The position numbers were made by a program, and so were the translations under genes. Positions 1-28,538 of a DNA stretch of 28,538 nt are shown piece by piece; within the stretch, counting starts at the first letter, position 1; each line of letters begins with the position of its first letter. The notes beneath the pieces were generated by a model. The model searched no databases and was not told the DNA's origin. It worked only from the letters and a program-made list of their open reading frames with translations. This DNA is from Candidatus Woesearchaeota archaeon (lineage in GTDB: Archaea; Nanobdellota; Nanobdellia; Woesearchaeales; CAXGTL01), in NCBI GenBank assembly GCA_964012725.1, contig CAXGTL010000013.1, positions 1 to 28,538 of the forward strand, read 5' to 3'.

Positions 1-31
1 ATTTATATATTAATAATTAAATAATTTTTAT

Positions 32-496
32 ATGAATCTAAAAGAATTGAGAAAAGAACTTAATGAAATTGTTCAAGAATACAAAAGTCATAAAAATGCT
101 TTTCCTTTTAAGTTTTGCAATGATGCAGCACTCAAGTTATATAATGAATTTGGACTTTTGTGGGTTAAAGGAGGATATGTAGGGCACTTTGATAGAAAGT
201 TTATAGAAAAAGTAAGAGATCCCAACCTTCATTCAAGAGAATATGGATTTGATCATGAATTTTCATATAATCCTAAATTAAAGTTATTTATTGATATAAC
301 TGCTAATCAATTTGATAAATTGTTACCAGAAATTTTAATAATGAAAGTTACTGATCAGAGAATTGCTCTTAATTGGAATAAAAGAAATTATCACACAACA
401 CATTATGTTGCAGATGTTTATGACATTAAGAAACATGGATCAAACCCATTAGAGATTCTTGAAAACGGAGAATTAAGACTTATAAAAAAATTTTGA
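32..496 (+). CDS. hypothetical protein (154 aa)
   Basis: Intact ORF behind an AT-rich TATA-like leader. No family recognised. Spaced Cys (FCND), His (DHEF) and Asp (IDIT) weakly hint at a papain/transglutaminase-like fold. Confidence 0.45.
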   Translation: MNLKELRKELNEIVQEYKSHKNAFPFKFCNDAALKLYNEFGLLWVKGGYVGHFDRKFIEKVRDPNLHSREYGFDHEFSYNPKLKLFIDITANQFDKLLPEILIMKVTDQRIALNWNKRNYHTTHYVADVYDIKKHGSNPLEILENGELRLIKKF

Positions 497-541
497 AATA
501 AACATCAAACTTTATAAACTCCATTCTATTTCTTATATAAC

Positions 542-1087
542 ATGAAATGCCACAATTGCTCTGCAACTGCAAAATACAAGTTTACAGATAAACGTCTGTG
601 TGCTAGATGTTTTTGTAAAGTTGTTGAAAAAAGATTGCGTAAATATCTTAGGTTGAGTAAATGTATTACAAAAGGTGATAAGGTTTATGTTGATTCTGAT
701 GTTTGTAAATATTTTATTGACAAAATCATTACATTTCCAATAACAAAAGTAAAAGTAGGTAAAAAGGGAACAACAATAAAAGAAATAACAAAAAAAGTAG
801 ATAAGATGGTTATCCCATGGACACTGGATCATGAATGTATGTTGTTTTTAGATAAGTTCAGTGGAAAAGGTTTTGATTTGAAGATGTTAGAGTCTGATAA
901 AAAGATTGTAAAGTTGTTTTTGACTATTGATGAAGCATCATTAATAGACTTTTGTAAGATTAATAAAATAAAGTATGACAAAATTAAAAATAATAAAGTT
1001 AAGAATAAAATTGATAAGTTAGTTGAGAAATATCCTGAGATTAAGTATTCTTTAGGTAAGAGTATTGGTGTTTTGAAAAATATTTAA
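542..1087 (+). CDS. Zn-ribbon protein resembling a degenerate, shortened PP-loop ATPase (TtuA/NcsA/TilS-like) that lacks the PP-loop
   Basis: N-terminal CHNC...CARC followed by KGDKVYV, and a C-terminal EKYPEIKYSL tail laid out as in TtuA/NcsA-type enzymes. The SGGxDS position reads DSDVCK and the protein is only 181 aa. Confidence 0.45.
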   Translation: MKCHNCSATAKYKFTDKRLCARCFCKVVEKRLRKYLRLSKCITKGDKVYVDSDVCKYFIDKIITFPITKVKVGKKGTTIKEITKKVDKMVIPWTLDHECMLFLDKFSGKGFDLKMLESDKKIVKLFLTIDEASLIDFCKINKIKYDKIKNNKVKNKIDKLVEKYPEIKYSLGKSIGVLKNI

Positions 1088-1141
1088 TTTAATGAGAGAT
1101 ATACCACAATATTTAAATACTTATAGAGATTATATAAAAAT

Positions 1142-1345
1142 ATGACAGAAACAACAAGTATGGAAAAAATATATGAAAAATTAGATGAATTAAGTAAAGA
1201 TGTTAATTTTATTAAAAAACATATGTTTGATCCTGACACAATAATGACAATTGAAGAATCAAAAAGATTTGAACAAAGTATGAAAGAATTAAAACATGGA
1301 AAAACAACTCCTATTTCTGAATTAAAAAAAGAATTAGGCATCTAA
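1142..1345 (+). CDS. putative antitoxin (67 aa) paired with RelE-like toxin
   Basis: Small ORF whose stop lies 1 nt before the toxin ATG. The position and size are typical of a type II antitoxin. Confidence 0.5.
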   Translation: MTETTSMEKIYEKLDELSKDVNFIKKHMFDPDTIMTIEESKRFEQSMKELKHGKTTPISELKKELGI

Positions 1346-1346
1346 G

Positions 1347-1604
1347 ATGTTTTCTATTGAATTTTCTAATGTTGCTAAAAAATTTCTTAAAAAATATGAT
1401 AAACAATTAGCAAAAAGATTAATTAAAAGAATTGAAAGATTAGCTGTTGATTCTTTTCCAACAGATGTAAAAAGAGTTGTTAATAAAAAAGAAAAAGTAT
1501 TTAGGATTAGAGTTGGTGGTTATAGAATTCAATATTCTGTTTTATATGATAAAAATATTATTTTTATTTCTGATATAGATAAAAGACCAAGAGCTTATAA
1601 ATAA
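1347..1604 (+). CDS. RelE/ParE-family type II toxin (mRNA interferase)
   Basis: 85 aa with an archaeal RelE-like pattern: FSIEFSNVAKKFLKK...LAKRLIKRIERL...FRIRVGGYRIQYSV...IIFISDIDKRPRAY. Confidence 0.7.
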   Translation: MFSIEFSNVAKKFLKKYDKQLAKRLIKRIERLAVDSFPTDVKRVVNKKEKVFRIRVGGYRIQYSVLYDKNIIFISDIDKRPRAYK

Positions 1605-1646
1605 TTATAAATAACATTTAAATACTAGTTTCTAATTTCTATTAAT

Positions 1647-1817
1647 ATGACAAACGAAAATGCTAAATTTGTAGAAGAAATGTTAAAAAGAGCTGAGAAA
1701 AAAGAAGAAACAAAGCCACAACAAAGATTCGAAGGAGTAGATCCAGAAGAAATCAAGAAAATGGCTGAGAATGTGCAAAAAGGTAGAAAAGCACATGAAG
1801 AAGAAGAAGAAAAATAA
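1647..1817 (+). CDS. small charged hypothetical protein (56 aa, below the ORF-track cutoff)
   Basis: Hand-translated ATG..TAA ORF: MTNENAKFVEEMLKRAEKKEETKPQQRFEGVDPEEIKKMAENVQKGRKAHEEEEEK. It fills an otherwise empty 220-bp gap. Confidence 0.35.
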   Translation: MTNENAKFVEEMLKRAEKKEETKPQQRFEGVDPEEIKKMAENVQKGRKAHEEEEEK

Positions 1818-1830
1818 AAAAAAATACTTC

Positions 1831-2031
1831 TTATTTTCCAAATACTTTATACATTGGCCTAATGTAAGCTAATGCCCAAATCAATAGATACCAGTACCAT
1901 TCTAATGATGCTAATGGCGGCCATAGTGCAACAACCATCAAAGTTATAGCTGCTACTCCTATCTTTATTAATTTTATATCAACTATGTCTAGTTTTTTTA
2001 ATTGTTGGTTTGCCCATAGTATGATTGGCAT
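1831..2031 (-). CDS. small membrane protein (66 aa)
   Basis: Two hydrophobic segments. A GAGGTGA Shine-Dalgarno sits just upstream of the ATG on the minus strand. Confidence 0.5.
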   Translation of the reverse strand: MPIILWANQQLKKLDIVDIKLIKIGVAAITLMVVALWPPLASLEWYWYLLIWALAYIRPMYKVFGK

Positions 2032-2108
2032 GTTATCACCTCTTGTTTATTCTAATATATACTTAATCAAATTAATATTTATATACTATTTAAACTTTTC
2101 TTGTTTTT

Positions 2109-3518
2109 ATGAAAAAGATTGTGATACTAATCTTATTATTTGTATTTTTAGTAGGATGTTCTAATATTGATTCTAATGTAATTTTTAATCTGAATGGTAA
2201 TCTTGGGGAAGATAATGTAGATTATATTAATATGCAAGAAAACATAACATACATCAAAGTCTATTTCTGTCCAAGAGACAGATGCAAAGACCACCTAATT
2301 ACATTAATTGAATCTGCAAATAAAAGTGTGCATTGTGGATTGTTTGACTTAGATCTTAAAGATCTGAAACAAACATTTGAAAAAATGTCTTATTTAGTAG
2401 ATACTAGGCTTGTGATAGATGATGAAAACTTTGACCCGTACTTAGCAAAGAAAGAATATGTTAGATGGGATGATACAAGCCAGTTAACTCATAATAAGTT
2501 TTGTATAATTGATAATAAAATAATAAGTACTGGAAGCTTTAATCCAACTCATAGGGGTAATTTTGTTAATAATAATAACTTAGTTATAATTGATTCAAAA
2601 CTGTTGGCAGAGAATTATGAAGCAGAATTTAGAGAGTTGTGGCATTATGAATTTTCTGGCGGAGATAAAGTTTTATATCCTATTATTGAAACTAATTTTG
2701 GTGTAATGGAAAATTACTTTTGTCCAGAAGATCAATGTAAGAATAATGTTGTTCGTGTTCTTGCATCAGCAAATGAATCAATTAAGTTCATGACTTTTTC
2801 ACATACACATGATGATACAGGTGACATTTTAGTTAAAAAACATTTTGCAGGGATTAATGTTCAAGGTGTGTTTGAAAGAACACAAAATAATGCTTGGTGT
2901 GAGTATGAAAGATTAGAAAAATATGATTTAAATATTAAGTGGGATGAAAATAAAGCAAACATGCATCATAAAGTTTTCATAGTCGATGAAAAGATTGTGA
3001 TTACAGGTTCATTTAATCCTTCTTCTAATGGTGATACTAATAATGATGAAAATGTTTTGATTATTTATAATGAAGATATTGCTAAACAATATGTTGAAGA
3101 GTTTGATTATGTATGGTCTTATTCTCCTAATTCTGATTTAGAAGTTAGGAATGTAACAAATTTAGTAATAAAAAAAGTCATGTATGATCCAGTTGGTGCT
3201 GATAAAGGCAACGAGTATGTTGTTTTGTTTAATGTTGGTTCTAATGAAATTGATTTAAGTGAATTTAAATTAGAAGATCATAAAGCTAATTATCAATTCA
3301 GTGGCGTAATTAAACCTGATGAAGAGTTTAAGTATGAAAGTAGTAGATTGTCTTTGAAAAACTCTGAAGGAATGTTATATTTAAAGAATGAATATAATGA
3401 ATTAGTTGATTTTGTTGCATGGGAAGGTTTTGAAGAATGGTCTTTAGAAGATAAAAAGGGCGAAGGTTTAGTTAGAACTAAGTTTGATGTTGTTAATAAT
3501 GAGGGAGAGTGGAAATAA
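2109..3518 (+). CDS. secreted lipoprotein with a duplicated PLD/HKD nuclease-type domain and a C-terminal lamin-tail (LTD) domain
   Basis: Lipobox LVGC after the signal peptide. Two HxK(x4)D motifs (HNKFCIIDNKIISTGSFNP and HHKVFIVDEKIVITGSFNP). The C-terminus (YDPVGADKGNEYVVLFNVGSNEIDLSEFKLED) matches the LTD pattern. Confidence 0.75.
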   Translation: MKKIVILILLFVFLVGCSNIDSNVIFNLNGNLGEDNVDYINMQENITYIKVYFCPRDRCKDHLITLIESANKSVHCGLFDLDLKDLKQTFEKMSYLVDTRLVIDDENFDPYLAKKEYVRWDDTSQLTHNKFCIIDNKIISTGSFNPTHRGNFVNNNNLVIIDSKLLAENYEAEFRELWHYEFSGGDKVLYPIIETNFGVMENYFCPEDQCKNNVVRVLASANESIKFMTFSHTHDDTGDILVKKHFAGINVQGVFERTQNNAWCEYERLEKYDLNIKWDENKANMHHKVFIVDEKIVITGSFNPSSNGDTNNDENVLIIYNEDIAKQYVEEFDYVWSYSPNSDLEVRNVTNLVIKKVMYDPVGADKGNEYVVLFNVGSNEIDLSEFKLEDHKANYQFSGVIKPDEEFKYESSRLSLKNSEGMLYLKNEYNELVDFVAWEGFEEWSLEDKKGEGLVRTKFDVVNNEGEWK

Positions 3519-3535
3519 AGAAAATAAAAAAAAAA

Positions 3536-4705
3536 CTATTCACTCAAACCAGATTCCTTCTTCAAAACTTCAACCTTGTCAGTCTTTTCCCAAGTAAAGT
3601 CTGGATCTTCTCTACCAAAGTGTCCGTATGAAGCAGTCTTTAAGTAAATGGGTCTTCTTAATTGTAGTTGGTTCAAGATATCAGCAGGTTTTAAAGGAAA
3701 GAATCTTCTTACCAATTCTGAAATCTTATCTTCAGGTATTTTATTAGTTCCAAAACAGTTAATATTTACTGAAACAGGTTCTGCAACACCAATTGCGTAT
3801 GCTAATTGGACTTCACACCTATTAGCTAACCCTGCTGCTACAATATTCTTTGCAATGTATCTTGATGCATAAGCAGCACTTCTGTCAACTTTGCTTGGAT
3901 CTTTACCTGAGAATGCTCCACCACCGTGTCTTCCTAAACCACCATATGTGTCAACAATGATTTTTCTACCAGTTAAACCTGCATCTGCATATGGACCGCC
4001 TCTAACAAAAGCTCCAGTCGGGTTTACGTGTAACTTTGTGTTATCATCTATCCAATCTTTACAAATAGGTTTGATTACTTTTTCTATTATACCTGTTTTT
4101 ATTTCTTCATGTTTAACATATCCTTCATGTTGTGTAGAAATAACAACTGCATCAACTCTTAATGGTTTCATATCTTTGTCATATTCAACACTTACTTGTG
4201 ACTTACTATCAGGTCTTAGCCATGTTAATTCTTTTGATTTTCTAATATCTGCTAATCTTTTTACTAATTTATGTGCTAACATTATTGGCAATGGCATTAG
4301 TTCTGGTGTTTCATTACATGCATAACCAAACATCATTCCCTGGTCACCTGCACCTTGTTCTTTGTGCAAACCTTCTCCTTCAGAAACTCCTTGTGCAATG
4401 TCTGGAGATTGTTCTGTTACTTGTGTCCAAACTGAACATGTTTCATATTCTATACCATATTCTGCTTTTGTATAACCAATGTCTTTTATTGTTCTTCTAA
4501 CTATTGCTGTAATATCTACATAACCTTTTGTTGTCATTTCACCAAATACCATTACACCACCATTCTTTGCACCGCACTCAATTGCAACTCTACTCATTGG
4601 ATCTTGTTTTAATGCTTCGTCTAAGATTGCATCACTTATTTGGTCACACATTTTATCCGGATGACCTTCTGACACACTCTCTGATGTTAAAATTAATTTT
4701 TCCAT
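3536..4705 (-). CDS. metK: S-adenosylmethionine synthetase, bacterial/eukaryotic type
   Basis: Full-length MetK signatures: [55 protein letters not shown] Shine-Dalgarno upstream. Confidence 0.95.
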
Positions 4706-4872
4706 TTTATATCACCTCATATTTTAATATATATATTTATATAGCATTTTTTATTCCTGTTTATAAAGATTTGTAGTGTTAAATTGATATGTTAGAATCA
4801 TCATTGGTTTTTTATAATGTCTGTTTCAAAACAATAATAGTTAAATAAGATTAAGATTATCAACAAAATATT

Positions 4873-5127
4873 ATGAAAGAAGAATGTAATGATCTAAAAA
4901 AATTAGAATTAATATGTTTAATGTATAGAGAAGAAAGATGTGAAAGTGTTGAAATAATAAAAAGAGAATTAGCTAATGAAGCAAAATATTTGTGTGAATT
5001 AGAAATATTAAAATATGATAATAAAGATTTATATTTTATGATAACTAATAAAGGTAAAACATATGCTAGAAAAATTAAATTTTTAGGTATGGAAATTTTA
5101 GGATTATTAGAAAGAAAAGAAGAATAA
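4873..5127 (+). CDS. hypothetical small protein (84 aa), possibly winged-helix-like
   Basis: Intact ORF in an otherwise empty interval. Only a weak helix-turn-wing impression (YFMITNKGKTYARKI). Confidence 0.4.
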   Translation: MKEECNDLKKLELICLMYREERCESVEIIKRELANEAKYLCELEILKYDNKDLYFMITNKGKTYARKIKFLGMEILGLLERKEE

Positions 5128-5128
5128 T

Positions 5129-6646
5129 TTAATTTACAACTTCACCAGTCACACTCCTCAACATATGTTTTGTGATTTTTATTTTATAAAACTTGTTCAA
5201 TGGTAATCTTTCTTTAATACCAATCACTAAAGGGTATGTACCTAATTGCCTTGTAAAGGTTGTGTTTCCATCATAGATTTCTGTTTGTACTTGGACTAAG
5301 ATTGTTCCTGTTGGAACTAATCTTTTTAACATCTGAACATCAATGTTTTGTCGAATCTCATTTCTCCATTTCCAGTAATATTTTTTATTTTTTCTAATAG
5401 CTTTATTTTCACCAAAGATTTTTGTCTGAGGAAATTGTGCTACTTGACGAATATTTATTCTTCGTAGTAGCAGATTATTGTCTAGAATCTTTGTCAACCA
5501 CTTCATGTTTTCTTTGTGTGTGTCTTTTGTTTCGCCTATTAAGCCAAATAATAAATTAATTCCAGGCAAAAACTTAGACATTCCGTTTTCACCTTTAACT
5601 ACACCATATTTGTTAATGATTTTTATTGCTTTGTATGTTGTTTCTGGATCAGAATTAAGATTGTTTGCTTTGATAACAGCTTTATCAAAACTTTCTTGTC
5701 CAAGTGCAGCAATATTTCCTTCTGTGCAATACTTAACTACTAATTTTACTTTATTTTCTGTAACATTTGCTGGGTTTATATTATCAATGTGAAGTATTTC
5801 TGAATATTTTGCTGCATTTTTTAATAATTTTTCAATATCTTTTTCAGATCTTGAGAAAAAGTCACTTTGTTTACCAAGTCTGAAGTTTTTTGCACCATGT
5901 TTACTTAATGCCTTGATTTCTGCAATAATATCTTTTGTATCTCTTAGCTCAAACCTATGTTTAACAGGTTCTAAACAGAATGAACAATGATTTTTTCTTG
6001 AACAACCAATTGCTGTTTCAATTTCAAGCATTGCGTTAGGATAAGACGGATGCAAGTTTATTAGTTCTGCACCCAATATTGATAATTTTTGTATTTTTTT
6101 ATAATCAAAAGCTTCTTCATAGTCTTGAAAATCATTTTTTAATAATGTTTTTAGTTTTATTGCCAAGTTTGCTATAGAATAATCAAATCCAGTTTCTATT
6201 TTTGTTTTTCCACCACCATATAAACCAGAACCATAGACAGCTGGACCTGTTAAAATAGTTTTTGGAACAGTTTGTAACTTACTTAATAATGCTTTAACTT
6301 CAGTTGTTGTTCCTGGAATAGCTGATAAATATTTACCTGGTGTGTGTTCACCTGCAATGATTATTAAATAATTAGTTTTTTCAAGAATTTGTCTTATATT
6401 TTTATTATGTTTAGTTAAATTATAAGTTTTTATGTCTGTTTTTATTTGTTTTTCTTTATGAACTTTTTTTTTACCTTCTATTATATGCTTTACATAGAAT
6501 CTTAAATCATCGATTGTGATATATTGATACTTTTGCTTTGCTTGTACTAAAGCTCCAGTTATATATCTAGGATATGTACCTAAGTATGGAGGCACACCTA
6601 ATCCAGATGGTTCATCTGTGTAACAGTCTAATATTGTGAATTGCAT
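5129..6646 (-). CDS. radical SAM enzyme with an N-terminal flavodoxin-like region and a C-terminal TRAM-like tail
   Basis: Cys cluster GCSRKNHCSFCLEP (Cx5Cx2C spacing), followed by GKQSDFF and NPANV type radical-SAM core motifs. Tripartite MiaB-like layout, but without the N-terminal Cys triad. Confidence 0.8.
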   Translation of the reverse strand: MQFTILDCYTDEPSGLGVPPYLGTYPRYITGALVQAKQKYQYITIDDLRFYVKHIIEGKKKVHKEKQIKTDIKTYNLTKHNKNIRQILEKTNYLIIIAGEHTPGKYLSAIPGTTTEVKALLSKLQTVPKTILTGPAVYGSGLYGGGKTKIETGFDYSIANLAIKLKTLLKNDFQDYEEAFDYKKIQKLSILGAELINLHPSYPNAMLEIETAIGCSRKNHCSFCLEPVKHRFELRDTKDIIAEIKALSKHGAKNFRLGKQSDFFSRSEKDIEKLLKNAAKYSEILHIDNINPANVTENKVKLVVKYCTEGNIAALGQESFDKAVIKANNLNSDPETTYKAIKIINKYGVVKGENGMSKFLPGINLLFGLIGETKDTHKENMKWLTKILDNNLLLRRINIRQVAQFPQTKIFGENKAIRKNKKYYWKWRNEIRQNIDVQMLKRLVPTGTILVQVQTEIYDGNTTFTRQLGTYPLVIGIKERLPLNKFYKIKITKHMLRSVTGEVVN

Positions 6647-6730
6647 AATTGTTGTTAAATATGTTTTATATTAAAAAGGTTTGTTTAATTTAGGGATTTT
6701 AAAGAAAGGAATAATATCTAAGTAAAGCTA

Positions 6731-6761
6731 GGGGTGGGTGGTTGGGGGATGGAAAGGTGGG
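6731..6761 (+). other. G-rich tract with G-quadruplex potential
   Basis: GGGGTGGGTGGTTGGGGGATGGAAAGGTGGG in the divergent spacer between the radical SAM and phosphatidyltransferase genes. It stands out sharply from the AT-rich background. Confidence 0.5.
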
Positions 6762-6797
6762 AAATAAAAAGTTTTTTAAACAAATAAAGATAATTTA

Positions 6798-7325
6798 ATG
6801 TATATGAAAAAACTAAACACAGCATTAGCTTTCACATACACAAGAGTAATACTATCATTTGTCATATTAGGTTTATTATTATATGATAATTTTATGTGGG
6901 CTGTTGTTTTGTTCATAATAGCAGGATTAACTGATTATTTTGATGGTTATTTTGCTAGAAAGTTCAACCAAATAACATTCTTTGGTAAAATGGCAGATCC
7001 AAGTGCTGATAAACTACTAATTAATCTAACTGCTTTAGGTTTAGTTATTAAGTTTGGTTTTCCGTTGTGGGCTTTAGGTATATTTTTGTTTAAAGACTTA
7101 GGTATGGTTGCTATGTTTTTCTATGTTAAACTTAAAAAACTTAATAAATATCTTGAAGTGACTATGATTTCAAAGATAACAACAACTATACAAATTGTTT
7201 CAATTATTATTTATTTAATTCCTTTTACAGATATATATTTTATTAAACTAAGTGTTATTGTTATTGCTTGTATATTAACACTCTATACTAGTGTTGATTA
7301 TGTAAAGAGGTTTATGAAAAAATGA
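6798..7325 (+). CDS. CDP-alcohol phosphatidyltransferase family protein (archaetidyl-headgroup synthase type)
   Basis: Perfect D-x2-DG-x2-AR-x8-G-x3-D-x3-D motif (DYFDGYFARKFNQITFFGKMADPSADKL) in a polytopic membrane protein. The start could be the second ATG at 6804. Confidence 0.85.
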   Translation: MYMKKLNTALAFTYTRVILSFVILGLLLYDNFMWAVVLFIIAGLTDYFDGYFARKFNQITFFGKMADPSADKLLINLTALGLVIKFGFPLWALGIFLFKDLGMVAMFFYVKLKKLNKYLEVTMISKITTTIQIVSIIIYLIPFTDIYFIKLSVIVIACILTLYTSVDYVKRFMKK

Positions 7326-7825
7326 TGATTATATTAAAAGCACTATATTTCATGTTACCAGCATATTTTGCAAACATGGCTCCAGTTGTTGCAATGAAAT
7401 ATTTTCCAAAATTAGCTATACCTATAAATAAAAGAAAGCTTGGTTCTCATAAAACATGGAGAGGAGTAATAGCAGCTGTTATTGTTTCTATTATTGTTGT
7501 TATAATACAAAGATTGATTAATATTAATAGTATTGTTGATTATTCTCAAGTAAACATATTAATGTTGGGATTCTTGTTAGGGTTTGGTTCAATGTTCGGT
7601 GACTCTGTAAAAAGTTATTTTAAAAGACAAAGAGGTATTGAACCTGGAAAACCTTGGTATGTGATTGATCAATTAGATTATCCGTTAGGTGCGATGATGT
7701 TTGCAAGTTTAATAGTTGGTATTAATTGGTTAGAATTCTTGATTATTCTTATTGGTAGCTTTTTATTAACTGTTGCAGCAAACCATGTAGCGTTTAAGTT
7801 TGGTATTAGAAAAGTTAAATGGTAA
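7322..7825 (+). CDS. carS: CDP-archaeol synthase
   Basis: Collinear with archaeal CarS (DUF46): LPAYFANMAPV, KTWRGV, FGSMFGDSVKSYFKRQRGIEPGKPWYVIDQLD. ATGA overlap with the upstream phosphatidyltransferase gene. Confidence 0.88.
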   Translation: MMIILKALYFMLPAYFANMAPVVAMKYFPKLAIPINKRKLGSHKTWRGVIAAVIVSIIVVIIQRLININSIVDYSQVNILMLGFLLGFGSMFGDSVKSYFKRQRGIEPGKPWYVIDQLDYPLGAMMFASLIVGINWLEFLIILIGSFLLTVAANHVAFKFGIRKVKW

Positions 7826-8297
7826 AGTAAAGTATTATTGTTCCAATAAAAAACCAGATGTAGTTTATTAGTAGAAGTTTTGTAATTTTCCAATTATTTT
7901 TGTGTATATGTTTAATTCTGAAGTTGATTGATACGAATATTGTATATATAAATAATAATGATGATATGATTAAAAATGCATCTTCATTTGTAGTGCTAAG
8001 ATAAAATAAAATTGATAAAAGTAAGTATGTAAATTGAGGTTTTAATTTAAATTCTAAAAAATAAAATACTAATATTGCCATTGTTGTTAATAAATAAACT
8101 TTATTTATGTACAAAAATGTTAAACTAAAGAAAATAATTAAGTAGAAAAGAATGTGTTCTGTGATTTTAAAATATTTTTTACCAGGTTTGAGTTCTTCTG
8201 GAGAAATTATTGCTAAGATTAAACCTATGAATAAGCCGATTGTTATTGTTAATGATGTTAGTGTGTAAGTTACTACCTCCACTCTGAATGCCCCCAT
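7815..8297 (-). CDS. polytopic membrane protein of unknown function (160 aa)
   Basis: Four to five hydrophobic segments and no recognisable family. Overlaps the carS 3' end convergently and the Dph2 fragment at its 5' end. Confidence 0.5.
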   Translation of the reverse strand: MGAFRVEVVTYTLTSLTITIGLFIGLILAIISPEELKPGKKYFKITEHILFYLIIFFSLTFLYINKVYLLTTMAILVFYFLEFKLKPQFTYLLLSILFYLSTTNEDAFLIISSLLFIYTIFVSINFRIKHIHKNNWKITKLLLINYIWFFIGTIILYFTI

Positions 8298-8527
8298 TGT
8301 ATTAATAAATCAACATCTGCTTTTGGTATGTCACATGCACCAAAACATGAACCAAGCCAAGTAATAACTTTTGCATTTGTTTTGTTTTCTATTTCTTTTT
8401 GTATTTCTTGTGCTTTTGGTTTTAATCCATCTGGTAATTGGATGAGAACTTTATTTACTTTGTTCTTCTTTATTTCAGTTATTACTTTGTCTAGTTCTAA
8501 GTTATAGTTCATTGTAATATTAGGCAT
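8273..8527 (-). pseudogene. dph2: N-terminal fragment (84 aa) of diphthamide synthase Dph2
   Basis: NKVLIQLPDGLKPKAQEI...FGACDIP...DLLIQWGHS is collinear with the first ~85 residues of archaeal Dph2. The ORF then stops, and the remaining ~250 aa are absent in all frames. Confidence 0.7.
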
Positions 8528-8552
8528 TTTTAAATTATATATAAATCTTTTC

Positions 8553-8741
8553 TTAATTGATTGTTTTTTCTAATCCATTATAGAAGGCATTATATGTTTG
8601 GCAGAAATCTGAATGTTGTGCATTTAAATCTTTGATTTTTCTAAAAGGTATATTTCCATATTTATTAACTAAATATGTAAAAAAACTATTCATTTGGTCA
8701 GGATTTTTAAATTCTAATTTTACATTTATCATAATTCTCAC
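8553..8741 (-). CDS. hypothetical small protein (59-62 aa), last gene of a four-gene micro-operon
   Basis: Intact ORF. The GTG start overlaps the stop of the upstream small ORF (GTGA). An alternative ATG lies at 8732. Confidence 0.4.
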   Translation of the reverse strand: MRIMINVKLEFKNPDQMNSFFTYLVNKYGNIPFRKIKDLNAQHSDFCQTYNAFYNGLEKTIN

Positions 8742-8887
8742 TCAAATACATCAATATCATTCATAATAATATCTAATTCAAAGTTATCAAGTTTATCTTT
8801 GTTTAATAAAGATTTAAGATCTTTTCTTTTAACTTCTTCTTCTTTGTTTTTCTTTTTTAATTCTTCTTTCACATTAATAGTAGTCAT
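8738..8887 (-). CDS. small charged protein (49 aa, hand-called)
   Basis: MTTINVKEELKKKNKEEEVKRKDLKSLLNKDKLDNFELDIIMNDIDVFE. Its ATG overlaps the upstream stop (ATGA). Confidence 0.3.
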   Translation of the reverse strand: MTTINVKEELKKKNKEEEVKRKDLKSLLNKDKLDNFELDIIMNDIDVFE

Positions 8888-9051
8888 TTTTCTAATTGTT
8901 CAATTCTTTTCTCTAATTGTCTTACTTTTTGGCATAATTTCTTTTGATTTGTGATTATAATATTAAACCATTCAAAAACATAACTTTTGAAATCCATTAT
9001 ATCCTTTTTTACTTGTTTGAATGAGTTTATTGTGTTTGTTCTAAAAGTCAT
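8884..9051 (-). CDS. small coiled-coil protein (55 aa, hand-called)
   Basis: MTFRTNTINSFKQVKKDIMDFKSYVFEWFNIIITNQKKLCQKVRQLEKRIEQLEK. Translationally coupled to its neighbours. Confidence 0.35.
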   Translation of the reverse strand: MTFRTNTINSFKQVKKDIMDFKSYVFEWFNIIITNQKKLCQKVRQLEKRIEQLEK

Positions 9052-9052
9052 G

Positions 9053-9169
9053 CTAACACCTTTTCTGCTGATTCATTAATAAAAGTGTTTTTTCTACATC
9101 TTTTACAAAGTTCTTGCTTAACAATTCTTTTTGCTCCGCATTCTTTACATTTTCCGTTTTCTGCTATCA
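9053..9169 (-). CDS. tiny Cys-containing ORF (38 aa as read), possibly a frameshifted 4-Cys Zn-ribbon
   Basis: MIAENGKCKECGAKR... A one-base shift at the T5/A5 run (9127-9131) would give CKEC...CKRC and a stop overlapping the next ATG. Confidence 0.25.
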
Positions 9170-9257
9170 TTGTATATTACCTCGTTTAGTTCATTTATTA
9201 ATAGTAAATATTAAATTAGTTTGTTTTATAACTATTTGGTGATGATTTCTACTATAT

Positions 9258-9325
9258 AAAGGTTTCGGAAATTGTTATGCAATTTTAGAAGCCTTTATGC
9301 TCAAAAATCTATGATTTTTGTTGTA
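9258..9325. repeat. intergenic repeat copy D (degenerate double-hairpin module)
   Basis: GTTTCGGAAATTG-ttatg-CAATTT...GCCTTTATGC-TCAAAAATC-tat-GATTTTTG aligns with the hairpin modules of copies B and C. Confidence 0.45.
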
Positions 9326-9432
9326 TAAATGTTTTGGTTTAAGAACTAAAGATTTAACCATTAGAAGAGCTGAAATGCATTAATTCAAGTGTTTAAAGAG
9401 TTTAGAATAAGTGTTTTTAAGGTTGAAATTGC

Positions 9433-9741
9433 TTATTTAGAAGCTTTCTTAGACTTATACATGAACCTCATATGCTTTTTACAGTTTAAGCAAGTATATA
9501 CTACCCTTCTACCCTTACCTTTGCCTTGTAGCCTTATTCTGCTATTCTTGCTATTCAAATATGTATAGCAATGTTTACAATATTGTCGTTTAAAGGCTCT
9601 AGGTACTGGAATCTGAGCTTTCATAGCTATTTTCCTTGCTAATTTCACATATCTATTTGAAAGAGATTGTTCTTTAGCTTGCTTTGCTTGCTTGAATAAT
9701 TGCTTTATTCTTTGCTTTGCTATGAGTTGTTTTTGGTTCAT
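9433..9741 (-). CDS. rnp4: RNase P protein component 4 (Rpr2/Rpp21 family)
   Basis: NRYVKLARKIAMKAQIPVPRAFKRQYCKHCYTYL...RIRLQ...VVYTCLNCKKHMRF is collinear with archaeal Rpp21, including the CxxC...CxxC Zn-ribbon. Confidence 0.88.
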   Translation of the reverse strand: MNQKQLIAKQRIKQLFKQAKQAKEQSLSNRYVKLARKIAMKAQIPVPRAFKRQYCKHCYTYLNSKNSRIRLQGKGKGRRVVYTCLNCKKHMRFMYKSKKASK

Positions 9742-9815
9742 ATAAATTGTATTTAGTCAAAGATATATAAACATGTTGACAAAAATATATAAAGAATAAA
9801 AGAATACCACTAAAT

Positions 9816-11078
9816 ATGTTCAAAAAAATCATGAATTTGTTCAAAACAAAGCAAGAAATAGAGATGGATGTGAGTGAGCTAGTACAGTGGCTTAAGGATA
9901 AGAATTCTAATTCCAGAGTATCTCTTGAACCAGTATGTAAAGAAATGTTAAGTGATATAAAAGAGTACTTAGGTGAGTTTAAACAGAATTGTGATGACCT
10001 TGCAAAAGCTGAAATCAAAGATAAAGATAAGATTGAACAAAGAATTGTTACAGTAGTATTAGGAAATAGAAAAAGTTTTGTTAATCAAAGTGATTTTTTC
10101 TTAAAAAGAATAAATCCCCCTAATTATGAAGATGTTGATCAATCTATAGAATTTAGTATAAACCTAAAAACAGAGCTAGATAATTTTGCAAAAATCACTC
10201 AAAAAAGTTTTTACACATCTCAACATTTATTTTACAAAGAAGTTGAAAATTTAAAGAAAACAATAAGTAAAATCTCTAAACTAAGTAATAATTTTGATAA
10301 ACGAGTAACTATAAGTAAAATTGGTCAAATAAAAGATTTTGAAAATAATATTAACATGTTTAAAAATTCAATAGATACAAAAGATTCTATGTTAAAAGAT
10401 CTGGAACAATTAAAAACTAGTTTAGAACAAATTAAAAATAATAAAGAAAAGAATTTAGAAAGAATTGAACAAATGAAAGTATCTCCTAATTATAAAGATT
10501 ATCAAGAATGTCAGAAAAAATTAGACAAATTACTTCTTGAAATTAAAAAACACAAACTTAAATTAGACCATAACTTTGCTGTCATAGATTATGCTTTAAA
10601 AAAATATACAAAAATCGCTGACGAAGAATTTAAATTAATAAATGCTTATCAAACAGATGCATTTGATGCTTTATTGCAAGATAAAGATCTGGAGATTCTT
10701 GAAGTTTTACAAAAAATAACTAAAAAAGTTTTAGATAATGAATTAGTCTTGAAAGATTCTAAAAAACAAAAAATACTTGCAGAAGTTAATATAATTAATA
10801 GAGATTATTTAGGAAAATTAATAGAAGAATATGAAATATTAGACAAAAATAAAAACAAAATTCAAGAAGAAGTTGATAATAATAAAATTACTCAAGAAAT
10901 CCAAGAATGTGAAGAAGAAATTACAAATTGTGATAAAGAAATAGAATTTATAGAAAAGAATATAAATAATGTCAACAAAAATATAAATAAGATAGATTAT
11001 TCAGAAATGATAGGAGTTATTGAAAAAGAGTTTGATGCTGTCTTTGATATTAATCTTAAACTAAAAAATGATACATGA
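9816..11078 (+). CDS. long coiled-coil protein of unknown function (420 aa)
   Basis: Lys/Glu/Asn-rich heptad-like sequence throughout with no NTPase motifs. Overlaps the downstream PUA gene by 11 nt. Confidence 0.6.
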   Translation: MFKKIMNLFKTKQEIEMDVSELVQWLKDKNSNSRVSLEPVCKEMLSDIKEYLGEFKQNCDDLAKAEIKDKDKIEQRIVTVVLGNRKSFVNQSDFFLKRINPPNYEDVDQSIEFSINLKTELDNFAKITQKSFYTSQHLFYKEVENLKKTISKISKLSNNFDKRVTISKIGQIKDFENNINMFKNSIDTKDSMLKDLEQLKTSLEQIKNNKEKNLERIEQMKVSPNYKDYQECQKKLDKLLLEIKKHKLKLDHNFAVIDYALKKYTKIADEEFKLINAYQTDAFDALLQDKDLEILEVLQKITKKVLDNELVLKDSKKQKILAEVNIINRDYLGKLIEEYEILDKNKNKIQEEVDNNKITQEIQECEEEITNCDKEIEFIEKNINNVNKNINKIDYSEMIGVIEKEFDAVFDINLKLKNDT

Positions 11079-11493
11079 ATTTATTAACAAATACACTTCA
11101 AAAGATGTAGAAAATATTATTAATATTGGTAGAAAATATTATTTAGTTAATTCTTCTTTAGTAGATATTAAAGACAAAGTTGGTGAAGAAGTGTTTAGCA
11201 TAGGAGTTTATTTAGGTGAAGTAAAAAATAACAAGTTTATGGCAAGTATTGAGTTAATAAATATATTATCTAAATTATCTGATAAAAAGATTGTTGTTAA
11301 TGATAAAGCTGAGTGGTTATTTGTGTGTGGCAGAGATATATTTAAAAAAAGTATACTTTCTGGTAATGTGAAATCTGGTAAAGAATATTTTGTGCAAAAT
11401 TCTAAAGATGAAAACCTAGGTTTAGGTAAGTTTAATGGCGATGTTGTTAAGAATATTGTTGATAAAGGAATGTATTTGAGAATGGAAAAGTGA
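11068..11493 (+). CDS. Nip7-like PUA-domain protein (UPF0113)
   Basis: FSIGVYLGEVKNNKF...IELINILSK...KIVVNDKAEWLFVCGRDIF...ENLGLGKF...VKNIVDKGMYLR matches the archaeal Nip7 two-domain pattern. Confidence 0.6.
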   Translation: MIHEFINKYTSKDVENIINIGRKYYLVNSSLVDIKDKVGEEVFSIGVYLGEVKNNKFMASIELINILSKLSDKKIVVNDKAEWLFVCGRDIFKKSILSGNVKSGKEYFVQNSKDENLGLGKFNGDVVKNIVDKGMYLRMEK

Positions 11494-11517
11494 TTTAATT
11501 CTTAATATAATTAATTA

Positions 11518-13488
11518 TCACCTACCCTTCTGAAACTCATACAACCCATTCACTTCTTTCAAAGTTGCAATCTCAGAAATTGGTTTATCATGCCTTAACA
11601 TCATGATTCTTGGGAAACGTAATGCATATCCTGATGAATATGTTGTTGATTTTTGTATTTCTTCATAATTAAGTTCAACAATGATCTCAGGTTTTACTTT
11701 TACTGATTTACCTTTCTCTGATATAATTAATGGTTTTAGTAATTGTGTTAATTCTTCAAATGTAACATCTTCATCTACTTCTTTTTTCTCCTTTATACCA
11801 GTTCCAACCTTACCAATTTCTAGAATATTTCCATCTTTATCTTGACATGCAAGAATAAAGCTAGCTAACCATTTAGAACGTTTACCTTCGCCCCAGATTG
11901 CACCAACAATAACTAAATCTAATTCTTTCATAACAGGTTTTACTTTCATTCCATAGCCAACTCTTGCTCCTGGTTTGTAAGGTGCATCTAGTTTTTTAGC
12001 CATAACACCTTCTTCACCTACTTTCAAAGCTTCATCGTAGAATGCTTGAGCTTTTTTCAAATCAGATGTTATTAATTGTTTTGCAATATTAATCTTATGT
12101 TTGGTTGGCTTAACTATATGTTCAATATGTTTTCTTCTTTTTTCAAAATCTTCTGTAAGAAGTGATTTTCTATTTAATTCTAAAATATCAAACACATGAA
12201 ATGTAACTGGAACTTTTTTAATTATTTCATCAATATTATGTTTTCTTTTTATTCTTTGAGATATTTTTTGGAAAGGTAAATATTTTTTAGTCTTAGGATC
12301 TATACCAAGAACTTCACCATCTATGATAAAGTCTTTTGATTTTACATTGGTTTTAATTATTTCAACAATGTCTGGGAATTGTTTAGTAACATTTTCTAAT
12401 CTTCGTGTGAATAAAATAATTTTGTCTTTATTCCTATGAACCAAAAGTCTGAATCCATCATATTTATATTCAAATGCACATGGTTTTCCTAACTTATCAA
12501 ACGCATCTTCTAAATCCAATGCTTTTGGAAACAACATTACTTTTACAGGATTTCCTGGTGTTAATGATAAGTTTTTTAATCCGTTTATTCCTTTTTCTTT
12601 TGCAAGCTTTGTAACAATTGCTAAGTCATTTGTTAAATCAATTGCATGCTGTACTTTTTCTGTTAAAGAATTATATATTTCCCTTGCAATCTTTTCATCA
12701 GGAGCTTGTATTAGTTCATATTTAGATAAATTGTTCTTGTTTAATTGTTTTGGATCATTTATTTTTAGAACTGATAGTTTTTTATGTTCATATTTCTCTT
12801 TTATATTTAATTCTTTATCACAACTTAAACAATTCTTTGTTTTTGGAACAAATTGTTTACAATGTTCACAATAAAAGAAAACTTTTTCTACAGGAGGGAA
12901 AAAAGCCCAAACAATTGCATCCCTTAAACTACCTTCACCAACACCAATCCTCATTTCTTCTGTAATTGTTCTTACAATATACTTTGCTTCATCAGGTTTT
13001 GCACTTGTAAGTAATTCTGATATTAGTTTTAGTTTAATATCTTGTGAACCAGTGCCTGTGATTGTTGATAATTTCTTTATATTGTTAAAAACTTTTTTAA
13101 TTGTTAAGTTTGTTGAAAAAAGTGTAGCTTGTTTCTTTTTCTTTGTTAAAGATTCAGCAACATTACCAATACCACCTAGTTTTTTCCATTCTTTGATGAT
13201 TTTGTCTTGAGTTATGCCAGTTGCAATGTTAAGTGCTTTTGCAACTAGTTTTGATGAAACACCTATCTTTGTCTGGTCATAGGATGGAAAAACTTTGCCT
13301 TGCAATAATAACATGATGATGTCTAAGTCTTCGGTTTTTGTTTTCTTTAGAAACTCAGCTATGTAGTAAGTCTTGTTTAGCCTCTTTGATGTTGAGTCTA
13401 GTTTTTCATAGAGTTCGACTAGGTGAGAGTATTGCATGTATGGAAATAAGCAGGTTTTGTTTATATATTTTGTGTATTTAAGTTCCAT
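11518..13488 (-). CDS. lig: ATP-dependent DNA ligase with a Zn-ribbon insertion in the DNA-binding domain
   Basis: Adenylation motif AFEYKYDGFR plus EGVMAK and the OB-fold motifs LRFPR. The typical ligase N-terminus begins at M18 (MQYSHLVELYEKL, ATG at 13437), with a TATA-like box about 27 nt upstream. The true start may therefore be 13437. Confidence 0.92.
   Translation of the reverse strand: MELKYTKYINKTCLFPYMQYSHLVELYEKLDSTSKRLNKTYYIAEFLKKTKTEDLDIIMLLLQGKVFPSYDQTKIGVSSKLVAKALNIATGITQDKIIKEWKKLGGIGNVAESLTKKKKQATLFSTNLTIKKVFNNIKKLSTITGTGSQDIKLKLISELLTSAKPDEAKYIVRTITEEMRIGVGEGSLRDAIVWAFFPPVEKVFFYCEHCKQFVPKTKNCLSCDKELNIKEKYEHKKLSVLKINDPKQLNKNNLSKYELIQAPDEKIAREIYNSLTEKVQHAIDLTNDLAIVTKLAKEKGINGLKNLSLTPGNPVKVMLFPKALDLEDAFDKLGKPCAFEYKYDGFRLLVHRNKDKIILFTRRLENVTKQFPDIVEIIKTNVKSKDFIIDGEVLGIDPKTKKYLPFQKISQRIKRKHNIDEIIKKVPVTFHVFDILELNRKSLLTEDFEKRRKHIEHIVKPTKHKINIAKQLITSDLKKAQAFYDEALKVGEEGVMAKKLDAPYKPGARVGYGMKVKPVMKELDLVIVGAIWGEGKRSKWLASFILACQDKDGNILEIGKVGTGIKEKKEVDEDVTFEELTQLLKPLIISEKGKSVKVKPEIIVELNYEEIQKSTTYSSGYALRFPRIMMLRHDKPISEIATLKEVNGLYEFQKGR
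13459..13470 (-). promoter_or_regulatory. TATA-like box for lig (leaderless from M18)
   Basis: AAATATATAAAC on the minus strand, centred ~27 nt upstream of the ATG at 13437. Confidence 0.4.
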
Positions 13489-13660
13489 CCAAAAATCCTA
13501 TTCCGCTTTCTCGCTTTACTCAAAAGCTTCATCTGGCCATGCCATCAATTTCTTTGAAATTAATGACATTGAAGGCACAGACGAATGTTTTGAATGGAGT
13601 TATTCATTCCGAAACATATATATACCACTAAACTAATGAATATATAACTAATATATAATT
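13489..13660. repeat. intergenic repeat copy A (lig / AI-2E transporter spacer)
   Basis: Shares with copy B, in the same order: AAAAATCCTA-YTYCG...TTTACTCA, CTGGCCATGCCAT, a variable hairpin, GCACAG..G.AT.TTTTGAATG.AG and CTAAACTAA...ATATA.AACTAATA. Confidence 0.65.
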
Positions 13661-13676
13661 ATAATAAAAAAAGTAG

Positions 13677-14666
13677 GTGATTAAAGTAAAACCTAGACAA
13701 ATCAAACAAATACTTGCAACAATTGTCATTGTAATTGTAGCTGCGTTTGTGTTATATGCTTTATTACCTTATGTATCAGCATTTGCAGGTGCTTTGATCT
13801 TATTTGCATTATTATATCCTGTTAATAAATTCTTTAGAAAAAAGATTGGTAAAAAGTTCTCAGCATTATTATGTATCTTATTATCAATATTAATCATTGT
13901 TTTTCCATTATTCTTAATATCAAATATGTTAATTAATGAAGTTTCAGTAGTTGCAAAAGACACAGAATTCATTGAGGGTGCAATAAAACAAGTAAATGAT
14001 GAAATTAATGTTCAAGAATATTTTTCTGAGATAAGCACATATATTAAGCAAGGAATAAAAACAACTGCAAATGCTTTTTTTGGATCTATTATACATTTTG
14101 CTGTAGCATCAATCATATTATATTTTGCATTATTCTTTATGTTATTACAATCTGACCATTTTATAAAAATAATTGAAAAACATTTACCATTTAATGAAAA
14201 AAATTCAAAAATATTAATGAATGAATTTGTTAATGTTACAAAATCAACTGTAATTGGAATGGGATTGATAGCCATTATACAAGGATTGTTATTAGGATTT
14301 GGATTTTGGATCCTTGGTATACAAGGAGCAGTGTTCTGGGGCTTTGTTGGAGCAGTATTATCATTCTTACCAATAGTTGGTGTAAGTGTAATTTGGATTC
14401 CAACAGTATTGTATCAATTATTTATAGGTAATTATTTTGCTGGAATTGGTTTATTATTATGGGCTTTGGTAGTGATAACTGGTTCTGATTATTTGTTAAG
14501 GCCGTATATATCAAAGAAAATAGCTAAATTGCATCCATTGATTACATTGATTGGTGTGTTTATTGGTATTCCATTTTTTGGAATATTTGGTATATTACTT
14601 GGACCTTTGTTATTGTCTTACTTATTCTTATTGATTAAGATGTATGGTGAAGAATATTTGGGTTAA
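13677..14666 (+). CDS. AI-2E (PerM/YhhT) family transporter
   Basis: Eight-TM layout with a large loop after TM3 and a C-terminal D-YLLRP...HPL..L....G....G..G...GP signature. GTG start. Confidence 0.8.
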   Translation: MIKVKPRQIKQILATIVIVIVAAFVLYALLPYVSAFAGALILFALLYPVNKFFRKKIGKKFSALLCILLSILIIVFPLFLISNMLINEVSVVAKDTEFIEGAIKQVNDEINVQEYFSEISTYIKQGIKTTANAFFGSIIHFAVASIILYFALFFMLLQSDHFIKIIEKHLPFNEKNSKILMNEFVNVTKSTVIGMGLIAIIQGLLLGFGFWILGIQGAVFWGFVGAVLSFLPIVGVSVIWIPTVLYQLFIGNYFAGIGLLLWALVVITGSDYLLRPYISKKIAKLHPLITLIGVFIGIPFFGIFGILLGPLLLSYLFLLIKMYGEEYLG

Positions 14667-14729
14667 ATTGTTACTTTTTAGGGGTAAAAATAGAAACATT
14701 TATAAAGGAAAATTACAACCCTATTTAAT

Positions 14730-15452
14730 ATGAAAAGCACAAAAACAACATTATTAATAATAAGTTTACTACAATTACTCTGTTTTACAAATTCTTCATG
14801 TAGTTCAAAAACATCATCATCTCAAATACCTACAATAGAAAAATCTTCAGTTATAGATAATAATATAACAAATCCATCAACTTTAAAGAATAATGAAAGT
14901 GTATTAGAAAAAATAATAGAACCTTATTCACAAGATTCAAAATTAATCTTAATAGGTGCTAAAAAATGTGCTCAAAATAAAACTAATTATACAACTGGAT
15001 ATTTTAAGATAAATTATCCAATGGGGGATATACCAAGTGACAAAGGTGTATGTACAGATGTTATTGTTCGTTCTTTTAGAAATGCTGGGTATGATTTACA
15101 AGAATTAATTCATGAAGATATGAAAATAAATTTTCATCAATATCCTAATATTTGGGGACATAAAAAACCTGATTCAAATATAGATCATAGAAGAATACCT
15201 AACATTGTTACTTTTTTAAAAAAATATGGATCAAATCTAACTAAAGAAATTAATAAAAAAACACTTAATCAATGGCAACCAGGTGACATTGTTGTATGGA
15301 AACTTCCAAATGGATTAAAACATATAGGAATTATATCAGATAAACTTAATTCAAAAGAAGTACCATATGTAATTCATAATTTAGGATATACATCAGAAGA
15401 AAATGTTTTACAATTATGGGAAATAACAGGACATTATAGATATTGTAAATGA
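14730..15452 (+). CDS. secreted DUF1287-family protein (NlpC/P60-like fold)
   Basis: Signal peptide with Cys. Core GVCTDVIVRSFRNAGYDLQELIHEDM...PDSNIDHRRIPN...WQPGDIVVW...HIGIISD...VIHN...GHYRY is collinear with DUF1287. Confidence 0.75.
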   Translation: MKSTKTTLLIISLLQLLCFTNSSCSSKTSSSQIPTIEKSSVIDNNITNPSTLKNNESVLEKIIEPYSQDSKLILIGAKKCAQNKTNYTTGYFKINYPMGDIPSDKGVCTDVIVRSFRNAGYDLQELIHEDMKINFHQYPNIWGHKKPDSNIDHRRIPNIVTFLKKYGSNLTKEINKKTLNQWQPGDIVVWKLPNGLKHIGIISDKLNSKEVPYVIHNLGYTSEENVLQLWEITGHYRYCK

Positions 15453-17723
15453 TTAAGGAATAGTTGATGCTAATTCAATTGTTTCATCAACTGGGAAATC
15501 TGCATAACCTTTAACAACATACCACCTACCTGTAGAAGAATAACCCATTCCTTCTTTTCTAAATTTAACATAATCTTCTAAATCAACTTCCCAGATTCCA
15601 GTATAAGGAATATTTTTCCCATCAACTGTTTTGTATGTACCTGTAGCCATATAAACACTCTTAACACTGTTATCAGGATTTACAGATGCTATAACAGCTG
15701 AATGATAATCAGATCTAAAGTCTCCTTCTTTTCTTACTTGAGTCATTGCTTCTTCTTGTGTTAATTCTCCCCTTTCTACAGATTGCCAAGGATAATACTT
15801 ATATGCATCAAAAAAAATCATTTGACCAGGTTTAGGAGGATTATTGTTATCATTTGGTTTAAATAATAAATTTTTTTGTTTAAAATATGAAACCATATTA
15901 CGATTTCTTTGCAAAAAATTAGGGTTATTAGGATTATTTCCACCACTAGTTTGGTATTTAACACTTCCATCATAATAAGATTCAACCATATCTTTATTTA
16001 ATGTTGAACCTGCAAGTTCTGAAGAAATTTTTCCAACACTATTACAAACTACTTGATCACCAACATAACAAGCATACTCTGATCCTTCATCAAGATCACT
16101 TACTCTTTTTGATAACACAGGGGATTTAAGCCACCATAAAGTCCTATCACGTAATTCTTGTTGATTTTTTGCTGGTAATATATTTTGTGATGTAAATCCA
16201 AATCCATATTTATAAACATCAGGTGTTCTCTTATTATCTATCATATCAAACTCATAAGTACCAGTACTAGTTTCAAATTTCATTTTCATTCCAATAGCAT
16301 CCCTCTCAGCAATTTTACGATCAGTAACTGAAATTATACTATCAAAAACATTATGGCCATCAGAACCAAATCTCCAATGAGAATTCTCTATTTCACCTGG
16401 ACCTTCAATAGATGTTAAAGGTATGTCCTCTGTTGTATCAAATGTAATTGTACCACCAACTGGTCTCATAGTAAAATAATCTAAATCATTAATCCTTTTT
16501 CCGTATCTTGGATCTTTTTTTTTCATTACTCTAAAACTCTCAAAATCTACATACTTATTTCCATTTTTTAGTGTTACCTTATGTCCTAAACCATTAAGAA
16601 TCATTTTCTTATTACCATACCAAACATAATCTTCATTTTTATGATTATCTTTGTCAAAATCTTCTCCAAAATAGATGTCCACATCTTGCTGGGCATTAAT
16701 CAAAATATTATTTATTGTTGTATCACCTTGAATTAAGAATTGTCCATTATTATAATCTAAGTATCCCTCGTTTAAAACATCATTACTAGGAAGACTAACA
16801 TCAATATTGTCTGAAATAATTGTCAATTTATATTCTGATTCAAGATTTGTAATCTTTGTTTTCTCAAGTATATGAATATAATTCTCATAATATTCATAAG
16901 ATGTTGGTTTTGAGAATTTAATACCAAGTACATTTTCAGAAACACCTTTAACAATTTGTCCATCAAAGATTACTTCACCACTTCCATGAAAATTAATTTC
17001 TTCTATAGAAATATAATCTCCTTTTAAAATCATTTCATTTTCAAAAAATTTAACTTTTCCTTTAAAAGTGAATCCTCCCATTTCAAACCTTCCATTAGAT
17101 AAAGTTGTAACTTTAATATCCTTAGGAAGAGTTTTAAGATTTATTAAACAACATTTACCATTTTGAAATATATTTGTTTCTTGATAATATTTAGCATCTG
17201 ATACGATATTTTCTAAATCAAAAGTTATAGTATCTGATAAACCTTGTTTAAGTACAATTACTAAAGAATCTTTACTTAAATAATCATATTTTCCATCTAA
17301 TAAATCAAGGTTATCAAGAATATCGTTATGATTAAGATAAGATAATTGTTCATCTTCAAGTTTAGGTATGATTATATCTTTGGGAGTTACACCTGAAAAA
17401 TGATTTTCATCCAAAGCTTTTATTTGGTCATCTGACAATGCTGTGCCCATTTCCACCATTTCATCTAAAGGAATTGAATTTATTTTTTCTGGTGCTATTT
17501 CAGTTATTTTATATGGAAATCTTTGTGTTAATTCATACCAATTAATATAACTATATTTATCAACAGGCACTTTATTAAAATCTATTTTTTCATAATAATT
17601 AATAAGTACATTATTCCAATTATCAACTTTAGCATAATCCTCACCTGTCCATTGTTCTATAGCAAAGATAGTTGTAGCTAATAAAATGATTATAATAATC
17701 CAAGATATAATTTTATGTTTCAT
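15453..17723 (-). CDS. large secreted/anchored surface protein (756 aa) with a C-terminal papain/NlpC-P60-like region
   Basis: N-terminal TM/signal segment, a beta-rich middle, and a C-terminus with VCNSVG...PKPGQMIFFD...DYHSAVIASV resembling a Cys...His hydrolase core. ATGA overlap with the upstream gene. Confidence 0.65.
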   Translation of the reverse strand: MKHKIISWIIIIILLATTIFAIEQWTGEDYAKVDNWNNVLINYYEKIDFNKVPVDKYSYINWYELTQRFPYKITEIAPEKINSIPLDEMVEMGTALSDDQIKALDENHFSGVTPKDIIIPKLEDEQLSYLNHNDILDNLDLLDGKYDYLSKDSLVIVLKQGLSDTITFDLENIVSDAKYYQETNIFQNGKCCLINLKTLPKDIKVTTLSNGRFEMGGFTFKGKVKFFENEMILKGDYISIEEINFHGSGEVIFDGQIVKGVSENVLGIKFSKPTSYEYYENYIHILEKTKITNLESEYKLTIISDNIDVSLPSNDVLNEGYLDYNNGQFLIQGDTTINNILINAQQDVDIYFGEDFDKDNHKNEDYVWYGNKKMILNGLGHKVTLKNGNKYVDFESFRVMKKKDPRYGKRINDLDYFTMRPVGGTITFDTTEDIPLTSIEGPGEIENSHWRFGSDGHNVFDSIISVTDRKIAERDAIGMKMKFETSTGTYEFDMIDNKRTPDVYKYGFGFTSQNILPAKNQQELRDRTLWWLKSPVLSKRVSDLDEGSEYACYVGDQVVCNSVGKISSELAGSTLNKDMVESYYDGSVKYQTSGGNNPNNPNFLQRNRNMVSYFKQKNLLFKPNDNNNPPKPGQMIFFDAYKYYPWQSVERGELTQEEAMTQVRKEGDFRSDYHSAVIASVNPDNSVKSVYMATGTYKTVDGKNIPYTGIWEVDLEDYVKFRKEGMGYSSTGRWYVVKGYADFPVDETIELASTIP

Positions 17724-18484
17724 TTTAAATCATATTTATTTGCAAATACAAACCTATAAGGCATGTCTAAAACTATTGATTTATCATCAATTATAACAAA
17801 ATAAATTGTGTCTCCAAAATTAATTTTTTCAATAGAAAATAGTGTATCATCAGTAATTTTAGAAATACAAGAGATACATACCACATTAGGATATAATAAT
17901 TGTTCTTTAATCATTTTATTAGATGTTTCATAAATTAATTTAAGTCTTACAGGATATTCTTGAGTAAACTTAGAAATAATCCTTTTTTGTTGACCTTTGT
18001 TTAAAGTTAAAGGATAATTTATGTCTACTTGTACAACATTGTCCTTGACCATAGTTTCTGATATAATTGGAGATTGCATTATTTCTACTCCTGAATCTTT
18101 AAATTCAGAAAAATTATTAATACAATTAGGTAAATTATGAGAAACATAATTTGAAATTTCATCTTCTATAACAGATAATTGTGGTATTTTATTTTCACCT
18201 TCATAATAAAAATATGCTGTACTTGAAAAAAGAAACGAATCAGCAGCTAATGGAGGGTCTGATGTATAACCACCTCTTACTCCTATTGTATAGACTGCTT
18301 TTTCAATTGTATTTTTTAAACATGAATCTACAAATAAATTTATAGATGTTAGTTCTGGTATAAGGTCTGTTGATGATTGTTCTATGGTTGGTTGTGAATT
18401 CATCAAATAATAAAATATCATAAAACAAATTACAAGAATAAATCCCATAACAATATAAATAGTTAATTGTGCTCTTTTTTTCAT
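17720..18484 (-). CDS. protein with an archaeal class III (type IV pilin-like) signal peptide (254 aa)
   Basis: MKKRAQLTIYIVMGFILV fits the [KR][GA]-Q/L-hydrophobic prepilin-peptidase site pattern. The rest has no recognised family. Confidence 0.55.
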   Translation of the reverse strand: MKKRAQLTIYIVMGFILVICFMIFYYLMNSQPTIEQSSTDLIPELTSINLFVDSCLKNTIEKAVYTIGVRGGYTSDPPLAADSFLFSSTAYFYYEGENKIPQLSVIEDEISNYVSHNLPNCINNFSEFKDSGVEIMQSPIISETMVKDNVVQVDINYPLTLNKGQQKRIISKFTQEYPVRLKLIYETSNKMIKEQLLYPNVVCISCISKITDDTLFSIEKINFGDTIYFVIIDDKSIVLDMPYRFVFANKYDLK

Positions 18485-18542
18485 TATTAATTTAATTTAT
18501 AATAATTATATATATAAAACTAACTAATAAATAGACCAAAAG

Positions 18543-18552
18543 CTTTAAAAAT
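18543..18552 (+). promoter_or_regulatory. TATA-like box for RNase P RNA
   Basis: CTTTAAAAAT centred ~25 nt upstream of the predicted 5' end of P1. Confidence 0.4.
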
Positions 18553-18572
18553 CAAGATTATTACCTATATAC

Positions 18573-18915
18573 TAACGTAGGGAACTGCTTAACTGACGGC
18601 ACCATGTGCTGAAGAAAGTCCATCCACTGCTGGCAGAGTTTTTATATGAAAACTTATGTCTTAAAATGCTACTCTAGGAATAGAGATCCTTAATAGGATG
18701 GTAAAGGCTCAGAAACGATATCCCTATCTGTTAGCTATGATGTGGCGAAGTACTGGGTGACTTGTATGAGATCCCACAGAGTGTTTGAGCAGATAGGAAG
18801 ATTGAAACGGTGATTCCTTAGCAAGTGAAAGTTCAGTATGAACGAATAGTAGAATGTTAAGATGGTCTGTCCTAACGGAGACCAATAAAAGGTGGCTTAT
18901 AGGTTTCCTACGTTA
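18573..18915 (+). ncRNA. rnpB: RNase P RNA
   Basis: CR-I-like GAAGAAAGTCC (18611-18621), TGAAACGGTG, and CR-V-like ACCAATAAAAGGTGGCTTAT (to 18900). The 5' TAACGTAGG pairs with the 3' CCTACGTTA as P1. Locally GC-enriched island with a TATA-like box ~25 nt upstream and an oligo-T tract downstream. Confidence 0.8.
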
Positions 18916-18930
18916 CTTTATTTTTATCTT
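18916..18930 (+). terminator. oligo-T tract after RNase P RNA
   Basis: CTTTATTTTTATCTT lies immediately after the P1 3' strand, as expected for an archaeal oligo-T terminator. Confidence 0.4.
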
Positions 18931-19200
18931 CATCTAAAAATCCTACTTCGTTTTACTCATTTCATTCGTAAAACTACGCCTGGCCATGCCATGTTTGCCA
19001 AACAAACATAGGCATACACGTGTCGGAAATGCAGAGCATTTCTGAGCATGATCAGAAATTTCCAATTTCTGACAGCACAGGAGGATATTTTGAATGAAGC
19101 TAAACTAACAGTTAAATATATAAACTAATAAAAAAATACATATTAACATGGTTAGAAATCTCTGATTTATAACCAACGAACGAAACGGAGTGAAGTGAAA
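18931..19200. repeat. intergenic repeat copy B (composite, with inverted ends and four hairpins)
   Basis: Inverted arms at 18946-18972 and 19176-19200. CTGGCCATGCCAT box at 18980-18992. Hairpins at 18986-19015, 19026-19042, 19052-19072 and 19150-19174. Confidence 0.7.
19112..19125 (+). promoter_or_regulatory. TATA-like box for the secG/hel308 transcript
   Basis: TTAAATATATAAAC. The predicted TSS is near 19148, which places hairpin 19150-19174 and the leader motif in the 5' UTR. Confidence 0.4.
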
Positions 19201-19218
19201 TTGTCAAAAGATAATAAA

Positions 19219-19380
19219 ATGAGAATGCCATCAGGCATGGGTGGACTAGTAAGGTATTTTGATGATTATAAATCAAAGATAGAGTTCAAACCTCAGCATG
19301 TTATTATATTAGTGATCATTGTTTTAATTATTGAAATTATATTACATCTTTATGGTTATTCTTGGTTTGGCTTTTCATAA
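19219..19380 (+). CDS. secG: preprotein translocase subunit Sec61-beta (archaeal SecG)
   Basis: MPSGMGGLVRYFDDYKSKIEFKPQHVIILVIIVLIIEIIL matches the archaeal Sec-beta pattern (aGLvRYfde...kp.hVi + TM). The ORF-track start at 19195 is a GTG inside the repeat, so I prefer the ATG at 19219. Confidence 0.82.
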   Translation: MRMPSGMGGLVRYFDDYKSKIEFKPQHVIILVIIVLIIEIILHLYGYSWFGFS

Positions 19381-19382
19381 TT

Positions 19383-20966
19383 ATGACTCAAATAGCAACT
19401 GTAACAAATAATTATGTAATTGATTTAGCATTAAATACAATTTCTATTGGAAAGCAAGCTTTAGTTTTTGTTAATTCTAAAAGAAGTGCTGAAAAAACTG
19501 CTGAAGACCTTTCCCGTCAAATAAAGAATGTTGTTTTGAATGATTTAAGTGAAAAAATGTTACATGCTTTACCAAAGCCAACTAAACAATGCGAAAGATT
19601 GAGTAAATGTATTAAAAATGGAATTGCATTTCATCATGCAGGCCTTGTTCATAAGCAAAAGGAAATGATTGAAGATGAATTTAGAAGTGGTAAGATAAAA
19701 GTTATTTGTTGTACACCAACACTTGCAGCTGGTGTTGATTTACCTGCTTTTCGTACTATAATAAAAGATTTAAGAAGATATAGTTCTCGTGGATTAAACT
19801 GGATACCTGTTTTAGAATATGAACAACAAGCTGGTAGAGCTGGTCGTCCTAGTTATGATGATTATGGAGAAGCTATATGTATTGCTGTTACTGATTCTTC
19901 TAGAAAAGAAATTGTTAAAAGATATATTAATGGAGAAGTTGAAGAAATTTATTCTAAGCTAGCTGTTGAGCCTGTACTTCGTACTTATGTTTTGTCTTTA
20001 ATTGCATCTGGTTTTATTACTTCTAGAAATGATTTGATTGATTTTTTTTCTAAAACATTTTATGCTTATCAGTTTAAGGATATGGATAAAATAAAATCAA
20101 TCATGGATAAAATGATTCATCTTTTGACTAAGTTTGAGTTTATTATGAAAATTAACCACACAGAAGATGATGATTCTAAGAATAATGAATTTACTTCTGC
20201 AAATAAATTAGATGAAGATAATAAAAACATTAATTACAAAGCAACAATAATAGGAAAAAGAGTTGCACAGCTTTACATTGATCCATTAACAGCTAATTAT
20301 TTAATCAAACATGTTAAATTAGTTAATATAAAGAATGAAATAAGTTTTTTACAATTAATATCTCATACTTCTGAGATTCGGCCTTTGTTAAAAGTTCGGA
20401 ATAAAGATATGGAAGATGTGAATGAGTTCTTGTTAAGGCATAATGTTTTTATTTTAGAAAAAGAACCAGAAATATATGATTCTGAGTATGATGAGTTTTT
20501 GTCTTCAATTAAAACTTCAATGTTTTTCTATGACTGGATAAATGAAAAAGATGAAGAGTTTCTTTTAGATAAATATAATACTAGGCCAGGTGAGATAAAA
20601 GTTAAATTAGATATTGCTGATTGGTTACTTTATTCAACTGAGGAATTGTGTAAGCTTTTGAAGATGCATTCTGTTGTAAAAGAGATTATGAAATTAAGAA
20701 TAAGATTGCAGTTTGGAGTTAGAGAAGAATTACTTGGTTTACTTAGGTTAAAGAATATTGGGAGGGTTCGTGCGCGTAAGTTACATTATAATAAAATAAA
20801 AACAATTGAAGATGTTAAGAAATGTGATTTATTGAAATTAGTACAGATTCTTGGTAAGAAGACTGCAATTGATGTCAAGGAACAGGTTGGTATCAAAGTG
20901 GATGCAAGTAAAATTATAGTCAAAAAGAATAAAAGAAAAGGTCAGATTAGTTTGTTGGATTATTGA
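19383..20966 (+). CDS. hel308: Hel308/Ski2-type helicase, C-terminal part only (RecA2, winged helix, ratchet and HhH domains)
   Basis: Begins just before the RecA2 strand (KQALVFVNSKRSAEKTA). Motifs IV-VI are present (CCTPTLAAGVDLPA, QQAGRAGRP), as is a C-terminal HhH-like region. No Walker A or DEAH-box region occurs upstream in any frame. Confidence 0.8.
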   Translation: MTQIATVTNNYVIDLALNTISIGKQALVFVNSKRSAEKTAEDLSRQIKNVVLNDLSEKMLHALPKPTKQCERLSKCIKNGIAFHHAGLVHKQKEMIEDEFRSGKIKVICCTPTLAAGVDLPAFRTIIKDLRRYSSRGLNWIPVLEYEQQAGRAGRPSYDDYGEAICIAVTDSSRKEIVKRYINGEVEEIYSKLAVEPVLRTYVLSLIASGFITSRNDLIDFFSKTFYAYQFKDMDKIKSIMDKMIHLLTKFEFIMKINHTEDDDSKNNEFTSANKLDEDNKNINYKATIIGKRVAQLYIDPLTANYLIKHVKLVNIKNEISFLQLISHTSEIRPLLKVRNKDMEDVNEFLLRHNVFILEKEPEIYDSEYDEFLSSIKTSMFFYDWINEKDEEFLLDKYNTRPGEIKVKLDIADWLLYSTEELCKLLKMHSVVKEIMKLRIRLQFGVREELLGLLRLKNIGRVRARKLHYNKIKTIEDVKKCDLLKLVQILGKKTAIDVKEQVGIKVDASKIIVKKNKRKGQISLLDY

Positions 20967-21325
20967 GGTATTTCTTTTTGTAAAATAGATACAAGATCTC
21001 TAGGCATGAATGGTTTTTCTATTATACCTTTTGCGCCATATTGAATTACATCTTCTCTTTCTTGAGATGTTGCTCCACCAGTCATAGCATACATAATAAG
21101 TTCAGGATATAATTGTTTTGCTTCATGAATAAGTTTATCTCCTTGCATATTAGGCATATTTATATCAGTAAATAAAACCTTAACATCAGGATGTTGTTGT
21201 AATACTTCTAAAGCTTCTAAACCATCTTCTGCTTGTAAAACTTCATAACCTGATCTTTCCACAACCCTTGCTCCAAATACACGTACAATTTTTTCATCAT
21301 CTACAATTAATACTTTATATGTCAT
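20960..21325 (-). CDS. stand-alone response-regulator receiver (CheY-like REC) domain
   Basis: DD pair (LIVDDE), phospho-acceptor Asp (LFTDINMP), Thr (AMTG) and Lys (EKPF) are all present. No output domain. Confidence 0.85.
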   Translation of the reverse strand: MTYKVLIVDDEKIVRVFGARVVERSGYEVLQAEDGLEALEVLQQHPDVKVLFTDINMPNMQGDKLIHEAKQLYPELIMYAMTGGATSQEREDVIQYGAKGIIEKPFMPRDLVSILQKEIPQ

Positions 21326-21382
21326 TTTATATATAGAAAATTCTTCTCCTTTATAAATGTTGAGTTTTTTACTACTGTGTAG

Positions 21383-22483
21383 TTAACCTAAAACCTTCTC
21401 AATCAAACTCTTTTTCTTACCTAGCTTTTTGAACTGTTTTAAAACATCTTTTTGTTTCTTAGTTAGTTTCTTAGGAACATCAATTATAACTTTTATATTT
21501 TGTGAACCAGTACCGTAACCTCGTAGATTAGGTATACCTTTGTTTTTCATCCTAAACACAGTGTTTGATTGTGTTCCTGAAGGTATCTTTAGTGTAGCTT
21601 TTCCTTCTAATGTAGGCACATCTATAGTTCCACCTAATGCAGCTGTTGCAAAATGTATAGGCATTTCTAAAAATATGTCATCACCATGTCTTTCAAAGAT
21701 TTTGTGTTTCTTAATTCTAAGCAAAACATAGAGATCTCCTGAAGGTCCTCCTTTAACACCTGCTTCACCTTCACCTGCAACTCTTAGCCTAGTGCCATTG
21801 TCAACACCAGCTGGGATTTTGATTGGGATTTTTTTTGTTTTTCTAATTCTACCAGTTCCATCACAAACATTACACATATCTTTTATTACATTTCCTTCTC
21901 CATAACATTTTCTACAAGAAGTTGTTGTTTGGAATACACCAAAAAATGTTTTTTGTATTTGTCTAACCATACCAGAACCATGACAATCTGGACATGTCTT
22001 AATACCTGACTTTGATTTTGCACCTGTACCATCACATTTTGTGCAAGTATCCATTTTTGTGATTGCAATTGTTTTTTTTGTACCAGTTGCTGCTTCTTCT
22101 AATGATATTTCTAAACCATATTGAAGATCAGCACCTCTTATTACTCTTTTACCTTGCCTTCTTCCACCACCAAACATTCCACCTGAAAACATTGATTCAA
22201 ACAAATCTCCAAAGTCGAAATTAGCACCACCTGAATGAAATCCAGAAAAATCAAAACCTCTTCCATTAAAGTCTGCTGTACCATACTGATCATACTGTTT
22301 ACGTTTTTTGTCATCACCTAATACAGCCGCTGCTTCATTTATCTCTTTAAACTTTTCTGAAGCATTTGGTTCTTTATTAACATCTGGATGATATTTCTTT
22401 GCTAGCTTTTTATATGCTTTTTTGATTTGTTCTCTAGTTGAATCTTTGCTAACTCCAAGTATTTTGTAATAGTCTTTGGTCAT
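21383..22483 (-). CDS. dnaJ: chaperone DnaJ (type I: J domain, G/F region, four CxxCxGxG repeats)
   Basis: DYYKILGV...KKYHPDVN J domain, G/F-rich linker, then [32 protein letters not shown]. Confidence 0.95.
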
Positions 22484-22638
22484 TCAAACTTACCCCTAAC
22501 CTTATACTTATCGCCGTTTACAACTTCTTGTAAGTTTGCTGCAATCTTTTTTTCAACAGACTTGTTTGCCATTAAAAACTTAACTAGAAAATAGACTATT
22601 AAAAATATTCCACCATATATTAACCAATTGTTTTCCAT
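22480..22638 (-). CDS. 52-aa single-TM peptide between dnaK and dnaJ (hand-called)
   Basis: [58 protein letters not shown] Shine-Dalgarno 5 nt upstream. Its TGA overlaps the dnaJ ATG (ATGA). Confidence 0.45.
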
Positions 22639-22643
22639 TTTGT

Positions 22644-22698
22644 GTCACCTTTTTGTAGATGTGGCAGTTAGGGAAAAAGAGGTGACTCAAACCCTAAC
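22644..22698 (-). promoter_or_regulatory. Shine-Dalgarno-sequestering stem-loop / H-type pseudoknot candidate in the dnaK-dnaJ spacer
   Basis: The minus-strand RNA reads GUUAGGG-uuuga-GUCACCUCUUUUU-CCCUAAC-ugccacaucuac-AAAAAGGUGAC-acaaa-AUG. The AGGUGA Shine-Dalgarno is fully paired in an 11-bp stem with one bulged C. Confidence 0.5.
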
Positions 22699-22728
22699 CA
22701 ACACATCTTATTTTGAAAATATAAAAAA

Positions 22729-24591
22729 TTATTTCTTCTCTTCATCAACAACTTCTGCATCGACAATGTTTTCGTCTTTGCCAGATGCTGTATTATTGTC
22801 CTTACCTTTTCCTGATTTTCCAGCTTTTGCTTGCTTTGCTTGTTGTTCAGCAGCAGCCTTTTGATAAAGTTCTGTTGAAGCTTCTTGTGCTAACTTATCT
22901 ATTTCTTCAAGCTTCTTTTTAATTGTTTCGTAATTCTTTTCTTTATCTTTCATCAGCTTTTCAAGTTCTTCAATTGTATCTTTCAAAGGCTTTAGTTTCT
23001 TTTCATCAACTTTGCCTTCCATGTCTTTCATTGATTTCCCTGTAGTATAAATCAATGTATCTGCTTTATTGAAAGTTTCAATTTTTTCTTTCTTTTTCTT
23101 GTCTTCTTCTGAATGTTTCTCAGCTTCTTTTCTCATCTTTTCTATCTCATCATCAGATAGATTTGTTGAAGCTGTTATTGTAATATTTTGTTCTTTTGCA
23201 GTTCCAAGATCTTTTGCTTTAACATTTAGTATTCCGTTTGCATCAATATCAAATGTTACTTCTATCTGAGGAACTCCTCTTGGTGCAGGTGGTATACCAA
23301 CTAAATCAAATTGTCCTAAAACTTTGTTATCATTGAACATTGGTCTTTCACCTTGCGCAGTTCTAATTGTAACTGCAGGTTGATTATCAGCAGCTGTTGA
23401 AAATATCTGTGATTTCTTAGTAGGGATTGTAGTGTTTCTTTCAATTAATTTTGTAAATACACTTCCCAATGTTTCAATTCCTAAACTTAAAGGTGTTACA
23501 TCTAAAAGTAATACATCTTTTACATCTCCACCAAGTATTCCACCTTGAATAGCTGCTCCTAAAGCAACTGCTTCATCTGGATTAACAGATTTGTCTCCAT
23601 CTTTTCCTGTTAAATCTTTAACAAGCTTTTGTACAGATGGGATTCTTGTTGAACCTCCTACAAAAATTACTTTATCAACTTTATCTAGACTTGAATCTTT
23701 CAAAGCTTGTTCTGTAGGTGTTTTTAATTTTTCTAAAATATCTTCAATCATTTGCTCAAACTTAGCTCTTGTTAAGTCAAGATTAAGATGTTTAGGTCCT
23801 TTATCATCAGCTGTTATAAATGGTAGATTGATTGTTGCAGTCATCTTAGTTGATAACTCAATTTTAGCTTTTTCTCCTGCTTCTTTTAATCTTTGTAATG
23901 CAACTTTATCTTTTCTTAAATCAATACCATTTTGTTTTTTAAATTCTTCAGCAAGATGATCTACTAATAAATCATCAATATCATCTCCACCTAATTTATT
24001 ATTACCATTTGTTGATTTTACTTCAAACACTCCATCTCCTAATTCTAATATTGAAACATCAAATGTTCCACCACCAAAATCAAATACTAAGATTGTGTGT
24101 TCATGACTTTTGTCTAAACCATATGCAAGTGATGCTGCAGTTGGTTCGTTTATAATTCTTAATACATTTAATCCTGCAATTTTACCAGCATCTTTAGTTG
24201 CTTGTCTTTGTGAATCTGTAAAATAAGCTGGTACAGTGATAACTGCGTCTGTTACTTTATGTCCTAAGTAAGCTTCTGCATCAGTTTTTAGTTTTTGTAA
24301 TATCATTGCAGAAATTTCTTGTGGAGAATAATCTTTTCCATCAATATTTTCTTTATGATCAGAACCCATATGTCTTTTTACTGACCTAACTGTATGTTCT
24401 GGATTAGTTATAGCTTGGTTTCTAGCTACTTGTCCAACTATTCTTTCACCATCTTTAATACTTACAACACTTGGAGTTGTTCTTCCACCTTCTGCATTTG
24501 GTATGATTGTTGCTTTACCTGCTTCGATTACAGCTACTGCTGAAAAAGTTGTTCCAAGGTCAATTCCTATTGCTTTTGAATGTTTTGTCAT
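22729..24591 (-). CDS. dnaK: chaperone DnaK (Hsp70)
   Basis: Full-length Hsp70 signatures: [43 protein letters not shown] Shine-Dalgarno upstream. Confidence 0.97.
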
Positions 24592-24608
24592 TTTATATAT
24601 TCCTCCTG

Positions 24609-24989
24609 TTAACCTAGATAACTAGGTATATTTAAATCATTTATTTTTTTTGTATTTACTGTTTTTTTTGATTTTTTCTTATTCTTAGCACGCTCTTTTT
24701 CAATTTTTTCCATTACTTTTGGTTTTTTTATTTTAATATATGTTTTTTCATATTTATCAATAGCTTTACCTAAAAGTTCATGAAATCTTTTTGCTTGATA
24801 TGCATCAATTAAAACTACATTATGTTTTAATGTCATAACAGTTCCTTGTCTTGATCTTGGATCCATTCTTGGACTAATATTTTTAAAATCAAGTATAAAT
24901 TGTAATGCATTAAAATTTACTGAAATTTCGTGACTGAAAAATGCGTCACCATCAATTATATTTAAATTAATTTTTTTTTCTGACATCAT
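24609..24989 (-). CDS. DUF3467-like protein inserted between grpE and dnaK
   Basis: ALQFILDF...[27 protein letters not shown] matches the DUF3467 core pattern, followed by a Lys-rich tail. Its start overlaps the grpE stop by 1 nt. Confidence 0.6.
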
Positions 24990-25483
24990 TATTTGCCTCC
25001 GGTTTTGTTAACTTTTACTTTTGAATTTCTTATAACTTGATCATTTAATGTATAACCAGTTTGAAATTCTTCAACAATTTCATTATCTTTTTTATTTTCA
25101 TTTTTATCTTGCATTAATGCTTCATGAATATGTGGATTAAATACTTTACCCACCGAATCAATCTTATGAAGTCCTTGTTTTTCTAAAACTTCTACAAATT
25201 GTGCGAAAATTAATTCCACCCCTTTCACAAAATCCTCATGATTCTCTGTGTTTTTTAGTGCTAGATCAAAGTTGTCTAACAATGGAAGCAATTTGAGTAT
25301 TAGTTCTTTGTTTGAATATTTTGTGAATTCTTGGTTTTGTTTGTCTGTTCTTTTTTTATAGTTCTCAAACTCTGCCTGAAGTCTTTGTAAGGATTCTGTA
25401 AGTTCTTTTGTTTTGTTTTTATCTTTATTTTTTGATTTATCTTTACTTATCTTTTCTTTAGATTCTTTCTTTTCTTTAACCAT
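24989..25483 (-). CDS. grpE: nucleotide exchange factor GrpE
   Basis: LQRLQAEFENYKKR, LLPLLDNFDLA, FNPHIHEAL and a C-terminal beta domain. AGGTGA Shine-Dalgarno upstream. Confidence 0.9.
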   Translation of the reverse strand: MVKEKKESKEKISKDKSKNKDKNKTKELTESLQRLQAEFENYKKRTDKQNQEFTKYSNKELILKLLPLLDNFDLALKNTENHEDFVKGVELIFAQFVEVLEKQGLHKIDSVGKVFNPHIHEALMQDKNENKKDNEIVEEFQTGYTLNDQVIRNSKVKVNKTGGK

Positions 25484-25498
25484 ATATTGTCACCTTTT

Positions 25499-25524
25499 GT
25501 TGATTTTAAATCAACGATGTTAAC
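25499..25524. promoter_or_regulatory. operator-like site 1: perfect palindrome GTTGATTT-T-AAATCAAC overlapping the repeat TTAAATCAACGATGTTAAC
   Basis: Lies between the grpE TATA-like box (25538-25551) and the grpE Shine-Dalgarno, close to the predicted TSS. Confidence 0.5.
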
Positions 25525-25537
25525 TTAGAATGAACAA

Positions 25538-25551
25538 CTTATATATAAAGG
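25538..25551 (-). promoter_or_regulatory. TATA-like box for the grpE operon
   Basis: CCTTTATATATAAG on the minus strand, about 60 nt upstream of the grpE ATG. Confidence 0.45.
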
Positions 25552-25571
25552 TTTTGGTTTTTAGTAGGAAA

Positions 25572-25582
25572 GGTTTATATAC
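25572..25582 (+). promoter_or_regulatory. TATA-like box for the wHTH gene
   Basis: GGTTTATATAC about 40 nt upstream of the ATG at 25619. The same GTTTATATA consensus precedes 26088. Confidence 0.45.
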
Positions 25583-25595
25583 TAGTTCGTTTACG

Positions 25596-25614
25596 TTAAA
25601 TCAACGGAGTTAAT
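25596..25614. promoter_or_regulatory. operator-like site 2: TTAAATCAACGGAGTTAAT (17 of 19 identical to site 1)
   Basis: Lies between the wHTH gene TATA-like box and its ATG, suggesting autoregulation. Confidence 0.45.
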
Positions 25615-25618
25615 TAAT

Positions 25619-26026
25619 ATGTTCATGAAGATAAGCAAAATAACAATAACAAGGCTGAGAAAGCCGAAATCTCATAATATTAATCAAGAGCTTCAGTGGT
25701 TTGGTAATTCTTTAGGTTTATTTGGATTGCGTGATAAAGATAAATCTTGTTTTAGAATCTTTATTGAGCTGTTGAAATCAACAAAAGCTGGCGAAGGTAT
25801 GTCAAGTGATGAAATTGCATTTAAATTAAGTCTTAGTCGAGGCACTGTAGTACATCATTTGAACAAGCTAATGGAGTCAGGTATTATTATTCATAGAAAA
25901 AATAAGTATTTCATGAGAGTTGACAATCTTAAAGAATTGATCAAAGTTCTAAAGTCTGATATTGAAAAGTCATTCAAAGATCTTGAAGAAATGGCTAATG
26001 AAATTGATAGTGTTCTTGGGCTTTAA
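25619..26026 (+). CDS. winged helix-turn-helix transcription regulator (ArsR/TrmB-like), divergent from grpE
   Basis: FRIFIELLKS...MSSDEIAFKLSLSRGTVVHHLNKLMESGIIIHRKNKYFM is a classic wHTH with wing. The C-terminal part is helical. Confidence 0.75.
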   Translation: MFMKISKITITRLRKPKSHNINQELQWFGNSLGLFGLRDKDKSCFRIFIELLKSTKAGEGMSSDEIAFKLSLSRGTVVHHLNKLMESGIIIHRKNKYFMRVDNLKELIKVLKSDIEKSFKDLEEMANEIDSVLGL

Positions 26027-26087
26027 TATCCATTTTAAAAATATAGAAAAGTTTATATATTATAATTACTATTAAAAAATAAGAGGT

Positions 26088-26285
26088 ATGAAAATGAATG
26101 ATAAACATGAATATATAAGAGTAAAATTGAATCATTCTAAAATAAATAAAGAGAAAGGATTCTACCTTCTTTTAACAAATGGAAACACTTATTCTGATAA
26201 AAAAGATGAATTTGTCATAGAGAAGAAATTTCTAGGACTTTTGAAAGAAGAGAGTATTAATTTTGAAGTATTACCACTTAACTAG
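26088..26285 (+). CDS. hypothetical small protein (65 aa)
   Basis: Intact ORF with an AGAGGT Shine-Dalgarno and a TATA-like GTTTATATAT ~35 nt upstream. No family recognised. Confidence 0.45.
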   Translation: MKMNDKHEYIRVKLNHSKINKEKGFYLLLTNGNTYSDKKDEFVIEKKFLGLLKEESINFEVLPLN

Positions 26286-26291
26286 ACCAAA

Positions 26292-26651
26292 ATGACACAT
26301 TATAAAGTAGAAATACAAATACCTTTATTCTATAATCTTGAAGATGGAAAAAAAGATAGAGAAAAGATTCCTTCCAAATTATTTTATGAAACTTATTTAG
26401 AAATTTTTAATATGGTTGGAGGAATACATACAAGTCCAACACCTGTTTTTGGTGCATGGAGATGTCCTAAAACTAGAAAAGCTTTTTTTGATAAAAGTAC
26501 TGTTTTTACTGTTCTTGTAGAAACTAATGATATTAAAACTATAAACAATATTCCAAAAATGAAAGAATTAATTGAATATAAAAAAATTCTTAAAAAAAGA
26601 TTTAAACAACATGAAATATTTATGGTTGCTACACGTTGTCAATGGTTATAA
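26292..26651 (+). CDS. hypothetical protein (119 aa), weakly DUF3574-like
   Basis: Pattern IPLFYN..DG....F..T..EI....GG.HT.....GAW........FDKSTVFTVLVE recalls DUF3574-type small alpha/beta proteins. This is from memory only. Confidence 0.45.
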   Translation: MTHYKVEIQIPLFYNLEDGKKDREKIPSKLFYETYLEIFNMVGGIHTSPTPVFGAWRCPKTRKAFFDKSTVFTVLVETNDIKTINNIPKMKELIEYKKILKKRFKQHEIFMVATRCQWL

Positions 26652-26653
26652 TG

Positions 26654-27787
26654 TCAATACTTTTCCAAAACATCTTTAATCTTTCTAACAGTAACATCCC
26701 ATGAATATTTCTTAATCACAGTCTTACGTGCTTGCTGTCCTAAGTCAAATCTTTGGTGTGGTTTTTGTAATAAGATCTCTAACTTCTTTCTAAGAACTAA
26801 CCAATTTTCTTTTGGAAATAATAAACCATTCTTTTTATCAACAATATACTTTTTTAAAGCTGGTAATGAAGTTACAACAACTGGTAAACCACATGACATT
26901 GCTTCTAATGTTGATAATGAAGTTGTTTCTGTTAAACTAGGTAATACATAAATATCCATTGCTTGTAAAAAAGGGATTACATTATCTTTTTTACCAGTCA
27001 TTATTATATTTTTCTTATCTTTGAAAATCTTTTCCTCAGATTCTGGTCCTTTACCAACTAATAATAACTTTGCATTTGGATATTTTTTACTAAGTGATGT
27101 AAAAGCCCTATGTAAAGTTAAAAGATTCTTTTCCCTACCAATTCTTCCAGTATAACCAATTATTTTATGCTCTGGATCAAAACCTAAATCTATTTTCGCT
27201 TGTTTTTTATCTTCTGGAGGTTTGAATTTATCAGAATTAATACCTAAAGGAACAACTGTTTTAATTGCTGTGATTTTTTCTTTTTCAAAAACATAAGCAA
27301 TATTGCTCGTAGGTATCATTAAGATATTGCATTTATTGTAAACTCTTTTTGAGAATTTCCTAGCAAACCAATAAATAAACTTTTTTATAAACCATGGAGC
27401 TTTAACACTTTTAATAACAATGTCCCAGTTAATAACATGAACATATGAAATAATTGGTTTGTTAAGTTTTTTTGCTAATTTTATTGCAGAATAACCTAAA
27501 GTACTAAGATCTTGTACCCAAACAATATCAGCTTTTTCAATATGTGGTTTTATTAATTTTTTAGAAAACTTTGCAATAGGTAAATCATCTATAACAAATC
27601 TTGATAAAGGTGCTCTGATAATTTTTACATCTGGTATTTCTGTATGTTCTCCAGGAAAATTTGGAGCAATAACAGTAATTTCATAGTCTTGTTTTAATCT
27701 TGGTATAACTTCTGCTAAAAACCTAGAAACACCGTCCCACCTAGGTAAAAATGAATCTGAAACTATTAATAAATTTCTTTTACTCAT
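26654..27787 (-). CDS. GT4-family (GT-B fold) glycosyltransferase
   Basis: N-terminal LLIVSDSFLPRWDGVS and C-terminal PSLTETTSLSTLEAMSCGLPVV (E-x7-E motif). I prefer the ATG at 27787 (MSKRNLL). The longer ORF-track start at 27832 lies inside a repeat hairpin. Confidence 0.85.
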   Translation of the reverse strand: MSKRNLLIVSDSFLPRWDGVSRFLAEVIPRLKQDYEITVIAPNFPGEHTEIPDVKIIRAPLSRFVIDDLPIAKFSKKLIKPHIEKADIVWVQDLSTLGYSAIKLAKKLNKPIISYVHVINWDIVIKSVKAPWFIKKFIYWFARKFSKRVYNKCNILMIPTSNIAYVFEKEKITAIKTVVPLGINSDKFKPPEDKKQAKIDLGFDPEHKIIGYTGRIGREKNLLTLHRAFTSLSKKYPNAKLLLVGKGPESEEKIFKDKKNIIMTGKKDNVIPFLQAMDIYVLPSLTETTSLSTLEAMSCGLPVVVTSLPALKKYIVDKKNGLLFPKENWLVLRKKLEILLQKPHQRFDLGQQARKTVIKKYSWDVTVRKIKDVLEKY

Positions 27788-27870
27788 ACTCACTTCACCT
27801 TGCTCCGTTCGTATGTCATAAATGCAAAGCATTTATGAGCATGATCAAGAATCTTTGATTCTTGACAGAT
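27788..27870. repeat. intergenic repeat copy C (leader plus double hairpin upstream of the GT4 gene)
   Basis: CACTTCACCTTGCTCCGTTCGT, then CATAAATGC-aaa-GCATTTATG, GAGCATGATCA, then TCAAGAATC-ttt-GATTCTTGA-CAG. Matches modules of copy B. Confidence 0.7.
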
Positions 27871-27890
27871 TTTAAATTTTATATTTAAAA

Positions 27891-28538
27891 TCATTTTATT
27901 TTCAAAAACCTCTCTGCATATTTACCATCAATTCTAAAACCATTGATCAAAGCTTTGATATACATCATTATCAAAGGAAAGTAATTAAAAAATGTTGTTA
28001 ATGAAAGCTGACTTTCAAAACAACCAACTGCTCTTAGTTTTGTTTTAAATGTTTTTGTTACATCAACATAAAGCTTAGGATAATGTCTTTTTCTAAAATT
28101 AAAAGGATTCCATACATCAAAAGTATAAAGTTCTTCTTGATAATTAATTCTGTCTAATACTTGATCAACTAATTTGTAAACTTCTCTATGATTTGGATGT
28201 GGATCATCAAAACTATGTGTAAATATTTTTCCTGGTTTATACTTTTTTATAAATTCAATTAATTTTTTAGGAATGTTTTTTGAATATGCATCTTTTGTTA
28301 AATTTAGTTCGTCAAGTCCTAAGAAAAATACACCAGAACCACCAATAATTTTGTCTGCTTTTTTTGCTTCATCAACTCTTGTTTTAATTGCTATTTCTTT
28401 TTTAATATGTGGCATAGAGAATTCTCCATATGAAAATATTACTGTAATTATCCTTTTACCTTGTTTTGCATACTTAGCTAATGTTGCACCTGGACCAAAG
28501 ATTTGATCATCTGAGTGTGCGCATAGTACTAAGATTGT
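27891..28538 (-). CDS. PIG-L/LmbE-family N-acetylglucosaminyl deacetylase (5' end runs off the window)
   Basis: The reading frame stays open to the window edge. Upstream of the ORF-track Met it reads ILVLCAHSDDQIFGPGATLAKY (AHxDD motif), followed later by HPNHREV. Confidence 0.85.
   Translation of the reverse strand, partial: TILVLCAHSDDQIFGPGATLAKYAKQGKRIITVIFSYGEFSMPHIKKEIAIKTRVDEAKKADKIIGGSGVFFLGLDELNLTKDAYSKNIPKKLIEFIKKYKPGKIFTHSFDDPHPNHREVYKLVDQVLDRINYQEELYTFDVWNPFNFRKRHYPKLYVDVTKTFKTKLRAVGCFESQLSLTTFFNYFPLIMMYIKALINGFRIDGKYAERFLKIK

Follow-up and report, generated by a model that had tools for sequence, protein, structure and literature searches.

A nest of small dispersed repeats around the secG promoter of a woesearchaeal archaeon, including a twin hairpin that may act as DNA

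The spacer between the RNase P RNA gene and secG in a 28,538-nt stretch of DNA from a Candidatus Woesearchaeota archaeon (contig CAXGTL010000013.1; the whole stretch is referred to as the window) appears, on comparison with related genomes, to be a nest of three small non-coding dispersed repeats around an intact ancestral secG promoter. Among them is a 54-nt twin hairpin which, judging from the copies recovered, is a high-copy family spread through DPANN archaea and apparently undescribed so far. Drawn from sequence evidence, the joint reading, in which the spacer is such a three-repeat nest and the twin hairpin is a DNA hairpin spread or maintained by a trans-acting protein, is given a probability of about 0.68.

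The neighbours of the spacer had been named in an earlier sequence-only reading of this locus, and both were confirmed: the RNase P RNA gene lies at 18577..18911 on the plus strand (Rfam RF00373, 98.3 bits, full length) and secG/Sec61beta at 19201..19380 on the same strand (Pfam Sec61_beta, 1.9e-11). Downstream of the RNase P RNA are its ancestral T-rich trailer GTTACTTTATTTTTAT (18912..18927, plus strand), an insertion termed B(i) (18928..19109, 182 nt), the ancestral secG promoter and start (19110..19151, plus strand), and a second insertion, B(ii) (19152..19204, 53 nt, plus strand), consisting of a hairpin and a Shine-Dalgarno leader. In three related genomes (L007, L008 and L010, with 81-83% amino acid identity to the window), the spacer measures ~55 nt and comprises the trailer, GTTAAATATATAA and a near-leaderless ATG, the GTTACTTTATTTTTAT-type trailer lying directly 5' of the secG promoter. 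The spacer had been described as long and highly structured; it is both, and abnormally so for the lineage. The region 18931-19204 folds at -70.8 kcal/mol, compared with -44.4 ± 4.1 kcal/mol for shuffled sequences (z -6.4), and the minus strand of the spacer is also more stable than its shuffles (z -4.5). All features described earlier are present within 1 nt of the positions assigned to them; the four stem-loops all form in the predicted fold, and three of the four are in the repeat-finder list. The spacer region is invariant among the near-identical strain contigs L001-L006. A blastn search of 18928-19204 against plasmids and phages gave zero matches, and a scan of 18400-19500 with Rfam 15 (E ≤ 10) returned RNase P and two chance-level matches, and nothing else.

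B(i) is a copy of a dispersed family of ~115-nt elements with imperfect inverted ends of ~18 bp. Its empty site is seen in L007, L008 and L010, where TTTTATA is followed directly by GTTAAAT, and the element would have landed downstream of the RNase P RNA terminator, ahead of the secG TATA box. In alignment A1, nine copies (B(i) and eight others) align over their full length, and the genes that flank them are unrelated; copies are found at 13479-13608 in the window and in five marine contigs. Conservation in A1 begins at the left inverted end, CTTCATCTAAAAATCCTAC (18928..18946), whose reverse complement, GTAGGATTTTTAGATGAAG, matches the right inverted end, GAGGATATTTTGAATGAAG (19081..19099). 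These, and not the arms proposed earlier, are the inverted ends of the larger insertion; in single copies the inverted-end score is equalled by 43-59 of 1000 shuffles, and across A1 the ends are conserved and inverted. The interior carries the family motif TTACTCAYT..TTCGT (18945..18972), which also occurs in L359, L318, L370 and window locus C, followed by the CTGGCCATGCCAT box and a variable hairpin, ATGCCATGTTTG/CAAACATaGGCAT, together spanning 18980..19015. The box is exact at 18980-18992, as had been noted, and recurs at 13533 (two matches were obtained in 3 of 100 shuffles); it is exact in 7 copies of the element. The hairpin varies in sequence among the copies and keeps its form.

The other copy in the window, copy A (13479..13608), has no twin hairpin and lies between the divergent promoters of a ligase gene and an AI-2E transporter gene. 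The corresponding spacer in L007, L008 and L010 has no copy A; the empty site in L007 reads TTTTGTGTATT joined directly to CCGAAACATAT, and L010 and L008 agree. Target-site duplications, which the sequence-only reading had suggested looking for, amount to an ambiguous ATT of at most 3 nt at copy A, with none at B(i) or at the nested twin hairpin. No autonomous insertion sequence with the same ends was found in the ~1 Mb of sequence examined. The outward-facing ATG of the inverted ends was considered as a portable start codon and rejected, as only the ligase-side copy is in frame with a long ORF; the fusion of the ligase to copy A is probably incidental, since alignments to the ligases of relatives begin at residue 18 (residue 9 for L008).

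A twin hairpin is nested in six of the nine A1 copies and missing from the other three. Copies lacking it read GACATTGAAG followed directly by GCACAG, whereas copies that contain it read GACATTGACG, then TGTC..GACA, then GCACAG, with no duplication at the junction. In B(i), the nested 54-nt module TGTC..GACA occupies 19021..19074 (73.8 bits against covariance model R1) and is made up of hairpin 1 (19023-19045), the linker GCATGA (19046-19051) and hairpin 2 (19052-19072). Its general formula is TG-[TCA..TGA]-K-CAYG-A-[TCA..TGA]-CA, closed by 5-bp ends TGTCA/TGACA. Copies measure 47-70 nt, with hairpin 1 ranging from 17 to 41 nt across parsed copies, and R1 matches reaching 157 nt suggest further insertions within hairpin 1.

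Further copies and covariation had been proposed as checks on the element, and both were found: 64 distinct modules show 68 two-sided changes against 16.8 expected, a value reached by none of 500 shuffles. Pairing is kept in 97% of cells, compared with 87% in shuffles; compensatory changes occur at 10 pairs, and when the partners are slid against each other, paired cells fall to 31-46%. RNAalifold independently returned two hairpins, each with one single-nucleotide bulge. The pairs of hairpin 2 are Watson-Crick in 571 cases, mismatched in 5 and G·T in none, and those of hairpin 1 are Watson-Crick in 601, G·T in 12 and mismatched in 21, giving 12 G·T and 26 mismatches among 1210 pairs for both hairpins pooled. 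By a rough reckoning, a G·T share of about one third of non-Watson-Crick pairs is close to the neutral single-mutation expectation. A stem extension also covaries (UA:20, CG:8), and variable stem positions change on both arms (GA/TC, AA/TT, AG/CT, TG/CA, TA/TA). The half-site TCAGAAAT is conserved, the central 3-5 bases vary, and the loops are unconserved. Because each arm is held to strict Watson-Crick self-complementarity, we think that the twin hairpin acts at the DNA level, as a hairpin in single-stranded or extruded DNA rather than as RNA.

Within the window, copy C of the twin hairpin lies at 27814..27867 (79 bits against R1; repeat family D3), and 19021-19075 and 27814-27868 share 78% identity with compensatory changes in both stems. 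A single family hairpin, TCAAAAATCtatGATTTTTG, occurs at 9301..9321 in a long non-coding stretch and is a partial R1 match (18.6 bits, E 0.16). A third twin-hairpin copy was located by R1 elsewhere in the genome from which the window derives.

A search with a 20-base pattern matched 86 metagenome stretches and gave zero matches in IMG/VR. Patterns of 16 and 18 bases matched 9 and 5 stretches, which were taken as chance, and patterns of 14-15 bases gave at least 120 matches in IMG/VR, at chance level. From the archaeal metagenome contigs, 64 distinct exact-pattern twin hairpins were parsed; the R1 scan added more copies, some of them clustered (L364 has 4 within 460 nt), and some genomes contain dense tandem clusters. 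Carrier contigs range from 26 to 50% GC and derive from groundwater, peat, sediment and ocean. The motif was not recognised as a described element in the sequence-only reading, and no family in Rfam and no description in the searchable literature was found for it.

Intergenic copies lie in divergent (-+, 11), tandem (++, 7; --, 6) and convergent (+-, 5) contexts with no orientation preference. The base 5' of TGTCA is A in 38 of 64 copies, and a fixed tetranucleotide target is not evident. Other copies lie in frame within long ORFs, and 8 of 9 of these are in the sole stop-free frame, in a screen able to detect open-frame copies only. The open frame reads (M)SE..SEHDQKSxISD and is probably translated; a 75-aa concatenated peptide query gave one weak match. 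The RNase P RNA of L008 carries a twin hairpin and still scores 103 bits, and tRNA introns of L015 carry single family hairpins that the orthologous tRNAs of L011, L013 and L014 do not have. An insertion at the start of an ArsR-family gene in L010 is polymorphic relative to its relatives. Presence/absence polymorphism, which had been suggested as a further check, is accordingly seen at orthologous sites in the RNase P-secG spacer, the ligase/AI-2E spacer, the L008 RNase P RNA, the L010 ArsR-family start and the L015 introns, where relatives do not have the insertions.

The second insertion bears on the expression of secG. Upstream of it, 19110-19151 is the putative secG promoter, with a TATA-like TTAAATATATA at 19113-19123 and the ancestral start ATGG at 19148-19151, both on the plus strand. 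Its first 26 nt (19110-19135) are 92% identical to L007 5777-5802 and L010 3886-3911, and the remainder was aligned by eye with L007, L008 and L010. B(ii) holds a family hairpin (full stem 19150-19174) followed by the element described earlier as the right arm (19176-19200), which carries a Shine-Dalgarno-like GGAGTGA (19187-19193) 7 nt 5' of a TTG at 19201; relatives without B(ii) read ATGGCAAAAGATAAT at this position. This TTG is probably the secG start (an alternative ATG lies at 19219), and the N-terminal sequence KDNKMRMPSG is kept as in L007, L008 and L010. B(ii) would thus have been inserted just 3' of the original, nearly leaderless start codon, and the old 5'-terminal ATG would now begin a five-codon mini-ORF. 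Since GGAGTGA is delivered by B(ii) and translation is predicted to start at TTG 19201, we infer that the insertion turned a leaderless secG into a leadered one, with a consequence for its translation.

A homologous arm lies on the minus strand at 27788..27812, where AGGTGA precedes the ATG of a glycosyltransferase gene by 7 nt, and the pattern ACGAACG-N7-GTGAAGTGA has only these two matches (19176-19200 and 27788-27812) in all DNA examined. The suggestion of a portable promoter/5' UTR cassette is therefore retained for the 53-nt piece 19152-19204, as a 5' UTR.

We read the spacer insertions as non-autonomous repeats of the REP, MITE or Rickettsia palindromic element type that may act as DNA hairpins. 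REP, BIME and REPIN sequences are short bulged hairpin palindromes of ~20-40 nt that function as hairpins in single-stranded DNA, form doublets and clusters at high copy number and depend on a RAYT in trans (PMC3733652). The twin hairpin resembles them in being a short, imperfect palindrome with a bulge, arranged as a doublet, clustered, high-copy and non-coding. It differs in having no GTAG or CGTC tag, its flanks being (A)TG and CA(T), and in the direct order of its hairpins around a CAYG core, whereas a REPIN is an inverted pair forming one long hairpin. It is not confined to extragenic DNA as REPs are, its hosts are archaea and not the bacteria of the REP/RAYT system, and no RAYT flanked by twin hairpins was found.

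The palindromic elements of Rickettsia offer another parallel, since the twin hairpin is likewise palindromic, in frame in proteins, hydrophilic as a peptide if translated, and found in RNA genes. Rickettsia palindromic elements are also present in RNA genes. They are selfish repeats that enter unrelated protein genes in frame (PMC10969869) and yield a hydrophilic peptide on translation. They measure ~100-150 bp and are restricted to Rickettsia, whereas the twin hairpin is 47-70 nt long, occurs in many DPANN lineages and is unrelated in sequence. The IS200/IS605-derived PATEs share with it two similar hairpins resembling left and right transposon ends, the absence of a target duplication at the one readable nested insertion, and an IS200-like Y1 transposase in at least one carrier genome. 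Known PATEs are far longer. In the twin hairpin, by contrast with PATEs, the hairpins abut the termini and no conserved 4-5-nt target is evident, and the hairpins of the only IS200-like element found, of CCCTGCCCTAAAGGGCAGGG type, differ from those of the twin hairpin.

The ~115-nt element is closest to MITEs such as Sulfolobus SM and Neisseria Correia elements, being small, non-coding, dispersed and insertion-polymorphic, with inverted ends; it also serves as a landing pad for other repeats and can alter the expression signals of its neighbours. It differs from MITEs in having no demonstrable target duplication, inverted ends that are weak in each copy, and no known autonomous partner. A MITE-like element was the closest of the three possibilities offered earlier. 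The archaeal MITEs covered in a 2024 review are those of Sulfolobus, Halobacterium, Haloquadratum and Desulfurococcus, with none from DPANN (PMC10969869). In a preprint survey the MITE density of 'a Woesearchaea' is noted as very high, and nothing further is said (10.1101/2024.01.18.576219).

In the mechanism we propose, a trans-acting protein would recognise the two pseudo-symmetric bulged hairpins, and the twin hairpin would thereby spread or be maintained. The best candidate would be an HUH/Y1 transposase that acts as a dimer and belongs with the IS200/IS605-RAYT enzymes; the twin hairpin would then be handled much as REPs, REPINs and palindromes derived from IS200/IS605 are. In L307/L371, a Y1_Tnp gene (Pfam 6e-27) is located ~120 nt from a three-module array, on one side only, and is bounded by its own GC-rich CCCTGCCCTAAAGGGCAGGG-type hairpins, which are unrelated to the family. 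Across ~480 kb of element-bearing contigs no linked enzyme was found, no neighbour family occurred in more than 5 loci, and the recurring neighbours were housekeeping genes. A 136-aa recurrent neighbour suspected of being a transposase looks, when its sequence is judged by eye, like an acidic ribosomal stalk protein instead. The window itself contains no transposase, as had been noted; a tyrosine recombinase is encoded ~6 kb outside it, without a cassette array. The exact sequence of a helicase ORF with a TTG start was unmatched in records.

The copy in deoxyhypusine synthase is relevant to a different explanation. It is 98-100% identical (47-48/48 nt) in three genomes, compared with 75-77% for the adjacent coding sequence; such conservation implies selection in place or gene conversion, is not predicted by a purely selfish model, and points to something other than mere junk. 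The twin hairpin could on this account be a host-maintained signal, an RNA or DNA binding site for a conserved DPANN protein with secondary dispersal, and with possible effects on transcript stability or processing or on chromosome handling. The deep conservation of the stem sequence across contigs of such different GC content and habitat is in line with a signal, as is that of the single-base bulges and the covarying stem extension. The absence of orientation bias is compatible with an RNA role, because each stem is a perfect palindrome that forms the same helix in transcripts of either orientation. A signal accords poorly, however, with the inconsistent position relative to genes, the unconserved loops, the varying length of hairpin 1 and of R1 matches, the lack of preference for G·U pairs, the dense tandem clusters in some genomes and the lack of copies in close relatives at four orthologous sites, and we consider it unlikely.

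The same low likelihood attaches to its more specific form, in which the twin hairpin is a selected two-fold-symmetric nucleic-acid signal of DPANN archaea with a dimeric protein reader. For this reader, an HUH enzyme that has been domesticated is one possibility, and a nuclease or binding protein specific for the structure is another. The action of the signal would not depend on location, and would extend from intergenic DNA and mRNA leaders to coding sequence, tRNA introns and RNase P RNA. If this were true, the deoxyhypusine synthase copy, in a gene with ~24% coding divergence, would represent function and not a recent insertion.

The sequence-only reading had treated 18931-19200 as one ~270-bp composite element with inverted leader-like arms at its ends, which could be a MITE or the gene of a structured small RNA. 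The right arm is exactly where it was placed and the left arm starts at 18945, not 18946; the arms pair in the plus-strand minimum-free-energy fold, and the region as a whole folds far beyond its shuffles. As inverted copies the arms score 11, against 7.7 ± 1.6 for shuffles, a value reached by 53 of 1000 and marginal taken alone; it is the recurrence of the motif TTACTCAYT..TTCGT in related elements alone that lends their pairing meaning. The modules do recur in the window, as had been stated, but separately: the twin hairpin at 27814-27868, a CTGGCC box with the left arm at 13489-13545, and the right arm at ~27788-27812 on the minus strand. The left part occurs without the right part at 13479-13608 and in five other contigs. 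With the ancestral secG promoter and start codon (19110-19151) situated between them, the arms come from two distinct insertions, and a single element is very improbable. The small RNA gene is further unsupported by the lack of a consistent orientation or context, the lack of a G·U excess, the copies in coding sequences and the lack of an Rfam match.

If the hairpins were operators, palindromes in duplex DNA bound by a dimeric transcription factor that regulates secG and other genes, this would account for the fixed half-site TCAGAAAT with a variable centre and for the several copies near promoters, and the window does encode an ArsR-type regulator (25619-26026). Both arms change together, however, which a protein reading fixed bases does not require; the length of hairpin 1 ranges over 17-41 nt, and copies also lie in convergent intergenic regions and within coding sequences, tRNA introns and RNase P RNA, leaving this explanation with very little probability.

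Equally little is left for bulge-helix-bulge introns removed by the tRNA splicing endonuclease from any transcript. Splicing would explain why copies are tolerated in tRNA introns, RNase P RNA and coding sequences, and the 4-nt CAYG core, flanked by a bulge on each side in a pseudo-symmetric two-fold arrangement, is reminiscent of it. By inspection, though, the bulges are single bases on the same strand, as against 3-nt bulges on opposite strands, 4 bp apart, and the L015 hairpins lie inside larger introns whose splice sites the hairpins do not form. Translation would lead one to expect the stop-free frame of 8 of the 9 long-ORF copies, and splicing would make it needless; this argument is weak because the screen could detect only frame-preserving copies.

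Several known RNA and DNA classes were rejected: C/D-box sRNA (CUGA and AUGAUCA-like strings occur, but UUGA replaces CUGA in many copies and the terminal C box is absent), H/ACA sRNA (an ACA lies 3' of the first hairpin, but there is no pocket or K-turn and the ACA is unconserved in A1), 5S or SRP RNA (no Rfam signal) and integron attC sites (copies lie in either orientation and inside genes, with no cassette array).

On the preferred reading, a nest of dispersed repeats with a twin hairpin acting as DNA, these observations concern archaea with tiny, tightly packed genomes whose mobile DNA is little characterised. The twin-hairpin family persists even in essential RNAs, RNase P RNA and tRNA introns, a parallel in another domain to the palindromic elements of Rickettsia. 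Insertions of this kind may turn a leaderless gene into a Shine-Dalgarno-led one, and secG shows the ancestral and derived states side by side. The repeats are also a hazard for annotation, as they create spurious N-terminal extensions (for example a DNA ligase of 656 aa in place of 639 aa), inflate 'structured RNA' signals and may break assemblies. The strict Watson-Crick symmetry of the twin hairpin, together with its conservation in place, points to a candidate hairpin-recognising protein in these archaea.

The AT-rich window (28% GC) carries the archaeal RNase P RNA gene (18577-18911, plus strand; RF00373, 98 bits), separated by a spacer from a gene for Sec61beta/SecG (Pfam 1.9e-11). Contigs identical to the window, the longest of 121 kb, come from marine (Tara Oceans) metagenomes. 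The closest species-level relatives, located via the helicase neighbouring secG, are three MAGs (L007, L008 and L010) with 81-83% amino-acid identity, and the next-nearest by helicase are Woesearchaeota/Nanoarchaeota MAGs at ~55%. Together, these helicase identities and the marine contigs place the source organism among marine, Woesearchaeota-type DPANN archaea. The helicase itself (19383-20966, plus strand) has no N-terminal RecA1/DEAD domain, and neither does that of L007; what it contains corresponds to the C-terminal half of an enzyme of the Hel308/Ski2 type (Helicase_C, domain 4, HhH). In L008 and L010 (~4100-7260), alignment to it is interrupted by ~1.5 kb resembling, by eye, an intein or homing endonuclease (LLKGLFDTDG), and picks up again at residue 115; the gene could be split or truncated. 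On the other side of the spacer, three genes (14730-18484) encoding a DUF1287 protein and 756-aa and 254-aa proteins, both without a Pfam domain, lie between the AI-2E transporter gene and RNase P RNA, which immediately adjoin in L007, L008 and L010; to judge by this comparison, they represent a 3.8-kb insertion or rearrangement specific to this lineage. The spacer that follows the dnaK stop codon (22639-22728) is richer in GC and contains a palindrome, long but imperfect (AGATGTGgcaGTTAGGG ... CCCTAACcaaCACATCT), that has no relation to the hairpin family described below.

The sequence-only reading had taken 18931-19200 as a single ~270-bp hairpin-rich element with inverted arms. The spacer is indeed highly structured: the folding energy of the 274-nt region is -70.8 kcal/mol, where dinucleotide shuffles give -44.4 +/- 4.1 (z -6.4), and its minus strand reaches z -4.5. 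The right arm (19176-19200), the CTGGCC box (18980-18992) and the stem-loops are all present as described, and the left arm is present with its start at 18945, one base before the position given for it. Recurrence of the modules within the window was also borne out, with block 19021-19075 found again at 27814-27868 (78% identical; each of its two stems shows compensatory changes), CTGGCCATGCCAT exactly at 13533, and the arm motifs both at 13489-13530 and, in minus-strand orientation, at 27790-27812. The weak point is the pairing of the arms as inverted copies, whose local alignment score was equalled by 53 of 1000 shuffles. In L007, L008 and L010 the spacer is ~55 nt long and consists of a T-rich trailer and GTTAAATATATAA (a TATA-like box), followed ~26 nt later by the secG ATG, a geometry suggesting that their secG mRNA is leaderless or nearly so. 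The window retains both the ancestral trailer (18912-18927) and the ancestral secG promoter and start (19110-19151), with 92% identity to L007 and L010 over the 26-nt promoter stretch 19110-19135. Two insertions absent from all three relatives lie on either side of this promoter segment, namely B(i) (18928-19109, 182 nt) and B(ii) (19152-19204, 53 nt). B(i) contains the left arm and B(ii) the right one, and therefore the arms are not the ends of one unit and the single element is rejected; the proposed MITE-like and portable-leader readings were each partly right.

The left two-thirds of B(i) is similar to 13479-13608 (copy A), and to further segments on five marine contigs (L310, L320 and L350, and two each on L359 and L370), whose flanking genes show no similarity to the window. 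These nine copies of a ~115-nt host element align end to end, from TTCATCCAAAAATCC through GGATATTTTGAATGAAG. Their two ends are imperfect inverted copies of one another, and the interior contains a motif TTACTCAYT..TTCGT, an invariant CTGGCC box and a hairpin with copy-specific sequence. By this alignment, B(i) is one member of a dispersed family whose elements have inverted ends. Copy A is likewise an insertion relative to the relatives: the divergent ligase/AI-2E spacer of L007 reads TTTTGTGTATT directly joined to CCGAAACATAT, whereas at this junction the window carries an additional 130 bases, which fall exactly between both core promoters. The 656-aa DNA ligase ORF (11518-13488, minus strand) takes its start ATG from the inverted end of copy A; the ligase is 639 aa in relatives and in some gene calls, a TATA-like box lies within the extra 17 codons, and the longer call is probably an artefact of the insertion. 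Target duplication amounts to at most a 3-nt ATT for copy A and is absent for B(i). The host element resembles MITEs, from which it differs in having no demonstrable target duplication and no autonomous partner. In the literature searched, archaeal MITEs are described only for Sulfolobus, Halobacterium, Haloquadratum and Desulfurococcus (PMC10969869), and 'a Woesearchaea' is listed among the archaea with the highest MITE density, with no family described (10.1101/2024.01.18.576219).

Nested in six of the nine host-element copies, between ..ACG and GCACAGACGG, is a ~54-nt block that the other three, including copy A, lack; its junction shows no duplication. In the window this twin hairpin occupies 19021-19074 and comprises hairpin 1 (19023-19045), a linker GCATGA (19046-19051) and hairpin 2 (19052-19072). 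A metagenome collection was scanned with the pattern TGANCANGATCANNAATNNNNNATTNNTGAC, in which 20 bases are specified and stem-variable positions are free, yielding 86 matching stretches; no match was found among 2.9 million viral contigs. Parsing gave 64 distinct modules with the consensus (A)TG-[TCA rr AA .. TT yy TGA]-K-CAYG-A-[TCA nn AAT y nnn r ATT nn TGA]-CA(T). The window's spacer elements have no match in Rfam or in plasmid and phage collections. The carrier contigs (GC 26% to 50%) code for archaeal housekeeping proteins, which from reading of the sequences appear to include the proteasome alpha subunit, a CDC48-type ATPase and deoxyhypusine synthase. R1, a model of the family, recovered copies beyond the exact pattern, for example clusters of four in 460 nt (L364) and four in 11 kb (L340), as well as a match in Woesearchaeota MAG L013 and, at L380 4524-4593, one that lies in the window's genome but not in the window itself, making three copies in 47 kb. 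That same contig also has, ~6 kb past the right end of the window, a ~2.3-kb island of very high AT content (L380 2300-4660), which encodes a 206-aa tyrosine recombinase (Phage_integrase) between long non-coding flanks, ends at a triple-hairpin family copy (4500-4593) and may be an integrated element. In a single lineage from groundwater or sediment (L364 3470-3760, L307, L317, L338, L340 and L357), a third long hairpin (TTCAAACTGG-CGCAGCAAGCTGCG-..-CCAGTTTGAA) is joined to the twin hairpin, forming a ~125-nt composite repeat present in many copies, including tandem arrays. Within the window, one isolated family hairpin (9301-9321) lies in a non-coding stretch of ~480 nt (8955-9432) that is unusually long for this genome and gave no Rfam hit at gathering thresholds.

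In an alignment of 29 sequences, 97% of paired cells were complementary, against 87% in column shuffles, with compensatory changes in 10 pairs; two-sided changes numbered 68 where 16.8 were expected, a total that none of 500 shuffles reached. Sliding the partners by 1-3 columns left only 31-46%. One strictly covarying pair lies beyond the obvious stems, joining the linker Y to the second base past hairpin 2 (UA 20, CG 8). RNAalifold independently returned two hairpins, each extended by two pairs with a single bulged base, in two-fold pseudo-symmetry about CAYG. Across the 64 modules, hairpin 1 has 601 Watson-Crick pairs, 12 G·T and 21 mismatches, and hairpin 2 has 571, 0 and 5, the hairpin-2 counts being partly preset by the search pattern, which fixed many positions there. 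At free positions, G·T is no more frequent than other mismatches, a share that by rough reckoning is about that expected from neutral single mutations. Since an RNA helix normally tolerates more G·U pairs, the constraint looks like one on DNA self-complementarity. The length of hairpin 1 ranges between 17 and 41 nt, which disfavours a duplex binding site of fixed geometry, and R1 matches reach 157 nt, suggesting that hairpin 1 sometimes contains further insertions.

Intergenic copies occur in every gene arrangement and favour neither strand (divergent 11, tandem 7 and 6, convergent 5). At secG, B(ii) consists of a family hairpin, TTAGAAATCtctGATTTATAA, and a purine-rich arm, ACGAACGAAACGGAGTGAAGTGAAATTG; in the hairpin, a basal C-G pair has been replaced by T-A through compensated change, and one internal position is mismatched. 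In all compared sequence, a similar arm was found only 5' of the glycosyltransferase gene at 27787 (ACGAACGGAGCAAGGTGAAGTGAGTATG). Both arms have equal spacing and place a GGTGA-type Shine-Dalgarno 7 nt before the start codon; GGTGA 5-7 nt ahead of ATG is common at other gene starts in the window. From this arrangement, we infer that secG transcription would still begin near 19145-19150, that the old ATG would now open ATG GTT AGA AAT CTC TGA, and that translation would start at TTG 19201, giving MSKDNKMRMPSG rather than the MAKDNKMRMPSG of L010.

Copies also lie within genes. In L008, a full module (3570-3632) sits in a peripheral helix of RNase P RNA, taking the place of the loop of hairpin CTCTaggaatAGAG (window 18674-18687); compensatory changes have turned the closing stem into CTCAC/GTGAG, and the score of the RNA remains at 103 bits. 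Woesearchaeota MAG L015 (2191-2530) has two adjacent intron-bearing tRNA genes (anticodons GTT and GAT) with single family hairpins inside the introns of both, absent from the orthologous tRNAs of L011, L013 and L014. The second carries an extra family hairpin in a T-arm intron, and both genes were called by Rfam and neither by ARAGORN. In L010, a degenerate module directly follows the ATG of an ArsR-family gene that is uninterrupted in the window (25619). About 12 copies lie within long ORFs, and in ORFs of >200 codons, eight of nine occupy the one stop-free frame, which reads (M)SE..SEHDQKSxISD and needs a hairpin 1 length of 3n+2. This bias is a survivorship pattern, since copies closing every frame would have escaped the screen. 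Three genomes (L294, L296 and L363) share an in-frame, N-terminal twin hairpin in deoxyhypusine synthase with 98-100% identity, against only 75-77% for their next 600 coding bases and ~60% for the upstream 60. Such identity between diverged flanks contradicts neutral decay of a dead insertion and points to in-place selection on the nucleotide sequence or gene conversion from other copies. This conserved copy is the main reason to consider that the twin hairpin is a functional signal, which we regard as unlikely.

No gene family recurs beside the elements at more than five loci in all-against-all clustering of 767 carrier-contig ORFs, and those that do recur are housekeeping genes. A crude motif screen for transposases on the carriers detected one IS200-like Y1 transposase (Pfam 6e-27), ~120 nt from a three-module array (L307/L371). 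Its ~600-bp element (L307 7420-8020, also in L371) lies within a 1.7-kb non-coding island beside the three modules, encodes a 135-aa enzyme and is bracketed by its own GC-rich terminal hairpins (CCCTGCCCTAAAGGGCAGGG), unrelated to the twin-hairpin family. The presence of HUH enzymes in carrier genomes is suggestive of a link. With modest confidence, we propose that an IS200/IS605- or RAYT-type enzyme would handle the twin hairpins as single-stranded hairpins, because they are pseudo-symmetric, bulged and paired, cause no target duplication and show a DNA-type constraint. The family works like REP/RAYT systems but is missing their GTAG or CGTC tag and their extragenic restriction, and no RAYT flanked by twin-hairpin repeats was found on the carrier contigs. 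In coding sequences it behaves like Rickettsia palindromic elements, but is smaller and archaeal.

The main interest of the spacer thus extends outside 18931-19200: the 54-nt twin hairpin within it belongs to a DPANN repeat family that is widespread and that, from the sequences compared, looks unusually constrained.

Follow-up and report, generated by a model that had tools for sequence, protein, structure and literature searches.

The REP, BIME and REPIN repeats are extragenic palindromes of 20-40 nt that occur as singletons, as head-to-head dimers a few bp apart and in small clusters, and REPs include heterodimers with different stems, carry short conserved flanking tags, vary in presence at orthologous sites and sometimes lie within genes (PMC3733652, PMC6006769). 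REPINs have been reported as not detected in archaea (bioRxiv 10.1101/2021.07.10.451892). The Neisseria REP2 and Borrelia IR repeats directly precede ORFs, to which they supply stem-loops, an RBS and an ATG (PMC3184786), and a census of MITEs placed a Woesearchaeal genome among the archaea richest in these elements (PMC11602168). The window analysed here, a stretch of 28,538 nucleotides with a GC content of 28%, contains a leader motif upstream of secG and GT4 that is probably the product of small REP-like insertion elements of one lineage of AT-rich DPANN archaea (Woesearchaeota/Nanoarchaeota). The closest homologues of secG and GT4 are labelled Nanoarchaeota or Woesearchaeota in their source records. 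The lineage is present in marine metagenome assemblies, Tara Oceans among them, its GT4 protein was found on a 121-kb contig and in several independent assemblies, and the element was likewise found in independent assemblies. The Tara Oceans metagenome runs ERR599172, ERR594346 and ERR599037 include this organism.

The original prediction had described a hairpin followed by a conserved single-stranded stretch that precedes both genes, and both sequences were confirmed as quoted, namely ATGgtTAGAAATCtctGATTTATAAccaACGAACGaaaCGGAGTGAAGTGAaaTTG on the plus strand at the secG side (19148..19203) and ATGctCATAAATGCtttGCATTTATGacatACGAACGGAGcaaGGTGAAGTGAgtATG on the minus strand at the GT4 side (27840..27785). 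The full pattern, in which a hairpin precedes ACGAACG-N7-GTGAAGTGA-N3-(A/T)TG, was recovered by a pattern scan of the window at exactly these two sites, and its core, ACGAACG-N7-GTGAAGTGA, occurs only at 19176-19198(+) and 27812-27790(-). ACGAACG is itself found twice in the 28.5 kb versus 0.05 expected occurrences, a count reached in 0/100 shuffles. When the two copies are aligned without gaps, the GT4 ATG at 27787, placed there because GT4 homologues begin MKK/MKQKK-LLIVSDSF, falls opposite a TTG at 19201 that is in the secG frame and aligned with the secG ATG of relatives. Most genes of this genome are leaderless, their TATA box occupying about -32 to -25 relative to the ATG, and a leadered minority carries GAGGTGA or GGAGG at -10 to -15. 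As the GGAG/GGTGA of the motif occupies the same position (-10 to -15), it would be an ordinary Shine-Dalgarno (SD) sequence.

Orthologous loci of relatives, designated here by numbers with the prefix L, were retrieved via their proteins, which are mostly 70-95% identical to those of the window. A protein-anchored scan of GTDB genomes yielded one relative, and a helicase-based metagenome scan yielded 13 distant loci without secG synteny, which were reused as clade sequence for the covariance model described below. About 48 kb of the source genome was read. In five lineages (L076-L081, L082, L083, L084 and L085) the start of secG lies about 24-26 nt after a TATA box, and secG is thus leaderless in all of them. 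The TATA box of the window, TTAAATATATAAA, is identical in L076, L082, L084 and L085, where the ATG follows directly, while L083 has a different TATA box in the same leaderless layout. The L062 sequence starts 12 nt upstream of the secG ATG, and those 12 nt contain no SD, leader or insert. Among the secG orthologues compared, a 53-nt insert is unique to the window lineage; it matches the profile of what we term e-type elements with an E-value of 1e-13, and the alignment with relatives shows that the ancestral sequence, CAAAAGATAATAAA, resumes after position 19204. The features of this locus are as follows.

18929..19109, no strand assigned: lineage-specific block (about 180 nt) that separates the secG TATA box from the RNase P RNA terminator and holds a hairpin (18986-19015) and double hairpin B
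19112..19124, plus strand: secG TATA box TTAAATATATAAA; the ancestral start, leaderless, follows after about 24-26 nt
19148..19151, plus strand: ancestral secG start ATGG, placed by alignment, now the 5' end of the leader and partly paired in the hairpin
19152..19204, plus strand: e-type insertion e3, 53 nt, absent from L076, L082-L085 and L062
19149-19175, plus strand: e3 hairpin, TGGTTAGAAATC/tct/GATTTATAACCA, with one G x A mismatch
19176-19182, plus strand: e3 ACGAACG
19187-19193, plus strand: e3 SD-like GGAGTGA
19190-19198, plus strand: e3 GTGAAGTGA
19201-19203, plus strand: TTG, the probable new secG start

A 5-codon ORF (MVRNL*) now starts from the ancestral ATG at 19148, and its stop codon is in the loop of the hairpin. 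After the insertion, the in-frame upstream starts available to secG (Sec61 beta, 19201-19380) are the TTG at 19201 or a GTG at 19195, with the next ATG at 19218. Gene callers missed secG on the contigs of this lineage and called it in every relative. The block of about 180 nt is lacking in L076, L082 and L085, in which the end of the RNase P RNA adjoins the TATA box; in the window this archaeal RNase P RNA spans 18577-18911 (Rfam RF00373, 98 bits). A second copy of the block beyond its double hairpin was sought and none was found, and the block was rejected as a MITE, as only a weak inverted repeat could be made out by eye at its ends (CTTCATCTAAAAATCC versus CTTCATTCAAAATATCC). Within it, the minus strand at 18930-18969 reads ACGAATGAAATGAGTAAAACGAAGTAGGA...ATGA, resembling an e-type tail (compare ACGAATGAGACGGAGG in L076); it comes after the hairpin at 18986-19015 and leads only into a 6-codon ORF, and it may be a decayed e-type copy. 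The helicase gene adjoining secG (19383-20966) encodes 527-534 aa in the window and L076 and 1036-1052 aa in L062 (7997-11107) and L085 (17279-20437), where an intein (Intein_splicing, LAGLIDADG) follows CTPTL. All versions start with MTQI and comprise C-terminal helicase domains only.

At the second locus, one ATGA forms the overlap of the genes PIG-L and GT4 in L062, L085-88, L089 and L090, and the same overlap is found in the outgroups L247 and L248, whose GT4 proteins are about 53% identical; the overlap is therefore ancestral. In L076, two copies of ATGA are separated by 48 nt, ATGA/TTTTAAATTTTACATTTAAAATTT ACGAACAGAGGAAACAAAGTGAGT/ATGA, with the design of a hairpin, ACGAAC, an SD-like purine tract and ATGA. 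L076 is the closest relative for most other genes, by a small margin, and the earliest branch in the GT4 tree. This basal position seemed at odds with a single gain of the GT4 spacer, but the two outgroups settle the polarity either way. In the window the spacer is longer and comprises the following parts.

27784..27894, minus strand: whole derived spacer, consisting of the PIG-L stop ATGA (27894-27891), 103 inserted nt (27890-27788) and the GT4 start ATGA (27787-27784)
27868..27892, minus strand: AT-only 10-bp hairpin GATTTTAAAT/ataaa/ATTTAAAATC, the element's own hairpin, with a homologous hairpin in L076
27813..27868, no strand assigned: nested double hairpin C, 56 nt, made up of hp2 (27845-27865), a linker and hp1 (27816-27838)
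27788..27812, minus strand: e-type tail ACGAACGGAGCAAGGTGAAGTGAGT, with the SD AGGTGA at -13 of ATG 27787; the homologous L076 tail is ACGAACAGAGGAAACAAAGTGAGT

L076 lacks double hairpin C and has its AT hairpin joined directly to the ACGAAC tail, and the GT4 leader of the window is an L076-type insert plus a nested 56-nt dimer. What had been taken for a TATA-like box upstream of GT4 (27868-27892) is this AT-only hairpin, which belongs to the ACGAAC tail. The suggestion that the motif lies in the 5' UTR holds in part: judging from its placement, with a conserved TATA box 5' of the secG copy, the motif is most likely part of a transcribed leader or intercistronic RNA, and the supposed promoter box of the GT4 copy is itself a hairpin. 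The hairpin originally compared at GT4 (27816-27838) is part of the later double-hairpin insertion, so the two hairpins are family-level relatives and not one evolving stem. The substitutions between the GT4 and secG hairpins, read as compensatory, accordingly join non-orthologous stems from separate insertion events. In the GT4 leader (27785-27843, minus strand), the minimum-energy RNA fold pairs CAUGCUCAU (27843-27835) with GUGAGUAUG in place of the local hairpin (z -2.9); this alternative fold covers the start codon, which it would occlude according to the folding model, and was not seen in the other copies.

A third, independent e-type element lies on the minus strand of L076 (16387-16340) between a gene for a 110-aa protein and a DUF3467 gene, where 48 nt, ATGA/TTCCAAATCTTGATTTTGAATCT ACGAATGAGACGGAGGCGAATGAGT/ATGA, split an ATGA overlap. 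L085, in which the same two genes overlap by ATGA, represents the empty site. In the orthologous copy of this element (e1) in L062 (3811-3868), the upstream ATGA is mutated to AGGA, so that the upstream ORF continues into the insert as far as a TGA within the loop of the hairpin; in addition, ACGAAT has changed to ATGAAT. Four e-type copies could be aligned with invariant ATG, AAAT, ATTT, ACGAA and TGA columns, and nhmmer E-values of the copies range from 1e-13 to 1e-7. The common architecture, 48-53 nt in length, is a hairpin, ACGAAY 0-3 nt after it, a purine-rich stretch with an SD core (GGAGG/AGGTGA), TGAGT and the start codon. Every e-type copy carries GGAGG, GAGG, GGAG or AGGTGA before the start, and at each of the three loci the start of the downstream gene follows an SD-like core located at about -10 to -19; for three of the four copies this core falls within -10 to -15. 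The 3' arms of e2 and e3 are AT-rich (TTTAAAAT, TTTATAA) and TATA-like, 24-28 nt before the start; e1 has no such arm. In the alignments of filled and empty sites, the e-type elements show insertion polarity at start codons at three independent loci, two of which are split ATGA overlaps and one a position just after a leaderless ATG. Judged from these comparisons, the shared leader motif is a recent, lineage-specific insertion of a hairpin-plus-RBS repeat and not a conserved regulatory RNA.

The hairpins themselves form a wider family. The unit is 21-27 nt long with the consensus TCAGAAATC-nnn-GATTTCTGA and flanks of ATG(A)/CATG; its stem of 8-12 bp varies in sequence with pairing kept, and units occur singly, as head-to-head dimers or as trimers. 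Dimers have the form TG-hp-(G/T)CATG(A/C)-hp-CA, with a 5-6-nt linker for which (G/T)CATG(A/C) is the usual sequence, and were found at 11 loci. All copies checked are extragenic, either between ORFs or in an RNA gene. Three dimers are located in or just outside the window, in addition to double hairpin C.

9266..9333, no strand assigned: double hairpin A (degenerate), with the right half CAAAAATCtatGATTTTTGTTGTATAAATGTT, absent at the syntenic L076 site
19021..19075, no strand assigned: double hairpin B, TG-(TCGGAAATGC aga GCATTTCTGA)-GCATGA-(TCAGAAATT tcc AATTTCTGA)-CAG, identified by folding and the covariance model
L001:4521-4588: further dimer copy just outside the window

Double hairpin C, taken as 27814-27868 (55 nt), matches double hairpin B at 78% of positions with paired substitutions, as had been proposed. 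Eleven units from the window and its relatives align to ATGn-TCAnAAATC-nnn-GATTTnTGA-CA, and across their eight stem pairs 92% of cells are paired and 6/8 pairs change on both sides. No shuffle out of 500 reached the observed pairing, and controls in which the stems were slid were 28-63% paired; the pairing score is lowered by one aligned unit that is out of register by one column. The stems are thus maintained through double-sided changes in further copies, in line with the original prediction, and covariation of the stem exists at the level of the family. As RNA, the dimers, which are heterodimers, fold with z-scores of -4.9 to -7 and form two separate hairpins; for double hairpin B the z-scores were -4.9 (plus strand) and -3.2 (minus strand). 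The single-hairpin e-type leaders, as RNA, fold like shuffles (z -0.3, -0.4 and +1.1).

We built a covariance model (R1) from six dimers. In 309 kb of clade sequence, R1 detected 11 loci at E<0.03, five of which had not been used in building it and some of which come from relatives whose helicase is only about 55% identical; double hairpins B and C matched with E-values of 3.5e-13 and 1.4e-14, respectively. On 828 kb of unrelated viral contigs R1 gave one match, at E 0.98. Sequence patterns for the leader, the dimer and the e-type tail also matched viral contigs, in every case without the hairpins, and none of the 36 loci matched by the dimer pattern has both of them; these matches were set aside as chance and used as a negative control. 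The dimers are restricted to the clade. Between the window lineage and L076, dimer sites are filled or empty in both directions: a copy in L076 with a 32-nt right half identical to that of double hairpin A lies at another locus, which is empty in the window lineage and in L085. In all, we saw e-type elements at three independent loci and about a dozen dimers, and the approximately 48 kb of the source genome hold 4-5 loci with about 11 hairpins.

Two copies have unusual surroundings. In L085, a 56-nt dimer (20910-20974) lies inside the RNase P RNA gene (20688-21071, minus strand), which at 384 nt exceeds its counterpart in the window (335 nt); the insertion site corresponds to Rfam model positions of about 68-77, within a variable hairpin. 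About 5-7 kb past the window end, L001:2955-4664 contains a Phage_integrase tyrosine-recombinase gene and then 1.1 kb without called genes, at the end of which a triple hairpin array, copy E (L001 4505-4590), lies directly upstream of a leaderless gene. A different palindrome, TTGATTTTAAATCAAC, is present in two copies (25496-25523 and 25586-25613) between grpE and the divergent gene for an ArsR/HTH_5-type regulator; L062 (2950-2968) and L076 (17338-17358) have it conserved at the equivalent position, and it is likely an operator of the grpE-dnaK-dnaJ cluster.

Several other identities were considered for the hairpin sequences. At the gathering threshold, an Rfam search of the whole window returned the RNase P RNA at 18577-18911 only; with E<=1, the two loci gave chance matches at E 0.3-1 (two C/D snoRNA families and SAM-SAH), and a search for tRNA and tmRNA found none. 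Archaeal C/D box sRNAs have terminal C (RUGAUGA) and D (CUGA) boxes and internal C'/D' boxes. The CUGA-GCA-UGAUCA of copy B resembles D'/C', but a 5' C box is lacking, AUGA/UUGA replaces CUGA in copies C and E, and the Rfam C/D matches are at E ~1, and we rejected this identity. A hammerhead-like core was likewise rejected, as CUGAGCA departs from CUGANGA and a conserved GAAA is missing. An asymmetry of G.T versus A.C was dropped as a test for the transcribed strand, since its direction was inconsistent, with copy A opposite to its flanking genes.

In the insertion-element reading that we favour, e-type elements inserted at start codons, and the GT4 leader then took up a nested 56-nt dimer. 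The elements would be co-transcribed with their host genes. At secG, transcription presumably proceeds from the conserved TATA box, with the hairpin at the 5' end of a new 53-nt leader, and at GT4 the element would be part of the PIG-L/GT4 operon mRNA. Initiation at the downstream gene would then depend on the tail's SD in place of leaderless initiation or translational coupling, which would explain the survival of insertions at start positions. IS200/IS605 ends have subterminal hairpins and are inserted 3' of a specific tetranucleotide with no true duplication. The hairpin may be the structure required for propagation, probably read as single-stranded DNA by an enzyme of the HUH/Y1 type or similar, as for REPs and IS200/IS605 ends, and this would account for covarying stems without a conserved riboregulator. 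Several observations limit this reading. No transposase (Y1/HUH, RAYT, TnpB or other) was present in the Pfam-annotated gene tables for the approximately 48 kb of genome and the loci of relatives, the sole recombinase seen being the integrase near copy E; the start of secG would be TTG, a rare start codon; and conservation of the hairpin consensus across distant relatives could instead mean a conserved binding site for a host protein.

The borders of the elements bear on the best-surviving alternative, namely that the copies spread by template switching or ectopic gene conversion at microhomologies (ATGA, CATG, TATAAATGT), with palindromes stalling forks and no dedicated enzyme. The direct repeats at the borders are ATGA twice, an imperfect ATGG/TTGT, GTTT and TATAAATGT (4, 4 imperfect, 4 and 9 nt). 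As their length varies (4, 4 and 9 nt), microhomology-mediated copying fits as well as transposition, and it is also consistent with the resemblance of element ends to the target (e-type ends ATGA; double hairpin A ends TTGTATAAATGT beside a TATAAATGT target), the absence of terminal inverted repeats and the fact that no transposase was seen in the loci examined. We nevertheless consider this alternative unlikely. Copies that are 30-35% diverged retain hairpin pairing and architecture, and the same architecture is present in relatives whose proteins are only about 55% identical, which suggests a propagation mechanism that reads structure.

The reading from which this analysis began, joint control of secG and GT4 by a conserved cis-regulatory 5' leader RNA, with the hairpin under RNA-level selection and ACGAACG as a single-stranded recognition site, now appears quite improbable. 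It is consistent with the exact 7-mer and 9-mer common to both genes at fixed spacing, with hairpins that remain paired, with the position of the secG copy downstream of a conserved TATA box, with the ACGAAY core in all e-type copies and with the alternative CAUGCUCAU/GUGAGUAUG fold over the GT4 start codon. However, the motif is absent at both genes in every relative examined, except at GT4 in L076, its copies being insertions of a repeat family, and a third copy lies upstream of an unrelated gene, DUF3467. Nor do the single-hairpin leaders fold better than shuffles or match any Rfam family, and the GT4 hairpin aligned earlier is a later nested insertion. It is possible that ACGAACG was later co-opted as a common protein-binding site. 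That the palindromes are promoter-proximal DNA operators for a dimeric transcription factor, whose gain and loss reflect regulatory turnover, merits very little credence: copies lie mostly near TATA boxes or starts outside genes and keep a half-site-like GAAAT..ATTTC and the core TGAnCATGnTCA across the clade, but the two sides of a stem position change in concert, although half-site recognition has no need of this, the insertions are clean (48-68 nt, one of them inside an RNA gene), and the e-type copy at secG lies 3' of the transcription start and interrupts the coding start.

A more far-reaching form of the insertion-element reading, which we offer tentatively and with some doubt, is that these are the first archaeal REP/REPIN-like mobile palindromes, kept across a DPANN order by a structure-reading enzyme, and that one subfamily is a portable SD leader that inserts at ATG(A), uncoupling overlaps and making leaderless genes leadered. 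If so, a portable SD leader would allow evolution to switch directly between the two archaeal initiation modes. If the insertion-element reading holds, it shows how a leaderless archaeal gene can gain an SD leader in a single step and how ATGA-coupled pairs can be uncoupled with neither gene lost. REP-like palindromic repeats would also be extended to archaea and to the very small DPANN genomes, which are expected to carry little selfish DNA. The case would also be a warning for annotation, since in this lineage the inserted element kept gene callers from detecting secG, and recurrent hairpin-plus-SD repeats can pass for conserved riboregulators when one genome is read.

Set against the described systems, the elements share with REPs and REPINs the form of extragenic palindromes (21-27 nt here), the inverted dimers and trimers, and the filled versus empty sites. 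Unlike REPs, they lack the defining GTAG/CGTC tag, having flanks of ATG(A/C)/CATG and TGTC...GACA, and their stems are AT-rich; unlike REPINs, a dimer here does not consist of two mutually inverted copies of one hairpin and forms no single long hairpin. REP families number tens to hundreds of copies per genome and have a cognate single-copy RAYT (Y1 HUH) gene flanked by the repeats; a RAYT was not found in the loci examined. They resemble MITEs in being non-autonomous, structured, intergenic and variable in presence between relatives, but at 48-68 nt they are under the usual MITE size, any terminal inverted repeats are at most 4-5 nt long, and the target duplication is not of constant length. 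In contrast to IS200/IS605-derived elements, which have left and right end hairpins, the e-type element has a single hairpin. In design it resembles REP2: the e-type element likewise combines a hairpin, an SD and a start, and in the GT4 spacer of the window an SD and an ATG are accompanied by three stem-loops. REP2, however, is a longer, bacterial repeat for which experiments have demonstrated promoter activity and a regulon, whereas the e-type elements are 48-53 nt long and are insertions at ATG(A) in an archaeon whose genes are mostly leaderless.
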